In this document: piece by piece, positions 1-64,000 of the stretch
Layout of the letters: every line of letters begins with the position of its first letter
Numbering within the stretch: position 1 is the stretch's first letter
Origin: Acidobacteriota bacterium
Lineage (GTDB): Bacteria > Acidobacteriota > UBA6911 > RPQK01 > CBDDCF01
Length of the DNA stretch: 64,000 bases
Assembly: GCA_965225995.1 (NCBI GenBank)
Contig: CBDDCF010000030.1
Coordinates: 36,101-100,100 of the forward strand
Direction: 5' to 3'
Made by a program: the position numbers and the translations under genes
Notes under the pieces: generated by a model
Told to the model about the DNA's origin: nothing
What the model saw: the letters and a program-made list of their open reading frames with translations, nothing else
The model's database searches: none

Positions 1-1500
1 ACCCTTCTGTCGTCAATTCAAAACAAGATCCAGCACGACCTGGCCAGTTCGGAGTGGGCAGTGCAGGAAGTGTCAGAGCAGCTGCTGTCGGTTTACCGCT
101 CGATTCAGGATCCGATCTTCCGAGAACGTAGATTCGATCTCGAAGAGGTTCTCGAAAGACTGGCTCTCAACTTGATCGAGGTGGATCCCCACCATGGAAC
201 GATTTCCGATGACGACCTGGTTCTGGTGGCTCCCACTATCAGCTTGTCGATTCTGGCCGACTTTGAGGTCCGCCGAATCCGCGGCCTGGTTTCAACTCGG
301 GGCGCGGTCGCCTCTCACCTCACGATTCTGGCTCGCTCTCTCCAGATCCCGATGGTGGCGGAGATTGAAGATTTGACGCCGCTGAGCAGCGGCAAGAGAG
401 TGCTCATCGACGGGAACCGGGGCCTGGTCATGGTCGAACCCGAGTCGGTCGCTGGCGTCTTACCTCCTCCCGCCCGCCTGCAGCCTGATCTGGAACGCTG
501 GGAGTGGCGCTCTTGCGAAGTGGCAAAGACCCTGGATGGACAAGCGATCAGTCTCCTGGCCAATACCGAACTAGATAACGATCTGGAACAGGCCAGAGCC
601 GCTGGCGCTGAAGGTATCGGACTCTTCCGCACCGAGTATCTGTTCATGTCGCGTAAAGACGGGGCCATTGGCGAAGAACAACAGTATCGGCACTACCGCA
701 GATTAGCCGAACTAGTGGGCAGCCGGCCGGTTCACGTCAGGACCCTGGACATCGGTGATGAAGGTCATCCTTATTTCGTGGAACTGGCCGGTGAGACCGA
801 ACCCGTCCTGGGACTACGTGGGATTCGCCTCGGTTTGGAGCATCCAAAGATCTTCCTCCCCCAGATCCGGGCCATCTTGCGGGCCGCGTGCTTCGGAAAC
901 CTGAAGATCGTCTTCCCCATGATCTCCAGCGTCGACGAGGTGATTCGAGCCCGTCAGTTAGTGGATGAGGCTCGTTCCGAATTGGCTCGAGAACGAATTC
1001 CGATTCCGGCCATAGAAGTGGGTGTCATGTTAGAAGTTCCAGCTGCCGTCGTGTGCTTGGAAGCGCTGGCTGAGATCACCGATTTCTTTCTGGTGGGAAC
1101 AAATGATCTGATTCAATATACGCTCGCCATTGGTCGAAATGAACAGCGCGTGGCACATCTCTTTCAAGCCTTGCATCCGGCGGTTCTAGCGAGTCTTGCC
1201 CGTATCGCTGAGGTGACCCAGCGGGCCGATCGCCCGGTTACTGTGTGCGGCGAAATGGCGGCCCAACCCGGTTTGGCCGGCCTCCTAATCGGCCTGGGAT
1301 TCCGACAGCTTTCCATGAATCCATGGTCCATTTCGACGGTTCGAGAAAGAGTCCGTGGCATGACCCTGGTCGACCTCCGATCAGCAGCCCAGCAAGCCTT
1401 GAGTCTGAAGACGATTGAGGCGGTAGAGAACTTCATCGAGAATACTGATTTGCTGGGCACAAACCAAGGAACCCGTCCCAACAATGGGGTGAGGTTGTGA
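1..1500 (+). CDS. PEP-utilising enzyme: phosphoenolpyruvate-protein phosphotransferase (Enzyme I / PtsP-like), 5'-partial. Frame is open from base 1, and the first in-window Met is at 61.
   Basis: Phosphohistidine mobile-domain motif TRGAVASHLTILARSLQIPMV. PEP-utilising TIM-barrel motif GTNDLIQYTLA. No stop in frame upstream of 61, so the N-terminus lies outside the window. Confidence 0.75.
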   Translation, partial: TLLSSIQNKIQHDLASSEWAVQEVSEQLLSVYRSIQDPIFRERRFDLEEVLERLALNLIEVDPHHGTISDDDLVLVAPTISLSILADFEVRRIRGLVSTRGAVASHLTILARSLQIPMVAEIEDLTPLSSGKRVLIDGNRGLVMVEPESVAGVLPPPARLQPDLERWEWRSCEVAKTLDGQAISLLANTELDNDLEQARAAGAEGIGLFRTEYLFMSRKDGAIGEEQQYRHYRRLAELVGSRPVHVRTLDIGDEGHPYFVELAGETEPVLGLRGIRLGLEHPKIFLPQIRAILRAACFGNLKIVFPMISSVDEVIRARQLVDEARSELARERIPIPAIEVGVMLEVPAAVVCLEALAEITDFFLVGTNDLIQYTLAIGRNEQRVAHLFQALHPAVLASLARIAEVTQRADRPVTVCGEMAAQPGLAGLLIGLGFRQLSMNPWSISTVRERVRGMTLVDLRSAAQQALSLKTIEAVENFIENTDLLGTNQGTRPNNGVRL

Positions 1501-1571
1501 ACGCGAGTGTTTTCCGAGAATCTGAAGATAGACTGAAACAAATTGGATCTGTTACGATCTTAGGATATTAG

Positions 1572-3504
1572 ATGATGAAGAAACGGCGACCCAATCGAGC
1601 AAGTCGCCTCGTTCCCTGGCGAATCACGACCGTTCTGCTCCTGTTCGCCTTGTGCCAGGTTGCGTTGGCAAATCCCCCCCGTGTCAGTCTGGTCGAAGGC
1701 ACAGCCCTGTATGAAGCGGCTGACGATGTGGAGATCACCGAACTGACCGTCAATCTTCCCCTGTTGACAGGGGACCGCATCTATGGGGTTGACAACGCGC
1801 GCATCGAGATCCAGCAGGGTTTGGGAAACGTAGTTCGTGTGGCCGGAAACACCGACCTGAAGTGGTTGGGGACCGACACCGTCCTGAGGATCGAGCTCAC
1901 CGCCGGCAACCTCATCCTGAGAGTTACCGACTCAGAGAGCCACAAGATTTTCACTCCTTTCGCTTCGGTTCGCCTCAATACACCCGGTCTTTATCGAGTC
2001 AGTGTCGACCTCGAGGGCCGTCTCCTGCTGACCGTCCGCGAAGGAACGGCTCAGGTGGCCAACCGTTTGCGGGTGCGAGAGGGTCAGTGCAGGGGAACAG
2101 ATCGAGGTCGATCAGGCGCAGTCTGGTCTGACCCAGGTGTCCTTGGCGCTGCCTTTGGATGAGTTCGAGCTGTGGAGTGAGAACCGCGACCACATCTTCC
2201 AGCGTGCGGCTTCAGCCGACTATCTGGATCCGTCCTATACCGCCGGAGTCGTGGAACTCGACCACTACGGGGAATGGGAGCAGGTCAACGACTATGGTCA
2301 GGTCTGGTTTCCTCAGGTCAGTGTAGACTTTACGCCCTATCAAGTAGGCCGATGGGCTCATTATCCCCGCTGGGGATGGACGTGGATCAGCTATGAACCC
2401 TGGGGTTGGCTGCCCTACCACTATGGCCAATGGGTTTACTATCAACCTTACAGCCGTTGGTGTTGGGTACCGGGGCGGTCGAGATGGTCGGGAGCCCTGG
2501 TGGACTTCTACTATGGCGGCGGTTACGTTGGTTGGGCTCCCCGTGGTCATCGAGGTTGGGGCGGGTCGCGACGCTACGGAAGTGGTTTTGGACTGGCCAT
2601 CGGTACTCCGGGTTTTTCCTTCGTATTGCAGACCGATTTCGGTCGACATCGGGTCGATCGCTGGCTTCGCCGTAACGCCGCCAACAACGTCCGAGTATTT
2701 CGCGAGGGGCTTCCCCGAAATATCCAATCGCCGCGCAACCCGCGAACAAACAATGTCGTTACGGTGGGCCGCGCTCGAAACCGTGGGAACCAGTCCCTGG
2801 GTAATCGGAATCGTGGTGTTGTCGTCAACGAGGCTCAGCGCCGCGGGGGAGTATCGAGTGGTAGCTCGAATACCCGGAACGGACTGCAAAGCTGGCGAGA
2901 CCGCGACCGTAACGGGCAGCCCACAGTAAGACAGGGAGACAGCGCAGCGGCCAGCCCGTCATCGCCTGGCTGGACTACTCGCCAGCGTCAAGGCAATCGA
3001 GGAACACAGACCGTCCAACCCGGTCAGCCCTCCCGAAGCAGGCAAAACCAAGAAGGTGTACAGTCGCGTACTCCTTCCCGGAGTCAGAGTTCGACCCCCC
3101 GAGTTTCTCGATCCCGTTCCGGGAACGGACCCCGAGTCACGCAATCTCCGTCGCGCCCCTCGGCAACACGGACCCCCTCCCGTCCGCCAGCGACGAGCGC
3201 GCGACCCAGCAGCCCGCAACGACGGCCCACGGCCTCGGGTCAACCCTCGCGCAACAGGGATCAACAGAACATCCGGTCGCGTACCCCTTCTCGGAGTCGA
3301 AGTTCGACGCCCACAGTTTCTCGATCCCGTTCCAGGAGCGCACCCCGAGTCACGCGGTCTCCGTCTCGTGCTTCGACGCCCCGCTCTCCGTCTCGCTCCT
3401 CGGTAACCCGGGCTCCATCCCGTCCCTCCGTCACGAGCAGCCGGTCGACTGCGCCTCGGCGAAGGCCCACGACATCCGGTCAACGGCCTACCCGGAAGCC
3501 CTAG
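1572..3504 (+). CDS. Secreted FecR-domain protein with Trp/Tyr-rich repeats and an Arg/Ser/Pro/Thr-rich tandem-repeat tail. Apparent single-base frameshift near 2085-2095 joins ORFs 1572..2162 and 2137..3504.
   Basis: Signal peptide (MMKKRRPNRASRLVPW...ALA) followed by a FecR-like beta region. The second frame continues with AGEQIEVDQ... and then W-x-W/YGxW repeats (WGWTWISYEPWGWLPYHYGQWVYY). The frame switch coincides with a gggg run at 2091-2094. Confidence 0.5.
3065..3500 (+). repeat. Intragenic tandem duplication, 2 units of ~213 bp (~71 aa, RS/PT-rich)
   Basis: Unit 1 at 3065-3277 (cgcgtactccttcccggagtcagagttcgac...) and unit 2 at 3278-~3500 (cgcgtaccccttctcggagtcgaagttcgac...) align at roughly 80% identity. 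Confidence 0.7.
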
Positions 3505-3853
3505 TCACCTCTTCCTTTCAACTTGCTTACAGTCGGGTCACTCATTAGGCGGTTTTTGTCAAGAGGAAAAGTGAATCCCTCTTCTGGGCGAACGAATCCC
3601 CTTCGATGGCGCATGCCATCTACGTCAAGTCGTTGGCCATCCTCTTCGTGTAATAGACGGGTTGCGTTGATTCCACTCTTCCCAAGTCGCTTCTCTTCTG
3701 GCAGACTCGAATCCCGTCAATGCTGCGGGCAGGAGAAGAAGACCGATTTCTAGAATCAGCGGTAACCTAAAAGGCGTTAAGACTTCCCAGCGAAAAGCTC
3801 TGGAGCGAACCTATCGGAGAAGGGCTGCCCCCGATCAGGTCATCTCCTATGAA

Positions 3854-5380
3854 ATGGCTAGGCACTTGGCGCGCGTCTCCAAGGAACTCAGCCGTCAGAT
3901 TGGAGTGCTGCTGACCCGGGACGGTTCGGTTCGGAATGTCATCGTGGGAGATGCCTTCCGGCTCGAGATTCCCGAGATCGGGCGTCTACGAGGCGGCACA
4001 GGAAGGTTTCGCGGTCTCCGACTGGTGCACACCCATTTGCGCAATGAGCCGCTCTCAGCGGATGATCTCAATGATCTCGCTCTGCTCCGGCTAGATCTGG
4101 TCGCCGTCGTTCAAGTGACCGCGGAGGGATTGCCGGGCCGCCTGGAATTGGCCCACGTGCTGCCCGGGACTGACTCCAGAGCTGAGCCGTTCCGCAGGCT
4201 CGAAGCCTCCCATGTCAACGAGTTGGAGTTCGATTTCCGAACTTCGATCGGAGCACTCGAGTCAGAGTTTCGACGTCTGACCCGAGGGAGTGCCGGCAAG
4301 GTTGATCAGGAGAGGGCCATTCTGATCGGTGTTTCGGGCGACAGAGGACACTTCGAGGAGACGATCGAGTTGGCCCGATCGGCAGGAGTCGGCGTCATGG
4401 CTCAGGTCTGGCAATCCCGAAACTTCAAGCCTAAGACTGTGCTGGGCAAGGGAAAACTCCAATCGGTCGTCCTCGAGAGCATGCGACAACAGGTGGATGT
4501 TGCGATCTTCGATGTCGATCTGCGCCCGGCGCAGGCCCGGGCTTTCGAAGACATGACGGGTTTGAAAGTGATTGATCGGACACAGTTGATCCTGGACATC
4601 TTCGCCCAACGGGCCCGCAGCCGGGACGGAAAGTTGCAGGTCGAACTTGCCCAGCTTCGATACTCCCTTCCAAGGCTGACGGAGCAGGATGCCGGTCTCT
4701 CGCGCCTCACAGGTGGGATCGGGGGGCGGGGGCCGGGCGAAACTGTGCTCGAGATCGGCCGGCGTCGTGCTCGCGATCGGATCCGATCGCTCGAGAAGCA
4801 GATCGAGAAGCTCTCCAGACAGAGGGACGTTCGTCGCACCCGTCGTCGTCGTCAAGGTTTGCCGGTTCTCTCCATTGTGGGGTACACGAATGCCGGCAAA
4901 AGCACCCTCTTGAATGCCCTGACCAAGAGTGATGTGAGGGTAGCCGATCAACTCTTCATGACTCTCGATCCGACCAGCCGGCGCCTCCGTTTCCCGCACT
5001 GGGGAGAGGTGATCATCACCGATACGGTCGGATTCATCTCCGATCTTCCGGTCGATCTGAAGGCGGCATTTCGGGCGACACTGGAAGAATTAGGTGAGGC
5101 CGACCTGCTGCTTCAAGTGGTCGATGCTTCCGACCCGCGACTCGACTTTCAAATGAAAGCAGTGGAATCTATCCTGGAAGAACTGAAACTGTTGGATCAG
5201 CCGCGCCTCCTGGTCCTGAACAAAATCGATCGGGTAGATGGGCCGACGCAGGAGGCTCTGAAGCGACGCTATGTGGGCGTTCCAGTCAGTTCCACCCTCC
5301 GAGTCGGGCTGGATCGGCTGTGCCGCGAAGCCGAGGAGCGGCTCCGACAAGGCGGGATCGCCCTCGAGCTCAGCTCTTAG
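3854..5380 (+). CDS. hflX: GTPase HflX (with N-terminal extension)
   Basis: HflX N-domain followed by a G domain: G1 GYTNAGKSTLLNALT, DTVGF, NKID; C-terminal HflX region. Confidence 0.9.
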   Translation: MARHLARVSKELSRQIGVLLTRDGSVRNVIVGDAFRLEIPEIGRLRGGTGRFRGLRLVHTHLRNEPLSADDLNDLALLRLDLVAVVQVTAEGLPGRLELAHVLPGTDSRAEPFRRLEASHVNELEFDFRTSIGALESEFRRLTRGSAGKVDQERAILIGVSGDRGHFEETIELARSAGVGVMAQVWQSRNFKPKTVLGKGKLQSVVLESMRQQVDVAIFDVDLRPAQARAFEDMTGLKVIDRTQLILDIFAQRARSRDGKLQVELAQLRYSLPRLTEQDAGLSRLTGGIGGRGPGETVLEIGRRRARDRIRSLEKQIEKLSRQRDVRRTRRRRQGLPVLSIVGYTNAGKSTLLNALTKSDVRVADQLFMTLDPTSRRLRFPHWGEVIITDTVGFISDLPVDLKAAFRATLEELGEADLLLQVVDASDPRLDFQMKAVESILEELKLLDQPRLLVLNKIDRVDGPTQEALKRRYVGVPVSSTLRVGLDRLCREAEERLRQGGIALELSS

Positions 5381-5437
5381 CCCGGAAAAGACACGCGTTG
5401 TCGGCTGCGATCTAGAATCAGCTCTTGGAGGCGCTGA

Positions 5438-6358
5438 ATGACTATATGTGATGCCCATTGCCACTTCTTCTCAGCGAAATTCTTCGGTCTCCTGGCCAGG
5501 CAGTCTCCGACTCTGGGAAAAGCACCAGATCCTGGTGCAGAGGCCGTGAAGCAGCTGGGTTGGGAGCCCCCCGGCACGCCGCAGGAGTTAGCCGCCCGCT
5601 GGGTCCAAGAGTTAGATCCCCACCAGGTCGGCCGTTGCGCTCTCATCGCCAGCGTACCGGGTGACGAATCCTCCGTCGAAGCGGCCGTTCAGGGCCATCC
5701 CGACCGATTCGTCGGCTACTCGATGGTTGATCCGGGGAGCTGCGACCCTAGTCAGCTGGATCGGCTTCTGAGCCGGGGTCGGATCCGGGTAATCGCTCTC
5801 TTCCCTGCCATGCATCGATTTCGGCTGGACGAGGATCAGACCATGCAGATCTTCGAGACGGTGCACCGCCACGACGGATGTGCAGTCTTTGTTCACTGCG
5901 GAATGTTAACAGTGGGAATCCGGGGCAAGCTGGGTTTAGCCAGTCCTTTCGACATTCGTCTCGGGAATCCGCTCGACTTGCAGCGAGCCCTGTCGGCCTT
6001 TCCCGACCTCCCGATTCTGATTCCGCATTTTGGAGCTGGCTGTTTCAGGGAGGCCCTGATGCTGGCCAGTCTGTATTCCAATGTCTTTTTCGATTCGTCG
6101 AGCTCCAACGGCTGGATTCGCCTGTTCCCGGGCCTCACCCTGCGACAGGTCTTTGAAACCGCGCTTCAGGTGATGGGCTCGCGGCGGCTCCTCTTTGGAA
6201 CCGATTCCTCCTTCTTTCCGAGAGGTTGGCAACGTATCATTCGAGATGAGCAGCTTCCGATTCTTGACGATATCCTGGGAGCTGAGGACGCACAGTGGGT
6301 AATGAATGGAAACTTCGGTCAGCTCTTTCCGCCGGCGCCCAACCGAGGATTATCATGA
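5438..6358 (+). CDS. Amidohydrolase-2 family metal-dependent hydrolase (TIM barrel)
   Basis: AHCHFF near the N-terminus, a conserved HCG...D pattern, and ~300 aa length typical of PF04909-like proteins. Confidence 0.45.
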   Translation: MTICDAHCHFFSAKFFGLLARQSPTLGKAPDPGAEAVKQLGWEPPGTPQELAARWVQELDPHQVGRCALIASVPGDESSVEAAVQGHPDRFVGYSMVDPGSCDPSQLDRLLSRGRIRVIALFPAMHRFRLDEDQTMQIFETVHRHDGCAVFVHCGMLTVGIRGKLGLASPFDIRLGNPLDLQRALSAFPDLPILIPHFGAGCFREALMLASLYSNVFFDSSSSNGWIRLFPGLTLRQVFETALQVMGSRRLLFGTDSSFFPRGWQRIIRDEQLPILDDILGAEDAQWVMNGNFGQLFPPAPNRGLS

Positions 6359-7593
6359 AGAGAGTGATGAGAACTCTACTTTTGTCAACGCTACTTCTCA
6401 CGCCCGGTCTGGCCCAAGGAGACGACGGCGTGCTGCACCTGCCGATAGGTGATGTAGAGCGGCGGGAGCGAGTTGCCGAACTTCGGCTGGACACCCTGAC
6501 GGCGACCGAGGATGGGCATCTCCTGAGCCCGGCCGACCTGGCCCAGAAACTGAAGGATGTACGCTTGGTGCTGATGGGAGAAAGTCACACCAGCATGGAG
6601 TTTCACCGTGCCCAATTGACTCTCATCGAGGAGCTGCATCGTGCTGGGCGCAAGGTCCTGGTTGGGCTCGAGATGTTTCCTTACACGGCGCAGCCCCATT
6701 TGAATCAGTGGTCGCATGGCTTGCTCACGGAAAGAGGCTTCGTTGAACTTGCCGACTGGTATTCGAACTGGGGTTACAACTGGAACTATTATCGCGAGAT
6801 CTTTTTATTTGCTCGCCAGAACAGCTTGCGCATGGTGGCCATCAACACGCCGCGCCCGATGGTGACTGCGGTCCGGGAGAAAGGGATCGAACAGCTGAGC
6901 CCGGAGGAGCGGGCGCATATTCCGGAGCGGATCGATACCGATAACGAGGAGCACCTGCGTCTCTTCAAGGCATTCTTTCCAGAGGATGATGGATTCCACT
7001 CGGGACTCTCGGATGAGCAATGGCAGGGGATGCTAGCGGCGCAGTGCACCTGGGACGCCTCAATGGCCTTCAACGCGATCCGGGCTCTGGAGTCGGAAGA
7101 TGCTTCCTCGATTATGGTGGTGCTTGTGGGATTCGGGCATGTGGCCTATGGGCTCGGCATCGAGAGGCAGGCTGCACTTTGGTCAGACGAGCCGATCATC
7201 TCGGTAATACCAGTGGTCATGGAAGGGGAAGAGGCCCAGCCGATTCGAAATATCCAGGCTTCGTTTGCTAACTATGTCTGGGGGCTTCCGCCAGAGCGGT
7301 ATCCCTTCTTCCCCGAATTAGGTATCTCTCTTCGAGTATCGGGTGAGGATCGAGCTGTTTCCGCGATTCAGGTGTCCTCCGAATCGCCGGCCGCAGTTGC
7401 CGGAGTCCTCAAGGGCGATGTTCTGTTGGAGTTCGATGGAGCTCCAGTCCGGGGAAGAAGTTCGCTCAACCAGGCTGTGGCCGAGAAGCGATGGGGAGAC
7501 CGCGGTGTACTGCGGGTCAAGCGGGGCGAAGAAGAAATCCAAATCATCGTCCACTTTCGGCGCCAACTGGACTCCGGCGAGTCATCGAACTAA
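6355..7593 (+). CDS. ChaN/Tiki-like haem-binding (DUF399) protein with C-terminal PDZ domain. Its start overlaps the upstream stop (ATGA).
   Basis: Signal peptide MKRVMRTLLLSTLLLTPGLA. The LVLMGESHTS (GExH) motif is typical of the ChaN/TraB/Tiki fold. C-terminal PDZ-like GDVLLEFDGAPV. Confidence 0.55.
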   Translation: MKRVMRTLLLSTLLLTPGLAQGDDGVLHLPIGDVERRERVAELRLDTLTATEDGHLLSPADLAQKLKDVRLVLMGESHTSMEFHRAQLTLIEELHRAGRKVLVGLEMFPYTAQPHLNQWSHGLLTERGFVELADWYSNWGYNWNYYREIFLFARQNSLRMVAINTPRPMVTAVREKGIEQLSPEERAHIPERIDTDNEEHLRLFKAFFPEDDGFHSGLSDEQWQGMLAAQCTWDASMAFNAIRALESEDASSIMVVLVGFGHVAYGLGIERQAALWSDEPIISVIPVVMEGEEAQPIRNIQASFANYVWGLPPERYPFFPELGISLRVSGEDRAVSAIQVSSESPAAVAGVLKGDVLLEFDGAPVRGRSSLNQAVAEKRWGDRGVLRVKRGEEEIQIIVHFRRQLDSGESSN

Positions 7594-7746
7594 CCTGTCA
7601 TCCTGCGCCAAGGAATTGCAGAATCAATGGGTTTGAGCGGACGGGAGGAGGAGCCCGTGTCCAGAACTCCGCCCCGGAGTCTTCTGTTGTGCAGCTAAGC
7701 GAGGTCGTGCCGGCTGGACAACAAGAATGGTTCCCGTCCGCAACTC

Positions 7747-7992
7747 TTAGACTCCGCCTTCCCCTTCATCTCGGGGAGTGTGGGAGTCGATGAACTCCAG
7801 CAGCTTTGAGCGCTGTTCGTCGGTTAGGATTTCCAGGAACTGAGCGCGAAATTGCTGGCCGAGATCGGCAAGTTCACCGCGCAAGGCATGCTGGGCGATG
7901 ACGATCTCGCCCACGATCAGAGGAGCGGGTGCTTCCATACTCAACTCGGCTTGCAAGTCTTCGCCCAACTGCTCAACGACAATTATTTTTGA
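7747..7992 (-). pseudogene. C-terminal fragment of a Spy/CpxP-like (LTXXQ) periplasmic protein, probably separated from its 5' half by the IS21 insertion
   Basis: Contains the LTDEQRSKL motif. The frame is open to 7992, right at the IS junction. Its partner fragment on the other side of the IS is 10538..10897. Confidence 0.35.
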
Positions 7993-8256
7993 TCACCGCG
8001 ACTACGATTCTTGCCCGCTGAAGTGGGTGTTTGTTTGACTTGTTTTTCTTCCTTCTTCTGAGGGCTGAAAGCCCTCTTTTCTTCTCCGGTTTTCTTGAGC
8101 GTGGGGATGGAGTGAGGGCTTGCCCGAACGGAGTTCCCACGCTTCGCGAGGCTCGGGATTGCCCTTCGAATGATCCGCTGATTGAGCTGTATACCCTCTG
8201 GGCTTGAGCCGTTTTCTGTGTGGCCAGCAGAAGGCCTTTCGAGCGGCACCTCAGAG

Positions 8257-9021
8257 TCACTTCGTCTCCTTTTGGGTTCTCTGCTTGGCGGCTTCCATCC
8301 GGTAGCTGGTCACGTTCAACTCCAGGATCACGCTATGGTGAACCAGGCGGTCGATTGCCGCGGCCGTGGTCAGGGGATCCTTGAAGATCCTCTCCCAGTC
8401 CGAGAAGACCAGGTTGCTGGTCAGCAGAATCGAGCGACGCTCGTAGCGATGGGAGAGCAACGTGAAGAGAATCTCCATCTCGTCGCGATTCTGCTGTACA
8501 TACCCGATGTCGTCGATGATCAGGGCCTCGAACCGATCCAGCTTCTTGAGTTCCCTCTCCAGAGTTAGCTCGAGCTTGGCTCTCAGTAACCGCTGCACCA
8601 GCAGCGCACAGGTCGAGAACAGCACCCGCCGGTCTCGCAGGATCAACTCCTGCCCCAAAGCACAAACAAGATGCGTTTTCCCGCTTCCTGGATTACCGAA
8701 CACAAGTAGATTTTCGGCTCGGTCCAGGAAGTCTCCCTCCACCAATCCTGACAACTGCCGGTCCACACTCTGCGGGAGTCGTGAGCGATCCAATGAAGTC
8801 AGGCTCTTGTCCCAGGGAAGTTTCGAGGTCCGTCGTAGTTTCTGGATCCGTCGTTCCCGTCGATCCGCGACTTCCAGCTCCGACAGAGCCAGCAGGTACT
8901 GCGGATAAGACCAGCTCTCTGTGGTCGCCAAAGCGGCCTGCGAGCCGTGATGCTCGCGGAAGGGCGGCAGGCGAAGTTCGACCAAACACTCTTTGAGTCT
9001 TTGCAGGTTGCCTCCGCTCAT
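8257..9021 (-). CDS. istB: IS21-family helper ATPase IstB
   Basis: Walker A GNPGSGKTHL, Walker B LIIDDIGY, IstB_IS21 family length and architecture. Confidence 0.9.
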   Translation of the reverse strand: MSGGNLQRLKECLVELRLPPFREHHGSQAALATTESWSYPQYLLALSELEVADRRERRIQKLRRTSKLPWDKSLTSLDRSRLPQSVDRQLSGLVEGDFLDRAENLLVFGNPGSGKTHLVCALGQELILRDRRVLFSTCALLVQRLLRAKLELTLERELKKLDRFEALIIDDIGYVQQNRDEMEILFTLLSHRYERRSILLTSNLVFSDWERIFKDPLTTAAAIDRLVHHSVILELNVTSYRMEAAKQRTQKETK

Positions 9022-10505
9022 GGCCTCACCTCCTGCTCGTGCGTGCCGAGCAATCGGTCATAGATCTGGATGTTGATTGGTGGAACCTGGACCTGCCACC
9101 TCGGCAGAACCGGCTCTATCAGATCCTCCTTCAGGTCCTGGAACCGGGTTCGGCGGCCGCTTTCAATCCGGTTCTTCAGAGCTTGTTCGACTTTCCTTTC
9201 CCCTTCTTGGGCCGCCAGCTCCAGGATCCCCAGATACTGTCGGTCCGCCGTCTGTGGACAATCCTCTCTCAGCTCGTCGTAGGCGACTCGGAACAGGACT
9301 CCGGGAAAGCGATCTTCCCGCCAGCGATAGCGGGCAAAGGCTCCCGGCTTTCGCACCAGCGAGTGGATCACGTGCCGGTAATCGATCCGGTGCTTTCCTT
9401 CCCCCCGCAGTCGAGGCATCTCGGCTACTCGCTGCCCGCCATAACGAACTTCCACATGATCGGCATACAGTCGCGCCTCCACCTGTTCGCGGATCAAGCG
9501 GCTGTCCACCGAGTAGGTGTTGTTGCGCACTCGGATCGTGGAACTGGTTGCGACCTTCACTCGGAATCGGATGAAGTCCTCCAGGCGACGATCCGGTAGC
9601 GGCCTCATCACTTCCAGTTCTTCTCGCAGGCGTCTTTGCCGGCCAGCATTGCGTCGCTCGATGATTCTCTGGACGAACTGCTCGTAGTCCTTGCGCTCTG
9701 AGAAATCGCGACTGCCTCTGAGCAGCAGTTCCTGTTGGATGGATCGCTTGAGCCGGTGATGCGATTGCTCGACGTCTCCGTTCTCATGAGCCTTTCCGGC
9801 TTGGGTTCGGCGGCGCTTCATTCCGTAATGATCGAGCAATGTCTGGTAGCGTTCGGTGAAGGCGCCCTTCTTGAGATTGTTGACCACAGCCGATAGACGG
9901 TCTGTTCGGTGCTCGGATGGTATCGCCCCCAGTTCCCAGATCGCGTTCTGTAGTCCCAGCGTCAAACTCTCGAAAGATTCACCGAAGCACAGGGTCGTCG
10001 TCTCCCAGTTCGAGTAGGTCACGACGAAGTGATACAGCATATGAGGAAAGGGTTGCCCGGCAATCGTCACTCCCCAGCTGTTCATGAAAGTGAAGTCGGA
10101 CTGGGCTTGATGTCCGGGCTCATGATTCTGGGGAAACATCACCTCTTTCAGCTCACCGTAGTGGGCTCTCCACTGCTTGAGCCTTCGTTGGAGCGTCCTC
10201 AGTTGTCCTTCCTCGAACTTCCCCTCGTAGATCCGATTCAGGTGGTCAAAAATAGTTGTCGCCTCCACGGTTGGAGACTGTTTCAGGATCCCTTCTATTT
10301 CGGGCCAAACGGATTCATAGGGATTCGGGCGGGTGCGCCAGGTCCGCTCTGACCGGCTTTCACTCGGCAGCTTGCCCGACTTCAAATACTTCCGTGCCGG
10401 GTTCCGCGACATGCCCGCTTTGGCCGCCGCCATCGTCAACGTCTTTTCCTTTTTCCGCAATTTCATCAGTCTCCTGATCTGCTGGTCTGTAACCATGCTT
10501 GCCAT
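9018..10505 (-). CDS. istA: IS21-family transposase IstA
   Basis: N-terminal HTH (MSRNPARKYL), DDE integrase core, ~495 aa, overlaps istB. Confidence 0.9.
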   Translation of the reverse strand: MASMVTDQQIRRLMKLRKKEKTLTMAAAKAGMSRNPARKYLKSGKLPSESRSERTWRTRPNPYESVWPEIEGILKQSPTVEATTIFDHLNRIYEGKFEEGQLRTLQRRLKQWRAHYGELKEVMFPQNHEPGHQAQSDFTFMNSWGVTIAGQPFPHMLYHFVVTYSNWETTTLCFGESFESLTLGLQNAIWELGAIPSEHRTDRLSAVVNNLKKGAFTERYQTLLDHYGMKRRRTQAGKAHENGDVEQSHHRLKRSIQQELLLRGSRDFSERKDYEQFVQRIIERRNAGRQRRLREELEVMRPLPDRRLEDFIRFRVKVATSSTIRVRNNTYSVDSRLIREQVEARLYADHVEVRYGGQRVAEMPRLRGEGKHRIDYRHVIHSLVRKPGAFARYRWREDRFPGVLFRVAYDELREDCPQTADRQYLGILELAAQEGERKVEQALKNRIESGRRTRFQDLKEDLIEPVLPRWQVQVPPINIQIYDRLLGTHEQEVRP

Positions 10506-10537
10506 GATCCAAATCAGCTCTGAAAAAGCGGGCAGTT

Positions 10538-10897
10538 CTAATTGTCGTCCGGGTCCAATTCTACGTGTCGTTGATCACCCAACATGGCTATCTCTTCCCG
10601 AATCGGCCCAAAAGTGTTCTGCATCTCCTCCAGCAGAGCCCTCACCAATTCCAACTGTTCGTCGCTAAGCTCGAGGACTCGAACCAGGATCGCACGGGAA
10701 GGAATGATGCCGCCGTAACCGCGCCGATCAGGGTTTCTGTGGCCCTGTCCCAGATTCGAGCCAGCGCCGCCGGGCCCGGTCACGGTGGGGCCTCCGGGGC
10801 CGTTTCCAGGACCCTGGCCGGGTTGAGCAACGAGACTTCCCGCAGTTAGAAGAATCGATAGTAAAAGTACGAAAAGGAAGTAATTTGTACGAGTCAT
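10538..10897 (-). pseudogene. N-terminal fragment (signal peptide + first LTXXQ-like motif) of a Spy/CpxP-like periplasmic protein, terminated at the IS21 junction
   Basis: Signal peptide MTRTNYFLFVLLLSILLTAGSLVA, Gly/Pro low-complexity linker, LSDEQLELVRALLEE motif. The stop codon lies inside the 10-bp junction repeat. Confidence 0.35.
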
Positions 10898-11163
10898 AGT
10901 GTCCTCCAGTTGTTGCTTTCAGATTCTCGTTACGAACCTAAATGCGTATTGTTCGCATGGAGTCATGGAGGCGAAAAATTAACATTCTTTACAAATCGTG
11001 TGAAGACGATTTTCTTCCCGAGATGGCGGTTGCTCGGATCCTGGATTCCTTCTCGGGACCTGACTTGGAACTTTGGAATCCCGACATGACGTGCTGGGTT
11101 CAGAAGATCGCACCGATCTTCAATCGCGGCGTCGGGGTGCGCAGGTTAGGAGCGAGCTGCCAG

Positions 11164-13206
11164 CTAGTCGAGCAGAGACCGTTGTCCTTTCACGGCTTCT
11201 TCCGCCATACGATTCTCATACACCCGTGGGGTGATTTCCCGGACACTCGAGACCATGTGTTTGGTCAAGGTGATTCCGTTTGCTCCTCTCCCTTTGACCG
11301 GGTAATCGTTGATGGAGATGTAGAGGTCGGTCTTGATGCGGGGTTTCTTACGCAGCTTGACGTGATACAAGTGACCCGCTCCTTGGCTTACCAGGAAAAT
11401 ACGGGCGCTCTTTTCGCGATTGCTCTTGCCCAGTTCGTAACGCCGATCGCGGGTCACACCCCCCACCTGGAAGCGCTTCACATAGGAGCTCCCGGAAGCT
11501 AGATCCAGGTAGACCAGATTGAAGACATCCTCGCGATTCTGCGGTCGAAAAACCTGGGCGTGCAGGATTCCTTCGCCCACGTATTTCTTGTTCGCCGTCC
11601 GGGTTATGACCAGGCCCCCGTCACTCAGAATGACCAGGACGTCGTCCAGACTGGAGCACGGGCCCAGTTCCTCTCCAATCTTGGAATCGGTACCCAAGAA
11701 GCCTCCCTTGCGATCCATATACAGCTTTTCGGTCCGTTCCACCACGGATACCGCCGCCACTGAATCGAAGCTGCTGATCGTGGTTTTTCGCTCGCGTCCC
11801 TGGGAGTAGTTCTCTAACAGGTGATCCAGATAGCGGATCGTGTATTGGGTCAGGCTTCGGAGATCCTTTCGGACTCGTGCCAGTTCCCGGTCAATGGCCA
11901 GCAATTGTTCTCGTGACTTTTCCGCGTCCCAGGCACTGATTCGCCGCATCTTGACCTCGGTCAGGAAGACCAGATCTGCTTCCGTCACGTCACGCCGCAG
12001 CTTGGATTTGTAGGGCTCCAATCCCTGGTCGATCTCATACAGGACCGCATCCCAGGTCTTGCACTTTTCGATGCTAAGGAAGATTCGGTTCTCGACGAAG
12101 ATCTGAACCAGGCTCTTGAGATGCCACTCCCGTTCTGACCGTTCCTGCTGGATTTCCAGATCGAGACGCAGCAACCGGCGGGTTCGCTTGGCATTCTCGA
12201 TCAGTATTTCCGATGTCGTCAGGGACTGCGGATGCCCGGACTGGATGACCATTGTCGTGCTGGTCAGGCTGACTTCACACTGAGTGAAGGCGTAGAGGGC
12301 GTCGGCCGCCTTGTCCATATCGACACCCCTCTGAAACGTGACCACGATCTCGATCTCAGCCGCGGTGTTGTCCTCGATGTGGGCAACCTTGATCTTTCCC
12401 TTGTCATTGGCGCTGAGGATAGAGTCAATGACCGATGCGGTCGTGGTTGCATAGGGGATCTTGCGGATGACCAGTTTCTTGCCCTGGCTCGGTTCGATCA
12501 GAGCTCGGACTTTGACCTTCGACCCCGGACGTCCGTCGTTGTACCCCTCGACGTCGATTAGCCCACCGGTCGGAAAATCCGGAAAAAGCTGGAAACTCGC
12601 GCCTTGAAACCAGGCCTTCTGGGCCTCCAGCAACTCGATGAAGTTGTGGGGAAGGATTCGAGTTGTCAACCCGACCGCGATTCCTTCGGCGCCGGTAGCC
12701 AGCAGCAGAGGGAAACGGACCGGAAGGGTAACCGGCTCGCGGTTCCGGCCATCATAAGATTTGGCATAAGAAGTCAGGTGAGGCGCAAAGGCCACTTCTT
12801 TGGCGAACTTGGTCAGCCGGGCCTCGATATAGCGGGCTGCGGCGGCCGAATCACCGGTAGCCGGACTTCCCCAGTTTCCCTGGGTGTCGATCAGAAGCTC
12901 TTTCTGTCCCAGCGCCACCATCGCCGAATAGATCGAAGCGTCTCCATGAGGATGGTACTTCATGGTATGGCCGACGATGTTGGCCACCTTGTTATAGCGA
13001 CCGTCTTCATTTTCCCAAAGGGAATGGAGAATCCGACGCTGGACCGGTTTCAGACCATCTTCAACATCGGGAATGGCCCGTTCGGTGATGACATAAGAAG
13101 CGTATTGAAGGAAGTAATCTCGGAAGGTGGCCCGGACCCCAATGTCTCCGCGAACCGTGTTCGAATCGCCCTCATTTTGAGAATGATCGTGGTGGCTGCT
13201 GGTCAT
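11164..13206 (-). CDS. Type IIA topoisomerase subunit A (ParC/GyrA family; short C-terminal domain favours topo IV ParC)
   Basis: Conserved [10 protein letters not shown] and KYHPHGD motifs with the catalytic Tyr region. 680 aa with a reduced C-terminal domain. Confidence 0.8.
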
Positions 13207-15119
13207 GAGGCAAGACGGTCCGGTTGTTTCACCACATCCACCGGTTCAGAAATCAGGTTCTCGAGGATGAAATTGCGTCGGGCCGGTGTGTTCTTTCCCA
13301 TGTAGAACTGGAGGTGCTCTCGGATCTTCAGGCCCTGCTGAATTTCCACCCGGTCGAGGCGAATGTCTTTTCCGATAAAGGCTCCAAATTCACCCGGAGA
13401 GATTTCTCCCAGCCCCTTGAAGCGGGTGATCTCCGGGCTCTTGCCGAGCTTCCGTACCGCCCGGCTTCTTTCCGCCTCACTGTAGCAATAAAGCGTCTGC
13501 TTTTTGTTGCGCACCCGAAAGAGAGGAGTTTGCAGAATGTAGAGGTGGCCCTTACGGACCAGCTCTGGGAAGAACTGGAGAAAAAAGGTCAAAAGGAGCA
13601 GCCGGATGTGCATTCCATCGACATCCGCATCGGTCGCCAGGATGACCTGATTGTAGCGTAGATTCTCGAGGTCTTCTTCGATGCCCAGGGCGTGCTGCAG
13701 CAGGTTGAGTTCCTCATTCTCATAAACTACCTTCTTCGACAACGAGAAACAGTTCAGCGGTTTTCCCTTCAACGAAAAGACGGCCTGGGTGACCACGTCA
13801 CGAGCCTTGTTCATACTGCCCGATGCACTGTCTCCCTCCGTGATGAAGAGCTGGGTGCGGTCGAAATACTTGGTCTTTGGCAGGTTGAAGTGAGACTTCG
13901 AGTCGCGGAGCTTCCGGTTGTGAATATTGGCCTTTTTCTGCCGCTCTGTAGCCAGTTTTCGGATCCCGGCCAAATCTCGCCGTTCCTTTTCGTTCTGCTG
14001 AATCTTCTTTTGAATCTCTTTGGCAATTTCGGGGTTCTTGTGGAGGTATTTGACCAGCCTGTCGCGTACGAAATCGACCAACCAGGAGCGTATTGTAGGA
14101 CCGTCCGGCTCAACCAGGGTGCTGCCCAGCTTAGTTTTTGTCTGAGATTCAAATACCGGTTCATGGATGCGGATCAGGACCGCCCCCAAAATCCCTCCCC
14201 GCGCATCTCCCGCTTCGACGGTCCGACTGAAGTACTCTCGCAGTCCTTTGAGGATCCCTTCTCGAAAGGCCGCCTGATGGGTGCCACCGTCGGGTGTGTA
14301 CTGGCCGTTTACAAACGACAGATAGGATTCCCCATAGGCATCTGTGTGTGTCATGGCAAACTCGATGCTCTCGCTTACGACATGAATGAGCGGATAACGT
14401 GGAGTGGAGTCCAGATGTCGTTCTAAGAGATCGAAGAGGCCGTTCTGACTCTGAATCAGATCCCCATTCAGCAGCAGCTTGAGATTCCGATTGAGAAACG
14501 CGTAGTTCCACAACCGTTCCCGAATGTACTCATCGCGGAAGCGGTAGTCGGAGAAGATCTGCGGGTCGGGTACGAATTCCACGAGGGTGCCTGAGGCGGC
14601 ATCGCTGCTCTGCGGTTTCGATTGCCGAATCAGCTTGCCCCGGGAAAACTCGGCCCGTTTTATCGACCCATCCCGAAAAGACTCGACCTTGAAGGCTTCC
14701 GACAGGGCATTGACAGCCTTAGTTCCGACCCCGTTCAGCCCTACACTCCGATAGAAAGCCCCACTGTCGTATTTCCCTCCCGTGTTGATCTTGGCGACAC
14801 ACTCCACCAGCTTCCCGTGAGGAATCCCGCGACCGTAGTCCCGGATTCTCACCTTTGTGGCGCTGACTTCGATCTCAATCTTTTTGCCCGCTCCCATGAG
14901 AAACTCGTCGACACAGTTGTCGAGAACTTCCTTGACCAGGAGATAGATCCCATCATCGGACTGGCTTCCGTCACCCAAGCGGCCGATGTACATGCCAGGG
15001 CGGGTCCGGATGTGTTCGCGCCAGTCCAGGCTCTTGATATGTTCTTCGGTGTAGGCTGCCAGATTGGCGAAGCTGTTTTGGCTCAAATTGCTACTCAACC
15101 TTCTGCAGGACCCGGACAC
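13203..15119 (-). CDS. Type IIA topoisomerase subunit B (ParE/GyrB family); start overlaps subunit A
   Basis: GHKL ATPase motifs ([12 protein letters not shown]), TOPRIM and the PLxGKxLN region; 638 aa. Confidence 0.8.
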
Positions 15120-15216
15120 TAGCCCGTCCTGTCAACCGCCATTTTAGCCCAAGGGTCTGCGACGTGCGGGCTCATAGGTACCTATTGAGAGCAACTTCTT
15201 TGCAGTAACGCGTGCA

Positions 15217-16545
15217 TTATCCGGGCTTGCCGATGAGCAGGACCTGGATGTCCATAACATTGGTTTGAGTGGGACCGGTTATGATCAGGTCTCCCAGCTG
15301 CTCAAAAAAGTGGAATGAATCGTAGTTGAGCAGGAAATCTGCCGGATCTAGTCCTTGCTCCCTGGCGCGAAGAATCGTGTCGGGAAGTACCTGAGCACCG
15401 GCCGCCTCGGTGGGCCCGTCGATTCCGTCGGTTCCCAGGCTGGCGAAGATGAAGGGGACATTCCAGTCATCGATGAATTGACTGAAAGCCAGTGCCATGT
15501 CTTGGTTGCGTCCTCCCAGGCCGTGTCCCCTAACCACCACGGTGCACTCACCTCCGCTGAGCAAGCAACAAGGAGCCGGAAGCGGGGAATCGTGGGCCAC
15601 GACTTCGCGCGCCAGAGAGGCCAGGAAACCAGCTGCCGCACGGTTATCCCCGGTCAGACTGGAAGTAAGAATCAAGGGTGGATAACCCAGTTTGGCGGCT
15701 TCCTCTGCAGCTGCTTCCAGGGCCGACCGGTTATTTGCCACGATCACGCTCTGCACTCCGTCGAAATGGGGATCCCCTTTCTTGAGTGTCTCCGGCACGA
15801 GACCCTTGTCCCCTTTCTCAAGGTGTTGCCGTACCGATTCCGGAAGCGAGCCGGCGAGATCGTAACGGGTGATGATGCGAAGGCAATCTTGATATGTCGA
15901 AGAGTCGGCAGCAACGGGACCGGACGCTATGCTCGAAAGATCGTCGCCCACGACGTCTGAAACCGCCAGCGTCAGCACCCGGGCTCCATTCAGGGCTTCC
16001 AACAAGCGCCCCCCTTTGCTCCGGCTCAGGTGTTTGCGCAGGGCATTGATCTCCTGGATGCTGGCACCCGAGCGCAACAGAGCTCGGGTAGCAACTTGTT
16101 TGTCTTTCAGCGATACGCTCGGGACAGGGGCTGGAAAGAGAGCCGAGCCCCCTCCCGAGAGGGCCAGTACCAGCAAGTCGTCACTCCGGACTTGTTGGCG
16201 AAGCCACTGTAAAATTCGATTTGCCGCTGCGGCTCCCGCGCGATCAGGTTCGGGATGCCCTGCGGGCCAGATGCGGGTCTTTGACAAGTGTCCCGGGCTC
16301 CCGTGCGGCGCGACGGCCTGGCCACGCTCGAGCCAGGGTCCGAGTAGCCCCTCCAACGCGATTGCCATAGGTACGGCCGCTTTGCCCAGGGCCAGCAACC
16401 AAACCTTTCGGAATCTGTCGAGGTGGATCGTGCCCAGCGGTGTCTCCAATTCGGCCTGCCGGAGTTGGAGCAGGGAACGTAAGCGCCGTCCCGGAGCGGC
16501 CGCCTCAAGAGCTGCCTCCAGGATTCTGTCAAGCGCAGTTCGCAT
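15217..16545 (-). CDS. Glycerate kinase / hydroxypyruvate reductase-like (MOFRL family)
   Basis: DUF4147 N-domain plus MOFRL C-domain (GGECTVVVRGHGLGGRNQD). Confidence 0.8.
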   Translation of the reverse strand: MRTALDRILEAALEAAAPGRRLRSLLQLRQAELETPLGTIHLDRFRKVWLLALGKAAVPMAIALEGLLGPWLERGQAVAPHGSPGHLSKTRIWPAGHPEPDRAGAAAANRILQWLRQQVRSDDLLVLALSGGGSALFPAPVPSVSLKDKQVATRALLRSGASIQEINALRKHLSRSKGGRLLEALNGARVLTLAVSDVVGDDLSSIASGPVAADSSTYQDCLRIITRYDLAGSLPESVRQHLEKGDKGLVPETLKKGDPHFDGVQSVIVANNRSALEAAAEEAAKLGYPPLILTSSLTGDNRAAAGFLASLAREVVAHDSPLPAPCCLLSGGECTVVVRGHGLGGRNQDMALAFSQFIDDWNVPFIFASLGTDGIDGPTEAAGAQVLPDTILRAREQGLDPADFLLNYDSFHFFEQLGDLIITGPTQTNVMDIQVLLIGKPG

Positions 16546-16575
16546 GGATTTTAGGAGTGCATCGCCAGGGTGAGG

Positions 16576-17670
16576 TCAGGGGATTTCAGAGGTGTGGGTG
16601 TCCAGGTGCAGCCGTACCATGGTGTTGTGCTGCTGCGAAGCCGGCACCCGGCGCAAGAGCCAGAACCGGAGCAGGCCTGCCAGCAGCCCAAGTCCCAGGA
16701 CGAAAACGATGAAGGCTCCTGTAAACAGTATCGTTTGGCTGACCACACCCAGAAAGGTGACAACTTCCCCCCGTCTCGCTTCCGCGTCCTCGAGGGTGGT
16801 GTCCTTTTCGTAGAGCCAGCGTACGCTGGCCGTATACTGCACCCGATCGAGCAGGCTGCGCGCTTGTTCTGCGGGGCCCCAAAAGAGAGAGATCAAGAGT
16901 CCCGAACGCTTGGAATAGACTCCCTGTTGTGAGACATAGTCTTGCAGGCCAAGTTGGATCTCGGCAAAGTACTGCTCGGCCAGGCTGGCGGTAGGATAGC
17001 CGATGAGAAACAGGGGCGTGGCTGATGGGCCGTAGCGCCCCATCGCCACCTCGGCATAATCCTTGAAGCCCAGCTTGTCCCGCAGAGGAGCCGGAAATTC
17101 CTGGTTTTCCCGCAACCCTTCCGGGCCTAAATAGTAGCGAATACTCTCCTGGATTAGATCCTGTCGGGGGAGTTGGACCACCGACATGGGGTGCAGGTTC
17201 AGTTCGTCGATCACCTCGACTAACCGCTTGGCGAGCTCCAGCAAGCCATCCTGCGACCCTCCCTCTGGTTGTTGCAGCCGAAGGAAAAAGTGCCCCCTCC
17301 AGAAGTGGAGTACTCCATTCTCGATCAGCGAATCGACTCCAAGCTTGGTCCGCTCTCCATTCTCAAATAATTCTAGGGTTCGAGTAAAGAGTCCAAAAGC
17401 GGCCAAGGAATCGAGTACCTCGAAGACACTCAGCCGGTAATCGCCACCCCTTCCTTTCAGCTCCCAGCGACTGTAGCCGAGAAGGACAGCTTCCTGCAGG
17501 ATGGCTGCGGGGACTCCCTCGAGTCCATCTGCCGGCACCTCAGTTCGACTCTCCAGAGAAGTAGGAGAGAAGGAGACCAAAGACTGAATATAGTCCTGAA
17601 AGGAGCGAGCCTGCAGGCCGCTCGACGAAGACAGCGTGAGGAGAATGAAAAACTGAGTGATTCTTCTCAT
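16576..17670 (-). CDS. Hypothetical secreted protein with C-terminal transmembrane anchor, 33 bp downstream of the amidase gene
   Basis: Signal peptide MRRITQFFILLTLSSSSG, C-terminal hydrophobic helix (ILFTGAFIVFVLGLGLLAGLL). No recognisable domain. Confidence 0.4.
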   Translation of the reverse strand: MRRITQFFILLTLSSSSGLQARSFQDYIQSLVSFSPTSLESRTEVPADGLEGVPAAILQEAVLLGYSRWELKGRGGDYRLSVFEVLDSLAAFGLFTRTLELFENGERTKLGVDSLIENGVLHFWRGHFFLRLQQPEGGSQDGLLELAKRLVEVIDELNLHPMSVVQLPRQDLIQESIRYYLGPEGLRENQEFPAPLRDKLGFKDYAEVAMGRYGPSATPLFLIGYPTASLAEQYFAEIQLGLQDYVSQQGVYSKRSGLLISLFWGPAEQARSLLDRVQYTASVRWLYEKDTTLEDAEARRGEVVTFLGVVSQTILFTGAFIVFVLGLGLLAGLLRFWLLRRVPASQQHNTMVRLHLDTHTSEIP

Positions 17671-17702
17671 AGATGGGGGTAGTGGGGACCGGCTCCTAAG
17701 CC

Positions 17703-19403
17703 TTAATTGCCCGATCCGCTATTTGTCTTCTCCAGTTGTGGAGCGCTGCCCAAAGCCCTGAAATACTGTTCGACCCCTCGATAGAGCGCTTCCGCAATCG
17801 CCTGCCGGGCATCATCCTTCGCCAGGTACTTCTCGTCGCTGGGATTGCTGATAAATCCGATTTCGGTGAGAATGCTGGGCATAGTTGAGTTGATCAAAAC
17901 AATAAAGGGAGCCTGTTTGACACCCCGGTTTCTCCAGCGTGGCCTGACCTTGCGCATCTCTCCGTAAAGATTGTCTTGGATGACATGGGCCAAGTCTCTG
18001 GATTCCTCATTGTAGTCGCCGAGAGCGATTTTACGTAACAGGTTTTCCAACTCTCGGATATTCCTTTGGGCGGTGGCATTCTCTCGACTGGCAACTTCCC
18101 GTTCTTCGTCGCCAGTTGCGAAATTGAGAAAGAAGGTCTCGATCCCTGACACTTTTCGATTCGGGCTGGAATTGGCATGGAGCGAAATGAGCAGATCGGC
18201 CCCTTCCGTGTTGGCGATCGCGGTACGCTCTTCCAGGGGAATGAAAACGTCAGTATCGCGAGTCAAGACAACCGGCGTGCCCAGGCGCTGGCCAATCAGG
18301 TCCCGCAACCGCCGCGAGATATCGAGGACGAGGTCTTTCTCACGCGTTCCTCCAGGTCCGATCGTGCCCGTGTCACGTCCTCCATGCCCGGGATCGATAG
18401 CCACTTTTCCGACCTTGAGACCGAGTACCCGGGTCAAGCTCAATTTGCCATCTAGATTGGGGGTTGGAGCGCTGGCTCGCTCGGTGAGGACTTCACGTCT
18501 CGAAGTTCCCTGATCGTCGAGGGAGATTGTCGCTTCCACTGTATTGACTGTACCGGTGCCTGGCGTTTTAGCCGCTGAAGTGCGGGGACCGTGAATGTCG
18601 ATAACAATACGGAAGGGATCGTTCAAGGCGAAGACGCTGTGGGTCTCGATCTGCTCAAAGTCCAGCACTACACGCACCATGCCGGGTTGGTTCTCGCCAA
18701 CTCGAACCTTGCGGAGGCTGACACCGTTCACGTCATAAGTCTTTTCGATAGCAGATGCGAGCTGACTGTTCTCGAGATCGAAGTAGATCCGGTCCGGATA
18801 GGAAAGTACATTCTTCTTGAAAGTAGCCTCGCCGTCTAATTGGATGACCACGCGGGTGTAGTCCTCATTGGACCTGTAACGGATCTCATTCAGGGTGGCC
18901 CGCTTTCCGGATCGGGTTACGCCTGAATCGCCTGTCTCGCGGGGCAGTTTGGGTGTTGCCCTCGCCCTTTCGGCCGCCCGACGCTCGGCTTCAATTTGAA
19001 GATCCAATTCTTCCGCCCGATCCAGAGCGAGTCCCTTGTGTTTCGTCAGAGGATATTCGCGGGCCACGAACCGGTAGTAATAAATGGCGTTGTCGCGGTC
19101 GCCCTCGAGCCGGAAGCGACCGGCCATTTCATCGTATAGCGATGCCACCGCGAACAGAGCATCGTCACAGGCACCATAGGTCGGATCGTGGTCGATGACT
19201 CGGCGGTAAAGGAAGATTGCCCGCTCGTATTGGGCCCGTGGGCGTTGATCGCGGGGAACCGTGAGAAATCCTTCGTGGAAAGAGAGAGCCCGCTTGAACG
19301 ATTCCCGGGCCGCTCGTCGATCACGAGCCAGCGCCGGTTCTGCGACGAATTGACAGACCCAAAATAGAATTCCGAACGCCGCAATCCAGGTCCGGCGGTT
19401 CAT
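17703..19403 (-). CDS. N-acetylmuramoyl-L-alanine amidase (AmiC-like) with N-terminal TPR-like and AMIN-like regions
   Basis: Amidase_3 motifs IDPGHGG, SLHAN and LTEIGFISN. Start MNRRTWIAAFGILF at 19403 is preferred over the upstream ORF start. Confidence 0.8.
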   Translation of the reverse strand: MNRRTWIAAFGILFWVCQFVAEPALARDRRAARESFKRALSFHEGFLTVPRDQRPRAQYERAIFLYRRVIDHDPTYGACDDALFAVASLYDEMAGRFRLEGDRDNAIYYYRFVAREYPLTKHKGLALDRAEELDLQIEAERRAAERARATPKLPRETGDSGVTRSGKRATLNEIRYRSNEDYTRVVIQLDGEATFKKNVLSYPDRIYFDLENSQLASAIEKTYDVNGVSLRKVRVGENQPGMVRVVLDFEQIETHSVFALNDPFRIVIDIHGPRTSAAKTPGTGTVNTVEATISLDDQGTSRREVLTERASAPTPNLDGKLSLTRVLGLKVGKVAIDPGHGGRDTGTIGPGGTREKDLVLDISRRLRDLIGQRLGTPVVLTRDTDVFIPLEERTAIANTEGADLLISLHANSSPNRKVSGIETFFLNFATGDEEREVASRENATAQRNIRELENLLRKIALGDYNEESRDLAHVIQDNLYGEMRKVRPRWRNRGVKQAPFIVLINSTMPSILTEIGFISNPSDEKYLAKDDARQAIAEALYRGVEQYFRALGSAPQLEKTNSGSGN

Positions 19404-19429
19404 CCCAATATCCTTTACAATGCGGCCTA

Positions 19430-20593
19430 GTGCACTGTCCGATAAGTTCCCGATGTTAATAGTGGCCGAGCGATTCGCGAGCATTTTGGACCTTTGCCAG
19501 GATTGAGTCAGCAGTGGCGCGCCACTTGAAGGGCTTGGCCAAGCGTTGATTGTGAACCCGAATATATCTTTTGATTTCCTGTCTCAACTCTTGGACGCTG
19601 CTGAAAGAGTTTCTGTAGATCGAACGGCGCTCCAGCTGTGAGAACCAGCTTTCGACGGCATTGAGCCAGGAGGCGCTAGTGGGCGTAAAGTGGAGGTGGT
19701 ATCGGGGCCGCTGGGCCAGCCAGCTTTGAACCTGCTTGGTCTTATGAGTGCTCGAGTTGTCCAGGATTAAGTGGACATCCAGTTCGGGCTCGACCGCTTG
19801 ATCAATCTGGCGGAGAAAAGCCAGGAACTCCTTGGCTCGGTGCCTATTGGTGATGCGGCCCATGACCTCACCTGTCACCACATCGAATGCGGCATACAGA
19901 CTGGCTGTACCGTGGCGCTTGTAATCGTGTGTCCGGCGTTGGATCTGTCCCGGTCTGAGCTGGAGCATCGGCTGAGTTCTATCCAGAGCCTGGATCTCAG
20001 TTTTCTCGTCCACGGATAGAACCAGCGCATTGTCGGGCGGATCCATATACAGCCCCACCACATCGATTACCTTTTCGGCGAAGTGAGGATCGTTGCTGAT
20101 TTTAAAGTTGCGGACTCGATGCGGCTTCAGGTCGGCTGCCTTCCAGATCTGGGCGACTTGATGTTTGCTCACTCCGGAGTGTTCGGCCATCAGTCGCACA
20201 CTCCAGTAGGTCGATTCCCGTGGGATGCGTTCAACGGTGGCTTTGAGAATAGCTCGCACATTGGCATGCGATAGCTTCCGCGGACGGCCCGATCGAGGTC
20301 GATCCTCCAGTCCTGACACTCCCTGCTCAAGATAGCGCCTGCGCCACATTTGCACACTCATTAGCCGCTTGGAGAGCCTTTCCGCAACTTCAGTCGCCGT
20401 CAGCCCCTGGCCGCAAGCCAGAATTATTTGAGCCCGTTCGGCCAAGACTCGATCGGTCTTGGAAGCCCGCAACCAGGACTCCAGTATTCTTCGATCATGT
20501 TCGGGTAGCTTTAGTCGAATGTGGGGTCTTGCCATGCCCAACAATAGCAAACTACCCTGACAATTAACATCGGTAACTTTCCGGACAGTGCAC
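19430..20593 (-). mobile_element. IS630-family insertion sequence (1164 bp), flanked by TA
   Basis: Imperfect ~31-bp terminal inverted repeats: GTGCACTGTCCGATAAGTTCCCGATGTTAAT at the left end, and the reverse complement of GTGCACTGTCCGGAAAGTTACCGATGTTAAT at the right end. TA at 19428-19429 and 20594-20595. Confidence 0.8.
19456..20535 (-). CDS. IS630-family (Tc1/mariner-like) DDE transposase
   Basis: N-terminal HTH, DDE region (LILDNSSTHKT ... HFTPTSASWLNAVE). Confidence 0.85.
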   Translation of the reverse strand: MARPHIRLKLPEHDRRILESWLRASKTDRVLAERAQIILACGQGLTATEVAERLSKRLMSVQMWRRRYLEQGVSGLEDRPRSGRPRKLSHANVRAILKATVERIPRESTYWSVRLMAEHSGVSKHQVAQIWKAADLKPHRVRNFKISNDPHFAEKVIDVVGLYMDPPDNALVLSVDEKTEIQALDRTQPMLQLRPGQIQRRTHDYKRHGTASLYAAFDVVTGEVMGRITNRHRAKEFLAFLRQIDQAVEPELDVHLILDNSSTHKTKQVQSWLAQRPRYHLHFTPTSASWLNAVESWFSQLERRSIYRNSFSSVQELRQEIKRYIRVHNQRLAKPFKWRATADSILAKVQNARESLGHY

Positions 20594-20882
20594 TAGTGCA
20601 CCTGTACAATGCGGCCTAGTGCACCTGGAACCTGTCCGAGTAATGGGGTGAGGGTGCGAACATGGGTCTTGCCTTCAATCCTTTGAAACAAGAGTCTTTT
20701 CACCTACACCCAGATTCAACCAGGGTACCATTTTCCTCCGTCAACCAGCTCAGTCAACGGAAAGACAGTCGCAAGACTCGGAAATTGGGGAGGCAGGTTC
20801 TGATCCTATCCGGATACCAAAACGGCAGCTCGATTTCTTGTAGACTTGCCAGGTTACCGGCAACGGCGCCGCTGCCTAGCCG

Positions 20883-21587
20883 CTATTGCGAGATGGTTCT
20901 CTGAGGCGTGTTGGTGTAGAGCACCCTTCCGTCAGGCAACGTAATTCGATGAACCCGCTGGAAGCGGTCTTCTTCCGCCTCGGACTGGAGGACATTCTGA
21001 GTCAGGTCGTAACGGACGGAGACTTTCTTCAGGTAGTTTCTCGTCTCCGCGTAGGGAGGTGTTCCACCGAAGCGCCTGACCGCATTCTCGCCGGCGTTGT
21101 AGGCGGCCGCAACATTCTCCAGATCGCCGTCAAAGAAGTCGAGCAGGTAGCGTAGGTACTGGACTCCCCCTTCGATGTTTTGCGCGGGGTCGAAGACGTC
21201 GTCGACGCCAAATCGCTTGGCCGTGTCGGGATGTAGTTGCATCAGCCCTTTGCAATTCTTCTCCGATACAGCGAATGGATCGAAACCACTCTCCACCGCC
21301 ATGATGGCTTCGACCAACAAGGGATCGACGTCGTGACGAGTTGCTGAGTCCTCAATCAAGGGTCGGAAAAGAGCGGCCCCACGAGCGGTTGATCGATCCG
21401 GTCGGCGGTCGGCTCGGATGATTTCTGGAATCGCCGCCACCGGGCCGGATGTGTCTTCGCCTCGGCTGGGGGCGTTGGTATACACTCGGATTCCGTTCTC
21501 GTTGATGTAAGAGAAGATCCGATCCTTGGCTAGAGCCGGAGCCGACAAGGCCATCAATAGCAAAAACGACGCCGTAAATCTTTCCAT
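20883..21587 (-). CDS. Lytic transglycosylase (SLT domain), secreted
   Basis: Signal peptide MERFTASFLLLMALSAPALA. SLT catalytic motif AIMAVESGFDPFAVS...GLMQL. Confidence 0.75.
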   Translation of the reverse strand: MERFTASFLLLMALSAPALAKDRIFSYINENGIRVYTNAPSRGEDTSGPVAAIPEIIRADRRPDRSTARGAALFRPLIEDSATRHDVDPLLVEAIMAVESGFDPFAVSEKNCKGLMQLHPDTAKRFGVDDVFDPAQNIEGGVQYLRYLLDFFDGDLENVAAAYNAGENAVRRFGGTPPYAETRNYLKKVSVRYDLTQNVLQSEAEEDRFQRVHRITLPDGRVLYTNTPQRTISQ

Positions 21588-21818
21588 GCCACTCTTAAGG
21601 ATGAACAAAACGTCATTAAAGTCGGGTGATGCACGGCACAAAACTGATTTCTCGGCCAATCGCCAGCAAAAGTATCCTTGAATGTGCTTTGCCACTTGGC
21701 ACCAATTATTCCTTTCGAATCTATCACGAATGGCTTCGAAGGGTAATGGAGTGCGGTAGCGCAAAACTCGGAAATTGGGGATGTAGAGTGCTGATCCTGT
21801 CGTCCAAACCCAGTCAGA

Positions 21819-21866
21819 CCGGATGATCCCGGCCCTGTAGCCGAAAACTTGTGAATGATCCGGGCC
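21819..21866 (+). repeat. MITE-like ~48-bp element, copy A
   Basis: GGATGATCCCGGCCCTGTAGCCGAAAACTTGTGAATGATCCGGGCC. Related copies at 24142, 29816 and 54418 (the last in opposite orientation). Confidence 0.4.
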
Positions 21867-21892
21867 AAATCCCCCATGCTATACTCGCCCCG

Positions 21893-22492
21893 ATGTCGGG
21901 TGTGATCACGGACCGCAAGGATGTTCCCCAAGCCCAACTCCCGACCCGTTTCGGAGAGTTCCGGATCTATGGTTTCGAGAACGAAGTGGATGGGGAACAG
22001 GCGGTGGCCCTGGTGTCTGGAGTGCTGGTGCACCAGGTACCTCTGGTGAGGATTCACTCCCAGTGCCTGACCGGCGACCTCTTTCACTCCTTGCGTTGTG
22101 ATTGTGGGGAGCAGCTGGAGCGGGCGTTGGAGGCGATTACCCAGGCTCGGGCAGGCATTCTCATTTACCAGATGCAGGAGGGTCGTGGAATCGGGCTGAT
22201 CAACAAATTGCGAGCCTACCAGCTGCAAGATCAGGGAATTGATACCGTCGAAGCCAATGTTCGCCTGGGCTTTGAAGCGGACCAGCGCTCCTATGGTTTC
22301 TGTGCCGAGATCCTCAAGTACTTTGAGGCGCGAGAAATTCGGCTCTTGTCCAACAATCCAGAGAAAATCCGGGGCTTGGAACAGGAGGGAATTCAGGTTC
22401 GGGAACGCGTCCCGCTGGTCGTTGCTGCATCGAGCCTATCCGCCCGCTATCTTCAGACCAAGAAAGAGAAACTGGGTCACCTCTTGGATTAA
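21893..22492 (+). CDS. ribA: GTP cyclohydrolase II (RibA)
   Basis: RIHSQCLTGD, FHSLRCDCG and RAYQLQDQGIDTVEAN motifs. The upstream in-frame ATG at 21851 lies inside MITE copy A, so 21893 is preferred. Confidence 0.85.
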   Translation: MSGVITDRKDVPQAQLPTRFGEFRIYGFENEVDGEQAVALVSGVLVHQVPLVRIHSQCLTGDLFHSLRCDCGEQLERALEAITQARAGILIYQMQEGRGIGLINKLRAYQLQDQGIDTVEANVRLGFEADQRSYGFCAEILKYFEAREIRLLSNNPEKIRGLEQEGIQVRERVPLVVAASSLSARYLQTKKEKLGHLLD

Positions 22493-22580
22493 CTCCCAAC
22501 TCACAAGTAATTTAGAAATCCGACTGGAATTCCCTGAAGTCTACCCAGCTTCCGGTGGTGAGTTGGAAGTTGGGAGTTAA
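22490..22580. terminator. Large hairpin between the convergent ribA and thioredoxin-like genes, built from CTCCCAA-type repeats; putative bidirectional terminator
   Basis: Left arm TAACTCCCAACTCACAAG pairs with right arm GGTGAGTTGGAAGTTGGGAGTTAA. A related hairpin lies at 41656-41760. Confidence 0.45.
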
Positions 22581-22588
22581 TCCGGAAG

Positions 22589-23458
22589 TTATTTGCCAGT
22601 TATTTCAGAGTTGATTTCACCCACCAGCCGTGCAACCCAGGCGCGGGATTGATGATTCTGGAAGCGCTCCAGGTAGCGATTGAAGACATCTCGGGCCTTT
22701 TTCTTTTCCCCACCATAGTAGTGAATCCGCCCCGCCAGGATGGCTCCGTCCGGTAGAAATTCGCTTTCCGGAAATCTGTCCTCGAGCTGTCGTGTCAGTT
22801 CGAGAGCCTCTTTCTCGCTTCCCGACGAGGCCCGGGCCAGCGCTGAGTAATAGAGGGCGGCGTCGCTGGCTTGATGTTGATTCTGCGGGTCCTGCGCCAC
22901 TACCGTCGAGAAATAGCGAATAGCCGTCGCAAAGTCGCCCCGGGTCAGGAATTTCTGGCCCAATGAATAATGCGCCTCGACCGCCTCGGGATTTTCAGCC
23001 ACGAGCCTCTGGAGAGCAAGTAGTGAACTGGGGCCATAAAGATAGAAATCGACCTGCTTCTGAAATCTCGAGGGAGCCATGAATCCGGTCAAGCGATCGA
23101 TCTCACGGGCTTCCGAATTCAGGATGAAAATCGTGGGGTAATTGGCCACCCCGTTTTCCTCCCGCAAACGAATGCCGGCCGGATCTTGCTCGGCATTCAG
23201 TTTCACCCACTGAAAGCGCGGACCCATTTCCGCGATCACCGTGGGATCATTGAATGTGTCTCGCTCCATCGCCGCGCAGTAGCCGCACCAGTCTGTATAC
23301 AGGTAGACCAGCAGAGGTTGTCGGCCCTCCGACGCGCGCACGAGCGCCCCCTCGAAGTGGCGCGACCAGGGTAACGAGGGTCGAGCTCCGAGCTGCAGGA
23401 ACACACTCCCGCTGGTTGCCGCGGTAAGCAATAGAATGACTCCCAAGGAACGCTTCAC
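22589..23458 (-). CDS. Thioredoxin-fold protein with C-terminal TPR-like region, secreted
   Basis: Signal peptide. YTDWCGYCAAM motif, with the CxxC (CGYC) centred in a thioredoxin-like domain. Helical TPR-like C-terminus. Confidence 0.6.
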   Translation of the reverse strand: MKRSLGVILLLTAATSGSVFLQLGARPSLPWSRHFEGALVRASEGRQPLLVYLYTDWCGYCAAMERDTFNDPTVIAEMGPRFQWVKLNAEQDPAGIRLREENGVANYPTIFILNSEAREIDRLTGFMAPSRFQKQVDFYLYGPSSLLALQRLVAENPEAVEAHYSLGQKFLTRGDFATAIRYFSTVVAQDPQNQHQASDAALYYSALARASSGSEKEALELTRQLEDRFPESEFLPDGAILAGRIHYYGGEKKKARDVFNRYLERFQNHQSRAWVARLVGEINSEITGK

Positions 23459-24204
23459 TGGGGACTCGCTCCCCGTCTGATGTCGTCGGCAGTTTGGAAC
23501 TCTCCATCCGGCCCAGCCGAACGAAGATCGTAAGTCGCCTCTGAAATCCGATGAAAGTAAAAGCCTCGCGACCAGGGATCGAGCCGGATCACCTGAGTCA
23601 GGTAAAGAGGACTCAGAGCGTCGATCAGTTGCTGGAAGTCTTCGGCTGCGGGCAACTCCCCGTAGCTGGATCGATAGCTCTCAATGGCACTCTGAATGTC
23701 CGCCAGTTGGCGACCTGCTATTTGCTCACGCTGCTGGCTGATCGCGGCCAGAATCACATCCGCCTTTTCCCAACGCCGATCTCCCAGCCTGATTTCTTCC
23801 AGGTGCCAGGACTCCCCCACCCGGCGCAATTTGAGAGCGGTTTGAATCTTCACTTCGGCGATCGCCAGATCGCCACTCTGCTGGACGTCCAGGATCTCGA
23901 TCTCATCTTTCTTGAGTTGGGCATTGTCCAGATTGCGGATACTCTCCTTCATCTGTTGATCCAGATTCTTGCCGCAGCCGGTTACCACCAGAACGAGCAG
24001 GAAGGCTAACCCGCGTAATTCACAAGGTATCGAAGCGAAGGGTCGCAAGCGGCGCGCTGACAAGACTTTACGCCCGAGGGCCGCGCGGGCATAGTCTTGC
24101 ACTCTGCTGAGCAGCCGGAGGGTGGGCAACGCAGTCAGCAGGGATGATAGCGGGCCTGCAGCCGACAATTTGTGAATGATGCGGGCTAAGATTCGGTTCT
24201 GCAT
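23455..24204 (-). CDS. Lipoprotein with type II secretion pseudopilin (GspG)-like C-terminal domain; true start uncertain
   Basis: Lipobox LLVLVVTGC. C-terminal DPWSRGFYF...RSAGPDGEFQTADDI resembles the GspG C-domain. The first ~60 codons of the ORF translate MITE copy D and are probably not coding. Confidence 0.4.
   Translation of the reverse strand: MQNRILARIIHKLSAAGPLSSLLTALPTLRLLSRVQDYARAALGRKVLSARRLRPFASIPCELRGLAFLLVLVVTGCGKNLDQQMKESIRNLDNAQLKKDEIEILDVQQSGDLAIAEVKIQTALKLRRVGESWHLEEIRLGDRRWEKADVILAAISQQREQIAGRQLADIQSAIESYRSSYGELPAAEDFQQLIDALSPLYLTQVIRLDPWSRGFYFHRISEATYDLRSAGPDGEFQTADDIRRGASPQ
24142..24190 (+). repeat. MITE-like element, copy D
   Basis: GGATGATAGCGGGCCTGCAGCCGACAATTTGTGAATGATGCGGGCTAAG. 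Confidence 0.4.
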
Positions 24205-24307
24205 ACCGGCTCAATATAGCACAGCAAAGACTCCTTTTCGGCGGCCCGTCCCGATTCCCACATGTGTCAGGACAACCTGCTAGGATAGGTGAATAAAAGG
24301 TGAAATT

Positions 24308-25177
24308 ATGAAACAAAAACTGCTCTTTGAGTCGAATCATCAGCGAAGCGATCGATGGGTTCTCTCGTTTCGGAGGAGATTGTCTTCCCGATCCGGTTTC
24401 GCAGATCAAGACTCGGACCAGGGGAGGATGATTCAGGCCTACTCGTGGCCTGTCCTCGAGAAAGCCGGAGGAGGCAAGGTCCCTCTACTCCGGGAAGCCA
24501 GAACCCGAGGGCCCCGGCAGATCCTGATTGGGAGCCTGGGTGACCCTTATGCCAGTGACGCGAGCTGCGTGCTGACACGGGGAGTGCTCGAAGCCTGGTC
24601 GCGGGAGTGGGGCAAATCGATTTGGCTGATTACTCGTTCCTCTCGAGTGGAGCGCGATCTTCATCTGCTACGAGCCTTAAGCTCCCGTCACCAGCTCTTG
24701 GTTTCGGTGATGTTCAGTACGTTGGATCGGACTCTGGCAGAGCAGTTGGAGCCTGGCTGCTGTGCTCCCCGAGAACGACTGCAGGCCCTGTCCCGACTCT
24801 CCCGGGCCGGAATTGGGACCGGGGGACTGCTGGTGCCGATCCTGCCCGGAGTCAACGATACCTTCCCCGTCTTGGAGGGGTTGATGGGAGCTCTCGTGGA
24901 GGCTGGTATCAGTCATCTCAAGGTGGCAGCGGTGCGCCTGAGGAATGCTGAGAAGAGAGAGGCTTGCCTCAGCTTCCTGGAGCGGCTGGGTCCTGTGCAG
25001 GGTGAAGCCGCGCGCACGAGGTTCATGGGAGGAGCAGAGCCTTCCCTGGATTACCAGCGGATGGTGGCAACCCGGATTCGAGTTTTGCGTCAGAAATTCG
25101 GGCTGGCGACAGACGATTCGCATCCTCGCAGGCTCCTCCAGTTGTCGCTGCTTAGGGGAGGTCCGGTGGCGGCCTGA
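24308..25177 (+). CDS. Hypothetical protein resembling SplB/'DNA repair photolyase' radical-SAM TIM-barrel proteins but lacking the CxxxCxxC cluster motif
   Basis: C-terminal AGIGTGGLLVPILPGVND motif is typical of COG1533-like proteins. The N-terminal GDPYASDASCV segment has a single Cys where the CxxxCxxC would be. Confidence 0.3.
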   Translation: MKQKLLFESNHQRSDRWVLSFRRRLSSRSGFADQDSDQGRMIQAYSWPVLEKAGGGKVPLLREARTRGPRQILIGSLGDPYASDASCVLTRGVLEAWSREWGKSIWLITRSSRVERDLHLLRALSSRHQLLVSVMFSTLDRTLAEQLEPGCCAPRERLQALSRLSRAGIGTGGLLVPILPGVNDTFPVLEGLMGALVEAGISHLKVAAVRLRNAEKREACLSFLERLGPVQGEAARTRFMGGAEPSLDYQRMVATRIRVLRQKFGLATDDSHPRRLLQLSLLRGGPVAA

Positions 25178-25237
25178 GCTAAGAGCCTGTCCGAGTATTG
25201 GTGGCGGATTGCGTACCAGGGTCTCGCCAAGTTTCTT

Positions 25238-25550
25238 TCTTGAATGATCCGGCGCAGCCGGTGGACGGGCTAAGATGACACTTGATTTGTGGGACGAGTA
25301 TGGCACAGGCTTTCTTGGAGTTCTCTCCCTGGATGGCATTGAAGTGGTTTCGGATGTGGGAGGGGCCGTTCCCAGGCCGCGAAAGGGCCGTCAGGCCCGA
25401 CTATGAAGATCTTATTTTATTAAGATCGCCGTCTCAGAAGGCGCCTCCCACGGTTTTGAAACACCGCTTTCCTCCGCGACACCATCCCCCGTTGTGGCTT
25501 CCCGGGAGCTCAAGTTACTTTCCTGAATGATCCGGCCACCGGCCGGGGGA
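25238..25550 (+). repeat. ~265-bp structured repeat, copy 1 (core 25270-25527), flanked by ~35-bp MITE-like direct repeats
   Basis: Core starts CTAAGATGACACTTGATTTGTGGGACG. ~85% identical to 52249-52515. Flanking gaatgatccgg...gggctaa segments lie at 25241-25274 and 25516-25550. Confidence 0.6.
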
Positions 25551-25666
25551 TGGGCTAACCTGAAACTTTCTAAGGCGCTGCAAGCGCTTCCTGGTTTGGG
25601 ATGTCAGAGTTGATGAATGGGGTAGGAAACGAATCCAGGCCGAAAATCGGCTACTATGGGAAACCC

Positions 25667-27784
25667 ATGAAGTCATTGCTGGGGCTCCCCGTTCAAGGCA
25701 TTTCGGGAATTGCCGGCAAGCGGGCCGCCGTCCTTGAAGGAGCAGGCATTTGCACGCTCGAGGACATGCTCTGCTACCAGCCGTTCCGCTATGAAGATCG
25801 ACGTGAGTTCCGTGCTTTGAGCCGTTTGGTGGAAGGCCGGAAGGTCCTGTTGCGGGGGCAAATCCGGGCCGCCGGCACCTTTCAAACCCCACGCAAGCGG
25901 GTGCGGATCTTCGAGGCCGTGGTGGCCGACGATTCAGGGAGCCTTCCCCTGAAGTTCTTTAATCAAGGTTATCTGGAAAAAGTCTTGCGTCGGGGGAGTG
26001 AGATCGTCCTCTACGGGGTTGCTCGCCGCGACTCCTACACGGGGCAGTTGACGATGGTGAATCCCGAATTCGAGCTGATCAATGCCGATCAGGATCAGGG
26101 GATTCATATGGGGCGAATTGTGCCGGTCTATCGGCGCATCGGCAATCTGCCGACCCGAGCCCTCCGGCAAATCATGTTTCGCGTTTTGCGCACTCTCTCG
26201 AGGGGCGATGTCGGAGACTTGCTTCCGGCCGAGCTCCTTGACAAGTATCGACTTCCGGGCCAGCTGGAGGCTTTTCAGCAGCTTCATTTTCCGGAGGTCG
26301 AGGGTTCTGGATTGGCTTTTGTGGAGAGCTTGAATGAGGCTCGCAGTCCGGCTCATCAGCGCTTCATCTTCGAAGAGTTCTTTCTCTTCCAACTGGGACT
26401 GGCGGAATTGAAGCGACGTCGACTGGTGGAGCCGCGTCCACGCAGTCTCGAGATCAAGCCGAAAATACGAGACGTGATCAAGCGAATCTTGCCCTTTCAC
26501 CCCACGGCGGCGCAAAAACGGGTATTGAAGGAAATTGTTGATGATCTGACTGGGGAGCGAGTCATGAGCCGGCTATTGCAAGGGGATGTCGGATCGGGAA
26601 AGACGATCGTAGCCTTGCAGGCGATGGTCGTGGCCCTCGAAAATGGTTTCCAGACCGCTTTGATGGCTCCTACTGAGTTGCTCGCAGAACAGCATCTGAG
26701 GACCTTTCGCGAGCGCTTTGAGCACGTTCCGTACAACATTCAATTTCTAAGTAGCCGGGTGAAGGGAAAAGAACGCAGAGACGTCCTAGACGAGGTGGCG
26801 GATGGTCGGGCCCAAATCGTCATAGGAACCCACGCGCTCTTCCAGGAAGATGTGCAGTTTGCCGATCTGGGGCTGGTCGTGATCGACGAGCAGCACCGCT
26901 TCGGGGTGGTACAGCGCTCCCAGCTGATGCACAAAGGGAGAAAGCCCGACACGCTGGTCATGACTGCTACTCCGATTCCCCGGAGTTTAGCCCTGACGGT
27001 GTATGGTGAGCTGGATCTATCCGTCATCGACGAGTTGCCGCCGGGTCGAAAGCCAATCGAGACCCGAGTCTGTGGCGAGGGGCAGCGCTCGGCAGTCTAC
27101 CAATTCTTGGATCGGGAATTCGAAGCTGGACGGCAAGCTTATGTAGTTTATCCGCTGGTGGAAGAGTCGGACAAATTGCAGCTCAAGGCGGCCACAGAGA
27201 TGGCGGCTCTCCTGCAGGAGAAGATATTTCCGGAACGTCAAGTAGGACTCGTACACGGGCGACTGAAGGGGGAGGAGAAGGAGGAGCTGATGCGCCGCTT
27301 CCAGTCTGCAGACTTGGATCTGCTGGTGGCGACAACAGTAATCGAGGCGGGTATCGATGTGTCAAATGCTACTGTGATGCTGGTCGAGCATGCCGATCGA
27401 TTCGGGCTCTCGCAACTCCATCAGCTGCGCGGTCGTATCGGGAGAGGAAGTCAGCGTAGCGTATGCATCCTGATGGTGAGCGATGAGATAACGGAAGAAG
27501 CGCGGCTGCGGCTCGAGATCATGGCCCAGACCAATGACGGTTTCAAGATTGCCGAGCGTGATCTTGAACTGCGCGGGCCAGGAGAGTTCGTGGGAACCCG
27601 CCAGTCGGGAGTACCGAATTTTCGTTTTGGCAATATCGTGCGCGATCGGCGCTGGCTAGAACTGGCCCGTGAGGAGGCCCAGAGCTGGTGGAAACGGCAA
27701 GATCCGAAATCTTCGGATCCGGCCCTGCTCTCCTCGGTGCGCAGCCAGTGGAAGCGCCGCTTTTCTCTTTTCGAAGTGGGATGA
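25667..27784 (+). CDS. recG: ATP-dependent DNA helicase RecG
   Basis: Wedge domain, helicase motifs GDVGSGKT, DEQHRFG, and QLHQLRGRIGRG. Start MKSLLGLPVQGISG at 25667 is preferred. Confidence 0.9.
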   Translation: MKSLLGLPVQGISGIAGKRAAVLEGAGICTLEDMLCYQPFRYEDRREFRALSRLVEGRKVLLRGQIRAAGTFQTPRKRVRIFEAVVADDSGSLPLKFFNQGYLEKVLRRGSEIVLYGVARRDSYTGQLTMVNPEFELINADQDQGIHMGRIVPVYRRIGNLPTRALRQIMFRVLRTLSRGDVGDLLPAELLDKYRLPGQLEAFQQLHFPEVEGSGLAFVESLNEARSPAHQRFIFEEFFLFQLGLAELKRRRLVEPRPRSLEIKPKIRDVIKRILPFHPTAAQKRVLKEIVDDLTGERVMSRLLQGDVGSGKTIVALQAMVVALENGFQTALMAPTELLAEQHLRTFRERFEHVPYNIQFLSSRVKGKERRDVLDEVADGRAQIVIGTHALFQEDVQFADLGLVVIDEQHRFGVVQRSQLMHKGRKPDTLVMTATPIPRSLALTVYGELDLSVIDELPPGRKPIETRVCGEGQRSAVYQFLDREFEAGRQAYVVYPLVEESDKLQLKAATEMAALLQEKIFPERQVGLVHGRLKGEEKEELMRRFQSADLDLLVATTVIEAGIDVSNATVMLVEHADRFGLSQLHQLRGRIGRGSQRSVCILMVSDEITEEARLRLEIMAQTNDGFKIAERDLELRGPGEFVGTRQSGVPNFRFGNIVRDRRWLELAREEAQSWWKRQDPKSSDPALLSSVRSQWKRRFSLFEVG

Positions 27785-28320
27785 GAATCATTGCAGGCAC
27801 TTGGAAGAAGAGGAAACTGGCGCGGCCTCCTTCGGGAGTTCGTCCGACTAGTGATCGTTTGCGCGAGGCGATCTTCTCTCACCTGGGAGCGGTGACGGAT
27901 TCCGTCTGGCTGGACGCTTTTGCCGGTTCCGGAGCGATAGGCCTAGAAGCTTTGAGTCGGGGCGCCCGATTCGTCTATTTCAACGAGCGAAACCGGGCAG
28001 CTCAGGGGCTGCTCCTGCAGAACCTTGAAATCTGTGGGCCGGAACGAGGTTACGCCCTATCGCACACCGATGCGCTCTCTTTTCTGGGCCAGTCACGGCC
28101 CGACAAAGTCGACTACATCTACCTCGATCCTCCCTATCGAGGAGGCCTTGAAAAGAGGCTTCTCGAGACGATTGAGGCCACTCCCGAACTGGCGCAATGC
28201 ATAATTCTGCTGGAGCACTTCAAGAAAACTCAACTGCCGCTGGGTCGGAGCTGGGAGCTGCTCAAGACGCTAAAGGCGGCGGATAGCCGACTGGAGATCT
28301 TGCGACTCCAGCAGCAATGA
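27781..28320 (+). CDS. rsmD: 16S rRNA (guanine966-N2)-methyltransferase RsmD
   Basis: MRIIAG, LDAFAGSGAIGLEALSRGA and LDPPY motifs. ATGA overlap with the recG stop. Confidence 0.8.
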   Translation: MRIIAGTWKKRKLARPPSGVRPTSDRLREAIFSHLGAVTDSVWLDAFAGSGAIGLEALSRGARFVYFNERNRAAQGLLLQNLEICGPERGYALSHTDALSFLGQSRPDKVDYIYLDPPYRGGLEKRLLETIEATPELAQCIILLEHFKKTQLPLGRSWELLKTLKAADSRLEILRLQQQ

Positions 28321-28664
28321 GAAAAGCATGGATGCGCTTTTTTTAGCATTTTGATACGACTTTTTGCCGTCAGCGGCATCATTAGTCGAGATGAGTCAAG
28401 TGAGTGTCTTTTTCATGCTGCTAGGGATCGCCGCTTTTTATATTGGGCTAGCCCTGGCGATTGTTCTCTACCTTGTGAGCCACCGGCTCCGTAGAGAGCA
28501 TTGAGGATCGCGGGGGATGCGAGGCGCACTCTTGGCCGACCCGGCGGAGCCAAAACGACGAGCTCGGATTGAAAGGTCGCCGAGGTCGTTTCCAACGGGT
28601 CGGCTGATTCACTGAGCCGAGGCTGTCGGGCGCAAGTCAGCGTCAAAATACCCGGCAATCGCCT

Positions 28665-29159
28665 TCAATTCTGCTCCGACACAGGACGTCCGGGCCGGCT
28701 CTCCAGCATCATCAGGGCATAGCTCTTGACTGTGCCGCCATGTCGTTTGCGGAATCTCTCGGCGTTGATTGGGCTCCGGAACGCAATCAAGCTCGGCATG
28801 CAACGGTCCCAACTGAGCTCGAATTGCCCGCCGCTTCGATCCCTCTGCACTGAAGTCTTGCAACACAGCATCACCGAACTGTTCTCAACGAAAGTTGCAT
28901 TCTCGGCCGGCAGCGACTGTCCACTCTCGTAGTCCGTCACTTCCGCTCGAGCGACGTCGCTACGTCCCTCTTGAAAATGGAGCCCGCAACGGGGACAGCA
29001 AACCTGTTTGGTTTCCCCAGTTTGTAAATGGATACGGTAGTGAGTCTTCTCTTGCAGGGGACGCAGGCAGAAATCGCATTGCCCCTCGCCCCCCAACTGA
29101 GCACAACCGAATAGGAAACAACTCAGAAATAGCCAGCTCAGGAAACGTCGCACAACCAA
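28665..29159 (-). CDS. Cys-rich lipoprotein, possibly NosL-like copper chaperone family
   Basis: Lipobox FLFGCAQ; CDFC...CCPRC zinc-ribbon-like Cys cluster; C-terminal FRKRHGGTV resembles NosL. Confidence 0.3.
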   Translation of the reverse strand: MVVRRFLSWLFLSCFLFGCAQLGGEGQCDFCLRPLQEKTHYRIHLQTGETKQVCCPRCGLHFQEGRSDVARAEVTDYESGQSLPAENATFVENSSVMLCCKTSVQRDRSGGQFELSWDRCMPSLIAFRSPINAERFRKRHGGTVKSYALMMLESRPGRPVSEQN

Positions 29160-29300
29160 CTATTTTATCAGACGCCAAAGCTGCAGAATAGAGAGCTCTG
29201 ACAACCGCCCTGGGACGGGTTGGGCGCGTCCTAAAAGCGTTGCGCAAAGATTCCTGGATCATCCAGGAAAACTTTATCTTATTTAACCAGAAAAAGGGCC

Positions 29301-29483
29301 TTGGTCCTGGTCGAAGCTGGCGCCGAGCTGAATCGTCTCGACCCTCACTTTGAGGCGTCACCCCTCGGTTGGTCGCTCGAAAATGGTCATCTCGAGGTGG
29401 CCGAAGTTCTCCACGAAAAGGGTGCTACTCTCAACGCGCGACAGATCGAGAGGTTGGAAGATCTGCGAGGGAATAAGATCTGA
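29301..29483 (+). pseudogene. Ankyrin-repeat gene remnant (about 1.5 repeats)
   Basis: LVEAGAELNRLDPHFEASPLGWSLENGHLEVAEVLHEKGATLN matches the ANK consensus. Only 60 aa, with no plausible full-length context. Confidence 0.3.
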
Positions 29484-29815
29484 AATTTTTCTTAAGATTT
29501 CTCGGCCGCACACTTGTACGTTGTTCTGCATCTATCATTTCAGACCCGTAGCAAAAACTGAAAACCGGTTTCGATCGATCGCCGTTCCTGCCGATCGAGC
29601 GCCGAATAACAGAGCGCCAAGCGGCAGCGCGAGCGCGGGAAAGCGTGGCGACGATTCGCCGAAACTCCGCTTAAAACCGGGCCAGCGCTTCCGCTTGCGG
29701 TCCCGATATCTTGCGCCTGGCGAATGCACGTCACTGCTGCGCCCTGGGCTTTGCGACTCTGATACCCGCACTTTCGCTCTGATCGGCGCGGCGGTCGATC
29801 TAAATTGACTCTTTT

Positions 29816-29863
29816 CGGATGATCCCGGCCCTGCAGCCGAAAACTCATGACTATCCGGGCTAT
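29816..29863 (+). repeat. MITE-like element, copy B
   Basis: CGGATGATCCCGGCCCTGCAGCCGAAAACTCATGACTATCCGGGCTAT. Confidence 0.4.
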
Positions 29864-30018
29864 GTCTCTGCGATTGCATTTCGTTTGTATCTCGGCGGCC
29901 TCAGCGATGTCAGCTCCTCTTGGTTCCCCGGTGAACCAGTTTGACTCCCTGCACCCGCGCTCACTAAAATCGCGCCGAGAATTGTTTCAGCGAGTCCGTT
30001 CGAGTCACCGGGGATCTG

Positions 30019-31788
30019 ATGTCCGAATACAAGAGCTTTGAAGACCAGCTTGTAAACCGCGAGACTTGGCAACATCGTTGGGGTTTTGCCGATACTCGTT
30101 TTGTCCTCAACCGAGATCGCTCCGTCGAACTCAGCGGAGATCGCTACCCCCTTTGTGGGTACCGCATGTACGATTTTATCCCGTACATCGAGAGCGTTCT
30201 GGATGTGAAACTCGACTTCGACAAACGGCGCCCTGAAGTGGAGCCAAAGCAGGTTTCGCCGACCCGTATCGACGCTGGTTTTGTGCAATCTCTCGAGAGT
30301 TTTCTGCGCTCCGATCAGATCACTACCGAGGACTCGGTCCGGCTTCAGCACAGTCATGGCCAGACGACTGCCGACGAAGTCTTCCGAGTTCTTTTCGGCC
30401 ACATCGATCGGGTTGTGGATCTGGTGGTCTTCCCAGAATCTCAAGATGAGGCTGTCGCGGTTGTTCGGCAGGCGGCGGAGTCAGGAGTTTGTTTGGTCCC
30501 TTTTGGAGGCGGCACCAGCGTGAGCAGTGCGTTGAAGCTCCCGCAGGCTGATTCGCGCTCGATGGTTGCGATCGATACGCGGCGCATGAACCAGATTGAG
30601 TGGATCGATCGGGAGAATCTGCAAGCCTGTGTACAGGCCGGTATGACAGGTCTCGAAATGGAGGCCGCCCTGGCTCGCGAGGGTCTGACTTCAGGTCACG
30701 AACCCGACAGCATGGAACTCTCCACAGTCGGGGGATGGATTGCCACCAACGCCAGCGGGATGAAGAAGAACCGCTACGGCAATATCGAGGATATTGTCGA
30801 GAACATCTCGATGATCACACCGGTCGGACTGGTTGAGCAGAAATTGCCGATTTCCCGGGCTTCAATCGGGATTCAGCCTCTCAATCTACTTTTTGGGAGT
30901 GAAGGGAATCTGGGCCTCATCACACGTGCCGTGCTCAAAGTCCATCCGTTACCTGGAGTGAAGAAGTACGGTTCTCTGGTGTTCCCAAGCTTTGAGAATG
31001 GCGTGGATTTTCTGAACGAACTGGTCTACACCGCTTACGTGCCAGCCAGTATTCGTCTGGTCGATAACATTCAATTTCGCTTCGGGCAGGCCCTCAAGCC
31101 GAGGGCAGAGGGCGGCAAGGCGTTTTTGGATCGTCTGAAGAAGCTCTATCTCCTCAAGCTCAAGGGCTTCGATCCAGACAAGCTGGCAGCCGCCACGATT
31201 GTCATGGAAGGCAGTCGCCATGAGGTGGAGTTCCAGGAGTCGAGCATCTACCGGTTGGCGAAACGGTTTCAAGGACTGCGGGGTGGGTCTGAGAACGGGC
31301 GCCGTGGCTACATGCTGACCTATGCGATTGCTTATATCCGCGATTTTCTGGCCGATTTTCACATCGTCGGAGAAACCTTCGAGACCAGTGTTCCCTGGAA
31401 CAAGATTGATGAAGTATGTCAGGCAGTGCGGAGAAGGGCCGACGAGCTGCATCGGCAACATGGCTTGCCGGGACGCTGCTACGTTTCGCATCGTGTGACC
31501 CAGATCTACCACAGCGGGGTCTGTGTTTACTTCATGTTCGGTTTCTATGTGGGCGGAGTGGAAGATCCGGAGGAGGTTTTTGCACGAATTGAACACAGTC
31601 TACGGGAAACTATTATCGAAAACGGTGGTTCGGTGTCACACCATCATGGGGTAGGGAAGATTCGTAAGGACTTCATGCGGGACACACTCAGCCCGGCGAG
31701 CATCGAAATCCTCAAGAACCTGAAAAGGTCGAGCGATCCGGCCAACATCTTTGGGATTCGGAACAATATCTTTGCCGAGGAAGAATAG
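30019..31788 (+). CDS. Alkyldihydroxyacetonephosphate synthase-like FAD-linked oxidase (AGPS family)
   Basis: FAD_binding_4 region (VVFPESQDEAVAVVRQAAESGVCLVPFGGGTS) and FAD-oxidase C-domain. The N-terminal extension and HHHGVGK C-terminal motif are typical of alkyl-DHAP synthases. Confidence 0.7.
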   Translation: MSEYKSFEDQLVNRETWQHRWGFADTRFVLNRDRSVELSGDRYPLCGYRMYDFIPYIESVLDVKLDFDKRRPEVEPKQVSPTRIDAGFVQSLESFLRSDQITTEDSVRLQHSHGQTTADEVFRVLFGHIDRVVDLVVFPESQDEAVAVVRQAAESGVCLVPFGGGTSVSSALKLPQADSRSMVAIDTRRMNQIEWIDRENLQACVQAGMTGLEMEAALAREGLTSGHEPDSMELSTVGGWIATNASGMKKNRYGNIEDIVENISMITPVGLVEQKLPISRASIGIQPLNLLFGSEGNLGLITRAVLKVHPLPGVKKYGSLVFPSFENGVDFLNELVYTAYVPASIRLVDNIQFRFGQALKPRAEGGKAFLDRLKKLYLLKLKGFDPDKLAAATIVMEGSRHEVEFQESSIYRLAKRFQGLRGGSENGRRGYMLTYAIAYIRDFLADFHIVGETFETSVPWNKIDEVCQAVRRRADELHRQHGLPGRCYVSHRVTQIYHSGVCVYFMFGFYVGGVEDPEEVFARIEHSLRETIIENGGSVSHHHGVGKIRKDFMRDTLSPASIEILKNLKRSSDPANIFGIRNNIFAEEE

Positions 31789-31809
31789 AGTACTGAACGA
31801 GGAGCCGAC

Positions 31810-32661
31810 TTGCGAGGGAAAAAGGCAATTCTGACGGGAGCTTCTACCGGATTGGGGCGAGTCCTGGCTCTCCACTTGGCCGAGCAGGGAGTTTCAATCG
31901 TGCTTGCCGCGCGCCGCCGGGACGCTCTTGATGAACTGGCCCAAGTGATCCGGGATCGGGGAGGAAAGGCGCGCGCCGTTGTGACCGATGTCTCGCTGGC
32001 GGAGGATTGCCAATCTTTGGTTAAGCAGGCGATCGACTGGCTCGGTGGTGTCGACTATCTGGTCTTGAACGCCGGAGTCAGCATGTGGGCCAGGCTGGAA
32101 GACATCTCCGATGTCTCGATCTTCGAACGGGTCATGGCGACTAACTATCTGGGTGTCGTCTACTGTGTTCACGCTGCCTTGCCCTACCTGATCGACAGCC
32201 AAGGCTTGATCGTGACGGTTTCTTCTACGCAGGCCGTCCTGGGAATGCCTCACCATACCGGTTACACTGCCTCCAAGCACGCCGTGAAAGGATTTCTGGA
32301 AGCTCTGGAATTCGAGATGGATGGTCGCATCCAGCTGTTGAACGTGATGCCTGGCTGGATTCGCGGGACTGAAATGAGAGCCCACGCTTTCGTGGGCGAC
32401 GGCACGGAGACCGGATCGACACGGCGGCACAGCAGCGAATCCGTCTCGGTTGAAGAGTGTTCCGAGGCGATTATTGGGGCCATCAAGTCAGGTCAACGAG
32501 AACTCTTCATTCCCGCCAAGCTGCGGACAGTCCCTTGGCTCAAACTGCTGGCTCCCGGCTGGCTGCGTCGCAAGATTCGTCGCGTCGTCGCGGCCCAGCC
32601 GGAATCCAAGGACCGTCGTCGCAGGCGCAAGAAGAAAGTTAGAAGAAAGCAGGAGATTTGA
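31810..32661 (+). CDS. Short-chain dehydrogenase/reductase (SDR) with basic C-terminal tail
   Basis: TGASTGLGR Rossmann motif, NAG, and YTASK active site. C-terminal RRRRKKKVRRKQEI tail. Confidence 0.7.
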   Translation: MRGKKAILTGASTGLGRVLALHLAEQGVSIVLAARRRDALDELAQVIRDRGGKARAVVTDVSLAEDCQSLVKQAIDWLGGVDYLVLNAGVSMWARLEDISDVSIFERVMATNYLGVVYCVHAALPYLIDSQGLIVTVSSTQAVLGMPHHTGYTASKHAVKGFLEALEFEMDGRIQLLNVMPGWIRGTEMRAHAFVGDGTETGSTRRHSSESVSVEECSEAIIGAIKSGQRELFIPAKLRTVPWLKLLAPGWLRRKIRRVVAAQPESKDRRRRRKKKVRRKQEI

Positions 32662-32678
32662 TTTTGAAGAGACTCTAG

Positions 32679-33131
32679 ATTGGAGACAATGCTCCCGACT
32701 TTGAAGCAGAGACGGATCAGGGAGGCACGATTCGCTTGAGCGACTATCGCGGCAAGAAAGTTGTATTGTATTTCTATCCCAAAGACGATACCAGTGGCTG
32801 TACCCGGCAGGCCTGTGCCCTGCGTGACGACCACCCCCACATTGAAGCCGCCAAAGCCGTGGTCTTGGGTGTTAGTCCCGACAGCCGGAGCTCGCACGAA
32901 AAGTTTCGGCAGAAACACGAGCTCCCGTTCACCCTGCTGGTGGACAGCGATCATGCAATCGCTGAGGCCTATGCCACCTGGGGTGAGAAGTCGATGTATG
33001 GCCGGAAGTATATGGGGATCATCCGCAGCCAGTTCACCATCGATGAGCGGGGCAAGCTAATCGACGTTCAGTACAAGGTCAGTCCGGCCAAGAGTGCACC
33101 GCTGGTATTGAAATCGTTGCAGGTCGGATAA
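32679..33131 (+). CDS. bcp: Peroxiredoxin Bcp/PrxQ; conserved N-terminus encoded upstream of the first canonical start (TTG at 32736), implying an ATT start at 32679 or a sequence error
   Basis: IGDNAPDFEAETDQGGTIRLSDYRGKKVVLYFYPKDDTSGCTRQAC. An in-frame TAG lies immediately upstream of the ATT codon. Confidence 0.7.
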   Translation: MGDNAPDFEAETDQGGTIRLSDYRGKKVVLYFYPKDDTSGCTRQACALRDDHPHIEAAKAVVLGVSPDSRSSHEKFRQKHELPFTLLVDSDHAIAEAYATWGEKSMYGRKYMGIIRSQFTIDERGKLIDVQYKVSPAKSAPLVLKSLQVG

Positions 33132-33184
33132 GGCAGCGTTTTCGAAGCGATGGGCCGGAAGCGCTGCGCTGATAAGGAGGGGTC

Positions 33185-34834
33185 ATGAAGAATCGATCTT
33201 TGTCGTTGGTTTTACTCGGTTGTGGAATGTCATTGGCAGTGGCCCAAAGGGCTCCTCAGATAGATCGGATCACAGCGGATGATCTGAAAGCGGATCTTTA
33301 CTTCCTGGGCTCAGACGAAATGGCGGGTCGCCTGACCAATACGCCGGAGAATCGTCTGGCCGCCCAGTTCATTAAATCTCGCTTCGAGGCCTTCGGGTTA
33401 GAGCCGGTTAATGGATCCTACTTCCAATCCTACTTTCTGATGACATTTCAGTTGGGAACCGAGAATCGTTTGGAGATTCGCAGCAAGGGACTGAGTCTGC
33501 AAAAGCAATTGATGAGCGATTTCGTTCCCCTTAATTTTTCGGCCACCGGCTCAGCTCAGGGGGAGTTGGTTTTCGTCGGTTTTGGCATTGATGCTCCCGG
33601 ATTTTCCCAATCCGACTACCAAGGTGACGTGCGTGGCAAGATCGTTTTAGTGATGCAGCATGAGCCGGGTGAGAATGATCCGGATAGTCGGTTCGATGGA
33701 TTAGTCTCGTCGGAAGCTTCGCGTGACATTCGAAAAGCGCTCTGGGCGCAGAAGCATGGCGCCATTGGCATTGTCTTCGTCCCAGACGTTCACAACCACG
33801 GGGAGGGGGCTAACTTCGAACGTCGGGCCTCCCGTGTCTGGCCGACCCAAAGACGAAGAATTCCCCGTTTTGCGTTGGCATCCTGGGTAGAGAAAGTGCA
33901 GATTCCAGCGGTTTCCGTGTCGACCGAATTGGCCGAACATCTGATTAGCGGCAGTGGACACTCCTTACGAGACCTGGGATTCAGGGCGGAAAACGACGGA
34001 GGGATGTCTCCGCTACCCGTTCCCGGATATCAGATTCGGATCGAGACCGAGGTAGGGCGGACCAAGATCCAGGATCGTAATGTGGTCGGATTCCTCCCCG
34101 GTTCCGATCCGGAATTGAAGGATGAAGTGATCATCTTGTGTGCCCACTACGATCATGACGGGGCAAGCGAAACTCAGGTATACAACGGAGCGGATGATGA
34201 TGGCTCAGGCACGGTGGGATTGATTTCTCTGGCCCAAGCCTACAGCGCAGCCGCTCGGGCCGGTCAGCGACCGCGCCGCTCGCTGCTGTTTGCCGCCTGG
34301 AACTCCGAGGAACGGGGCCTGCTTGGGGCTTGGACTTACACCGAGAATCCTTTGTTTCCACTACAGCGTACCGCGGCCGTGTTCAACATGGACATGATCG
34401 GCCGCAACGAAGAAGTTCCTGCCGGTGGAGGTCGCCGTTTTCGGGGCTTGGAGCCTCAGACTGCAGAATCGAACAACAACGCCGTCAATGTGATGGGCTA
34501 TACGTTCAACCGCGAACTCCGAGCGATGGCTGAGAAAACCGGGAGTGAGATGGGTCTCACTCTTCGCTTTCGCTACGACAATAACCCGTCGAATTTGTTG
34601 CGTCGCAGCGATCATTGGCCTTTTCTTCAGAGAGGGGTTCCGGCTCTCTTCTTCCATACCGGGCTGCACCCTGACTATCACCCTCCTAACGATCGCCCCG
34701 AGCGCATCAACTATCCCAAGATGGAGAAGATCCTGCGGGTCATTTATCAGTTAACCTGGGAGGTCGCAGATCGGGATGGGCTCGTCGAATTCCATCGGCC
34801 TGTTCTCGAGACTCGGGGCCACATAGAAGAGTAG
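33185..34834 (+). CDS. M28-family aminopeptidase with PA domain, secreted
   Basis: Signal peptide plus M28 zinc-ligand motifs (HYDH, DDDGSG, EERGLLG, HTGLHPDYH). Confidence 0.75.
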   Translation: MKNRSLSLVLLGCGMSLAVAQRAPQIDRITADDLKADLYFLGSDEMAGRLTNTPENRLAAQFIKSRFEAFGLEPVNGSYFQSYFLMTFQLGTENRLEIRSKGLSLQKQLMSDFVPLNFSATGSAQGELVFVGFGIDAPGFSQSDYQGDVRGKIVLVMQHEPGENDPDSRFDGLVSSEASRDIRKALWAQKHGAIGIVFVPDVHNHGEGANFERRASRVWPTQRRRIPRFALASWVEKVQIPAVSVSTELAEHLISGSGHSLRDLGFRAENDGGMSPLPVPGYQIRIETEVGRTKIQDRNVVGFLPGSDPELKDEVIILCAHYDHDGASETQVYNGADDDGSGTVGLISLAQAYSAAARAGQRPRRSLLFAAWNSEERGLLGAWTYTENPLFPLQRTAAVFNMDMIGRNEEVPAGGGRRFRGLEPQTAESNNNAVNVMGYTFNRELRAMAEKTGSEMGLTLRFRYDNNPSNLLRRSDHWPFLQRGVPALFFHTGLHPDYHPPNDRPERINYPKMEKILRVIYQLTWEVADRDGLVEFHRPVLETRGHIEE

Positions 34835-34846
34835 TAGGCTTTCAGC

Positions 34847-35773
34847 ATGCTGAGAAACCTGATGCTCCGGGCCGCTGCCAACCCCGTTCTGGTACGAGCC
34901 TTCTCATCTTTGGGCCGCCGATCCGGACTCTCTCAGCGGTTCGTAGCGGGACAAAAGGTCGAAACCGCCATTGAAGTGGTGCGGAAGCTCAATACGGGAG
35001 GAATCGTCGCCACACTCGATCTGCTGGGAGAAGGCGTGCGACTCGCAGAAGAGGCTCGCCAGGCTACACAGGCCTACATCCAATTGCTGGGAGAAATCAG
35101 CAACCGGAACGTCCGTTCCGGCATATCGATCAAATTGACCCAGTTGGGACTCGATGTTTCACAGGAATTGACTCACGAAAATCTGGTCAAGATCCTGCTC
35201 AGGGCTGAGGCAGTCGGCATCTTCGTGCGGATTGACATGGAAGGATCGGACTACACCGATTCCACCATCCGGATCTTCGAACAGAATGCCGACCGCTTCG
35301 GCGCCCTCCGGGTCGGAATCGTCATTCAGGCCTACCTCCGTCGAAGTGAGGAAGATATTCGGCGGCTGGTCGCCAAGGGTTGTAGCATACGCCTTTGCAA
35401 AGGAGCGTACATGGAACCCTCCGAGATTGCCCTGCAAGACCAGCAGGATGTGGAGCGCAACTTCCTCATGCTGATGAAGATCCTGCTCACTTCGTCAGGC
35501 TACACCGCGATCGCCTCGCATGACCACAACATCATCGAAGAGGCATGCCGTTTCATCAACGAGACGGAGATCACGGGTAATCGGTACGAGTTTCAAATGC
35601 TCTATGGAGTGCGCCGCGAGTATCAGCAACAGCTCAAAGACCGGGGCTACAAGGTCCGGGTGTATGTTCCTTTCGGAACCCAGTGGGCACCCTATTTCAT
35701 GCGCCGGTTGGCAGAACGTCCAGCCAATGTCCTTTTCATCGCCAGGGCTATCTTGCTAGACGAGCGATTCTGA
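34847..35773 (+). CDS. Proline dehydrogenase (monofunctional PRODH, PutA-like TIM barrel)
   Basis: ~308 aa; LCKGAY motif and the conserved C-terminal Y...R...E region. Confidence 0.75.
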   Translation: MLRNLMLRAAANPVLVRAFSSLGRRSGLSQRFVAGQKVETAIEVVRKLNTGGIVATLDLLGEGVRLAEEARQATQAYIQLLGEISNRNVRSGISIKLTQLGLDVSQELTHENLVKILLRAEAVGIFVRIDMEGSDYTDSTIRIFEQNADRFGALRVGIVIQAYLRRSEEDIRRLVAKGCSIRLCKGAYMEPSEIALQDQQDVERNFLMLMKILLTSSGYTAIASHDHNIIEEACRFINETEITGNRYEFQMLYGVRREYQQQLKDRGYKVRVYVPFGTQWAPYFMRRLAERPANVLFIARAILLDERF

Positions 35774-36074
35774 AATAACGTACCAATTGTTGGGAGCGCG
35801 ACGCGAGTCAGGTCGAGGCGCGAGGACGAGATTGATGCAGGCCATCTTCGAGCTCCGAGCAACAAAGAGCTGGCCGCGTCTCGCCCCCACCCTACGGGCG
35901 AACGGGGCTTGTTGTACAGCCTGCAAGCTGTAGCTGGCCTGGCCAACAAAATGTTGCGGCCGATCTCTGTGTCGAGAGTCGTCGAAGATGCCGGGTATCG
36001 AACTTCCTCCTCTCTCCTTGACCTCGACTCGCAAGACCCGTTCGCAATGGGCACGTTATTTCGGAATCGCTTGT

Positions 36075-36947
36075 CTAGACCCGATGAACGGTGGCGACAT
36101 AGTGCCTTAGATCGCTGAGGCAGTTGAAGTGCTGGCAGTCATGAAAAACCTCCTCGAGTTCATGAGATTCGAAACCCTGCCCATAGAGCAGAACCGGAAG
36201 CCGATATTCTTCAATCACTTCGGAAAGCGCTTCGATGCCGTCGCTGGGATGAACTTCCCCTGTCGAAACCAGGCAAACCAGATTGACCGGCTCTCTTAGC
36301 ACCATTTCCGCGACCATTCGGAAGGATACCGAACTCCCCAGATTGAGGCACTCCCAGCCATCGGTCTCCAGGATTCTAGCGATTCCATTGACCGTCAGTG
36401 GTCGGAATGAGTCGGGAGTTGCGCAAAGACCCATCTTGCCATTCGGTCGTCGGCGAATCACCTGCGGAAACATATAGCTCATCGACTCTTCGAGGTTATT
36501 GCTGATCAGCCGAATCTGACCTCCCGTAATTTTACCTCCGCGCCTTCTCTGTAACGCCGCCTCCAGGATTGGAACCAGAATTCGGTCATAGATTTCGACC
36601 ACGCCGACTCCCCGCAGGTAGAGCCGTTCCAGCAGTTCTTTGATCTGCATGCGCTGATTTCGAGTCGCCAGATAAAGCAACTGCTTGCGCACTTCTTCGA
36701 AATTCTTCTGATTGAGGAAAATCTCGATGTTGGGATTCTCCCAGTGCTCCGATGTGAGCAGGCCAGTCGTTTCGAAACCCCTCTCCCGTTGAAACTCATG
36801 AATGTCCTGCAAGATGAATCGGCGATGCCCTCCCGGCGTCCGCCGGCAGCTCAGAGAGCCAGAGTCGGCCCAGCGCTTGACCGTTGACTCGCTCACATTC
36901 CACATTTGGGCAACTTCGCGTGTGGTGTAGGTACGACTCAGACTCAT
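36075..36947 (-). CDS. MerR-family transcriptional regulator with C-terminal B12-binding-like (Rossmann) domain
   Basis: N-terminal HTH YTTREVAQMWNVSESTVKRWADSG. C-terminal domain resembles the CarH/LitR B12-binding fold, but the canonical DxHxxG His is not evident. Confidence 0.5.
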   Translation of the reverse strand: MSLSRTYTTREVAQMWNVSESTVKRWADSGSLSCRRTPGGHRRFILQDIHEFQRERGFETTGLLTSEHWENPNIEIFLNQKNFEEVRKQLLYLATRNQRMQIKELLERLYLRGVGVVEIYDRILVPILEAALQRRRGGKITGGQIRLISNNLEESMSYMFPQVIRRRPNGKMGLCATPDSFRPLTVNGIARILETDGWECLNLGSSVSFRMVAEMVLREPVNLVCLVSTGEVHPSDGIEALSEVIEEYRLPVLLYGQGFESHELEEVFHDCQHFNCLSDLRHYVATVHRV

Positions 36948-37126
36948 ATGAAGGCCACAAGATTGGCGATGTTGACGCCAAGCGAAACACCCGGGCGGAT
37001 CAGGCGACAGTCACGAATGATATGAGGGCCGGATAAGGGAAGTCAACCGCCACCGGGACCATGCCCTGCGTGAGGATTGGGCAGTCCCACCCGACCCGTC
37101 CACTCAAACTGATATAGAATAGTGAG

Positions 37127-38305
37127 ATGCGGCGTTATCCTGTTCTTTCACTGGCCTGGACTGTCACGTTCTTGTCCCTCTCTCTGGGGCAATTGACTGC
37201 TCAAGAGGCGTCTTCACCACAGCTCGAAAAGATCATCCTCAATCCCGGATTCAAGATCGACCTCTACGCAGGTAACGTACGAAATGCCCGTTCCCTCGTA
37301 AGATCTCCCGAAGGGGTTCTGTTTGTAGGCACGCGCAGCGCCGGCTTCGTCTGGGCGGTGGTGGATTCGAATGGCGACCACCAGGCGGACCGTATCGTGC
37401 AGATTGCTGAAGGACTCCTGATGCCTAACGGAGTGGCCTACCGCGACGGATCACTCTACGTGGCCGAGATAAACCGGATTCTGCGCTATGACAATATCGT
37501 CGAGCGGCTAGACAATCCGCCAACCCCGGTTGTGTTGAACGACAGCCTGCCGAAGGATCGTCACCACGGGTGGAAGTTCATCGATTTCGGTCCCGATGGC
37601 AAGCTCTATGTCCCGGTGGGAGCCCCTTGCAATATCTGCGAACGCCTGGACGATGATCGCTATGCTTCTCTCCTGCGGATGAATCCCGACGGGACCGGCC
37701 TCGAAGTCTTTGCCAAAGGGATTCGGAATACGGTCGGCTTCGCCTGGCATCCCACAACGGGAGACGTCTGGATCACCGACAATGGTCGCGACTGGATGGG
37801 GGACAATATGCCTCCCGATGAGCTGAACCGGGCCACCCGGTCGGGCATGCATTTTGGATTTCCCTATTGCCATGGCGGATTCATGGCTGACCCAGAATTC
37901 GGATCCATACGGGGTTGTGACGAATTGACTCCGCCAGCACAAAACCTGGCTCCCCATGTGGCAGCCCTGGGAGCCGAGTTCTACACCGGAGCCATGTTCC
38001 CCAAGGAATACCGGAATCAGCTCCTCATTGCCGAGCATGGTTCCTGGAACCGTGCCCTTCCCCTCGGTTTTCGAGTCACTCTGGCCCGTATCCAAGACAA
38101 CACCAAAGTTGTGAACTATGAGGTGTTTGCTGAAGGATGGCTGGCGGGGGAAGAGGTCTGGGGACGTCCGGTGGATCTGCTGCAGCTACCCGATGGATCC
38201 CTACTTCTCTCGGATGACCAGGTGGGCGCGATCTATCGAATCAGCTACGATGCTGCGCTGGCCCTCGAGCAGGCCCCGGGTCCGCGCCGTCGCGGCGGCG
38301 ATTAG
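37127..38305 (+). CDS. PQQ-dependent sugar (sorbosone/glucose) dehydrogenase-like beta-propeller, secreted
   Basis: Signal peptide. Length and the HGG, DNGRD and PDG motifs are typical of soluble quinoprotein dehydrogenase family proteins. Confidence 0.55.
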   Translation: MRRYPVLSLAWTVTFLSLSLGQLTAQEASSPQLEKIILNPGFKIDLYAGNVRNARSLVRSPEGVLFVGTRSAGFVWAVVDSNGDHQADRIVQIAEGLLMPNGVAYRDGSLYVAEINRILRYDNIVERLDNPPTPVVLNDSLPKDRHHGWKFIDFGPDGKLYVPVGAPCNICERLDDDRYASLLRMNPDGTGLEVFAKGIRNTVGFAWHPTTGDVWITDNGRDWMGDNMPPDELNRATRSGMHFGFPYCHGGFMADPEFGSIRGCDELTPPAQNLAPHVAALGAEFYTGAMFPKEYRNQLLIAEHGSWNRALPLGFRVTLARIQDNTKVVNYEVFAEGWLAGEEVWGRPVDLLQLPDGSLLLSDDQVGAIYRISYDAALALEQAPGPRRRGGD

Positions 38306-38375
38306 AGTTCGGCTGAAATGCGATCGCAGAGTGTTGTGTTGCAATCCGGAGATCAACTCAAGCCCGACTACAAAG

Positions 38376-38450
38376 CTTTTATTTTCAATAAGATCGCCGC
38401 CTGGGAAGGCACCTCCCACGGTTTTGAAACTCTGTTCTCCTGAAAGGCAG
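38376..38450 (+). repeat. Partial copy (~75 bp) of the ~265-bp structured repeat
   Basis: AGATCGCCGCCTGGGAAGGCACCTCCCACGGTTTTGAAAC matches the core of the copies at 25413-25478 and 52395-52460. Confidence 0.45.
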
Positions 38451-38522
38451 AATTGCGATTCTGGCTAGTTTTGAGACAGCTTGAAGATGCCTGCGTTACT
38501 TTGGCAGGCAGGGATGCCTGCG

Positions 38523-40297
38523 CTACTTTAGCTTAGGTAAGACCGCCAGCCGAAGCTCTTCTAACTGCTCTGGAGTCACCGGCGAGGGCGCCCCTGACAT
38601 CAGATCGAGAGCACGGGCCGTCTTGGGAAAAGCGATCACCTCGCGTAGCGAAGACTCCCCGGCCAACAGCATGGCGATCCGATCCAGGCCAAGAGCGATT
38701 CCTCCATGGGGAGGGGCACCGTAGCGTAGTGCTTCCAAGAAGAAACCGAAGCGCAGGTCGGCTTCCTCGTCCTGGATCCCCAAGAGCTGGAAGATCTTCC
38801 GCTGGACCTCGGTCTGATGGATTCGGATGGAGCCTCCGCCAATTTCGGAGCCGTTCAAGACGACGTCATAGGCCTGGGCGAGGGCAGCACTTGGATCAGT
38901 TTTCAAGAGAGCTTGATCTTCAACCCGCGGCGCCGTGAAAGGGTGATGGAGTGAGTAGTATCGACCATCAGCCTCATTCCATTCCAAGAGTGGAAAATCT
39001 TGAACCCAGAGAAGGTTCCAGGCGTCGGGAATCAGATTTCGCTGAGTGGCGACATGGGAACGCAGGGCCGCCAACGAATCATTGACTACCTTGGGCTGAC
39101 CCGCCACGATCAAGAGGATGTCCCCGGTTTTCGATCCTGCCAGCCGGCAAACTCGCTCCAATTCGGGCTCGGTCACCACCTTGGGAAGTGAGCTGCGGAT
39201 ACCTTCCGGGAGGTGTTGGATCCACGTCAGAGCCTGGGCTCCGAAAGCTTTGATGAATTCTCCGAGCTGGTCGAGCTGTTTTCGACTGAGTTCGGTTCCC
39301 CCTTCGAGGCAGATTCCCTTGATTTGTCCTCCACTCTCGAGAATGCTCCGAAAGATCCGAAACTGGCTGCTCTCGAAACCACCACTCAAATCGACTAATT
39401 CCAATCCGTATCGGGTGTCGGGCCGGTCGGTGCCGAAGCGTTCGACCGCTTCGTGGTAGCTCAGACGCGGGAAGGGAAACGGGAATCTCGACGCCGATCA
39501 GCTGGAAGAGATCGGCCAGCAGGCTTTCGACCGTGCTCAAGACAATCTCGCGGTTCACGAAAGACATCTCGATGTCGATTTGTGTGAATTCGGGCTGACG
39601 ATCGGCCCTTAGATCCTCGTCGCGGAAGCAGCGTACGATCTGGAAGTAGCGATCGAATCCCGAGATCATCAGGATCTGCTTGAAGATCTGTGGGGATTGA
39701 GGAAGCGCATAGAAGTGTCCCCTCTTGGAGCCGGCTCGGTACCAGGTAGTCGCGAGCCCCCTCCGGAGTCGATTTCGTCAAGAAGGGAGTTTCAATTTCC
39801 AAGAAACCCTGTGCGTCGAGATGCTTCCGAACGCTGAGAGCGATCTGATGACGGAGTTTCAAGTTCCTCTGGAATTGCGGGCGACGCAGATCGAGATAGC
39901 GATAGCGAAGCCTATTTTCTTCGCTGATAGCGGCTTTTTCGCTGAGCGAAATGGGAGGAGTATCGGATCGGTTTAGCAGTACGACTTTTTTGGCCAGAAC
40001 TTCGATCTCGCCGCTCGGCATGTCCGGGTTGACTGTTTCAGGAGAGCGATGAACGACCTCTCCCTGAACCAGGACGACGAACTCCGAGCGCATCTGCTTG
40101 GCGGTTTCGAAGGCTTCCACGGATTCGGAATTCACGGTCACCTGAACGATCCCTTCCCGATCCCGTAAGCTCAGGAAAATGAGGTTGCCCAGGTCTCTGC
40201 GATTGTGGACCCAGCCCATGAGAGTAACCTGGCTCGAGGCGTCAGATGCACGCAAGAGTCCACAATAGTTGGTTCTCGAAGACGTGGTTTGATTCAT
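38523..40297 (-). pseudogene. aspS: Aspartyl-tRNA synthetase, interrupted by at least two frameshifts (pieces 40297->~39730, ~39669->~39490, 39404->38523)
   Basis: N-terminal piece with anticodon-binding region and [25 protein letters not shown]. Middle piece [52 protein letters not shown] in another frame. C-terminal piece with motif 3 GGIALGLDRIAM in a third frame. The first shift is at a CCCC run (~39730). Confidence 0.85.
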
Positions 40298-40342
40298 GCA
40301 AGATTCTCCAGCTCGACCACTACTCGGACAGGATCTTCACAA

Positions 40343-41620
40343 TCAAGAAGACAGCCGATCGAGCAAAGTCGCTGTCAGTGACTCCCGACTGACTGGGATC
40401 TGCTCTCCATCCAGCATCTGTTTGAGAACCATTTCTCCCGACTGCAGCTCATTCTCGCCGAGCACGCAAGTGAAGCGCGCCCCAACTCGATTGGCCCACC
40501 TCAATTGAGCCTTGAGCGATCGGGCCGCGAAGTCGACTTCGACCCGGATGCCGTGCTCGCGTAAGGACTTCTGCAGAGACAGTGCCGCTCGAAAAGTCTC
40601 TTCGTCGAAATAGATCAAGATCAGATCTGGAACCGGTAGCTGGAAAGGCGACTGAATACTGTCGCGCCCGGAGAGTAACAGCACGAGTCTCTCCAATCCC
40701 ATGGCAAAGCCGAATCCTCGAGTCGCAGTTCCCCCCAAGATTTCTGCCAGGCCATCGTACCGACCCCCTCCAACCAGAGCATTCTGGGTGGGTCCCAACT
40801 GGTCGCTGATGATTTCGAAAGTAGTTCGAACGTAATAGTCGAGCCCCCGAACCAGTCGGGGCTCCTCCGCATACTCGAGCCCGTGCAAATCGAGGTAGCT
40901 CTTGAAGCCGGCATAATGCGTTTGGCATTCCTCACACCAGTGCTGGTCGATGGTTGGCAGCTCGGCAATCCAGGGCTGACAACTGGGAACTTTGCAGTCG
41001 AAAATGCGGAGCGGGTTGCTTTCCAGGCGCCGATGGCACTGTCCGCATAGCTGGTCCAGTCACCAGAAGCGCCTGGCGCCGCAGTAGAGCGACAAAAGCT
41101 GGCCGGCAGTTTGCGCAGCCCACCGAATTCACGAGCAGACGGTACTCCCGCAACCCCATCCGGCTCAAAAAGCCAGTCAGCATTTCGAGGACCTCGGCTT
41201 CGACAGCTGGGATGGTCCCGTTCCCAGGACTTCGGCCCCCAGTTGGTGAAACTGGCGGTAGCGACCCTTCTGGGGACGTTCGCGTCGAAACATTGGACCC
41301 ATGTAGTAGAGTTTGATAGTCGAGGAGAGGGCCTGCAGATTGTGCTCCAGATAGGAGCGAACTACTGGCGCAGTGCCCTCTGGTCTCAGGCTCATGCGGT
41401 TTCCGCGAGTATCTTCGAGAGTGAACATCTCCTTTTGGACGATGTCGGTCTCGCCTCCGATACTGCGTGTGAAGAGTTCGGTCTCTTCCAATACAGGGGT
41501 CCGAATCTCGTCAAATCCATAGCGCGGAAAGAGTGCACGGACAGTGGATTCGATCCGCTGCCACAGCTCGACTGAGCCGGGCAGAATGTCGTGTGTCCCC
41601 CGGATTGATCTGACGTCCAT
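40343..41620 (-). pseudogene. hisS: Histidyl-tRNA synthetase, interrupted by at least two frameshifts (pieces 41620->~41180, 41183->40932, 40888->40343)
   Basis: N-terminal MDVRSIRGTHDILP...LRPEGTAPVVRSY...FRRERPQKGRYRQFHQLGAEVLG. Middle LSRMGLREYRLLVNSVGC in a second frame. C-terminal GLDYYVRTTFE...GGGRYDGL and the anticodon-binding domain in a third frame. Confidence 0.8.
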
Positions 41621-41655
41621 GATGATCTTCCCCGAAAAGCATGCATTATAGCTTG

Positions 41656-41760
41656 TAACTCCCAACTCCCAACTCCCAACCGGAGGGGGGCCGTATCCAA
41701 GTCGGCGGTACCCATGCCCGCAGACTTATTTGTGAGTTGGTAGTTGGGACTTGGGAGTTA
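41656..41760. repeat. Large hairpin built from (CTCCCAA)n arms with a ~50-nt loop, between comE-like and hisS
   Basis: Left arm TAACTCCCAACTCCCAACTCCCAAC; right arm GTGAGTTGGTAGTTGGGACTTGGGAGTTA. Related to the 22490-22580 hairpin. Confidence 0.5.
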
Positions 41761-42349
41761 TTCCCAATGTCTGACGCAGTTGGTGGGCGGATTCGGCTAT
41801 TGAATCCCGCAGGAAAGGCTCAGTAACGTCCGGGCCACGTCGGATTGGGCCCTCCTTTCCCGGCCGGATGTGGGCCTGGGCGAAACGGGGACCGGTAAGG
41901 TGGATCAGGGCTTCGATGTCCGCCTCGACCTGCTCTGCGCGATGCCACTCGAAAGTGTGGGGGATACCGGCGGCTCGAGCCATCGCAGCCAGTTGGAGTT
42001 TTCCGATGGCCGGAACAGCCTGATTGCCGGTGATCTCGTAGACTCCATTCTGCAGCACCACCAGGATCAGATTGGCCAGCTCGGCTTCCGAGATAGTGGC
42101 CAGAGTGCCCAGGCTCATGAGCATACTGCCGTCACCGTTCAAGCAGAGGATCTGCCGTTCCGGTCGAGCCAGAGCCAGCCCCAGAGCCAGGTCTGCGGTA
42201 TGTCCCATGGCGCTATCAGCCGACACGAAGTCGAGCTCGGGACGAGCCGACAGCCAGCCCCAGGTTCGCACCGCTCCCATGGTTGTCACCACCACTTCAT
42301 CGGTCCGGCTCCGACCCAGGATTGTGAGGAACTCCTCTCTTTCCATCAT
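41726..42349 (-). CDS. TPP-dependent decarboxylase beta subunit (ComE-like: sulfopyruvate/phosphonopyruvate decarboxylase C-terminal TPP-binding domain)
   Basis: GDGSMLMSLGTLATI TPP-binding motif. Start overlaps the stop of the upstream alpha-subunit gene. Confidence 0.55.
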   Translation of the reverse strand: MMEREEFLTILGRSRTDEVVVTTMGAVRTWGWLSARPELDFVSADSAMGHTADLALGLALARPERQILCLNGDGSMLMSLGTLATISEAELANLILVVLQNGVYEITGNQAVPAIGKLQLAAMARAAGIPHTFEWHRAEQVEADIEALIHLTGPRFAQAHIRPGKEGPIRRGPDVTEPFLRDSIAESAHQLRQTLGITPKSQLPTHK

Positions 42350-42897
42350 AGCGAGGTTGCCGCGATTCCAGCCTCGACCAGAACAGCCGCGGGATGTTGG
42401 TGAAGCTGAGCCCACTGCGAGGCCTTCTCAATGCAGCCTATATCGTGGTCTTGACGCAGGCTCCAAAAAGGGATTCCCCATCCTCGCAATGTGGGCTCTG
42501 TCAACAGAGATACCGAGTCGATTCCGGGGTCGGAGAGATCATCCCGACGGGGAGGGTCCGAGAGGCTTACGCGCCGTGAGGCTGGGAGATTCGCATAGCC
42601 CCGGCAGGTGACGAGGCTGAGTACCGGAATCCTCATTCGAACCAGTGTTCCGCGTAAACTGTCGCCACTCTCCAACAGCCCTGTGTTCTGAATCAACACG
42701 CTGGGAGTCTTGCCCCCGATCCATAGGCCAGCCGCTATCGCGAAAGCTTCCCCTTCGCGGGTTACGGTCAGGTTCTGAATCGCAGCTTGTAGATTCAACT
42801 CGCTGTGCAGAGCCGCCGAAGCATTGTCCGGAATCCCCACCACATGAGTCACTCTCAAACTGCGGAGCGCTCCGAGTACGAGCTTGGCAGTGAGCAT
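42346..42897 (-). CDS. TPP-dependent decarboxylase alpha subunit (ComD-like N-terminal pyrimidine-binding domain)
   Basis: TPP_enzyme_N-like domain: VTHVVGIPDNASAAL...EGEAFAIAAGLWIGGKTPSVLIQNTG. Confidence 0.55.
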   Translation of the reverse strand: MLTAKLVLGALRSLRVTHVVGIPDNASAALHSELNLQAAIQNLTVTREGEAFAIAAGLWIGGKTPSVLIQNTGLLESGDSLRGTLVRMRIPVLSLVTCRGYANLPASRRVSLSDPPRRDDLSDPGIDSVSLLTEPTLRGWGIPFWSLRQDHDIGCIEKASQWAQLHQHPAAVLVEAGIAATSL

Positions 42898-43203
42898 GGA
42901 TTAATATCTCCGTCTCTTCAATTGGCCCTGGGGGGAGAGCGACGCGGTTCCGTTGATCCGCTGTTCGTCGCTCCCCCGGGAGTGTAAACTGTCTCTCTTC
43001 CGAGAGCCAGGTAGCCCGGTGGAACTGACCTGATTTTGCGCCCCCGGCGCCTTGCAGCAAACTTTCAAACAAGTGCTTGAGAGTTGTGCCATGAAGTTCA
43101 CTGGGAATCGATAACCGGACCCTGGCGTTGCAGTGCTGGCTCTCAGAGCGCCAAGCGGCAGCGCGAGCGCGGGAAAGCGTGTGCCGGACATGAGCGTCCC
43201 GGC

Positions 43204-45180
43204 TCATCTTTGTAACGACATTAGTCGTGTGAAGATGGCCCGGACTGTCGGCGTCAGTCGACCTCGATTGTAGGCATCTCCACATTGGCGGATCGCTTCG
43301 GCGGCCGTTGGGTAGGGGTGAATCACACTGGCCAGCTTCCCGAGCCCCATTCCGGCCTGGATGGCGACACTGATCTCACTAATCAGCTCTCCGGCGTGGG
43401 GTCCGACGACGGTGGCTCCCAGGATCTCGTCCTTCCCTTTTCTCACATGGATCTTGACGAACCCGGAAGTCTCGCCGTCCACGATTGAACGATCCACCTC
43501 CGAGAAATCGTGGCGGAAGGTTTGGTACTCGACTCCCTGCTCCTCCAGATCCCTTTCGTAGAGTCCCACGTGAGCTACTTCGGGATCGGTATAGGTCGAC
43601 CAGGGGATGAGCAGGGAGGAAAACTTGTCCCGACCCAGGAAGAGAGCATTCCGGATCACCAGCCGGGCCATGAAATCGGCCACATGGGTGAACTGGAACT
43701 GGGTGGCGACATCGCCGGCCGAATAGACGTTGGGATTGCTCGTCTGAAGCCGATCATTGACCTTGATCCCGCTCCGGGTATCAAAATCGATTCCGGCTTC
43801 CTGCAGCCCCAGATTATCGACAGTCGGCTTTCGGCCAGCCGCAACCAACAGCTGATCGAATTCGAGCGACCGCTGCAGCCCGGCTTGTTCGAAGATCACT
43901 CGAATGGGTCCATCCAGGCCCTGGCTCTCAATCGAGGAGTAGCTCACTGAATATTCAAAGATCACACCGTCTTCGCGCAGACTGGCAGCCACAACGTCGG
44001 CAGCCTCCGGGTCCTCCTTGGGAAGGATTCCTGCCCGACGAGAGAATACCGTCACGGCCGATCCCAGGCGAGAGAAAGCTTGTGCCAGCTCGAGCCCGAT
44101 TGGGCCAGCGCCGATCACCCCCAGGCGGGGAGGCAGTTGGGTCAGGTTGAAGACCGACGCATTGGTTAAGAACGGGGATTCCCGAAGTCCCGGAATGGAG
44201 GGAATCGCCGCCGTTCCTCCTGTGGCGATCACGGCCTTGGAAAAACGCAGGGTCTCGCCGTTGACCCGGACCGAATCAGGGCCGCTAAAAGTGCCTCTTC
44301 CCAGAAAGACGTCGACCCCGAGTCTGGCAAATCGCTCGGCCGAGTCATGCGGAGCGATGTCGGCTCGAATCCGACGGAGTCGTTCCATCACGGCCGGGAA
44401 GTCGACCGATACCTGTCCATCGATTCGGATCCCGAATTCTGCGGCCCGTTTTACAGCCGCTGCCGCTCGCGCACATCGAAGCAAGGCCTTGGAGGGCACG
44501 CATCCTACGGTGAGACAATCCCCACCCAAGAGATGAGACTCGATCAGAGCGACCCGGGCTCCCAGGCCGGCTGCCGCAGCTGCCGACACCAGTCCACCCG
44601 TTCCCCCTCCAAGCACGACCAGATTGTACCGTTCCGCAGGGTTAGGGGCCTCCCACCGAGCGGGATGAGCGTGATCGAGAAGCCGGGTATTGTGATCGTC
44701 GAGGGGAGCGATGCCAATCTCTTCCAAATCTTCGGCGGGGAACTCTCCCAGCCTGTCATCCCGCTCCGGCAGTCGCGGTTGCAGCGAATCAGCAGTCGGA
44801 CCGGTCGGGCCCAGAAAATCGGCCCAACTAACCTTGCTTCCATCCGATCTTGTAGCCACCTGACCGTGTTCTTCGTCTTTGGCAAAGCGGTAGAATAAAT
44901 AGTCATCCCGGAAGGGATGAGCCTGCTGAACATGATGGAAGATACCGGCACTGAGCAGAATGTTTCCGATCCGCAAAGCGTCTGCGATATCGCTGGCGAA
45001 ACCTTCACGAATCAGCACCTGAACGGCCTCGCTTCCCACGAAGCATTTGAGGTAGGACTTGGCCGGAAATCCGTGCTTTCGGTCCGCAATATCGAATAAC
45101 TGATGAGTGCGTTGGGCCAGAGCCTCTAGTTCGTTTTTCGAAAATTGGGCCTCTTCCCCTGGGCGATCCTGCTGTGTCAT
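43204..45180 (-). CDS. Pyridine nucleotide-disulfide oxidoreductase (class I flavoprotein disulfide reductase) with N-terminal DEP-like domain
   Basis: Redox-active GGDCLTVGCVPSK, two FAD/NAD Rossmann GxGxxG motifs, C-terminal dimerisation domain. The N-terminal ~190 aa contain FPAKSYLKCFVGSEAVQVLIREGF...LRIGNILLSAGIFHHVQQAHPFRDDYLFYRF, which matches the DEP-domain consensus. Confidence 0.65.
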   Translation of the reverse strand: MTQQDRPGEEAQFSKNELEALAQRTHQLFDIADRKHGFPAKSYLKCFVGSEAVQVLIREGFASDIADALRIGNILLSAGIFHHVQQAHPFRDDYLFYRFAKDEEHGQVATRSDGSKVSWADFLGPTGPTADSLQPRLPERDDRLGEFPAEDLEEIGIAPLDDHNTRLLDHAHPARWEAPNPAERYNLVVLGGGTGGLVSAAAAAGLGARVALIESHLLGGDCLTVGCVPSKALLRCARAAAAVKRAAEFGIRIDGQVSVDFPAVMERLRRIRADIAPHDSAERFARLGVDVFLGRGTFSGPDSVRVNGETLRFSKAVIATGGTAAIPSIPGLRESPFLTNASVFNLTQLPPRLGVIGAGPIGLELAQAFSRLGSAVTVFSRRAGILPKEDPEAADVVAASLREDGVIFEYSVSYSSIESQGLDGPIRVIFEQAGLQRSLEFDQLLVAAGRKPTVDNLGLQEAGIDFDTRSGIKVNDRLQTSNPNVYSAGDVATQFQFTHVADFMARLVIRNALFLGRDKFSSLLIPWSTYTDPEVAHVGLYERDLEEQGVEYQTFRHDFSEVDRSIVDGETSGFVKIHVRKGKDEILGATVVGPHAGELISEISVAIQAGMGLGKLASVIHPYPTAAEAIRQCGDAYNRGRLTPTVRAIFTRLMSLQR

Positions 45181-45423
45181 AAGTGAACTCCTTATTCGCG
45201 ATGAGTCGGAACCCGCAGTGTAACCTTACAGAACGAACCCCCGATTTCGCCGGCCCATCCCCCTGCCGCGCACACTCCTAGGCACCTACCCACGTTCTTT
45301 GTGGCCTCCTCGTCGGTTTGAGGCAGGATTATCGGAGCGCCGTGTCCTCAGCCCGGGGCCTGCCCTCCGAAGCCTTGGCGAAGGGCGGCGGGGAGAATTG
45401 ATCGGCAGTGAAACGTAGTTCTC

Positions 45424-45440
45424 CTATTGAACCCCAATAG
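45424..45440 (+). promoter_or_regulatory. Palindrome CTATTGAACCCCAATAG ~40 bp upstream of padR; candidate PadR operator
   Basis: Perfect 6-bp inverted arms CTATTG/CAATAG. A second half-site-like TCCTATTGG lies at 45457-45465. Confidence 0.3.
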
Positions 45441-45478
45441 AACTTTTCGCGTATCCTCCTATTGGTGGGTAATATGAA

Positions 45479-45823
45479 ATGAAGAAGCAACGCTCGGAAC
45501 TCCTCCAGGGAACCCTCACCCTCTTAATCCTACGCACGCTGGCGCTCGGAGCTCTACATGGCTATGGGATTTCGCAGCGTCTCGGCCAGATGACTGAAGG
45601 TGTCTTCAGCGTAAATGTGGGGACGATCTTTCCAGCCCTCCACAAGCTGGAACAAGAGGGCTATCTGAAAGGCTACTGGGGACGTACCGAAAACAATCGA
45701 CGGGCCCGTTTCTACCAACTCACCCGGCCTGGCGCGCGCCGTCTGCGTGCCGAAGAAGAGGGCTGGAAGCGAGTCACGAGTGCAATCGGCAAAGTTCTGG
45801 AAGCAACTCGGGTGATGCCCTGA
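45479..45823 (+). CDS. PadR-family transcriptional regulator
   Basis: Winged HTH: LTLLILRTLALGALHGYGISQRL ... LEQEGYL. Confidence 0.8.
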   Translation: MKKQRSELLQGTLTLLILRTLALGALHGYGISQRLGQMTEGVFSVNVGTIFPALHKLEQEGYLKGYWGRTENNRRARFYQLTRPGARRLRAEEEGWKRVTSAIGKVLEATRVMP

Positions 45824-45835
45824 CGAGGACAAGCA

Positions 45836-48675
45836 ATGAAACTGTTTTATTGGATACGGGCTTTGGTGACTGGTTTGAGAGGGCGCAAACGGCAGGAAAG
45901 TAGTCTGAGCGACGAGTTGGAGAGCTTTCTCAATCTGGCAGTCGAAGACAAGTGTCGGCAAGGAATGACACCCCAGCAAGCGCGTCGCGAAGCGTTGATC
46001 GAATTGGGTGGCCTGGAGCCGACTAAAGAGCGAGTACGGGATGGCCGAGTTGGGGAGGGATTGGAACGGGTATGGCAGGACGTCCGCTTTGCCTCCCGGC
46101 TCCTTCGTGCACATCCTGGTTTCTCAGTGGCAGTGCTGTTGACCTTGGCTCTCGGGGTGGGGGCCAACAGCGCGATTTACAGCCTCGGGCAAGCGGTTCT
46201 CTTTCGCTCCGCACCCGTGGAGCGGCCCCAAGAACTGGTGGCCGTCTGGACCACATGCCGGCGCGGCGCGCCGCAGTGCGCCAGTTCCTACCCCGACTAC
46301 CTGGACTACCGAGAACGGTCTCCTACACTTCAGGATTTGGCGGCATATTCTTGGAAGGCGATCAGTTTGGCCTCGGAAGCGGGCAGTCGAGTGGTGACGG
46401 CTCAGCTGGACAGTGGAAATTACTTTTCCATGCTCGGAGTGGGCACCCTTCTGGGTCGCTCTTTGTTGGAGTCGGATGATCGGTTGGGGGGCGCGCCGGT
46501 GGCTGTCCTGGGTCACCGCTTCTGGGTCTCTCATTTCGCCTCTGATCCTCAGATCATCGGAACAGTTATTCGCCTCAATGGTGAGCCTTTCCAGGTTGTA
46601 GGGGTCACTCCAGCAGGCTTCGACGGCTTGCACCTGGGAGCCGGTCCCGACCTGCATATTCCCCTTCAAGCGCTCCCCCTGTTGAGCGTAAATGCCGAAC
46701 GGGCTCGGCAGCGATTTTCGACTCGCGGCTCGCGCTGGATTCCTCAGTTGGTTGGCCGGCGTCTGCCGGGAACGACGTTGGAAGCGGTTCGCCAAGAGAT
46801 GGCCGCCATTTCGGAGCAGTTGGCCAAGGAGGATCCCGAGTCCCGTGGACCGCGCAAGATAACTATCGAGCCTGCAGCTCAGTTCATTCTGCCGGTGTCG
46901 CGAGCCCAGGACGTGGTGGCCTTCGTTTTTCTTCTGGGAGGAGTGGTTGGGCTGACCTTGCTCCTGGCTTGCGCCAATCTCTCGAATCTCTTGCGGGCTC
47001 GAGGACTGGCGCGGCAACACGAAATGGGGATTCGGGTGGCTATCGGAGCGAGTCGAGGGCGCCTCGTGAGACAGCAGATCACCGAGACTCTGGTTCTAGC
47101 ACTGTTGGGAGGAGGCCTCGGACTCCTGGTGGCCCGACTCATGCTGGCCGGGATCGCTTCGTTTGAATTGCCGGGCGGAATCCTGATCGAATCGGTTCAT
47201 CCGGAGCTCGACTGGGGAGTCCTCCTCGCGACTTTCGGTGTCGCCTTGTTGGCAGGATTGTTGGCGGGCTTCTTACCCGCCCTCCAGGGCACCCATTTCC
47301 GACTCGCAAAAATACTGGTTCAGGGGGCCGGCCGGGTCGACTCGACTCCTGCTGGCCATCACCTGCGCAGGGCTCTGGTCGGAATTCAGTTGGCCCTCTC
47401 GTTGGTCTTGCTGGTAGGGACAGGGCTCTTCTTGAAATCGCTGCAAAACGGATTCGCGACCGATCTCGGCTTCCGGAGCGAAGGCCTGGTCACCGCTCGG
47501 GTCGATCTCTCTTTGCTCCACTACTCCGAGGCAGAGGGGCGCCGCCTGTTGGAACAACTCATCGAGCGCTTGGAGGCCTATCCTGGAGTTGAGTCGGCGG
47601 GAGTCGGAAGCCGGCTTCCACTTGGGACAGGAGGATCAGCAACATTTCTCTCTCGGGTGGAGGGCTATACTCCCGCACCCGACGAGGAGCTCCGCATCAA
47701 TATCGAGTTTTTCCGGCCAGCTTTGCGCGCACCCTCGGACTTCAGCTAGTTGCCGGTGAAGCTCTGACAGCGAATGGCGGAGTGGACCATATCTTGATCA
47801 ATCGAGTGATGGCCGAGCGGTGGTGGTCGGGGAGAAATCCGGTGGGCGGACAAGTGCAGATGGGAGAGCGGACATTCCAGGTCACGGGAGTGCTGGAAGA
47901 TGTCCACTGGAGGGCTCAACTAGAGGAGCCATCGCTGCCTTTTGTTTTCTTTCCACTGGAGACCTCACCCTCCCGAGCGGAGGATAGCCCGATGGCGGTC
48001 TTCGCCAGAACCAGTGGGGATCCAAGCGCTCTCATGACCTTTCTCCGCGAGCAGGTGCATCAGCTCGACAGAAATCTCAGTCCCACGGCGATGACTGCCA
48101 TGGACGACCGCCTGGCCCACCTTTTGATGCCGCAGAGAATGGCAGCTTTCCTGTTTACTTGCTTTGGATCCCTGGGGCTTCTGCTGGCGGCCGTCGGAGT
48201 CTACGGCATCACCAGCTTCAGCGTCGGTCGACGCTCTCGTGAAATCGGCCTTCTCATCGCGGTGGGAGCCCGGCGCTGGCAGATCCTGTGGTTGATGGCG
48301 CGGCAATTAGCCCTACCCGTCATCCTGGGACTGGGTCTGGGAATCCTCCTCACCGGGCTACTTTCGGGGGCGGCCGAGAGTTTCCTGCTGGGTCATTCTG
48401 CAATTGATGGCGGAGCGATCCTGCTCAGCTTGGGTGCCCTCCTGATTGTCGTCTTCGGTGCCTGCCTGATCCCGGCCTCCCGTGCCTCCCGACTCGATCC
48501 CTGCAGGCGCTGCGGACCGAATGATGCTTGTCGGAAAGCAGCTAGATTTCATTGCGCCTCAGACCGACGAGGCGCCCGGAGAAGCTTGGCGGAGCCCTTC
48601 GGAGTGTGCGCGGCCAGACCGCCGCCTTTCCCTCGAAAGCGGTACTTGGACTGCCCATCCGGCTTGCCGATTTGA
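45836..48675 (+). CDS. ADOP-family ABC transporter permease (duplicated FtsX/MacB-like), with a -1 frameshift at a T5 run near 47705 (ORFs 45836..47749 and 47782..48675)
   Basis: N-terminal MacB-like periplasmic domain and two FtsX 4-TM blocks. Sequence continuity (...EFF | RTLGLQLVAGEALT...) is recovered by shifting frame at gagtttttccgg. Confidence 0.7.
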
Positions 48676-49156
48676 GGGCTGAAGGCTCTGTCATGGGAGG
48701 CTGTTGCCGAACTCGGGGTGAGCTTGTGGTGGTTTTCCGGCGCAACGGGTCTTGGGAATCGAGGGATGTGAACTACCGACGGTTTCAGGCCGGATACCAA
48801 AGCGGCAGCTCAATTTCATAGAGAATCGTCTAGTTTTCGTCAGCGATTCCGCTGCAGCACCAAATCGGCTCGCCGATTTGGAGTGCGCCTAGGAGCCTGT
48901 CCGAGTATTGGGGTGCGGTTGCGAACAGGGGTCTTGTGAGTCGAGCCGCTTTGGTATCCGGCTGAGCGTCGTGATCTTGAGTAGTCCAATAGTCCGGCAA
49001 TAGATGCCATGGCTACAGCGCCAAGGTACCGGCGGCGCGAGAATGTACAAGTCCAGCTGCTGTCGGCTGCCCAACCGGCTTCATCTGTCGCTGTTAACTA
49101 TAGTGTCTATCGATATAGCTTAGTAATCCATAGTCTTGCGTTCTGGAGAGCTTTCT

Positions 49157-49537
49157 ATGAATTCGCCAAGTCGAGATCCTGGAGACCTGATTCCACTGAC
49201 TCCTCTGGTTTTCCATGTCCTGCTTTCGCTGGTTGCTCAGCAAAGCCACGGCTACGCGATTATTCAGGATGTGCGAGAGCGGTCGGGCGGCACGGTCCGG
49301 ATTGGCTCGGGAAGCCTTTACGCGGCCATCCGTCGACTCCTGCAATCGGGTTTGGTGACAGAGGTTGACGAGCGTCCCGCTCCGGAAGCCGATGATGAGC
49401 GCCGCCGCTACTATGCCATGACTCGGCTCGGTCGCCGCGTGGTTCGGGCTGAAACCCAGCGGATGGCGGAAGCGGTGCGTATGGCCGAAGGGCTGCTCCT
49501 GGCCCGCCCGCCGGCAGGGGAGACTTCCGGAGAATGA
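49157..49537 (+). CDS. PadR-family transcriptional regulator (ATG with GGAG RBS; alternative TTG at 49136)
   Basis: LTPLVFHVLLSLVAQQSHGYAIIQDV...LLQSGLV. Confidence 0.7.
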   Translation: MNSPSRDPGDLIPLTPLVFHVLLSLVAQQSHGYAIIQDVRERSGGTVRIGSGSLYAAIRRLLQSGLVTEVDERPAPEADDERRRYYAMTRLGRRVVRAETQRMAEAVRMAEGLLLARPPAGETSGE

Positions 49538-52236
49538 ACTTTCAACCGACCCACCGGAGCCGGATCGAACGGCTGCACCATCGGCTCCTTCAGATACTCT
49601 ATCCGATCCTGTTCCGGCGGGAGTTCGGGGATCAGATCGAAGCTACCTTTCGCGACCTCTGCCGCCAGGCCAAAAGAGAGGTACGCCCTGGATCCTTGCT
49701 CCATGTCTGGATAGGAGAACTCTTCTACCTGGTCACGACAGCAATCTTTGTCAGGTTTGAAGAAGTCAAACGCAGTTTCCCGGCGTCTCCGGCGCCGGAA
49801 CTGTCAGAGAGGAACAAGATGCTCGATTCCATCCTTCAAGATTTCCGTTACAGTCTCCGGTCGATCCTCCGCCAACCCTTCTTCTCCTTGCTCGTGATTG
49901 CCACGCTGGGATTGGGTGTAGGAGCCAACAGTGCCATCTTCAGCGTCGTTAGTGGGACTCTGCTGACACCTCTTCCTTATCCGGGATCGGAGCGGATCGT
50001 GACCCTTTGGGAGGATTTTTCGGCCCAGGGCGGCCCCTCCCAGGAATGGATCGAAGTGCCTAATTTCTTCGAGTGGAAAGAGCATAGCCAATCCTTTGAA
50101 ACGATGTCGGCTTTTGGTTTCAATCAGGTCAATCTGATGTTGGGTGACGAGGCCGAAACGGTTACGGGCGCAGTAGTTTCCCATGATTTCTTCCGAGGTT
50201 TTGGCGTGGAGCCGGCACTGGGTCGCGAGTTTACGTCCGAGGAAGATAGTCCCGGTGCTGAACCGGTGGCGATTCTCTCCCACCGCCTCTGGCAAGAGCG
50301 ATTGGGTGCTGATCCTGAGATTCTGGGACGTTCCATGATGATCAATGATCAGTCGGCCACCGTAATAGGGGTCCTTCCCAAGGGTTTTCAGACTCCTCTC
50401 GCCAACCAGGTAGCGGTTTGGCAACCCGTGAGAATCAGCCCTACTTCGCACGGGCGGAGCAACTTCTTCTTGCAAGGCATCGGCCGGCTGCGAGAAGGCG
50501 TGTCGCTGGAGCGGGTGCGGGTCGAGATGAACTCAATCATGCAGCGGATCGGTCAGGAGTTTCCCAAAGATGCCGGTGTCACGATGCAGGTCATTCCGCT
50601 GTTGGATCTGATCATGCAGCCGGTCAGGACTTCGCTCTGGGCGCTGATGGCTGCCGTTTTTCTGGTTCTGCTTATCGCTTGTGCCAACATTGCCAACTTG
50701 GTGCTGAGCCGGACTGTAATCCGCCAGCGGGAGATGGCGGTGAGAGCTGCGATTGGAGCTGGACGTCAGCGTCTAGTTCGTCAACTCCTGACGGAGAGCA
50801 TGCTCCTGGCCTTGTTTGGTGGAGGGCTTGGGTTGGGGTTGGGCGTGTTGGGATGTAACCTCCTGATCTCGCTGGCACCGCCCAACGTACCCAGACTGGA
50901 TGAAGTCGGTTTGAACACCAGCGTGTTGCTTTTTACGCTAGGTGTCAGTCTGCTCAGCGCTGTGATCTTCGGGCTGGCACCGGCCCTACATGGTTCGCAT
51001 TCGGACCTCAATGCGGCCCTCAATGCCGGGGGGAGGGAAGCCCGAGGGCCGACCGCCGGGAGTCGGTTGCGGTCGGCTTTGATCGTCGCCGAAGTGGCGT
51101 TAGTACTCACCCTCTTGGTGGGATCCGGCTTGCTGCTCCGCAGTTTCGCGCGCCTGCAGCGAGTGGATCCCGGCTTCCGGCCGGAGGGGCTCATCTCTAC
51201 CGGCTTGCGCTTGTCTCCCACCCGCTTTCCCAAGACTGAGAACCTCCGCGGATTCGTGCAGGACCTGGTCTCGCGAATCGAAGGCAATGTCGGGATCGAG
51301 GCGGTCAGTGGAATCTCGGTTCTCCCTCTGGGGGGAAGCGACTCGGACACCGGTTTCTCCATCGAAGGGAGACCCGCTCCGACTCGTCCCCAGGATCAAC
51401 CTGTCGTCTGGTTTCGTCGCACGCTCCCCAAGTACTTCTCTACCATGGGCATTCCTCTACTCCAAGGCAGAGACTTTCGGGACTCCGATCACGCCGATGC
51501 TCCTGGTGTAGTGATGATTAGCGAAGTGGCTGCCGAACGCTATTGGCCGGAGGAAAGTGCTCTCGGAAAAAGGGTCAGATTTGGCTCGAACGGGGCCTGG
51601 AGCACGATCGTCGGAATCGTCCCGGGAATCCGCCATCGAGCCCTGAATCAGATTCCGCGTCCCGAACTTTATTTCCCCTATGCACAACGCCCCGGACGAT
51701 TCGTCAATTTAATTGCGAAGACAGAGTTGCCTACTGCTACAGCTGCCGGGCTGATTCGAGCCGGTATCCGCGAACTGGCCAGCGGGCTCCCGATGCTGGC
51801 CGTCTCGCGCCTCGAGAACCTGGTTGAGGCCTCAATCGGACAGCAACGCTTCATCATGAAAATGACCGGTGGCTGCGCAACACTGGCAGTGGTACTGGCG
51901 GCGGTGGGCATTTACGGAGTCATTTCCTATTCGGTGAGCCAACGGACTTACGAGATTGGCTTGCGCATGGCGCTGGGTGCCCAGCGCTCGACTGTTCTAG
52001 CCATCATTTTGCGCCAAGGATTCCTGCTGACCGTGATCGGAATTGCGATCGGAATTGGGCTCTCCCTGTGGGCAACGAGGTTCATTTCATCGCTGCTCTT
52101 TAATACCAGTTCCACAGATCTTCTGACATTTCTGATGACGGCGACTCTGCTGGGCATTGTCGGCCTGGTCGCTTGTCTGGTGCCCGCCTACCGGGCCACT
52201 CGGATCGATCCCCTGAACGCGCTCCGCTGTGAATAA
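49534..52236 (+). CDS. ADOP-family ABC transporter permease (intact, 900 aa)
   Basis: Same architecture as 45836..48675. Start overlaps the PadR stop. Confidence 0.8.
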   Translation: MNFQPTHRSRIERLHHRLLQILYPILFRREFGDQIEATFRDLCRQAKREVRPGSLLHVWIGELFYLVTTAIFVRFEEVKRSFPASPAPELSERNKMLDSILQDFRYSLRSILRQPFFSLLVIATLGLGVGANSAIFSVVSGTLLTPLPYPGSERIVTLWEDFSAQGGPSQEWIEVPNFFEWKEHSQSFETMSAFGFNQVNLMLGDEAETVTGAVVSHDFFRGFGVEPALGREFTSEEDSPGAEPVAILSHRLWQERLGADPEILGRSMMINDQSATVIGVLPKGFQTPLANQVAVWQPVRISPTSHGRSNFFLQGIGRLREGVSLERVRVEMNSIMQRIGQEFPKDAGVTMQVIPLLDLIMQPVRTSLWALMAAVFLVLLIACANIANLVLSRTVIRQREMAVRAAIGAGRQRLVRQLLTESMLLALFGGGLGLGLGVLGCNLLISLAPPNVPRLDEVGLNTSVLLFTLGVSLLSAVIFGLAPALHGSHSDLNAALNAGGREARGPTAGSRLRSALIVAEVALVLTLLVGSGLLLRSFARLQRVDPGFRPEGLISTGLRLSPTRFPKTENLRGFVQDLVSRIEGNVGIEAVSGISVLPLGGSDSDTGFSIEGRPAPTRPQDQPVVWFRRTLPKYFSTMGIPLLQGRDFRDSDHADAPGVVMISEVAAERYWPEESALGKRVRFGSNGAWSTIVGIVPGIRHRALNQIPRPELYFPYAQRPGRFVNLIAKTELPTATAAGLIRAGIRELASGLPMLAVSRLENLVEASIGQQRFIMKMTGGCATLAVVLAAVGIYGVISYSVSQRTYEIGLRMALGAQRSTVLAIILRQGFLLTVIGIAIGIGLSLWATRFISSLLFNTSSTDLLTFLMTATLLGIVGLVACLVPAYRATRIDPLNALRCE

Positions 52237-52248
52237 GTAGCATTGCTT

Positions 52249-52515
52249 CTAGGATGAAACTTGATTTGTGGGACGGGTATGCCACAGGCTTTCTTGAAGT
52301 TCTCTCCCAGGATGGCATTGAAGTGGTTTCGGAGGTGTGGGAGGGGTCCTTCCCAGGCCGCGAGAGGGCCGTCAGGCCCGAATCTAAAGATTCTATTTTC
52401 AATAGAATCGCCGCCTCAGAAGGCGCCTCCCACGGTTCTGAAACACGGCTTTCCTCTGCCACATCATCCCCCCTTTGTGGCTGACAGGGAGCTCAGTTTC
52501 CAACAATTTCCACCC
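52249..52515 (+). repeat. ~265-bp structured repeat, copy 2, 13 bp downstream of the ADOP permease stop
   Basis: CTAGGATGAAACTTGATTTGTGGGACG... ~85% identical to 25270-25527. An internal hairpin carries compensatory substitutions between the copies. Confidence 0.6.
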
Positions 52516-52785
52516 TTCCTGCGAGCTTCCTCCCAGGGATTCTCGCCACTCTTCCCGAGGTCCGTGCTACGCTCCTACGGAGGAGTATGGTAGTCTCTGA
52601 AAATTCCTAACCGGTTTATTATCAACGGTGTATCAAACTAGAGTCCAGGCTGGAGGGGGATTTGATCGAGCGGCTCGACGCTCGTATTGGGGGTTTGGTT
52701 TCACGGAATTCAGGCAGGACTGCCCTGCGGGCTTTTTTTTTGCGAAGCGCCAGTTTCAGTCTCGAAAAACAGGAGAGCGGAAGCC

Positions 52786-53937
52786 ATGTCAGTCACAGTC
52801 TTGAGTCAGCTCGAAGTTGAGCGCTACAGTCGACATCTGCTTCTGCCGGAGGTAGGAGTCCAGGGCCAGTTGCGCCTGCGTAACTCGAGCGTACTTTGCA
52901 TCGGTGCCGGTGGACTCGGATCACCCTTGGCTCTGTACCTGGCAGCCGCCGGTGTAGGGCGCCTCGGAGTCGTCGACTTCGATTCCGTCGAATACAGCAA
53001 CCTGCAACGCCAAATCCTGCACTCGACGGCAGATGTGGGGCGCTCAAAGTTGGCTTCTGCTCGCGATTCGATTGAGGCCATCAATCCTGAAATCCGGGTC
53101 GAGACTTTTGAAACCAGACTCAGCTCCCAGAATGCTCTTCGACTCTTCCGCGACTTTGACTTGGTGGTGGATGGGACAGACAACTTTCCTGCTCGCTACC
53201 TGATCAACGATGCCTGTGTCCTGAGTGGCCGGCCCAATGTCTATGGCAGTATTTTCCGTTTTGAAGGACAGGCCTCGGGCTTCGCCCATGACGGCGGCCC
53301 CTGCTACCGCTGCCTCTACCCCGAGCCTCCTCCTCTCGGCTTGGTGCCTTCCTGTGCCGAGGGAGGAGTTCTCGGAATCTTGCCGGACCTGATCGGGGTG
53401 ATCCAGGCGACTGAAGCTCTGAAGCTGCTGCGCGGTCGAGGAGAGAGTCTCAGCGGACGCCTTCTCTTGATCGATGCTCTGGGCATGAAATTTCGTGAAT
53501 TGCGCGTGCGACGAGATGCCGATTGCCCGGTCTGTGGTGACCATCCAACGATTCTCGAACTGATCGACTACGAGGCTTTCTGTGGAATCGGAGTCGAGGA
53601 TGACACCAGCGCAGACGATGTTCCTGAGATCACGGCTACCCAGCTACACAGGAAGCTGCAAAGGCAACCTGAGCTTCGACTGCTCGATGTGCGCAACCCC
53701 AACGAGCTGGAAATCTGCAGCCTGGAGGGTGCTCTTACGATTCCGCTCGACCAGTTGTCCGCTCGCACCGGAGAGCTTGATCCAGAGTGGAACGTGGTTG
53801 TCTTTTGTCGGTCGGGAGTGCGCAGCCTTCGCGCCATCAAGCAGCTCCAGGAGCTTGGATACTCCCGTCTGACCAATCTCAAAGGCGGAATTCTGGCCTG
53901 GGCCGATGAGATAGATCCAGAAATGGCCAAGTATTGA
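52786..53937 (+). CDS. Molybdopterin/thiamine-synthase adenylyltransferase (MoeB/ThiF-like) with C-terminal rhodanese domain (MoeZ-type)
   Basis: GAGGLGSP nucleotide loop, CxxC pairs (CYRC ... CPVC), C-terminal rhodanese with CRSGVRS active-site loop. Confidence 0.75.
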   Translation: MSVTVLSQLEVERYSRHLLLPEVGVQGQLRLRNSSVLCIGAGGLGSPLALYLAAAGVGRLGVVDFDSVEYSNLQRQILHSTADVGRSKLASARDSIEAINPEIRVETFETRLSSQNALRLFRDFDLVVDGTDNFPARYLINDACVLSGRPNVYGSIFRFEGQASGFAHDGGPCYRCLYPEPPPLGLVPSCAEGGVLGILPDLIGVIQATEALKLLRGRGESLSGRLLLIDALGMKFRELRVRRDADCPVCGDHPTILELIDYEAFCGIGVEDDTSADDVPEITATQLHRKLQRQPELRLLDVRNPNELEICSLEGALTIPLDQLSARTGELDPEWNVVVFCRSGVRSLRAIKQLQELGYSRLTNLKGGILAWADEIDPEMAKY

Positions 53938-54417
53938 GAGGTTGTCCATGATTTCCCGCAACTGGAGAATTCGATGTGGTCCTTGGCGGGCATTGGATGA
54001 GCAATGCGGATACCTTCGGCCTGGCCGTTGGACCCTGGGCCGCGCTGCGCTCCGCGGCTCTGATAGGGTGCCCGGAAGCTCAGTTGGAGTCGATCAGCGG
54101 AGCCTGTAATTGGAACGCTGATTCTCAGAGCCCCGAGCCCGCGAGGGGTATCGGATGCCCGCTCCTTGCTCCAGAGAGACGATTTGCTAATGCTTTCCTC
54201 TCCCAAGTCCAACTCGCCCTGGGCTGATTCGGAAGGGCAAAGGCACGGGGGAGCAGCCGACAAGGCTGCAATCCAGCTGGTGAGAGTCCAGCCGTGTGAA
54301 TTACTCGTTCACACACGTATCGATGCCGCTGCTCGGGGCAGGTAACCAACCGAGATTTGCGTGGTGTAAACGGCCTGGCCGTCCTTCAAAAGAAGCGGCG
54401 GGAGCAACCTGGAGGTC

Positions 54418-54468
54418 TAGCCCGGATAATGCACGAGTTTTCGGCTGCAGGGCCGGGATCATCCGCTC
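54418..54468 (-). repeat. MITE-like element, copy C (reverse orientation)
   Basis: CTAGCCCGGATAATGCACGAGTTTTCGGCTGCAGGGCCGGGATCATCCG. The first 20 nt resemble the IS1380-like terminal repeat at 58598 (CTAGCCCGGATTATGCAAGA). Confidence 0.4.
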
Positions 54469-55132
54469 TGACTGCGTTACCCACCCTCGGGCTCCTCGAC
54501 AGAGGGCACGACTATGACTGCAGCCCGGAAATGTGCCCCCCTGGTGAAGTTGCAGAGTTGGGGATGTGTGGTGAGCCGAACGTCTCCCGTGTCACGTAAG
54601 GCCGGAGTGTCTTGGGAAGCAACGAGTAGCCGGAGGAAAGGTCATGGTCGCCAACCGGACTTGGGAAATCCGACCGTTCCGGATGAAACGGGGGGCTTGC
54701 GGAAACGTGAGCAATGGTGGAACTAGGAACCCGCCGCACAACCGAAAGGGTGCGGGTCGGAAACTCTCCACCTAAGGCTACGCGCGTCGTACTGCTATCC
54801 CAACCAGGGGTTGCCCGTCTGAGGGGAGCCCTTGCCAATATGAACTTGATGCCATGTGCTCAGTTCATAAAGTGGCGTAAACCACTGATGATTTCATAGT
54901 TCTCTCCCTTCGGACATCAGGGATCCTACCTGGCAACCCTCCAGAATACGGCAACGGAACGTGGGAGCTCTTCCAGTTTCTTTCCTGAATGAGCCGAGGG
55001 AACCTCGGAAGCACTGCTAGTACTTTGAAAGCCGGAACCCGAATGTTATAAAAACGATATAGATCGACCGCCGGTGCTTTGCTTCGAGCGCTGAACAACA
55101 GAGCTCGTCAGCGGCCCTTGGGAGTTATTACA

Positions 55133-56902
55133 ATGATGCAACGTGGACTGTCAATACTCGTACTGCTCTGGGGGATCTCTTGTGGTTCGGGTTTGCCGAC
55201 TGATTCACCGAGGGACGATTCCCTGCAAACTTTGCTCGACGAAGCCTGGGAATTCCGGCTCCGCGAGGACCCTGTTTTTGCGACATCTATAGGCCGCCAT
55301 GAATACGACGACCGGCTGGCTTCTGTCGCCTTGTCAGACTTGGAGCGGCGGGTGCTGTTCTGGCGAGATATCTTGTTGCGTCTGGAAGACTTCGATGGCG
55401 ACGGCTCACTCTCGGACGCTGCTCGTCTCAACTACGATTTGTTCCGGCGCCAGGTCGAAGATCGGATCCAGTCGTTTGAGTTCAAAGAGTACCTGATGCC
55501 CTTGACCGCCGAGGCGGGATTCCACACCCGCTTCGCTTTTCTCCCCCAGAACATGCCGTTTCAAACGACCCACGATTACCAGAGCTACATATCCCGTCTG
55601 GAAGCCTTCGGAGAGTTGACCGATCAGCACATCGTTCACCTGACGACCGCCGTTGAGGAAGGCTATGCGTTGCCGCGAGAGGTGTTGGATGGGTACGAAG
55701 GGACCATCCAATCCCATGTGGTTTCGAACATCGACGAGAGCGTCTTCATGGCCCCCTTTCAGAGTTTTCCCGATGGAGTTTCCGAAGCGGATCGAACGGC
55801 TCTGGTTGAGCAAGGGCGGCACGCTGTCTCGACCGCGGTTATTCCAGCTTACCAGCGTTTTTTGGAGTTCTTCCTGAATCGCTATCGGCCGGAGTCCCGC
55901 CAGAGTCTGGGGGCATCCGAGCTTCCCAACGGCGATGCCTATTACCGTTACTTGATCCGCCTCCACACGACGTTGGATTTGAATGCCGAAGAAGTGCACC
56001 AACTCGGGCTCCAAGAAGTTTCTCGACTCCAGAGTGAGATGGGGCAGGTGATTGTCAAGGTTGGGTTCCGAGGGGATCTACAAGCTTTCATCCGCTCTCT
56101 CCGCACCGATCCCCGTTTTTACGCCCAGACAGGCGAGCAGCTTCTCAAGGAGGCAGCCTGGATAGCCAAGACGATGGACGGCAAACTCCCTGCTCTGTTC
56201 AAGACCCTCCCGAGGCGGCCTTACACGGTCGAGCCCGTGCCCGATCATATCGCCCCCAAATACACGGCTGGCCGCTACGTTGGAGCTCCCCAGGGCAGCA
56301 CGCGGCCAGGAATCTACTGGGTCAACACCTACTCTCTGGAAAGTCGCCCTCTCTATTCATTGACGGCTCTCACCCTGCACGAAGCTGTTCCTGGTCATCA
56401 CCTGCAGAACGCGCTCCGTCAGGAGCTCGAAAGCCTTCCTGATTTTCGGCGTTACTCCGGGGTCAATGCCTACGGCGAGGGATGGGGGCTCTATTCCGAA
56501 TGGCTGGGACTGGAAGCCGGCTTCTATACTGATCCTTACGACAATTTCGGTCGGCTCACCTACGAGATGTGGAGGGCTTGCCGGCTGGTGGTCGATACCG
56601 GTCTGCATTCCAAGGGTTGGAGTCGCCAACAAGCGATTGACTTCATGGCTGCGAATACGGCGCTATCTCTGCACGAGATTGGGACGGAGACGGATCGATA
56701 TATCTCCTGGCCGGGTCAGGCGCTGGCCTACAAGATGGGCGAGATCAAGATCAAAGAACTCCGCCGGAGAGCGGAGGCCGCCCTGCAGTCAGACTTTGAC
56801 GTGCGCGAGTTCCATGACGAGATCCTCCGCCACGGACCGCTTCCTCTCACGCAATTGGAAAACCAGATAGAACGTTGGATCGAGGAGACCGCCGCCCGCT
56901 GA
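55133..56902 (+). CDS. DUF885-family lipoprotein (putative metallopeptidase-like)
   Basis: Lipobox LLWGISCGSG; conserved LHEAVPGHHLQ motif, characteristic of DUF885. Confidence 0.7.
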   Translation: MMQRGLSILVLLWGISCGSGLPTDSPRDDSLQTLLDEAWEFRLREDPVFATSIGRHEYDDRLASVALSDLERRVLFWRDILLRLEDFDGDGSLSDAARLNYDLFRRQVEDRIQSFEFKEYLMPLTAEAGFHTRFAFLPQNMPFQTTHDYQSYISRLEAFGELTDQHIVHLTTAVEEGYALPREVLDGYEGTIQSHVVSNIDESVFMAPFQSFPDGVSEADRTALVEQGRHAVSTAVIPAYQRFLEFFLNRYRPESRQSLGASELPNGDAYYRYLIRLHTTLDLNAEEVHQLGLQEVSRLQSEMGQVIVKVGFRGDLQAFIRSLRTDPRFYAQTGEQLLKEAAWIAKTMDGKLPALFKTLPRRPYTVEPVPDHIAPKYTAGRYVGAPQGSTRPGIYWVNTYSLESRPLYSLTALTLHEAVPGHHLQNALRQELESLPDFRRYSGVNAYGEGWGLYSEWLGLEAGFYTDPYDNFGRLTYEMWRACRLVVDTGLHSKGWSRQQAIDFMAANTALSLHEIGTETDRYISWPGQALAYKMGEIKIKELRRRAEAALQSDFDVREFHDEILRHGPLPLTQLENQIERWIEETAAR

Positions 56903-57260
56903 GGCTCCCTGAGACAGCTGCGACGCTTGATCTCGGTTGTCAACGACAGCTCCAGACTCGCTTCGCACCCATCTGCTTTGCCTCTTGCGATGCAAGTCTT
57001 GCTTTGTAGGAGTGAGATGTGCTGACGAACTCCGCTTTCCTGGAAGGAGAGCTGGAGGAAGAATGCTCGGGGTATGAGGGCGGCTGGCGCCCAGGCCTGC
57101 TGGCTGGGGCGGAGCCGTGTAAGGATGACCTCCCAGGATGTCATCCGGAATCAATCTCATCCACCCGACTTCGCTGTCAGCCAGCGGTGCTCTCGCAAAA
57201 TCAACAAACCGAGGGCGATCCAGAGAGTAATCAGCAGAAGATTCCCGATCGCAAACCCCG

Positions 57261-58496
57261 TCACTTGCAAAGGCAGGACCTGCGTCCCCAGGTACACGAA
57301 CAGGCGGAGAGGACATCCCCAGCCCGTACAAAGAATGTGTCCAGCGCCTGCTTGGCCTTATACTTTTCCTCTCTCGTGGTGGGTAGCCAAAGCAGATGGC
57401 GGGCCGTGTTCATGATCGAGTAGTCACTCGAATTCTCAGCCGACTTGGCCCATCGGATGATGGAAAACCCCACTCCAGCGGCAATCACCCCATAGGCTCC
57501 AAGTGCGATCACCGGAAGGGCCAGTAGTACGCCTGCCAGGCTGGCATACTTGACCAGGCGGGAAACCAGGAAGGCCTGAATGGTCACTGCCATGATGTTG
57601 ACCCAGAAGAAGAAGTTCCCATAGAAGGCGCCTATGAACGCCCCTACGTCGAGAGCTGGATTGGAGGCTTGCAGAGCAGCAGCCTGCCGGGTCACCATCT
57701 CGGCTAGGATGTATTCGCCGGTGGTATTGACGAGGTTGAGGAGGATTAACAAGAGAGCAATCAGCGAAATGTAGCGGCTCTTGAAGACCAGCGCGAAACC
57801 GTTTCCTGGAGCCAGCACCTTGTGAGCCGGAGCCGAAGCTCGCGGGTTTCGTTCTTCGCGCCGATCGATGAGTAAGTACAGACCCACCGTGACGAGCAAA
57901 ATAGCGGCTGATAGGTGCATCATCAAAGCTGGCCGGATCCCCGATTCGAAGAGTTTGCTAGCCAGGAAAGCACCCACCGGAGCCCCTGCAGTCAGACCGA
58001 CTCCGATGATTGGGAAGAGCCGATTCCCAGCTCCTTCGCTGTAGATGTCGTTGGCGTAAGACCAGAACTGGGCGATGATGGCCAGGCTGAAGAATCCCAC
58101 CCAGATGAAGAACATCGTTCCCACATAGGGGACGCCGGCAGAGACCGCCAGGGCAAACATTTCAATATTGATGAGGAAGAAAAGAGTCACTCCAAGGATC
58201 AGCTTCATGCGATCGACCCGCGAGGCGAACCAGCTATAAGCCGGAATGAATGCCATCAAGATGAGGGCCTGGCTGGCTGCCGCATAAGACTTTCCGATCG
58301 CACCACCCTCGAGCAGAATGAGCGGTTCCCGCAGGGTCTTGAGAATGTAATAACAGACCAGAACAAGAAAGATGTTGGAAGACATCAGGAGGACCGTTCT
58401 CGACTCTCCTGCCTGAACCTCGCTGAAGACCGCCAACAGACGGGAGAGAATTCCTCGGCGCTCCGGATCATCCCGTGAAATCTGGGAAGTGTCCAT
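57261..58496 (-). CDS. TLC/NTT-like nucleotide (ATP/ADP) transporter family membrane protein; C-terminus possibly truncated
   Basis: 10-11 predicted TM helices. N-terminal region (LLMSSNIFLVLVCYYILKTLREPLIL) resembles the first TM/K-x-x-L(R/K)D motif of Tlc/Npt proteins. Confidence 0.45.
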   Translation of the reverse strand: MDTSQISRDDPERRGILSRLLAVFSEVQAGESRTVLLMSSNIFLVLVCYYILKTLREPLILLEGGAIGKSYAAASQALILMAFIPAYSWFASRVDRMKLILGVTLFFLINIEMFALAVSAGVPYVGTMFFIWVGFFSLAIIAQFWSYANDIYSEGAGNRLFPIIGVGLTAGAPVGAFLASKLFESGIRPALMMHLSAAILLVTVGLYLLIDRREERNPRASAPAHKVLAPGNGFALVFKSRYISLIALLLILLNLVNTTGEYILAEMVTRQAAALQASNPALDVGAFIGAFYGNFFFWVNIMAVTIQAFLVSRLVKYASLAGVLLALPVIALGAYGVIAAGVGFSIIRWAKSAENSSDYSIMNTARHLLWLPTTREEKYKAKQALDTFFVRAGDVLSACSCTWGRRSCLCK

Positions 58497-58597
58497 TAAC
58501 CTCTCATTTCTCGGAGTGGAAAGTATCCCGAGTATGCGGGGAAGGCGCCAAGTACACAAGACGGAGTGCTTGCCGTGCCGCCCTACGTTTGGCTACT

Positions 58598-60252
58598 CTA
58601 GCCCGGATTATGCAAGAACCGTAGGCCGGAGTTGAAAAGAGAGTCGAAAGTGGCCTAAATCGGGAGATCGAAGGTGCGACAGGCGGATTTTCGAGGGATC
58701 TCTGTGGACGAGCCGTGTGGAGTAGGTGGGGGAGTGAATTTCAGACGGAGTTGGGCCTGAATGAGTGTCCTAAACGATCATTCGGGAGCTAGGAGAGGCT
58801 AGCTGGAGTTAAGGCGATTCAAGACGAGGAGGAAAAGGGCCTGCTCCGGAAAGCCGGAGGAAAGATGGGCCCAGATGCGTCGAGTGGTTTGTCGAACCCG
58901 CGCCCCAATTTTGAGGACCCGGCGACGCAAAGTTTCGATTTCGAGTTTCTGCCAGGGGGTTCCATACAGATAATCGCGGAGTCGGACGAACATCTGGTAA
59001 GCCAGCCCATGCAGGAGAAGTCGAAACTGGTTGGCCAGGAATCGATGACAGCTCAGCCGATCCATACTCAGATGGTTCTTAAAAGCCTTGATGAAGTTCT
59101 CCGACTGTCCTCGATCGGTGTAGTGATCATAAAGGGACTGGGAAGAGAGATCGTCTCGGTTGGTGACCACAAAGCGACGATTGATCCCCCGATGGTCGAC
59201 TTCCACTTTGACGATGACGCGACGGAATCGATCCCAGCTGCTGGCTCGATAAAGAAACTCGTCAAACTGACGCTGTTTTTCCTCGAACTCGTCGAACCTG
59301 AGTCGAGTCGACTCGAGCATCGGCTCGACCATCCGTTGCCGGCGGGGGTTCCGGCTTAACCCAATGACATATTGGAGTTTGTTCTCTTCAGATTCACAGA
59401 ACTCGTAGAGCCGAGGCGTGGCAAAGCCGCTGTCGGCCCGGATCTCAATTTGAAGTTCCTTGCCAACTTCTCGTCGAATGGCTTTCACGATTCGTTTCAG
59501 AATAGGAACGATGTGAGAGGCAGCCCCCTTGTTTCCAGGCCTCAATACGACAGTGACCAGGTCCCCCGTAACGGCATCGAAGATCAGCCAAGGATGCAGA
59601 ATGTGGTTTCGGTAATAGCCGTGGTAAAAAGAGAATTCCTGTTGGCCGTGAGTGTGGTCGTCAGTACTGTCCAGGTCCAAGATGACCGGGTCGGGGCGTC
59701 TCTTCTTCAGCGAGCGGACATAACGCTGTAGGAACCCCCGGCTCAGACGCATGAGATCCTTCTTGCTGACAGAGTTTTCCAAACGGGAAAAAGTTGCCTG
59801 GGTGGCCAAGTCAGGATCGCTCTCAGGTAACTGATCACAGACGGTCTTGAGCATGGGATCCGAGCGCAGCGTGTCCGCGTCATTGCAGTCTTCGTACCCG
59901 GCAACGATCTGAAAGACTCGTTGTCGGATCAGCTGTAACTGCTCATGACGAACGTAGCGTTGGTCCCGGCTATCCGCAATACACGAACTGAAGTCCTCGC
60001 AGAGTCGATCTTGCCGATCCAGGGAACCAAACAACAGCCATCCGGCATCGGAAGTCAGGTTCCCACCATCAAAACGAGCCGTGATTTGTGTGTGCGAGTG
60101 AAATGCCAGGGTGGTCTGACAGACTGGGTTTGACATTGCCGTAGTTCTCCGATAAGGATTTGTTTAATAAACCCTTTTATATCAGAGAGATACGGCATTT
60201 TTTCTGGTCCCCAATCCACTCGAATCCGGATCTCTTGCATAATCCGGGCTAG
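58598..60252 (-). mobile_element. IS1380/IS4-like insertion sequence (1655 bp) with perfect 20-bp terminal inverted repeats
   Basis: CTAGCCCGGATTATGCAAGA at 58598-58617 and its exact reverse complement at 60233-60252. If CTAG is the target duplication, the TIR is the 16 bp beginning with CC. Confidence 0.75.
58799..60136 (-). CDS. DDE transposase (IS1380/IS4-like, DDE_Tnp_1)
   Basis: 445 aa; DLDSTDDHTHG and DSGF acidic motifs. Confidence 0.75.
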   Translation of the reverse strand: MSNPVCQTTLAFHSHTQITARFDGGNLTSDAGWLLFGSLDRQDRLCEDFSSCIADSRDQRYVRHEQLQLIRQRVFQIVAGYEDCNDADTLRSDPMLKTVCDQLPESDPDLATQATFSRLENSVSKKDLMRLSRGFLQRYVRSLKKRRPDPVILDLDSTDDHTHGQQEFSFYHGYYRNHILHPWLIFDAVTGDLVTVVLRPGNKGAASHIVPILKRIVKAIRREVGKELQIEIRADSGFATPRLYEFCESEENKLQYVIGLSRNPRRQRMVEPMLESTRLRFDEFEEKQRQFDEFLYRASSWDRFRRVIVKVEVDHRGINRRFVVTNRDDLSSQSLYDHYTDRGQSENFIKAFKNHLSMDRLSCHRFLANQFRLLLHGLAYQMFVRLRDYLYGTPWQKLEIETLRRRVLKIGARVRQTTRRIWAHLSSGFPEQALFLLVLNRLNSS

Positions 60253-60706
60253 AACACGATACAGGCGATTCTCAACCGTTTCCCTGGAAGGATAGCTGTC
60301 GGGGGCCACATCAAAAGCGGCCACTCAGGGCCGGGTCAAAACCGGCCAGTGATCTAGTAGTTATATCCTCGCCTTGAACACATTTCAATCCTTGTGAAGG
60401 CCTCCGTGAGGAGGCTGTACGGCCTGCTGGTCGGGGTGGGTTTGCTGTGAGCCCGTGAGCAGGGCGTTCGTTGACCGGTTCGGCCGGTTCTTGGACCGCG
60501 AAGCTGGTCGATCCGGAATCTTCTTTCTTGTTGGTATGTCCAGTAGCAGAAGCGGTGCGTAACTGTGGGAAACGAGCGAGCACCGCGAGCCGTTTTCCAA
60601 GCGCTGTGGGAACGGTGGAAGAACCGATGCATGGGCCAGCTTCTCGATGTGACCGTTCTCCACGGTTTCCATAGCGCGGCAGTTTCCACGGCTTTCCGGT
60701 TCCGGA

Positions 60707-61480
60707 TCATTTCTTTTCTCCTCGCTTCTTGGTCGACTTCTCCCGTTGTTGACGTTCGTAGAGGCGATAGCTCTTGCCTCGAATGAAGGTCACCTCCGAA
60801 ACGTGTAGAAAACGATCCAGCAGCGCAGAGGTGGCCGCCGTGTCTCCTCCCAGCATCGCTCCCCAGTCCTCGAGTGGTCGGTTCGAACTGATAATGGTCG
60901 AGGTCTTCTGGTAGCGGCGATGCAGGATCTCCAGCAGATCTTCAGCCGCCGAGTCGGGCACTCTCCGAAGTCCCAGATCCTCGATGATCAGCAGCGGGAT
61001 CCGGGTCATCTCTGCAATGTAGGGTCGGCGCATCCCGGTGGCAGTGGCTTCAGCGATGTCCTCGAGCAGATCGAAAGCCGACTTGTACTGTACCCGGTGA
61101 CCCGCTTCCACAGCCTTGATTGCCACCGTGATGATCAGATGTGTTTTGCCGACTCCCGCCTGACCGATGACCAACCAGCCGCGACACTGTTCGATGAATC
61201 GGCAAGTGGCCAGATCAAAGATCTGCTGCCGATTGATCGAGGTGTTGAAAGAGAACCTGAAGTCCTCCAAGAGTTTGCGTTCCGGGAACTGGGCCTGGCG
61301 GAGACATCGCTCCAGCAAACGGTCGCGCCGGCGGGTGAGTTCGTCGTCGATGAGCAGCTCAAAGAACTCCTGATGAGAGAGACGGCCCTGGATGGCTTGT
61401 TGCAGCCGTACGTCAAAGACCTGGGCCAGGCCCGAGAGCCTGAGGTGGCGAAGTTTCCGTTCCAGTTCCAATGAGATCAT
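60707..61480 (-). CDS. istB: IS21-family helper ATPase IstB
   Basis: Walker A GQAGVGKTHL, Walker B LLIIEDLG. Confidence 0.9.
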   Translation of the reverse strand: MISLELERKLRHLRLSGLAQVFDVRLQQAIQGRLSHQEFFELLIDDELTRRRDRLLERCLRQAQFPERKLLEDFRFSFNTSINRQQIFDLATCRFIEQCRGWLVIGQAGVGKTHLIITVAIKAVEAGHRVQYKSAFDLLEDIAEATATGMRRPYIAEMTRIPLLIIEDLGLRRVPDSAAEDLLEILHRRYQKTSTIISSNRPLEDWGAMLGGDTAATSALLDRFLHVSEVTFIRGKSYRLYERQQREKSTKKRGEKK

Positions 61481-62973
61481 TCCGGGTCTCCTGAGCGGGG
61501 AGTGAGTTGGTACTCAGACAGCGGCCGAATCAACTCGTGGTCGGAGGTGAATAGAGAGCGTTGCGGCACGTCTAGTCGCTTGCATAAAGCCACCAGGGTC
61601 CGATAGCGGAAGGCATCGTGAGAGAGAGCCTTGGCACAGGCTTCATTGACGACCGTGGCCGGGTAGCGTCGGGTCAAAGAGATCATGCCTCTCAGGAGCC
61701 GGTAGGCCAACACGTCGCGCACCTCCAGGGCTCGCACTGCCCAGCGGTGAGCATCAGAGCCAATCCTGCGGGCTTGCCCGAGCAGCTGACTCTCAGTTCG
61801 ATAATGAGCGTAGCGTTTGCGTTCCGGAAGATGTGTGGGTTCGGTCTGGAACTGGCCGGGTTTCCGCTTGGGATGCAGGACGACTTGCTGCTCTCGGAAA
61901 AAGACTCGGACGATCCGGTCATCCCAGTGCACAGCCACTTCACAGCCAAGCAGATGATTGGGTACCGAGTAGAAGGCTCGATCGACTTCGATGTGGCCAT
62001 CCACGGAGACCGTGCGACGGCCGGTACGGAAGAAACTGAAGCGGGAGTCGGGTAGAGGTCGAAGACCCTTCTGTTCCTCCAGGAATCGGGGCCAGACCTG
62101 CTGTTTGGTGGTGCCGTGGATGCGCTGTCGGGCGACCCGCTCGTTCCAGTTCCGTAGATGCTCATTCTGCTCGGCCAGACTCTCGAACCGTCTGCCCTTC
62201 AGGGCACTGGACTTTGTATATCCGATCGTCCTTTCGACTTTTCCATTCTCATTTGGAGAGCCAGGATGGATGGGAATGATGGCAAAACTATAGTGACGGC
62301 CCAGCGCACTGAAAACGGCGTTGATCTCGGGATCGACAAAGCAGGCTCGCGTGACTCCGGCCTTCAGGTTATCCAAGCGAACCACGTCTACCGAGCCACC
62401 AAACCAGTGGAAGGCATTCTCGACACAACGGACGAAGGTCTCCAGATCCTGCCGCCAGACGACCTCCTCATACGAGTGGCGGGAATAACACAGCACTGCC
62501 TTGAACAGGTGGGGGCGACGGTACCGGCCCGATTCGGTTTGTGTCAGAGCTGCTTTGCCAAAGTCCACCTGCATGTCCCGACCGGGTGGAGTTTCCACCC
62601 GAGCGAAGACTCGTGGACTCTCGGCTTTGAGCTTTCTGCAAAACCGTTTGACGGAGTTATACGCTCCATCGAAGCCATGCTCCAAAACCAGGTCTTGCCA
62701 GATCCGCTTGGCATGCAACCCCAGCTCAAGCTTCTTCTGGATTTCCTCCCGAAAAGGCTCACACGAGCTGCGCCGACCCGGGGGCCGCTTTGGCCGCTTT
62801 TGCTCACCCGAGCCGGGGGCCACTTTGGCCGGTTTTGAATCTCGGGCCGGATCATGTCGGGCTACAGTCTCTCGACGAACTCCTGTTTCTCGCTCGATCC
62901 GCCGATACGACCAGCCCAGCTTCAATAGCGCCACAACCGTTTGTTTCTTCTCCATTTTCAGTACATTGACCAT
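61477..62973 (-). CDS. istA: IS21-family transposase IstA
   Basis: HTH + DDE integrase core, 498 aa, 4-bp overlap with istB. Confidence 0.9.
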   Translation of the reverse strand: MVNVLKMEKKQTVVALLKLGWSYRRIERETGVRRETVARHDPARDSKPAKVAPGSGEQKRPKRPPGRRSSCEPFREEIQKKLELGLHAKRIWQDLVLEHGFDGAYNSVKRFCRKLKAESPRVFARVETPPGRDMQVDFGKAALTQTESGRYRRPHLFKAVLCYSRHSYEEVVWRQDLETFVRCVENAFHWFGGSVDVVRLDNLKAGVTRACFVDPEINAVFSALGRHYSFAIIPIHPGSPNENGKVERTIGYTKSSALKGRRFESLAEQNEHLRNWNERVARQRIHGTTKQQVWPRFLEEQKGLRPLPDSRFSFFRTGRRTVSVDGHIEVDRAFYSVPNHLLGCEVAVHWDDRIVRVFFREQQVVLHPKRKPGQFQTEPTHLPERKRYAHYRTESQLLGQARRIGSDAHRWAVRALEVRDVLAYRLLRGMISLTRRYPATVVNEACAKALSHDAFRYRTLVALCKRLDVPQRSLFTSDHELIRPLSEYQLTPRSGDPE

Positions 62974-63068
62974 CGGCGCATCCTACGAGGGATGCAGCTC
63001 TCAATGGCTCCTGAAAATGGCCGGTTTTGAAGTGGCCCTCACTGGCCGCTTTTGGGTGGCCCCTGACA

Positions 63069-63595
63069 TCCACGGATAGAACCAGCGCATTGTCGGGCGG
63101 ATCCATATACAGCCCCACCACATCGATTACCTTTTCGGCGAAGTGAGGATCGTTGCTGATTTTAAAGTTACGGACTCGATGCGGCTTCAGGTCGGCTGCC
63201 TTCCAGATCTGGGCGACTTGATGTTTGCTCACTCCGGAGTGTTCGGCCATCAGTCGCACACTCCAGTAGGTCGATTCCCGTGGGATGCGTTCAACGGTGG
63301 CTTTGAGAATAGCTCGCACATTGGCATGCGATAGCTTCCGCGGAGGGCCCGATCGAGGTCGATCCTCCAGTCCTGACACTCCCTGCTCAAGATAGCGCCT
63401 GCGCCACATTTGCACACTCAGTAGCCGCTTGGAGAGCCTTTCCGAAACTTCAGTCGCCGTCAGCCCCTGGCCGCAAGCCAGAATTATTTGAGCCCGTTCG
63501 GCCAAGACTCGATCGGTCTTGGAAGCCCGCAACCAGGACTCCAGTATTCTTCGATCTTGTTCGGGTAGCTTTAGTCGAATGTGGGGTCTTGCCAT
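63069..63595 (-). pseudogene. IS630 transposase, N-terminal ~175 codons only
   Basis: MARPHIRLKLPEQDRRILESWL...PPDNALVLSVD, then the sequence diverges at the IS21 junction. Confidence 0.7.
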
Positions 63596-63653
63596 GCCCA
63601 ACAATAGCAAACTACCCTGACATTTAACATCGGGAACTTTCCGGACAGTGCAC
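63069..63653 (-). mobile_element. Truncated second copy of the IS630-family element (right half only)
   Basis: 63073-63653 is ~98% identical to 20010-20593, including the terminal repeat CGGACAGTGCAC at 63641-63653. The IS21 insertion ends at 63068. Confidence 0.75.
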
Positions 63654-63763
63654 TGGGCACCGACAACGAGGCCAAGTGGCAATCAGTTTCCAGTTTCGGA
63701 GACTTGACTCGGCTGTAAGCAAGTTGCAAGGGAGAGGTGCCTAGGACCTGTTATCATTCGGCT

Positions 63764-64000
63764 ATGCTGAAGGTGGGTCTCACGGGCGGAATTGCGTGTG
63801 GCAAGAGCTTTGCCCGCAAGGAGTTTCAGAAGCTTGGCGTACATGGAATCGACTCCGATCGCATCGGGCACGAGGTGATCGGCAAGGATGGCTCTGCTTT
63901 CCAAGCCGTGGTTGAGGAATTCGGAGCCTCAATTCTGGATGCTTCCGGCGGCATAGATCGCCGTAAATTGGGAGTCCTTGTCTTTGGCGATGATGCGTTA
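63764..64000 (+). CDS. coaE: Dephospho-CoA kinase (CoaE), 3'-partial at window end
   Basis: MLKVGLTGGIACGKSFARKEFQKLGVHGIDSDRIGHEV... P-loop GLTGGIACGKS, typical of CoaE. No stop before the window end. Confidence 0.6.
   Translation, partial: MLKVGLTGGIACGKSFARKEFQKLGVHGIDSDRIGHEVIGKDGSAFQAVVEEFGASILDASGGIDRRKLGVLVFGDDAL

Follow-up and report, generated by a model that had tools for sequence, protein, structure and literature searches.

A probable MITE family of 176–180 bp with IS1380-type ends, and its remnants, in an uncultured soil Acidobacteriota

Repeats of ~50 bp scattered over a 64,000-nucleotide stretch of DNA from an uncultured soil Acidobacteriota (the window) were found to belong to a longer element of 176–180 bp, which is very probably a MITE. 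The 50-mer forms the left arm of the longer element and pairs with the right arm. The terminal 16 nt resemble the ends of an IS1380-family insertion sequence (IS) resident in the window, and both elements are flanked by duplicated 4-bp targets of the same type. Taken as a whole, the reading that these repeats are a MITE family, that transposases of this IS1380 clade would mobilise it in trans, and that its short copies are remnants left by deletion is given a probability of about 0.75.

Results

Anatomy of the full-length element

Fourteen full-length copies were recovered, 176 or 180 bp long, the two lengths being one 4-bp indel apart. One is in the window, 10 are in a related metagenome species, and three come from further contigs, either of the same strains or of close relatives. 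The flanks of the 14 are unrelated, and homology stops sharply, exactly at the terminal repeats. These terminal inverted repeats are ~23 bp long, and the right end is the reverse complement of the start, CCCG(G/C)ATAAT(G/T)CACG, also written CCCG(G/C)ATAATGCACG. The element starts with CCCGCATAATGCACGCGTGGTCG and ends with CGACAACGCGTGAATTATGCGGG, which pair with each other, and imperfect pairing continues out to ~55 nt. Since the arms pair over ~55 bp, the MITE is a long imperfect palindrome. In predicted folds with DNA parameters, a full copy made an end-to-end hairpin, its left arm paired with its right (z = −3.5), and the full copies folded as RNA (n = 6) also gave an end-to-end fold (z = −3.4 to −8.5). 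An RNA fold had been proposed as a check on the 50-mer; folded alone, the 50-mers were no better than shuffled sequences (z −0.5 to −1.8, not significant) and their structures were inconsistent between copies, whereas full copies do fold.

That the 50-mer is part of a longer unit was visible in alignments of the copies with their flanks, where CTGACTG.GTT was common to three copies just past the 50-mer, and ~55 bases more were common to the 24142 and 54417 copies. On the Ga0310123 contigs (see below), profile matches occurred as inverted pairs ~130–190 bp apart. The element is too short for a transposase gene and carries none; only two of its six frames are open and give a low-complexity peptide of ~58 aa. 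All the structural characters of bacterial MITEs are thus present (small size, no coding function, terminal repeats, direct repeats, multiple copies and IS-like ends); MITEPye1 was judged by these characters too (PMC11578231).

Copies and remnants in the window

A profile built from the four copies claimed in the original prediction (nhmmer) recovered 54406-54474 (+), 21811-21878 (−), 24132-24200 (−) and 29808-29874 (−) with E values of 1e-19 to 1e-22. Weaker matches were obtained at 5375-5408, 15207-15227, 24003-24032 and both IS ends, and shuffled sequence contained no match to the 48-mer consensus. The repeat family is real and well above chance, and the positions given for it were at most a few bases out. 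Its strands had been swapped relative to the written consensus (the 54417 copy is +, the other three are −), and the unit length of ~50 bp did not hold, as homology extends over 101 nt at 54421-54521 and over 176 nt at 24010-24185. An exact match to the 48-mer was found only at 54417-54464 (+), with no other window site within three mismatches. In total, seven MITE copies or fragments were found in the 64 kb (Table 1). Two of these, 5381-5422 and the internal fragment 33136-33177, are new to the list; the fragments previously listed at 15205-15230 and 25238-25274 do exist, the first corresponding to 15207-15225.

Table 1. Positions of the MITE copies, the resident IS and associated features. 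Positions are those of the window unless a locus is named; model positions refer to the full-length MITE profile.
Feature	Position	Strand	Details
Complete MITE copy, only one in window	24010..24185	−	176 bp; nhmmer model positions 2-176, E 7.5e-53
Half copy, left 101 nt, subfamily B	54421..54521	+	model positions 2-101, E 7.9e-23; right half missing
Truncated left end, subfamily B	21807..21864	−	model positions 1-58
Truncated left end, subfamily B, ~44 nt	29816..29859	−	model positions 6-45
Degenerate left-end fragment	5381..5422	+	profile E 2e-5; TTAG before (5377-5380)
Solo 19-nt terminal repeat CCCGGATAATGCACGCGTT	15207..15225	−	identical to end of L025 subfamily-B full copy
Internal right-arm fragment, 42 nt, without terminus	33136..33177	−	model positions 121-162, E 4e-6
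GspG-like (T2SSG) lipoprotein gene with in-frame MITE	23455..24204	−	MITE in signal-peptide region
IS1380-family IS, 1647 bp	58602..60248	−	16/16 perfect terminal repeats CCCGGATTATGCAAGA; CTAG at 58598-58601 and 60249-60252
IS transposase, 445 aa	58799..60136	−	NF033539 374 bits (cut-off 180); PF13701 466 bits
Unoccupied CTAA	25570..25573		occupied by IS copy in sister-strain contig L003
Subfamily-B full copy	L025 9993-10168		flanks CTAG/CTAG
Subfamily-B full copy	L026 13387-13566		flanks CTAA/CTAA
Subfamily-B full copy	L041 10029-10204		flanks CTAG/CTAG

The complete copy has TTAG on both sides (24186-24189 and 24006-24009), sharp homology boundaries and an end-to-end hairpin (z about −3.4 to −3.5), and is closest to subfamily A (83% identity to A copies, 80% to B). 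The half copy at 54421-54521 has CTAG upstream (54417-54420) and is 97% identical over its 101 nt to the full copy in L026. The 29816-29859 remnant is flanked by ATAG (29860-29863, CTAT on the + strand), and the solo repeat at 15207-15225 by CAAG. The fragment at 5381-5422 lies within a 57-bp spacer between two same-strand ORFs.

Five remnants retain the left end, and their right boundaries vary (~positions 42, 44, 58, 101 and 115); L026 holds a second left-end copy, ending at position 115. Among the remnants, left arms are commoner than right arms. One break offers a more direct hint of its origin. In a related species (locus L020), the SLT gene and ribA are separated by an M20 peptidase gene; this gene is absent from the window, which keeps only the 19 nt that precede the M20 start codon, and the broken side of the 21807-21864 copy faces the gap. 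At its intact terminus (21864), this copy adjoins the conserved promoter region of ribA; L020 has the region but no MITE there, the flank CCAA being common to both. The short copies were read as deletion remnants because the break at 21807 coincides with the missing M20 gene and no short copy has a 4-bp duplication at its right boundary; we infer that they lost their right part after insertion. The 21807-21864 remnant possibly runs on, decayed, to ~21783, and may reach ~position 100 of the element with decay and an internal deletion. Endpoints near positions 100–115 (three, if the 21807 remnant extends so far) fall just past the centre of the palindrome, and a hairpin-related breakage may be conjectured from these very few cases.

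Target sites and duplications

Flanking 4-mers are identical in 10/14 full copies, and those of the other four agree at 3/4 positions. When right flanks were permuted, a mean of 3.6 matches was expected (P = 5e-5 for at least 10). The target duplications that were to be looked for at each copy were therefore seen at full-length copies only in these 10 cases, and at the right boundary of the short copies in none. The targets are CTAG, CTAA, TTAG and CAAG, which are rare, YTAR-like tetranucleotides. As CTAG is a palindrome, it might on its own be taken for a continuation of the inverted repeat. Five of the matching pairs are non-palindromic, and all of these are direct, with none inverted (CTAA/CTAA twice, TTAG/TTAG twice and CAAG/CAAG once), and the 4-mers are therefore duplications and not an extension of the terminal repeats. 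In the window, CTAG was observed 60 times against 240 expected from base composition, a four-fold depletion, and CTAA, TTAG and TTAA are depleted to a similar degree.

The resident IS and its relation to the MITE

The IS ends reported at 58598 and, inverted, at 60252 are present, the junctions reading CTAG + CCCGGATTATGCAAGA from 58598 and TCTTGCATAATCCGGG + CTAG up to 60252. The element was assigned to the IS1380 family by a curated transposase model, its length, its terminal repeats and its 4-bp duplication. In L003, the IS copy has CTAA on both sides and is itself interrupted by an IS1182-family element; as the window has a single CTAA at this site, the IS makes a 4-bp duplication at a YTAR site. 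Its copies differ between strains, which indicates that the IS is active. Near-identical transposases form clusters of 60, 381 and 1723 members in soil assemblies, and no IS1380-family transposase on sequenced plasmids reaches 40% identity to that of the window.

Ends were recovered for three relatives of the IS (80–84% aa identity): CCCGAATCATTCAAGA; CCCGGAT(T/A)ATTC(G/A)A(A/G)A; and CCCGGATTATGCGAGA/CCCGCATCATGCAAGA. Compared with the window IS and these relatives, MITE ends agree at 10–15/16 terminal positions (12–13/16 for the window IS itself). Positions 5, 8 and 11, at which subfamilies A and B differ from the IS, vary among IS ends too, and the terminal 16 nt of the MITE lie within the range of end sequences of this IS clade. 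Positions 14–16 are consistently unlike (CACG in the MITE, CAAGA in the IS). Past the terminal 16 nt, similarity between MITE and IS was no better than between shuffles. Origin of the MITE as a recent internal-deletion derivative of the resident IS was considered and rejected, as there is no likeness beyond these 16 nt.

The original prediction had described a miniature derivative of the IS1380-like element. A non-autonomous element with IS-like ends was confirmed; the anatomy was not, and of the four copies listed three proved to be truncated left ends. The match of 17/20 reported between one terminus and the IS end is 18/20 for the 54417 copy, although four of the 20 positions are flanking CTAG. 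The other supposed terminus, GGATGATCCCGGCCC, had been taken for a degenerate inverted copy; it is internal (positions 33-45, GGGCCGGGATCATCC) and shows likeness in direct orientation only (9–10/13), estimated to be no more than chance would produce in an element this long.

From the similarity of the ends and the shared 4-bp target, it is proposed that the MITE is mobilised in trans. The transposase of the IS1380 clade to which the window IS belongs would supply the activity, and would recognise the terminal ~16 bp, the only stretch that MITE and IS have in common; no host role would be needed to explain the family. On these sequence comparisons, this clade is probably the mobilising partner, and the true partner IS may be an unsampled relative. 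No IS with exact subfamily-A ends (CCCGCATAATGCAC) was found among the JGI transposase homologues fetched, all of which come from samples other than Ga0310123; the right end of one such homologue locus, L038, is CCCGCATCATGCAAGA. The IS1182-family element co-resident with the IS has terminal inverted repeats (GAGTCTGCGCGGCAGG) unlike the MITE ends. CTAG is duplicated by this element too, and the transposase can therefore not be told from the target alone. A second IS1380-type IS, in L020, likewise has terminal inverted repeats (CCCCAAAACAAG) unlike the MITE ends.

Occurrence outside the window and two subfamilies

Copies beyond the window, whose absence would have spoken against the original prediction, were found on 15 contigs matched by a degenerate 24-mer, all of one JGI metagenome (Ga0310123), and at loci of other strains. 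Against one-genome-per-species representatives, the same 24-mer gave a single match, in a Methanocrinis archaeon MAG, which was taken to be chance. A protein search with the peptide of the MITE open frame gave matches to 19 small predicted ORFs on further contigs, one of them from an NCBI MAG labelled Acidobacteriota; three of these 19 loci yielded the full copies of L025, L026 and L041. In these searches the family is multi-copy and restricted to one lineage. Proteins of the window have identical counterparts on ENA/NCBI long-read contigs as long as 7.44 Mb, and their nearest named homologues (42–46% identity) are labelled Acidobacteriota. The Ga0310123 organism is a relative, as locus L016 and window 31138-33832 share 78–80% nucleotide identity.

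Two subfamilies were distinguished. Subfamily A (CCCGCAT..., GCGTGGTCGG, CCGTTATCATCC) is the Ga0310123 type and is abundant in that species, whose orthologous genes have ~80% nucleotide identity to those of the window. Subfamily B (CCCGGAT..., GAGTTTTCGG or GCGTTGTCGG, CCGGGATCATCC) is found in the window's species and is the variant of the window's short copies. Identity among A copies was 90–98% (mean 94%), against 91% for the two B copies compared (L025 and L026) and 86% for A vs B. That the A copies are more alike points to activity of a later date in the Ga0310123 species. The proposed comparison across strains could be made with 3–6 strain contigs per locus and gave no difference in MITE presence or absence, although IS copies vary. 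Current MITE activity has thus left no sign in the window's species, where the MITE appears to be older and less active than the IS. In the syntenic 20 kb of L020, no MITE was detected (nhmmer E < 0.01). A clean pre-insertion site was not recovered for any full-length MITE, including the 24185 copy.

The copy inside a GspG-like lipoprotein gene

The complete copy and one TTAG together make 180 bp, or 60 codons, of stop-free frame between the codons for MQNRIL and those for AFLLVLVVTGC. Removal of the MITE and one TTAG from the gene gives MQNRILAFLLVLVVTGC, and the protein without the MITE reads MQNRILAFLLVLVVTGCGK, which is a lipoprotein signal peptide of regular form. Of the 40 homologues, most are 174–216 aa long and lack the insert. 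This ORF had been listed, like that of ribA, as having a spurious N-terminal extension. For ribA this was correct, the GTG at 21851 being spurious and the start lying at 21893. For the lipoprotein gene it was not: the ATG and the 40 nt upstream are conserved in the orthologues of two related species, so this start is ancestral and the MITE is an in-frame insertion.

In the Ga0310123 orthologue (P0031, locus L024), an open insert of 51 codons is found at the same nucleotide ±1, and this insert aligns end to end with the MITE, decayed and in the opposite orientation (score 69 vs 32). In the L020 orthologue, only ~14 nt resembling the terminal repeat are left, in frame, with GGTG microhomology at the junction. 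Two histories would account for this: one ancient insertion, since inverted in one lineage and deleted from another, or two separate hits on the same rare target. The frame is open in all three species, which is suggestive, although not strongly so, of translation through the insert; the chance of an open frame surviving was roughly estimated as near 5% per lineage. It is possible, if doubtful, that the MITE is translated here and has been retained as 60 codons of coding sequence, placed after the start codon and ahead of the hydrophobic core of the signal peptide. If so, a transposon resembling the Rickettsia palindromic elements (RPEs) would have become part of a secretion signal, or would have provided a new internal start.

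Discussion

Alternative explanations

A self-contained MITE of ~50 bp, with CTAGCCCGGATAATGCA and GGATGATCCCGGCCC as ends that are inverted copies of the IS end, would account for the 48-mer common to four copies, and two copies (29816-29859 and 5381-5422) do stop near position 45. Homology in the other copies, however, runs to position 58, 101 or 176, full copies of 176/180 bp and of the same subfamily are present in the same or closely related strains, and the 50-mer has neither a stable fold, nor a 4-bp duplication at its right boundary, nor a second end that matches otherwise than in direct orientation and at chance level. A unit of this size is hardly credible. One-ended transposition, in which the left end and a surrogate right end would carry variable adjacent DNA, is a better rival, since it is documented for the IS1380-family elements ISEcp1 and ISPme1 (PMC9330008, PMC3281130) and all five remnants have a left end but stop at different points on the right. 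At the 54417 and 29816 copies, where its signature was sought, the 4-mer of the left flank is not repeated beside an IS-end-like sequence within 2 kb downstream. The coincidence of the 21807 break with a missing gene is also better fitted by deletion, and one-ended transposition was judged unlikely.

A host function was also weighed, the left arm being a promoter, an operator, a 5′-UTR RNA or a REP-like palindrome under selection. Copies do lie in intergenic 5′ regions, the terminus at 21864 is at about the place of a −35 box upstream of the conserved ribA TATACT, and left arms are over-represented among the remnants. Against this, no Rfam family reached its gathering score on either strand of the whole window, a promoter/terminator scan around the full copy found nothing, the neighbouring genes are unrelated (SLT, ribA, GspG-like, FAD oxidase, DUF885) and orientation towards them is inconsistent. 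The syntenic region of L020 does without the MITE, the short form does not fold stably by itself, and terminal repeats with target duplications account for the family without a function. A regulatory element is therefore a very unlikely explanation. A tRNA scan of the sequence returned nothing. The preferred reading remains a MITE family whose short copies arose by deletion.

Comparison with known elements

The closest parallel is MITEPye1 of Paracoccus yeei, a MITE related to the ends of an IS1182-family element (PMC11578231). Like MITEPye1, the present element is small, lacks a transposase gene, has IS-like terminal inverted repeats, flanking direct repeats and a long stem-loop, and is mostly intergenic; trans-mobilisation of MITEPye1 was argued by the same kind of inference (PMC11578231). 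It differs in that its candidate partner belongs to the IS1380 family, in its host, an uncultured soil Acidobacteriota, and in having only the terminal 16 nt in common with the IS; its copy number also appears higher. The window IS itself, at 1647 bp with 16-bp terminal repeats and a 4-bp duplication, resembles IS1380, IS1247, ISPme1 and ISEcp1 (IS1247: 1672 bp, IR 16/13, DR 5; PMC3281130). With the IS1380 clade the MITE shares the end motif and the 4-bp YTAR duplication, although it encodes nothing.

Two other classes of palindromic repeat were compared. RPEs are palindromic repeats that occur in frame within protein genes of Rickettsia, and the MITE is like them in forming a stop-free, in-frame palindromic repeat, here of 180 bp in the signal-peptide region of a lipoprotein. 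Unlike them, it is represented by one in-gene case, with putative translation, and it has clear terminal repeats, target duplications and a candidate transposase. REPs are not known to make a target duplication and are associated with a RAYT gene. REP/BIME elements, which RAYT transposases mobilise, include palindromes of 20–40 bp in GTAG- and CGTC-tagged super-families (PMC3733652), and the class is similar to the present family in consisting of short intergenic repeats of palindromic character. The MITE is unlike REP/BIME in its length (176–180 bp), CCCG start, 4-bp duplications and IS1380-type ends. Membership of that class was rejected on size, start and duplications, and because the 50-mer forms no stable hairpin.

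Significance

The family ties a MITE to the IS1380 family; as selfish DNA it is of an ordinary kind. Searches of the full-text literature gave no MITE assigned to IS1380, an absence that does not prove novelty. Several mobile elements in these genomes compete for one tetranucleotide that is four-fold depleted. Each insertion remakes CTAG on its two sides, and this may account for the nested repeat clusters of the related species. MITEs and their remnants also mark points of rearrangement, and they create false ORFs and N-terminal extensions in these MAGs, as with the ribA GTG at 21851 and at least 19 small 'proteins'. A consensus model of the element would tidy such annotation. The understanding of transposons is left unchanged, and the practical value of the family lies mainly in the annotation of these MAGs.

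Target sites and other insertion sequences

The insertion sites of every mobile element examined were tetranucleotides of the CTAG/CTAA/TTAG/TTAA type. Across the whole window, CTAG, CTAA, TTAG and TTAA were each about 3.7-4-fold below the expectation from base composition (for CTAG, 60 observed vs. 240 expected). In the sister strain (L003), an IS1380-family copy contained a nested IS1182-family element, which encodes a 439-aa transposase and has the ends GAGTCTGCGCGGCAGG. As the nested element also duplicates CTAG, this rare target is shared by at least two insertion sequence families of this genome. The window contains two more insertion sequences: one at 19456-20550, encoding an IS630-family transposase (NF033545, 281 bits), and one at 60707-62973, an IS21-type pair that consists of an IstB-like ATPase and an rve/Mu-transposase-C protein and directly adjoins the IS1380-family element.

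Probable group II intron insertion and comparisons between species

One subfamily-B MITE copy was intact in three strain contigs (L026-L028). In two others (L029 and L030, from 13431 onward), the right terminal repeat was broken, and a gene with RVT_1 and GIIM domains followed. This is read as a group II intron insertion.

Between SLT and ribA, an M20 peptidase gene was present in the related species (L020, 17610-19081) and absent in the window (21654-21806), where its sole remainder was the 19 nt preceding the start codon (21717-21735), adjoining the broken end of a MITE. The spacer of two orthologous genes was 57 bp in the window (33118-33175), including a 42-nt MITE fragment, vs. 905 bp in the related metagenome species (L016, 2030-2935), where small repeats of at least three kinds filled it.

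Other short repeats

A repeat of about 45 nt was observed, AGTTnCnTTCyTGAATGATCCGGC-(GC-rich palindrome)-GGGCTAA. It appears to be an insertion sequence right end of the resident IS1380 clade (cf. ACGGTTCTTGAATGATTCGGG followed by CTAA) with a palindrome of 14-17 nt inserted. The original prediction took 25238-25274 for a fragment of the MITE-like family; it belongs instead to a copy of this repeat and is no part of the 176-bp MITE. Another short repeat, GAGCCTGTCCGAGTATTGGTG(G)CGGAT..., begins right after CTAA or CTAG, adjoins MITE copies at several loci, and probably represents a terminus of a further element.

Positions of features in the window and in other contigs (L003, sister strain; L020, related species; L016, related metagenome species; L025, contig with a full-length subfamily-B MITE; L029 and L030, strain contigs)
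Feature	Sequence	Positions
IS1182-family element	L003	about 15140-16690
Group II intron protein gene (reverse transcriptase, group II intron maturase)	L029 and L030	13595-14908
About 45-nt repeat	Window	25226-25274, 25509-25560
About 45-nt repeat	L020	about 11737-11790
GAGCCTGTCCGAGTATTGGTG repeat	Window	about 25180-25230, 48889-48937
GAGCCTGTCCGAGTATTGGTG repeat	L025	from 10173
GAGCCTGTCCGAGTATTGGTG repeat	L013	2798-2846
GAGCCTGTCCGAGTATTGGTG repeat	L016	about 2859-2902
89-93-bp family	Window	63656-63744
89-93-bp family, partial	Window	3500-3540
89-93-bp family	L012	1828-1916, 2506-2591
89-93-bp family	L007	2136-2223
89-93-bp family	L013	2591-2679
89-93-bp family	L014	3488-3577
89-93-bp family	L016	2038-2125
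89-93-bp family	L019	110-203
89-93-bp family	L020	19847-19934

Members of another MITE-like family, about 89-93 bp long, have the ends TAGGCACC... and ...GGTGCCTA and are bordered by CTAG or TAG. They often adjoined a main MITE copy in the related metagenome species, with one CTAG common to both, which suggests nested insertion, the duplicated target of one element serving as the site for the other.

Follow-up and report, generated by a model that had tools for sequence, protein, structure and literature searches.

An IS1380-family element in an ISEcp1-like position beside a TLC/NTT-like transporter gene of an uncultured Acidobacteriota: probably an ordinary insertion

Does an insertion sequence (IS) that is positioned like ISEcp1 also drive or mobilise the gene next to it? 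The question is raised by a locus in the window, the 64-kb stretch of DNA analysed here, in which an IS1380-like transposase gene is followed by a terminal repeat and, about 100 bp further on, by the gene of a TLC-like transporter read in the same direction. Based on this arrangement, the original prediction proposed that the transporter may be expressed from the IS or have been mobilised with it. Our analysis supports this in part: family and geometry hold, and both functional inferences are unsupported. We consider it probable that the locus reflects an ordinary insertion, in which a recently active, multi-copy IS1380-family IS entered a CTAG site ~100 nt upstream of a resident chromosomal transporter gene.

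The open reading frame at 58799..60136 (minus strand) is an intact, full-length gene for a DDE-type transposase of 445 aa. Its proposed family membership was borne out by HMM search, with 466 bits for PF13701 and 374 bits for NCBIfam NF033539, "IS1380 family transposase" (cutoff of 180 bits; residues 20-427 on profile positions 2-417 of 419). The terminal repeat noted at 58598, downstream of the transposase gene, is one half of a perfect 21-nt inverted repeat, TCTAGCCCGGATTATGCAAGA, at 58597-58617 and 60233-60253; for the 16-nt core, 0.43 matches are expected by chance across the window. The IS proper (58602..60248, minus strand, 1647 bp) is bounded by 16-nt perfect inverted repeats (IRs; CCCGGATTATGCAAGA), the left one (IRL; 60233..60248, minus strand) lying 5' of the transposase gene and the right one (IRR; 58602..58617, plus strand) forming the transporter-facing end. 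Beside them stand the tetranucleotides CTAG at 60249..60252 and CTAG at 58598..58601, each a probable 4-bp target duplication as judged from the flanks of relatives. The element measures 1647-1657 bp, and ~200 nt of 3' non-coding sequence separate the transposase stop codon from the IRR end. These boundaries are supported by copies L083-L088, in which homology breaks off after CCGGG+CTAG, and by the JGI contig L135, which starts and stops exactly at CCCGG...GCGGG. Members of the IS1380 family are, per ISfinder, ~1.55-2.0 kb long and have short terminal inverted repeats beginning with CC, and the single ORF, the length and the IRs found here conform to this description. IS1247, as an example, has 1672 bp and an IR of 16/13 (PMC3281130). 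The observation itself, a transposase gene with its IR and an adjoining co-oriented transporter gene, is thus confirmed.

Clusters of transposase proteins with 98-100% identity hold 60 and 381 member sequences, and a 99%-identical IS copy (L083) occurs at an unrelated site, so that the element is seen in several copies at different sites. Additional copies with long context were limited to L083 and L084, and in both the downstream neighbours are oppositely oriented to the IS. CTAG is present on both sides of the window IS and of seven close copies, which have no other direct repeats outside these flanks, and CTAG or YTAR flanks both sides in nearly all IS relatives. The non-palindromic flanks among the relatives are direct in three cases and inverted in two, and the palindromic CTAG could equally be an extension of the IR. 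Since CTAG is palindromic as well as a preferred target, its presence on both sides cannot prove a two-ended insertion at exactly 58598/60249. The clade of the IS (41-99% identity) shares the ends CCCGGATTATTCA and the CTAG flanks and is known from metagenome contigs only. The best annotated relatives by tblastn, plasmid-borne IS1380 elements such as the ISAzs3 family of Azospirillum, cover 95-98% of the query but are at most 39% identical to the window transposase, and exact-protein look-ups of the latter and of P0121, P0126 and P0124 gave no matches. The IS is an undescribed, highly multi-copy IS1380-family element of uncultured Acidobacteriota with a strong preference for CTAG targets.

The anatomy of ISEcp1 was measured directly on the pC15-1a copy, located upstream of blaCTX-M-15, and the comparison agrees with the description of the window IS as positioned like ISEcp1. 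Both are single-ORF DDE elements of comparable length (1656 bp versus 1647 bp here) with a similar 3' non-coding stretch (207 nt versus ~200 nt, counted from the transposase stop codon to the end of IRR), both are followed past IRR by a co-oriented gene after a short gap (48 nt to the bla ATG versus 100 nt), and the transposases of both match IS1380 HMMs. However, the two transposases are only 22.8% identical, and nothing at the equivalent position of the IS 3' end in the window corresponds to the ISEcp1 promoter, TTGAAA-18-TACAAT, which stops 74 nt short of the IRR end there. ISEcp1 has ends reading CCTAGATTC... and a 5-bp duplication, whereas the ends of the window element read CCCGGATTATG... 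and are flanked by CTAG. Also unlike ISEcp1, it comes without evidence of cargo capture. An ISEcp1-like position is not evidence for an ISEcp1-like function, and beyond annotation the significance of the locus is slight.

Read on the minus strand, the transporter gene begins with an ATG at 58496, 100 nt past 58597, and is preceded by GAGAGG. For the gene proposed at 58496->57261, the start, the strand and the ~100-bp gap stand, but the end does not: the stop at 57261 is premature, owing to the loss of 1 nt from a CCC run at 57305, as seen by comparison with a 99.5%-identical contig. The deletion is probably an assembly error, and the repaired gene (58496->57157) encodes 446 aa. The match of the product to the Pfam TLC model (PF03219) is weak and partial (37-39 bits; 39.2 bits versus a gathering score of 21 for residues ~19-116 on profile positions 10-110 of 491), and the NCBIfam search gave no match and no equivalog. 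The subfamily profile A1 hits the solved NTT PDB 9j3n (E=1.7e-10, residues 128-432), a distant relationship, and relatives carry the JGI label "AAA family ATP:ADP antiporter". With the TLC/NTT family (PF03219; ADP,ATP carrier protein 1, PDB 9j3n/9j3j) it thus shares the profile match to solved NTTs, but it is very distant, its Pfam match extending over ~100 residues and its length being ~446 aa versus ~500-600 aa. By these profile comparisons the gene product is a distant TLC/NTT-like MFS transporter, with nucleotides as a putative substrate.

The best non-self matches of the transporter are 65-69% identical and come from Acidobacteriota where named, as do the best named non-self matches of the host RecG (at most 59% identical). 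The GC content of the 57-60 kb region (0.54-0.57) is similar to that of the remaining window, and members of the subfamily are common among Acidobacteriota with a free-living habit rather than in obligate intracellular bacteria. Neither DUF885 nor ThiF was a neighbour of the transporter at any of 80 loci with homologues in other genomes; thus, its resident status rests on phylogenetic affinity and composition and not on synteny. Clustering of the neighbours around the homologues was also attempted and discarded, as it was swamped by spurious high-GC ORFs.

In an ordinary insertion, the 1647-bp IS with its 16-nt IRs would have landed at a CTAG ~100 nt 5' of the transporter start codon, in a normal two-ended event with duplication of this CTAG. 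The site before insertion would have read ...ATCGTGT-CTAG-AGTAGCCAAACG, and the co-orientation of IS and transporter would be a 50:50 accident. The host is an uncultured, deep-branching Acidobacteriota, with the transporter gene as a presumed resident. The IS-transporter junction is shared by three contigs of the species (the window, L001 and L002), recurring in L001 and L002 at 99.5% identity together with 11.4 kb of downstream DNA, and ENA samples ERZ25071132 and ERZ25067264 contain this species as well. Later on, further ISs would have rearranged the DNA on the IRL side, namely IS21 and IS630 here and IS110 in a sister contig. If the insertion affects the transporter at all, this would be through unterminated transposase read-through or a weak promoter overlapping the IR, and not through an ISEcp1-type promoter.

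Whether the IS supplies the transcription of the transporter, as in ISEcp1 or ISPme1, through a weak promoter in IRR or through read-through of the transposase gene, is doubtful, although this alternative survives better than the others. In this view, the insertion severed the gene from anything more than 100 nt upstream, and yet two sister contigs carry it unbroken. The co-oriented IS lies 100 nt from the ATG, and outward promoters are documented for the IS1380-family elements ISEcp1 and ISPme1 (PMC9330008). A strict consensus promoter scan of 58597-58798 found no site. The relaxed scan of the IS 3' end gave a single match, TTCAAC-18-CATAAT (58607..58636, minus strand; 8/12), the -10 of which lies inside IRR. 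This candidate counts in favour of IS-supplied transcription, but it falls within an IR that is conserved for other reasons and is at background frequency, since matches of this 8/12 type occur at 0.9 per kb per strand. Moreover, the spacer between IS and transporter (58497..58597, minus strand), which also holds the GAGAGG as ribosome-binding site, carries an equally weak candidate native promoter, TTGGCG-18-GATACT (58551-58522). The divergence from ISEcp1 in both promoter and transposase also argues against IS-supplied transcription, as does the orientation of the two other IS copies, which face away from the neighbouring genes. The claim that the IS drives the transporter by an outward promoter is not supported by these scans and, by the measure that the original prediction had set itself, a promoter-like sequence in the IS end, is close to refuted; the negative is weak evidence, as the consensus used may not be that of this phylum. 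From the end of the transposase gene to the start of the transporter gene, no terminator and no unusual structure are predicted (z=-0.10), so read-through into the transporter is possible, but equally so for any co-oriented insertion.

The IRL side raises the question of assembly. There, a 43-bp remnant (60254..60296) separates the IS1380 element from an IS21-family element (60297..63068, minus strand; istA 61477..62973, istB 60707..61480). The latter adjoins a truncated IS630 copy, for which no continuation was found across IS21 and IS1380. On the IRL side, the sequences of the window and L001 part precisely where the IS ends, which means rearrangement or mis-assembly in one of the two at least. 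It is unlikely, in our view, that low-coverage long-read contigs were joined via the multi-copy IS and that the 43 bp, IS21 and IS630 are not truly adjacent to it. Besides the position of the divergence, this would account for the frameshifts in AspRS and in the transporter and for the IS21-family element having no matching target duplication around it, and the sister contigs are labelled 3x-10x. Yet genuine IS-mediated rearrangements would look alike, and the junction of IRR and transporter is present in three independent contigs.

Mobilisation of the transporter with the IS is very unlikely. It would require the IS and its 3'-adjacent DNA to form a transposition unit (TMo), with IRL at 60248 and an IR-like sequence at 54421 as ends, which, at 5.8 kb in total, brought the transporter, a DUF885 gene and 660 nt of non-coding sequence into the site. 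There is precedent in the ISPme1 and IS1247a TMos of Paracoccus, in which IS1380-family members with a strong outward promoter are documented to move the DNA at their 3' side by way of IR-like sequences (PMC9330008, PMC3281130). The geometry is alike, with the transposase reading towards the adjacent cargo and an IR-like sequence downstream; but the Paracoccus TMos are defined by trap-plasmid capture, and according to the authors such units are unrecognisable in silico without a conserved context (PMC3281130). A candidate for the alternative terminal repeat that the original prediction suggested looking for past 57261 lies 2.7 kb past the gene end and in IRR orientation (54417..54436, plus strand; CTAG + CCCGGATAATGCACGA). 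Its 16-mer at 54421-54436 matches the IR at 14/16 positions, or 20/22 over the outer 22 nt with TCTAG+IR, and CTAG is found beside each candidate end (at 54417, 58598 and 60249); the outermost bases of the putative unit, T...A, fit a TCTAGA target. However, this sequence belongs to a dispersed repeat of 50-100 nt, at least four copies of which occur in the 64 kb, none of them adjoining an IS, and a suitably oriented copy within 4 kb is to be expected about 1 time in 8. As CTAG is part of the repeat and flanks every copy, it has no discriminating value. Differences between the window and L001 lie outside IRL only and not outside 54417, the cargo is seen in one context only, with an identical downstream context in three contigs, it has neither foreign composition nor foreign phylogenetic affinity, and no outward promoter was recognised in silico in the IS 3' end. 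Finally, the suggestion that homologues of the transporter elsewhere might also sit beside IS1380 ends is contradicted, as none of 80 genomic loci with homologues had an IS1380 transposase within 8 kb and none of 82 loci with IS relatives had a TLC-like transporter. Even more remote is the idea that the block 54421-60248 is a natural transposable module, using a dispersed IR-like repeat as surrogate right end to mobilise, and perhaps express, the transporter and DUF885 genes. If it were true, an environmental phylum would have, in its scattered IR-like repeats, a ready stock of surrogate ends with which genes could be captured, and real capture would have shown that IS1380-type mobilisation reaches beyond clinical resistance genes, to transporters of core metabolism in soil and sediment bacteria. 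The repeat at 54417 was also considered as the end of a decayed IS1380 copy, which was rejected, as there is no transposase remnant and no inverted partner behind it.

Neither the Rfam nor the tRNA scan of the window gave a hit. A 23-nt similarity between 60276-60298 and 57032-57054 was evaluated as a duplicated target and discarded, since it is only 87% identical and part of an intergenic repeat of ~130 nt, which is also found elsewhere (L001, 6295-6427).

The arrangement of the IS1380-like transposase gene and the co-oriented transporter gene beside it is best explained if a new, multi-copy element of the IS1380 family inserted in the ordinary way upstream of a gene already resident there, a reading that we consider likely. 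The transposase ORF (58799..60136, minus strand, 445 aa) matches Pfam PF13701 (DDE_Tnp_1_4) over the whole protein length with 466 bits and the NCBIfam model NF033539 ("IS1380 family transposase") with 374 bits (cutoff 180), which bears out the family assignment of the original prediction. The best plasmid-borne annotated relatives are at most 39% identical. A 21-nt perfect inverted repeat, TCTAGCCCGGATTATGCAAGA, brackets the ORF at 58597-58617 and 60233-60253; for its 16-nt core, CCCGGATTATGCAAGA, 0.43 chance matches are expected in the window with three mismatches allowed. Homology ends directly after ...CCGGG-CTAG in L083, a copy of 99% identity from an unrelated site, in four relatives of 85-86% identity (L084-L087) and in one of 63% (L088). 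The same ends, CCCGGATTATTCA..., bordered by CTAG or a different YTAR tetranucleotide, occur in about 70 relatives that are more distant (41-63% identity of the transposase), and the collapsed metagenome contig L135 has its first and last bases exactly at CCCGG...GCGGG. Since no direct repeat beyond CTAG was found in any close copy, and target duplications in the IS1380 family are 4-5 bp, the most economical reading would place the IS proper at 58602..60248 (1,647 bp), with CTAG at 58598-58601 and 60249-60252 as a putative 4-bp target duplication. In IS1247, the duplication is 5 bp (PMC3281130). As CTAG is palindromic, a target duplication is inseparable from CTAG as the tip of the inverted repeat; the non-palindromic flanks among relatives are direct in three cases and inverted in two. 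The eight closest copies have complementary bases immediately outside CTAG on the two sides (NCTAGN': T/A, C/G, G/C...; window and L083-L090), a pattern that fades in distant relatives, where only 12/32 have complementary outer bases. The pattern points to NCTAGN' palindromes as targets, the symmetric preference possibly being specific to the subclade.

The transporter gene was correctly placed just beyond the IS end that the transposase reads towards (IRR), with its ATG at 58496 on the minus strand, 100 nt beyond 58597, and a GAGAGG ribosome-binding site upstream. Its originally predicted end at 57261 is premature, one C being missing from a CCC run at 57305. With this C restored, the gene (58496->57157) encodes 446 aa, 99% identical to P0001, a protein found intact in two same-species ENA contigs. 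The deletion is probably an assembly error and not the mark of a pseudogene, considering that the essential AspRS gene is also frameshifted (split at 39404-39461) and that GCCAGC/GCCGGC differences account for many of the mismatches between the window and L001, a same-species contig carrying both IS and transporter. Overall, the assembly seems prone to indels and errors (low-coverage long reads). A MacB/FtsX-type permease, apparently split into adjacent ORFs (45836-47749 and 47782-48675), may reflect a further artefact of this sort, either a frameshift or a stop. Judged by sequence, the transporter is only remotely related to TLC/NTT proteins. The Pfam TLC model covers ~100 residues with 39 bits, the NCBIfam search returned no equivalog, and a subfamily profile reaches solved ADP,ATP carrier proteins with E=1.7e-10. 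The more than 5,000 relatives are mostly without a name or JGI-labelled "AAA family ATP:ADP antiporter".

A contribution of the IS to transporter transcription, which is compatible with ordinary insertion, is possible yet unsupported, and we regard it as doubtful. The original prediction rested on an analogy with ISEcp1, whose dimensions were measured on a real copy, that of plasmid pC15-1a (L165), giving figures consistent with PMC9330008. The analogy holds for the geometry, as seen in the length (1,656 bp in ISEcp1 versus 1,647-1,657 bp here), the distance from transposase stop to IRR end (207 versus ~200 nt) and that from IRR to the downstream ATG (48 versus 100 nt), but not for the promoter or for gene capture and mobilisation. 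Despite the almost equal layout, the transposases are only 22.8% identical, and the outward promoter of ISEcp1 (TTGAAA-18-TACAAT, which stops 74 nt short of the IRR end) has no counterpart at the equivalent position. A consensus scan of 58597-58798 found no sigma-70-like sites, although this is weak evidence because the promoter rules of this phylum may differ from the consensus. When the scan was relaxed (at least 3/6 plus at least 4/6, total at least 8/12), the only match in the IS end was TTCAAC-18-CATAAT (58636-58607), with its -10 within the IRR; the native spacer holds an equally weak one, TTGGCG-18-GATACT (58551-58522), and the window-wide background is 0.9 matches per kb per strand. 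The outward promoter that had been proposed finds no positive support, its one relaxed match occurring at the background rate. Given that no terminator and no unusual RNA structure (z=-0.10) are predicted from the transposase stop to the transporter ATG, transcriptional read-through into the transporter is possible.

Mobilisation of the transporter with the IS, also proposed originally, is very unlikely. An IS1380 transposase was found at 0/80 loci of transporter homologues (53-66% identity, 8-kb flanks), and a TLC-like gene at 0/82 loci with relatives of the IS. In the other copies with long context, L083 and L084, the downstream genes lie on the opposite strand. The IS-transporter junction and the next 11.4 kb are 99.5% identical across the window, L001 and L002 (a further same-species contig), and thus the gene is known in one context only. 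The window is chromosomal, with housekeeping genes for topoisomerase subunits, RecG, AspRS, an HflX-like GTPase and others. Outside the species, RecG, taken as host marker, has one unnamed match at 89%, its best named ones (at most 59%) being Acidobacteriota, and the best matches of the transporter (63-69% identical) are almost all from Acidobacteriota/Vicinamibacteria. GC around the gene is unremarkable, and by affinity and GC it appears to bear no mark of foreign origin.

It is just as improbable that the IS and its downstream DNA form a captured unit, that is, an ISEcp1/ISPme1-type transposable module (TMo). A terminal-repeat-like sequence, for which the original prediction proposed a search, does exist downstream: CTAG+CCCGGATAATGCACGA at 54417-54436, beyond the transporter and DUF885 genes, is oriented as the IRR, matches the inverted repeat at 14/16 positions (20/22 if TCTAG on the outside and one more base on the inside are included) and, together with the far end of the IS (IRL), would bound a 5.8-kb CTAG-flanked unit. 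But this sequence is the head of a 50-100-nt dispersed intergenic repeat, whose copies (54417-54515(+), 21807-21874(-), 24090-24188(-) and 29816-29862(-)) share a start of ~20 nt that resembles the inverted repeat of the IS1380 clade together with its (C/T)TAG flank. At that density, a right-oriented copy within 4 kb is to be expected in roughly one case in eight; CTAG, being present beside every end, has no discriminating power; and the window and L001 differ outside the IRL only, not outside 54417. The further copies (21807, 24090, 29816) do not adjoin an IS, no inverted partner or transposase remnant was found at any copy, and the repeat may derive from a related IS, as solo-end or MITE-like debris. 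TMo-type units are not recognisable in silico without conserved context (PMC3281130). The IR-like repeat lies in a 1.14-kb stretch (53938-55078) between the ThiF-rhodanese and DUF885 genes, without a convincing ORF or Rfam match.

On the IRL side, the divergence between the window and L001, contigs 99.5% identical, begins exactly at the outer edge (60253 and 8243, respectively). It points to a rearrangement mediated by ISs, to recombination between copies of the IS, or to a chimeric contig joined at a repeat, and is without effect on the IRR-transporter junction. In the window, an IS21-family element (istA/istB, 60297..63068; extended ends TGTC...GACA; no matching target duplication) lies just 43 bp from the IS and abuts a truncated IS630 copy (63069-63658); an intact IS630 copy lies at 19427-20596. 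In L001, an IS110-family element lies 53 bp away, with a glycosyltransferase gene behind it. Another IS21-family element of the window, unrelated to the first, occupies 8257-10505. The DUF885 and transporter genes converge on a ~130-nt repeat (56924-57057), which contains a terminator-like hairpin and has a 79%-identical copy in L001 (6295-6427) and a 23-nt piece (60276-60298) in the 43-bp remnant beside the IRL. More intergenic repeat families (45-300 nt, 70-90% identical) are scattered over the window, at 25182-25493, 52249-52475 and 38378-38461 and also at 1468-1512, 20627-20671 and 48892-48936. Elsewhere in the window, the ORF at 43204-45180(-) has an N-terminal DEP domain, typically a eukaryotic signalling domain, fused to a pyridine nucleotide-disulphide oxidoreductase.

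Follow-up and report, generated by a model that had tools for sequence, protein, structure and literature searches.

A frameshifted, probably inactivated stand-alone member of a non-canonical TLC/NTT transporter subfamily in an Acidobacteriota genome

In the window, the stretch of 64,000 nucleotides analysed here, a transporter gene at 57261-58496 codes for a homologue of the TLC/NTT nucleotide transporters, and its reading frame is broken close to the 3' end. We consider it probable that the gene is a frameshifted, stand-alone member of a non-canonical TLC/NTT subfamily and that it has been inactivated. The protein belongs to a subfamily of about 445 amino acid residues, with an MFS fold and 12 transmembrane helices (TM), widespread in Acidobacteriota. 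At codons 398/399 the loss of 1 bp from a CCC run exchanges the last 48 residues for 13 nonsense residues, and the 411-residue product would lack the end of TM11 and the whole of TM12, so that it should be unable to complete the C-terminal six-helix bundle required by a rocker-switch transporter of the MFS type. The features of the locus are the following:

57261..58496, minus strand: TLC/NTT-like open reading frame, ATG at 58496, 411 residues plus stop codon
57303..58496, minus strand: in-frame part, codons 1-398 (M1-A398), with TM1-TM10 and most of TM11 (open reading frame list, translation)
57303..57305, minus strand: frameshift site, codon 398 being GCC and followed by TG where relatives have CTG (blastn)
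57261..57302, minus strand: out-of-frame tail, 13 aberrant residues CSCTWGRRSCLCK and premature TGA at 57261-57263 (three-frame translation)
57157..57300, minus strand: displaced native C-terminus, F400-G446, and TGA stop at 57157-57159 (frame 0 translation)
58597..60253, minus strand: IS4-family insertion sequence with perfect 21-bp terminal inverted repeats (58597-58617 and 60233-60253)
58799-60136, minus strand: DDE_Tnp_1_4 transposase of the IS4-family element (Pfam E 1.2e-139)

The original prediction gave this open reading frame a length of 412 amino acids; the frame is there, at those positions, but it codes for 411 residues, the higher count including the stop codon. The abrupt C-terminus (...DTFFVRAGDVLSACSCTWGRRSCLCK), which had been quoted exactly, does mark a true frame break, and the suspected truncation by a frameshift was borne out, since the adjacent frame continues and the near-identical contigs L001 and L002 (99%) keep the intact form, reading CTCTCCGCCCTGTTCG at the place where the window reads CTCTCCGCCTGTTCG. 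The in-frame part is 99% identical to the intact 446-residue protein P0001, whose AlphaFold2 (AF2) model provided the helix boundaries used here. At the frameshift site one C is absent from the CCC run, the minus strand reading CTCTCCG-CCTGTTCG, whereas a blastn search with the window found CCC in L001, L002, L093 and L094. Beyond the break, the frame reads LFVYLGTQVLPLQVTGFAIGNLLLITLWIALGLLILREHRWLTAKSGG up to a stop codon and forms a hydrophobic helix. The displaced segment, which had been proposed to lie between 57019 and 57423, was located at 57157-57302; it corresponds to the end of TM11 and the whole of TM12 (helix 412-445 in the AF2 model) and matches P0001 residue for residue, except for P/H and W/R. 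With the C restored, the gene codes for a 12-helix protein of 446 residues ending at 57157, equal in length and C-terminus to the intact alleles of the 99%-identical contigs (P0001, P0516 and P0517, 446 residues each). An uninterrupted frame through TM12 is thus what the window gene lacks, owing to the 1-bp deletion and the premature stop. The inner end of the IS4-family element lies 101 bp upstream of the transporter ATG, and the similarity between the window and L001 breaks off exactly at its outer end, 60253. Promoter and terminator scans around the transporter gene gave nothing beyond shuffled expectation.

The deletion is, in our judgement, likely to be a real mutation rather than a sequencing or consensus error, because the CC allele is found in an independent k-mer assembly and because the sister orthologues are broken in other ways. 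The CC allele, and with it the exact 411-residue product and its DNA, recurs in L091 (a 7.44-Mb ENA contig) and in L092 (a Logan contig), the Logan k-mer assembly of run ERR14231558 being 100% identical over 1617 bp. The window, the ENA contig and the Logan contig probably derive from one sample, so this agreement speaks for the reproducibility of the reads and not for independent biology. In L093 the orthologue is disrupted by a 13-bp deletion and in L094, a circular 7.63-Mb genome with 29x coverage, by an ISAzo13-type insertion; neither is a homopolymer event, which indicates that the gene is truly being lost in this lineage, where it appears to be dispensable. The window copy also carries the replacements G75S and G319S, at positions of which the second is invariant and the first is kept in at least 90% of the family members.

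An artefact, with the organism having CCC and making a functional 446-residue transporter, seems unlikely, although several observations favour it. The deletion sits in a homopolymer, for which systematic basecalling error is a possible source; the related contigs were assembled from long reads at low coverage (3x to 9x according to their names), and many single-base homopolymer indels are present in relatives, as a comparison of L002 with the window shows at 53588-54084. Where the window and L001 differ in coding sequence, some two thirds of the changes are non-synonymous, which is what noise would give, and several differences between the two, G75S and G319S included, fall on GCCGGC/GCCAGC sites, a pattern typical of methylation-linked miscalls and equally of 5mC deamination. 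In the window GCCGGC is not depleted (43 observed, 29 expected) and GCCAGC is two-fold enriched (94 against 46), counts that are compatible with miscalls and deamination alike. Nevertheless, the run is only three bases long, both a separate k-mer assembly of the reads and the 7.44-Mb contig have this very allele, and the orthologues were interrupted by events of another kind. The other window genes tested are also intact: in ten open reading frames, overlapping pairs resembling split genes among them, the Pfam domains are covered completely or almost so, or there is no evident disruption, and we rejected a generally error-prone assembly. That the 411-residue product, or the product of a programmed +1/-1 frameshift, could be the functional form is extremely improbable. 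Beyond the existence of the open reading frame nothing points to it; the C-terminus is in frame in every intact relative, the 13-residue tail is carried by none of the homologues compared and is peculiar to the CC allele, and without TM12 the 6+6 helix arrangement of an MFS protein is broken. Inspection of the sequence around 57303 revealed neither a slippery site nor stimulator features, and programmed frameshifting was dropped as lacking support.

Assignment to the TLC/NTT family, which had been predicted from an N-terminal signature with generic MFS transporters as the alternative, was confirmed by profile, structure and motif comparisons. The window protein matches PF03219 (TLC; TC 2.A.12) with an E value of 2.8e-9 and 36.7 bits (cut-off 21), in a match confined to residues 19-116, corresponding to profile positions 10-110 of 491; the same profile is above its cut-off in all 28 relatives (28/28), with a best E value of 1.5e-17. 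Searched against 177,635 PDB sequences, the subfamily profile retrieved only NTT1 (9j3n, E 2.9e-10, and 9j3j, 2e-6), covering PDB NTT1 over 128-431 (E 2.9e-10), and hhalign aligned it to plant NTT1 with 96% probability and an E value of 4.9e-9 over 333 columns (Q42-394 / T123-528). The topology check proposed earlier yielded 12 TM helices in the AF2 model of the intact allele P0001 (pLDDT 85.3, pTM 0.85). With this model, the five top-ranking Foldseek matches are all NTT1 entries (E 5e-11 to 6e-7; TMq 0.73-0.75 for the inward-open states), followed by generic MFS structures (E about 1e-6, TMq about 0.65). The subfamily has two motifs in common with NTTs: FWSYANDIY, which resembles FWGFANQIT, and DYSIMNTARxLLWLPTxREEKYKAKQAxD, which has a 29-letter counterpart. 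In this light, a generic MFS transporter (for drugs or sugars) with a spurious TLC match is very improbable. Such a reading could draw on the Pfam TLC match spanning only some 100 N-terminal residues, on the alignment of MFS_1 (PF07690) over residues 69-345 and on the many MFS structures that match the model; but MFS_1 reaches just 21.8 bits, or 17.1 for the repaired protein, below its gathering cut-off of 33.4, and the NTT-specific motifs are kept. Pfam thresholds, PDB profile search, hhalign and the order of Foldseek matches all led us to reject it.

Among the systems already described, NTT1 (AtNTT1/AATP1 and C. pneumoniae NTT1; 9j3j, 9j3l, 9j3m, 9j3n, 9j3o) shares with the window protein the PF03219 family, the 12-TM MFS-type fold and the elements FW(G/S)(F/Y)AN and K-x-K-x-K-x-A-x-D before TM11, but sequence identity is only 16-21%, and the window protein differs in its replaced charged residues (see below), its lack of a TIGR00769 match and its free-living host with a genome of about 7.4 Mb. 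Compared with the transporter core of canonical NTTs (about 500 residues), it is some 50 residues shorter, by virtue of shorter loops. The original prediction had suggested that this shortness may come from truncation, an explanation that we reject since the repaired length, 446 residues, lies within the 440-452 residues that are standard for the subfamily. Among the uncharacterised single-domain NTT homologues listed for free-living bacteria by Major, Embley & Williams 2017, a protein of Edaphobacter aggregans (WP_035353372.1) shares subfamily, phylum and length class with the window protein (40% identical across 407 residues, E 9e-99), but only the window copy is frameshifted and adjoins IS elements. 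The NTT-HEAT fusions described by Major et al. 2017, represented in our comparison by 700-750-residue TLC-HEAT genes adjoining sister-clade members, are similar at the profile level to a comparable degree (hhalign 96.8% probability, E 2.3e-10), have, like the window subfamily, an R-x-G-D motif where NTT1 has K527, and occur together with the sister-clade genes in one gene cluster in Vicinamibacteria. In contrast to these fusions, the repaired window protein has no HEAT match and ends 9 residues after TM12; it is a paralogue in its own right rather than a fusion that has been split.

The subfamily is large: homologues form more than 5000 clusters at 90% identity and 1424 clusters at 50% identity (E<=1e-30), and 406 loci, mostly from Acidobacteriota, were counted in GTDB species genomes. 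NTT genes in free-living bacteria had already been reported by Major et al. 2017 (PMC5381601), whose catalogue includes this subfamily in Edaphobacter aggregans; residue conservation, gene neighbourhoods and gene decay were outside the scope of that paper. Given this abundance in Acidobacteriota and the 2017 catalogue, such a gene is not, as had been thought, unusual for a soil heterotroph.

Four charged TM residues, K155, E245, E385 and K527, are required for ATP/ADP exchange in AATP1 (PMC4256464), a list derived from mutagenesis, whose correspondence to other proteins depends on the alignment. In the window protein these positions are occupied by A73, G134, N257 and D394, all invariant or nearly invariant across the subfamily; the mapping was read from alignments of sequences and profiles in which identity is about 20%, and not from structural superposition, and two HMMER alignments placed the E385 column differently. 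Without the four charged residues of plastid and chlamydial NTT1, the intact protein does not seem to be a canonical ATP/ADP exchanger, and canonical ATP/ADP import is unlikely. The loss of the quartet is compatible with nucleotide transport, as microsporidian NTTs lacking three of the four charged residues (3/4) are still thought to carry nucleotides (PMC4256464). The intact form would be a secondary transporter or exchanger in the inner membrane, for a polar solute that is probably anionic and may resemble a nucleotide. Protochlamydia amoebophila has the NAD+/ADP transporter PamNTT4, which falls in a non-canonical clade grouping with uncharacterised bacterial NTTs (PMC5381601), and which was the basis of the NAD transport suggested in the original prediction, a substrate that the present data do not support.

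It is improbable that the intact protein works as a canonical NTT, importing ATP (for ADP) or NAD from outside as in Chlamydia, Rickettsia and plastids. For this function speak the homology to NTT1 along the whole protein, with NTT1 as the closest solved fold, the fact that every characterised TLC member carries nucleotides or NAD (PMC5381601), and the name 'AAA family ATP:ADP antiporter' given by JGI to relatives, although such names are automatic transfers. The replacement of all four AATP1 residues (K to A, E to G, E to N, K to D) argues against it, as do the lack of a match of the window protein to NCBIfam TIGR00769 'NTP/NDP exchange transporter' at E<=0.01 and the host genome of about 7.4 Mb, without sign of reduction; a Gram-negative cell would, moreover, need nucleotide passage across the outer membrane too. 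No more plausible is transport in the opposite direction, in which the subfamily would export ATP across the inner membrane to the periplasm (ATP out, ADP in) and so feed an extracytoplasmic kinase-like protein handled by an Omp85-like outer-membrane barrel; equally doubtful is that these proteins would make up a so far unrecognised envelope system, of which the window gene would be an orphan in decay. The suggestion comes from gene neighbourhoods. The cluster around the TLC-like gene is conserved in about 40 of 80 genome loci and comprises genes for a TLC-HEAT protein, an Omp85-like barrel, a 560-residue protein and, often, a Ser/Thr kinase, and in at least 20 assemblies transporter and barrel are fused in one open reading frame through a signal-peptide-like linker with an AxA site. 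The 560-residue protein has a signal peptide, which would direct it out of the cytoplasm, and its DxKxxN...D[FV]G motifs are invariant; in fold it is matched best by kinases, among them the secreted Fam20C. In L009, which is the closest GTDB relative of the window protein, divergent copies of the barrel and kinase-like genes lie directly upstream. Against ATP export, the kinase matches have low Foldseek TM-scores (about 0.3), the kinase-like family has more distant members that are paired with Omp85 and not with a TLC-like gene, and the ATP/ADP quartet is missing. Furthermore, the clade in which the Omp85-like/kinase-like linkage is observed is the sister of that of the window protein, which falls in a stand-alone clade where any one neighbour family is found at 6 of 37 loci at most, and no homologues of the sister-clade or L009 cluster genes were found within the 64-kb window. 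With neighbours not conserved in the stand-alone clade, deducing function from them was ruled out there.

We therefore return to the reading that we prefer, a frameshifted member of a non-canonical subfamily, for which the correct annotation is a frameshifted TLC/NTT-family transporter pseudogene with an intact form of 446 residues. The label 'ATP:ADP antiporter' is unsuitable, and the gene is no sign of energy parasitism; more broadly, our result supports the view, already published, that PF03219 does not mark an intracellular way of life. The acidobacterial subfamily has lost the charged quartet of ATP/ADP exchangers, and for this reason thousands of soil metagenome proteins probably carry an automatic 'ATP:ADP antiporter' label that is inaccurate in detail. 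What is added here is this loss across the subfamily and a stand-alone paralogue inactivated in three ways in closely related strains, the latter being a measure of its dispensability, while the linked Omp85-like and kinase-like module of the relatives offers a lead to the real function of the family.

The TLC/NTT-like ORF ends abruptly, as the original prediction had described, and its N-terminal signature corresponds to a Pfam TLC match (PF03219, E 2.8e-9, 36.7 bits vs a gathering score of 21) limited to residues 19–116, so that the description was accurate on both points. An alternative TTG start at 58559 would add 21 residues and is used by no homologue. Translation of the three minus-strand frames indicated that a hydrophobic helix resumes in another frame exactly where the ORF derails (...LFVYLGTQVLPLQVTGFAIGNLLLITLWIALGLLILREHRWLTAKSGG*), and one C added after codon 398 yields a 446-residue protein. 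The intact homologue P0001, retrieved by database search, also has 446 residues, is 99% identical and has exactly the C-terminus of the repaired window protein. The suspected truncation by a frameshift was, in this way, confirmed, and the displaced C-terminal segment sought in the other frames is present.

Transporter gene in the window
57261..58496, minus strand: TLC/NTT-like ORF, ATG at 58496, 411 residues, ending ...DTFFVRAGDVLSACSCTWGRRSCLCK
57157..58496, minus strand: repaired transporter CDS, one C restored
to 57303, minus strand: native-frame part of the gene, from frame comparison
57157–57300, minus strand: displaced C-terminal segment, residues 400–446 and stop, from frame comparison

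The P0001 gene lies on two sister metagenome contigs (L001 and L002), which share synteny with the window and match it at about 99.4–99.5% identity across 7.4–8.3 kb; the frameshift site reads CTCTCCGCCCTGTTCG in both contigs and CTCTCCGCCTGTTCG in the window. The AlphaFold model of the intact allele (mean pLDDT 85.3, pTM 0.85) comprises 12 transmembrane helices, of which TM11 spans 375–407 and TM12 412–445; according to this model, the 411-residue product of the uncorrected ORF is missing the last part of TM11 and the whole of TM12.

The missing C falls in a homopolymer and could have been lost in sequencing or assembly: the sister contigs are tagged with 3x to 9x coverage, homopolymer indels are numerous in L002, and non-synonymous changes make up about two thirds of the coding differences of the window from L001. 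Several window/L001 differences, among them G75S and G319S, lie on GCCGGC/GCCAGC and would fit methylation-linked miscalls, although 5mC deamination fits equally well; G319 is invariant, and at least 90% of family members keep G75. GCCGGC sites account for six or seven of the 35 window/L001 substitutions, one sequence of the pair reading GCCAGC, GCTGGC or GCCTGC there (differences from L001/L002 at window 59242, 58274, 57930–57931, 57542, 56269 and 59340). In the window, GCCAGC occurs twice as often as expected (94 vs 46) and GCCGGC is not depleted (43 vs 29 expected); the GCCGGC-site differences are either basecalling artefacts tied to methylation or the mark of a GCCGGC methylase whose sites are hotspots of 5mC deamination. 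Nevertheless, the identical 411-residue product is encoded on a 7.44-Mb ENA contig (L091), which differs from the window by zero gaps and four mismatches, every one within IS genes, and also in a Logan k-mer assembly of run ERR14231558 (L092; 100% identity over 58623–57007). Moreover, in the ten other window ORFs checked, Pfam domains are complete or nearly so, or no disruption is evident. Most tellingly, orthologues from the window gene's 90% cluster have suffered independent disruptions of a kind other than homopolymer noise.

Broken orthologues in sister sequences
L093, 4001–5328: orthologue with a 13-bp deletion, corresponding to window 57736–57748
L094 (ERZ26167216 ctg495955), 2437–5101: orthologue with its 5' part split by an ISAzo13-type insertion; circular 7.63-Mb genome, 29x coverage

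The gene, still intact in L001, L002 and two further alleles (P0516 and P0517), has been inactivated recurrently and independently in sister genomes. Since the same allele is found in L091 and L092, the ten other window ORFs checked appear sound and orthologues are independently broken, we consider a true pseudogene rather likely and do not favour an artefact; the favoured reading is that the window copy would be one case of a dispensable gene inactivated several times independently. A 7-bp gap in L001 at window 53033–53039 disrupts the ThiF/MoeB-rhodanese gene of that contig; the corresponding ThiF-rhodanese gene of the window (52687–53937) is intact, with complete ThiF and Rhodanese domains, and therefore each strain or assembly has its own disrupting indels. 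Elsewhere in the window (43204–45180, minus strand), a DEP domain (PF00610, E 6.6e-17), of a type known best from eukaryotic signalling proteins, lies at the N-terminus of a pyridine-nucleotide-disulphide oxidoreductase.

The transporter locus is an IS hotspot. Similarity between the window and L001 ends precisely at the outer end of an IS4-family element, at 60253, beyond which lie IS21 genes in the window, IS110 in L001 and another IS in L093. An obvious target-site duplication was not seen at the locus.

Insertion sequences upstream of the transporter gene
58597–60253: IS4-family element, perfect 21-bp inverted repeats, ending 101 bp upstream of the transporter ATG
60707–61480: IstB (IS21), directly beyond the IS4-family element
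61477–62973: IstA (IS21), directly beyond IstB

The window protein belongs to the TLC/NTT family. A subfamily profile built from 28 relatives matched only two NTT1 transporters among all PDB sequences, those of C. pneumoniae (9j3n, E 2.9e-10) and Arabidopsis (9j3j, 2e-6), aligned at profile positions 128–431 with an additional weak N-terminal stretch. Profile-profile comparison with plant NTT1 gave 96% probability (E 4.9e-9, 333 aligned columns, Q42–394 vs T123–528), and five NTT1 entries occupied ranks 1–5 in a Foldseek search of the intact-allele model against the PDB (E 5e-11 to 6e-7, TMq at most 0.75), followed by SPNS2, NupG, NorA and other MFS proteins (about 1e-6, TMq about 0.65). Two NTT signature motifs, FWSYANDIY and DYSIMNTARxLLWLPTxREEKYKAKQAxD, are kept. 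The NCBIfam search of the window protein found no nucleotide-transporter match. A generic MFS transporter was rejected, as the best PDB sequence, profile and fold matches are NTT1 and the MFS_1 alignment (residues 69–345) scores below the cut-off (21.8 vs 33.4); best matches to generic MFS proteins, which would have refuted the original prediction, were not obtained, and the TLC assignment stands.

In Arabidopsis NTT1 (AATP1), residues K155, E245, E385 and K527 (K156, E246, E386 and K528 in the current 624-residue sequence) matter for transport and are widely conserved in NTTs, according to the part of PMC4256464 that cites Trentmann et al. (2000). By hhalign, this charged quartet maps to A73, G134, N257 and D394, an alignment-based mapping at about 20% identity, with which HMMER alignments concur for three of the four residues, and for the fourth in one of two alignments. 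G134, N257 and D394 are invariant in the subfamily and A73 nearly so; the TLC-HEAT proteins adjoining sister-clade genes have, at the K527 position, the R-x-G-D motif common to the subfamily. With the quartet thus replaced, the subfamily lacks, judged from the alignment, the residues that define ATP/ADP exchangers functionally. Canonical ATP/ADP import is considered unlikely. Divergent microsporidian NTTs without three of the four charged residues are still regarded as nucleotide carriers (PMC4256464). Invariant Lys/Arg residues are still numerous (K53, R56, R159, R313, K351, R366, K378/380/382 and R391), and the protein most likely acts as an MFS-type alternating-access carrier for a polar, probably anionic solute, with at best an even chance that this is a nucleotide or nucleotide derivative. 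Loss of the quartet in the subfamily is a lead worth following.

A neighbour-joining tree of 88 sequences comprises two clades. For the 'stand-alone' clade, which holds the window protein and those of L001–L003, L008 and L009, conserved neighbours were not found, any neighbour family being common to at most 6 of 37 loci. In the second clade, about 40 loci, the transporter lies within a conserved gene cluster.

Genes of the conserved cluster, and loci of relatives
TLC-HEAT protein, 700–750 aa, immediately upstream of the sister-clade TLC-like gene
PknB-like Ser/Thr kinase, often present, between the TLC-HEAT and TLC-like genes
TLC-like transporter
Omp85-family barrel, about 400 aa
Protein of about 560 aa, without Pfam, NCBIfam or PDB-sequence match
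L006 2098–5985, L030 5718–7844, about 30 other loci: TLC-HEAT fusions, often then a PknB-like kinase
L019 8001–10478, L030 7983–10454, at least 18 other loci: TLC-Omp85 single ORFs
L006 8571–10256, L019 10498–12252, L009 6098–7798, L088–L090: 560-aa family genes

Since the TLC-HEAT gene adjoins the TLC-like gene, each cluster has two different NTT-like transporters. The TLC-like and Omp85-like genes form a single ORF in at least 20 independent assemblies, many of them Vicinamibacteria genomes, with a linker resembling a Sec signal peptide (cleavage site AxA, AxA|Q(E/D)TRE), an apparent polyprotein, from its sequence, of inner-membrane transporter and outer-membrane barrel. The 560-aa family (at least 7879 homologues, all labelled 'hypothetical' among the matches listed) is encoded directly after an Omp85-like gene in every case; its members start with a signal peptide and share invariant D-x-K-x-x-N ... 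D-[FV]-G motifs. In fold, the family model (pLDDT 75) comes closest to kinases, among them secreted Fam20C (E 2.5e-4), at TM-scores of only about 0.3, and the protein may be kinase-like and either exported or displayed at the surface. L009 carries the GTDB relative closest to the window protein among the matches listed (66% identity), and there divergent barrel and kinase-like genes lie directly upstream of the TLC-like gene; more distant kinase-like genes are always preceded by an Omp85-like gene and have no TLC-like neighbour. Neither barrel, kinase-like nor other cluster partners were found within the 64-kb window. The linkage to barrel and kinase-like gene suggests, speculatively, that some TLC-like transporters supply ATP to an extracytoplasmic kinase-like module, and is likewise worth following.

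The database search yielded more than 5053 clusters at 90% identity (E≤1e-5), typically of 440–452 aa and labelled 'AAA family ATP:ADP antiporter' (JGI) or 'translocase' (NCBI). Searched exhaustively with an HMM, 1.84 billion representatives gave 1424 clusters at E≤1e-30 and 5533 at E≤1e-10. Just two peptide patterns located 406 loci in GTDB species genomes; of these, the 80 best are nearly all Acidobacteriota, chiefly Vicinamibacteria, alongside a few Lysobacterales and other labels. NTT genes are widespread among free-living bacteria, and the characterised NTTs are only a small clade (Major, Embley and Williams, 2017; PMC5381601); that dataset includes Edaphobacter aggregans WP_035353372.1, which aligns to the intact allele over 407 residues at 40% identity (E 9e-99). 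A length of 446 aa is, consequently, ordinary for the subfamily, and the abundance of homologues, together with the 2017 catalogue, contradicts the view that such a gene is unusual for a soil heterotroph, here one with a genome of about 7.4 Mb; the original interpretation holds in part. The gene is no sign of nucleotide parasitism: it belongs, as a stand-alone member probably inactivated by the frameshift, to an NTT-like subfamily already known but uncharacterised, and the transporter is an ordinary trait of a soil acidobacterium.

Follow-up and report, generated by a model that had tools for sequence, protein, structure and literature searches.

Insertion sequences between the TLC-type transporter gene and coaE

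Three independent transposable elements are piled up between a gene for a TLC-type transporter and coaE in the window, the whole 64,000-nucleotide stretch of Acidobacteriota DNA that was analyzed (Table 1). An IS1380-family element (58598-60252), an IS21-family element (60297-63068) and a 585-bp right part of an IS630-family element (63069-63653) were located almost to the base where the initial annotation had placed them. Of the "nested" cluster described there, one part held, as the IS21 element adjoins the IS630 half directly, but the IS1380 element lies 44 bp away and is adjacent rather than nested. The elements were present in multiple copies, 98.8-99.9% identical, in other assemblies, so the pattern is not due to chance, and the host genome is IS-rich.

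Table 1. Features of the insertion sequence cluster and of the intact IS630 copy used as reference (window coordinates).
Feature	Position	Strand	Details
IS1380-family element, IS21-family element and IS630 right part, side by side	58598-63653		
CTAG, probable left copy of 4-bp IS1380 target duplication	58598-58601		
IS1380-family IS	58602-60248	-	16-bp TIRs CCCGGATTATGCAAGA at 58602-58617 and 60233-60248
IS1380-family DDE transposase gene	58799-60136	-	445 aa; family models
CTAG, probable right copy of IS1380 target duplication	60249-60252		
Spacer between IS1380 and IS21, apparently native	60253-60296		44 bp
IS21-family IS	60297-63068	-	2772 bp; ends TGT...ACA; without flanking duplication
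istB-side TIR	60297-60348		two direct 22-bp motifs (CAAAAGCGGCCA / CAAAACCGGCCA half-sites)
Non-coding IS21 tail downstream of istB	60349-60706		
istB, AAA+ helper ATPase	60707-61480	-	257 aa; NF038214, PF01695
Interval holding the X/Y switch of diagnostic bases (crossover or assembly switch)	60749-61122		inside istB
istA, DDE transposase	61477-62973	-	498 aa; NF033546, rve, Mu-transpos_C_2
Tandem duplication in 5' part of istA	62773-62842		35 bp; TIR-like half-sites
istA-side TIR	63018-63068		
IS630-family right part	63069-63653	-	585 bp; right inverted repeat and N-terminal helix-turn-helix part
TCCACGG, putative surviving copy of the 7-bp IS21-into-IS630 duplication	63069-63075		
Dispersed repeat outside IS630 right end, upstream of coaE	63654-63745		~90 bp
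Reference full IS630-family element	19430-20593	-	1164 bp; transposase 19456-20550; NF033545 281 bits (cut-off 100)

The IS1380 transposase passed the NCBIfam equivalog model transpos_IS1380 (NF033539; 374 bits, cut-off 180) and matched Pfam DDE_Tnp_1_4 (PF13701; E=1e-139). Its best plasmid relatives, annotated as IS1380 family, shared ~39% amino acid identity, and an exact look-up of the transposase sequence returned no record. Elements of this family have ends starting with CC, TIRs of ~15-20 bp and a 4-bp target duplication (range 4-5 bp). Like IS1380 of Acetobacter pasteurianus and ISEcp1, the element encodes one ~445-aa DDE transposase within ~1.65 kb and has CC ends and probably a 4-bp duplication, whereas its low identity to annotated members and its palindromic probable target CTAG set it apart. 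The perfect 20-bp terminal repeats proposed earlier were recovered, with one extra base, as 21 bp (58597-58617 and 60233-60253). More likely, the outer CTAG on each side is a 4-bp target duplication, leaving an element proper of 58602-60248 with 16-bp repeats. As CTAG is palindromic it reads as an inverted repeat too, so that only an empty site would separate duplication from repeat, and a search for an empty site of the IS1380 insertion found none. In a relative (L049) two IS1380-type ends abut around a single CTAG, and L090 and L093 have the CTAG in common and diverge directly beyond it. The same insertion, 99.0-99.8% identical, was found in L090, L093, L095 and L003, the last being locus X of a public ENA contig (7.44 Mb, ~99.8% identical to the window) that served as the comparison genome. 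The 44-bp spacer with the same two junctions occurred at locus X and in a third sample (L095) and was absent from L090 and L093.

The IS21 element begins TGTCGG and ends CTGACA, and the ~50-bp terminal repeats with internal motifs noted initially proved to be imperfect 52-bp inverted repeats (84.6% identity) with two ~22-bp direct motifs per end. Each end holds the motif GGGCC-N-CAAAA-N-CGGCCA, and two further half-sites lie in the 35-bp tandem repeat of istA, one unit of which is deleted in two copies (L080 and L081). The istA and istB genes overlap by 4 nt (61477-61480). IstA scored 266 bits against NF033546 (cut-off 160), with rve, rve_3 and Mu-transpos_C_2 domains, and IstB 226 bits against NF038214 (cut-off 200; PF01695 E=1.5e-61). 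With only 38.6% identity between IstA and its best plasmid-borne relatives, the element represents a new IS species. The open reading frames in the tail past istB are arginine-rich and overlapping, and an Rfam scan of 58000-64000 for structured RNA in this tail returned nothing at E<=0.1. Against L001, L002 and L003 the window copy showed 99.7-99.9% identity, and an alignment of eight full-length copies contained few differing sites; a scan of JGI metagenomes for the left end gave no match. Consecutive istA and istB with a 4-nt overlap, TGT...ACA ends, long TIRs with repeated sub-motifs and 7-bp duplications at sister copies are as in other members of the IS21 family (IS21 of plasmid R68.45, IS5376, IS408). 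Unlike these, the element has an unusually long tail after istB (~410 bp) and, within istA, a 35-bp tandem repeat bearing half-sites that resemble its ends, and its window copy is without duplication.

The last element was correctly recognized as the right part of a second IS630 copy: 63069-63653 aligned with 20009-20593 at 98.8% identity over 585 bp, and the missing 579 bp were found nowhere else in the window. Its transposase is cut at about residue 180, the start of the DDE domain, and the reading frame continues into IS21 (62852-63682), with HTH_29 and HTH_32 as its only domains. The full copy resembles the IS630/Tc1-mariner superfamily in its 1164-bp length, ~30-bp inverted repeats, TA within CTAG and HTH plus DDE_3 transposase, and has TA directly at either end (19428-19429 and 20594-20595), whereas the copy next to IS21 consists of the right 585 bp only. 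The outer flank of this fragment is TG in the window and at a second locus of the ENA contig (Y), and TA at X. A further departure from the superfamily is that all copies seen adjoin one ~90-bp repeat, suggesting a target narrower than plain TA; the repeat was found, at 78-93% identity, beside each of the IS630 right ends examined and is probably the preferred IS630 target.

The missing duplication and the probable entry of IS21 into IS630

As the initial annotation had observed, no target duplication surrounds the window IS21, the flanks (GGATAGC on the istB side, TCCACGG on the istA side) having no direct repeat in common, although a duplication of 4-8 bp would be expected in the IS21 family and relatives mostly have 7-8 bp. 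Perfect 7-bp duplications flank three sister copies on the 7.44-Mb contig (L001, CCTAGCT; L081, GAGTTGG; L083, TGAGGAG) and fix the exact ends of the element. A 6-nt likeness of the two window flanks (GGATAG, at a 5-nt offset) was weighed as a possible aberrant duplication and judged coincidental, given these exact ends. Of 66 copies in a relative whose IstA is 84% identical, ~80% had 5-9 bp duplications without a target consensus and 12 had none, suggesting that loss through later recombination is common. The element thus does make duplications, and the window copy was rearranged afterwards.

The state of the IS630 element at the time of insertion is indicated by a metagenome scaffold from another sample (L085), in which the flank at the istB end of IS21, CCGTGGACGAG, is the reverse complement of 20005-20015 and comprises the TCCACGG duplication plus four more IS630 bases. 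The chance probability of this 11-nt match among the ~14 flanks examined is ~3e-6, and it argues that IS21 first entered an intact IS630. The proposed insertion into a truncated IS630 therefore stands as to the host element and not as to its truncation, since the IS630 copy was most likely intact at entry. Beyond 11 nt the L085 flank departs from IS630, and we read it as a remnant rather than the intact reciprocal junction; the left IS630 half joined to the istB end would read ...CTCGTCCACGG followed directly by TGTCGGGGG. No partner with the missing IS630 half or with matching duplications (GGATAGC, TTCTAAT) was present among the six IS21 copies retrieved from the 7.44-Mb contig.

The window as a hybrid of two loci

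The junction of IS21 with the IS630 half was found at two loci of the 7.44-Mb contig, X (L003) and Y (L002), 692.7 kb apart in direct orientation, with the IS630 break point identical in both; the interval between them covers 1,480,166-2,170,095 of this contig (ctg125702). Comparison of these assembled contigs revealed that the window corresponds to X on the left side of IS21 and to Y on its right. Locus X matches window positions 49261-63737, with X-specific bases in the IS630 half, and Y matches 60297-64000; the two loci have only 60297-63737 in common, at 99.0%. Diagnostic bases in the window are of Y type at 62379, 61122 and all sites of the IS630 fragment, and of X type at 60749, 60638, 60437 and 60426. 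They switch once, within istB, in keeping with flanks that match X on the left and Y on the right and as expected of a recombinant. Site 61465 departs from this two-block pattern, unless the ENA Y copy has a private change there. The caveat of mis-assembly raised in the initial annotation applies to the linkage across the repeat and to neither junction, each of which is present in independent assemblies (60296/60297 in L003 and L095; 63068/63069 in L002 and L003). The missing duplication is older than the X/Y exchange, since both parental loci already lack it.

Gene order at this site varies between strains, as expected of the rearrangement hotspot or scar suggested initially. Synteny comparison of five assemblies of the species, at least 99.4% identical, gave five arrangements beyond the TLC gene and IS1380. 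On the contig of a 98%-identical homologue (L090), an IS110 adjoins the IS1380 element. Outgroup synteny was considered as a guide to the ancestral arrangement and set aside, as L090 has a different order again and no neighborhood is conserved around a 67%-identical homologue from a complete genome.

The window arrangement would thus be that of a homologous recombinant between two IS copies, produced either by a ~693-kb deletion or excision or by an assembly chimera across the 3.4-kb repeat. Of the two mechanisms offered in the initial annotation, adjacent deletion and recombination between IS copies, it is the latter that the X/Y hybrid, the single switch in istB and the differences in arrangement support. 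We consider the best overall explanation, with good though not full confidence, to be insertion of IS21 into an IS630 copy followed by homologous exchange, the window being the product of an X/Y crossover. In the proposed sequence, an IS630 copy would have inserted at a TA inside the dispersed ~90-bp repeat, and IS21 would then have inserted into it, duplicating TCCACGG and cutting the transposase gene at the start of the catalytic domain. Homologous recombination among near-identical IS21 (and IS630) copies may next have replaced the istB-side DNA, parting the window IS21 from the remaining IS630 half and from the second copy of the duplication. Finally, a single crossover in istB (60749-61122) between the direct IS21 plus IS630-half modules 692.7 kb apart would have linked the TLC/IS1380 flank of the first to the coaE flank of the second. 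The comparisons establish which elements are present, where exactly they end, that a duplication is missing, that the window is an X/Y hybrid and that strains differ at this site; from them we infer both the order of events and the biological origin of the hybrid (a deletion or an excised 693-kb circle, as opposed to an assembler path through the 3.4-kb repeat). Between X and Y, 7 of the 585 positions of the IS630 arm differ, and the flanks outside are only ~78% similar. The same IS21/IS630 junction in two different IS630 copies makes reciprocal recombination alone insufficient, and a copying step, by gene conversion or composite transposition, would be needed.

Alternatively, elements and junctions could be real while the contig switched from X to Y within a 3.44-kb, 99%-identical repeat, the TLC and coaE sides lying 693 kb apart in the cell as on the ENA contig. 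IS21 would then connect to the PMT_2 side and coaE to the sigma-factor side. The X-left, Y-right linkage occurs only in the window among the assemblies compared, X and Y are separate on the 7.44-Mb contig, and the contig names of other assemblies of the species give coverages of 3x-9x; this combination of unique linkage and low coverage makes a chimeric join plausible, and the order Y, X(?), Y, X around 61465 and 61122 could be a mixed consensus. Yet the switch is single and clean except for one site private to the ENA Y copy, ~34 X/Y differences would normally be resolved by long reads, real structural variation at the locus is abundant among strains, and as far as the edge of IS1380 the window agrees at 100% identity with a short-read contig from a separate run, indicating that the window's strain exists as such. 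We regard a chimera as rather unlikely, if a serious contender. Less probable still is that an IS630 with IS21 inside, having retained its two ends, was moved in trans by an IS630 transposase to a second ~90-bp repeat, both left IS630 arms being lost later through IS21-IS21 recombination. Such mobilization would account for the same internal junction at X and Y. In its favor, the high-identity unit common to the two loci stops precisely at the right inverted repeat of IS630 and at the IS21 terminus, all IS630 copies adjoin one repeat family, and both the window and L082 carry intact genes for IS630 transposase. Against it, the IS630 arms of X and Y show fourfold greater divergence than the IS21 parts (1.2% vs 0.29%) and are mosaics relative to other IS630 copies, for which independent IS630 copies are a better fit; two further independent left-arm losses would be required, and a complete IS630::IS21 composite was not seen.

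Intramolecular transposition of IS21 appears improbable. Here the istA end of an IS21 lying 44 bp from IS1380 would have attacked a nearby IS630 and deleted the DNA between, including the left IS630 half, without making a duplication. The missing duplication, the junction exactly at the IS21 terminus, the istA ends of three of six ENA IS21 copies abutting an IS630 fragment without duplication, and the failure to find a reciprocal partner among these six copies are all consistent with such an event. It would, however, never create the L085 flank with its second copy of the 7-bp duplication and four IS630 bases, and two independent attacks on one nucleotide in two IS630 copies are hard to reconcile with the random target choice of the relative. 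In addition, IS21 elements move by cut-and-paste or form cointegrates via abutted ends and are not known to be classical replicative transposons. Two related candidates were rejected: a cointegrate-type insertion that would have split its duplication between the two outer, or the two inner, ends of these loci (X and Y), as neither flank pair matches, and site-specific IS21 insertion as the cause of the shared break point, as the 66 copies of the 84%-identical relative have no consensus.

Significance for genome rearrangement

The preferred reading, exchange between IS21 copies, resembles the large IS-mediated deletions and inversions of the E. coli long-term evolution lines, Shigella and Bordetella, where direct, near-identical IS copies act as portable homology and one crossover removes an interval, leaving a single hybrid IS without matching duplications. 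The present case differs in that two elements, IS21 and half an IS630, together make up the repeat, in that the proposed interval is large (693 kb or 9% of the genome), and in that the event is deduced from assembly comparison rather than observed. The IS21 family reportedly drives replicon fusion and rearrangement. Both the element families and the mechanism are already known, and the scar is real but unremarkable: a textbook case rather than a discovery, in which new species of three known IS families in a dispensable intergenic spot provide portable homology for rearrangements.

The module of IS21 and IS630 right arm, bounded exactly by the IS21 terminus and the IS630 inverted repeat, occurs at at least two loci with unrelated flanks, and in each of the independent cases (X/Y, L082 and L087) the 5' region of IS630 is directed into istA. 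It is conceivable, though we think it very unlikely, that the module is not a passive scar but a copied unit, spread either when IS630 transposase mobilizes a composite or through templated gene-conversion deletions, or else a selected arrangement in which an IS630 promoter would drive istAB. If such a promoter does drive istAB, these copies would actively drive large rearrangements. At this place the assemblies of the uncultured lineage differ by ~693 kb, and users of these genomes should treat the join as unverified. With parental loci, a crossover interval and a duplication remnant, the site offers a well-resolved example of fast reshuffling in IS-rich soil bacteria.

Composition and boundaries of the cluster

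ORFs were listed for 58300-64000, and repeats were searched inside this region and against the whole window (see table). The initial annotation had described an IS1380-like element with perfect 20-bp terminal repeats, an IS21 element with ~50-bp terminal inverted repeats and, from 63069, the right ~585 bp of a second IS630 copy at ~98% identity, a description that our alignments and profile searches bore out. All four transposition proteins scored above the curated cut-offs of NCBIfam equivalog models: the IS1380 transposase (374 bits versus 180), IstA (266 versus 160) and IstB (226 versus 200) of IS21, and the transposase of the full IS630 copy (281 versus 100), with Pfam backing these family assignments. 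As the best annotated plasmid relatives were 38.6% (IstA), 39% (IS1380) and 63% (IS630) identical, the three elements are, judged by sequence, undescribed species and new members of known families.

Principal features of the cluster and its surroundings (window coordinates)
Feature	Position	Remarks
IS1380 inverted repeat	58597-58617 / 60233-60253	perfect, 20/21 bp; encloses 445-aa ORF, minus strand
IS21 inverted repeat	60297-60348 / 63018-63068	imperfect, 52 bp, 84.6%; encloses two overlapping minus-strand ORFs, 498 and 257 aa
IS630 fragment	63069-63653	right 585 bp; 98.8% identity to 20009-20593 of the full copy
Full IS630 copy	19430-20593	1164 bp, TA flank at both ends
~90-bp repeat, dispersed	63654-63745	partial copy at 3498-3540
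MITE-like element	35756-36077	~320 bp, palindromic, CTAG close to each end
TLC-type ATP/ADP translocase gene	57261-58496	minus strand; frameshift near 57306
Second IS21-family element	~8146-10577	minus strand; istB 8257-9021, istA 9018-10505; without nucleotide similarity to the cluster IS21

An exact-protein look-up of IstA led to a 7.44-Mb ENA contig (ERZ28763718:ctg125702) ~99.8% identical to the window. There, IS21 copies at L001 (a clean insertion), L081 and L083 are flanked by the 7-bp duplications CCTAGCT, GAGTTGG and TGAGGAG, respectively, which fix the boundaries of the IS21 to the base and show that a 7-bp target duplication is normal for it. The outer CTAG on either side of IS1380 is probably a 4-bp duplication: the two ends of a relative in an Acidobacteriota MAG (L049) abut around one CTAG, and L090 and L093, assemblies of the same species as the window, have the CTAG in common and diverge directly past it. 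The joined right and left ends in L049 (~8820-8870) resemble a tandem dimer or circle-junction relic.

As had been noted, the window IS21 has no target duplication (left flank ...GGATAGC, right flank TCCACGG...). The remaining 579 bp of the IS630 had no other occurrence in the 64-kb window. The ORF starting in the IS630 fragment encodes helix-turn-helix domains only and reads through into IS21, the IS630 ORF being cut at ~residue 180, the start of the DDE_3 domain. Around the full IS630 copy its own target is tandemly repeated over a short stretch, ACAATGCGGCCTAGTGCAC... (19419-19431, 20594-20621), and the sequence directly outside the right end of the copy begins GTGCAC, as does the end of the IS itself. 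A 35-bp tandem duplication in the 5' part of istA (62773-62842) carries half-sites similar to those of the terminal repeats; one unit is gone in one ENA copy (L080/L081), shifting the frame to give a 447-aa IstA. The 410-bp non-coding IS21 tail matched no Rfam family, and the IS21 end had no match in JGI metagenomes.

All IS630 copies examined (window, L002, L003 and two in L082) have the ~90-bp repeat directly beyond their right inverted repeat, at 78-93% identity. The repeat may serve IS630 as a favoured target, or it may bear a promoter ahead of genes such as coaE. Copies of the MITE-like element adjoin it in L003 and L082. Compared with a 446-aa homologue of 98% identity (P0001), the translocase gene has lost 1 nt (GCC CTG to GCCTG), a frameshift that replaces the last ~45 residues; since the ENA contig and a short-read Logan contig carry the identical sequence, it is not a long-read error.

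A hybrid of two loci

An exact look-up of the TLC-type gene left of the cluster identified locus X (L003, ~1.47 Mb on the ENA contig), with the order TLC, IS1380, 44 bp, IS21 and IS630 half; beyond these come the ~90-bp repeat in diverged form, a MITE-like element and a PMT_2 gene rather than coaE. Locus Y (L002, ~2.17 Mb) has the order sigma-factor gene, IS21, IS630 half and coaE. The two have only 60297-63737 in common (window coordinates; 99.0% identity), and both run in reverse on the ENA contig, which makes the two modules direct repeats, 692.7 kb apart (IS21x at 1,477,394-1,480,165, IS21y at 2,170,096-2,172,868). The window matches X to the left and Y to the right. Among sites distinguishing X from Y, the entire IS630 half, 62379 and 61122 are Y-type in the window, and 60749, 60638, 60437 and 60426 are X-type; the difference at 61465 is peculiar to the ENA Y copy. 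Read from these bases, the window IS21 is an X/Y hybrid with a single switch within istB, at 60749-61122.

Homologous recombination between the X and Y direct repeats would yield exactly this hybrid, with 693 kb deleted or excised. The hybrid would equally arise from an assembler path switch within the 3.4-kb repeat, and the linkage of the window across that repeat should be treated as provisional. Of the two origins initially proposed, recombination between IS copies is favoured by the X/Y hybrid, and an adjacent deletion made by IS21 is the less favoured.

Origin of the IS21/IS630 junction

Because X and Y both already lack the duplication and have IS630 cut at the identical nucleotide, the other IS630 half was lost before the X/Y exchange. 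In L085, a scaffold that comes from a different study, this IS21 is bordered at its istB end by CCGTGGACGAG, the reverse complement of 20005-20015, comprising the predicted 7-bp duplication and the next four IS630 bases, and then an unrelated gene. With ~14 flanks inspected, the probability of matching 11 nt in this way by chance is ~3e-6, and the match indicates simple insertion of IS21 into an intact IS630, whose left arm would have been taken out or exchanged afterwards. In L082, a third ENA copy, the IS21 borders a different IS630, with the join elsewhere (~63526) and likewise no duplication, and on a short-read contig (L087) the istB end lies within IS630 at ~63285. None of the six ENA copies retrieved proved to be a partner IS21 with matching duplications.

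A related IS21 (IstA 84% identical, same terminal 40 nt) is present in at least 70 copies in one Acidobacteriota MAG. Of 66 copies with both ends, ~80% had duplications of 5-9 bp (mostly 7-8) of unrelated sequence and 12 had none, and a quarter of the flanks lay within other repeats, a census that points to more or less random target choice in this clade, with frequent landing in other repeats and frequent later loss of the duplication. The copies in this MAG (CBDCOR01, L005-L079) are 99.8-99.9% identical, a massive recent expansion that includes some internally deleted derivatives.

Given such targeting, IS21 is unlikely to have struck one and the same nucleotide independently in two IS630 copies. 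The IS630 arms of X and Y differ at 7 of 585 sites, are mosaic relative to other IS630 copies, and have outside flanks only ~78% alike. The junction must have been copied between the loci, either by ectopic gene conversion, with homology supplied by IS21 to one side of the junction and by IS630 to the other, or by IS630 transposase moving an IS630::IS21 composite that then lost its left arm. The identical junction in two IS630 copies is the sole unexplained point.

Strain-to-strain variation

Further assemblies of the same species (at least 99.4% identity) differ in content at the cluster site. L090 has an IS110 immediately past IS1380; L093 has an IS1182/IS5-like element within IS1380 and a different IS21-family element further on; and L095 shares the IS1182/IS5-like insertion with L093 and the 44-bp/IS21 junction with the window, and has an IS3 located 28 nt inside IS21. 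Junction 60296/60297 was seen independently in L003 and L095, and junction 63068/63069 in L002 and L003. The synteny comparison that the initial annotation had suggested gave the X-left/Y-right hybrid against the ENA contig and differing content in L090, L093 and L095; an outgroup comparison was uninformative. A second strain-polymorphic site lies at ~48867-48889, with an IS3-family element in L090 and a further locus (L091) and a second IS1380 copy in L093. The latter assembly also carries a copy of the second IS21-family element ~750 bp from the cluster IS1380 and, past IS1380, a tRNA-like 3' half (GGTTCAAGTCCTACC; ~17050-17100).

With five arrangements in the five assemblies compared, the region merits its designation as a rearrangement hotspot. 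The cluster is real and its first interpretation essentially right; it fits known IS biology throughout, and the mechanism of rearrangement is classical.
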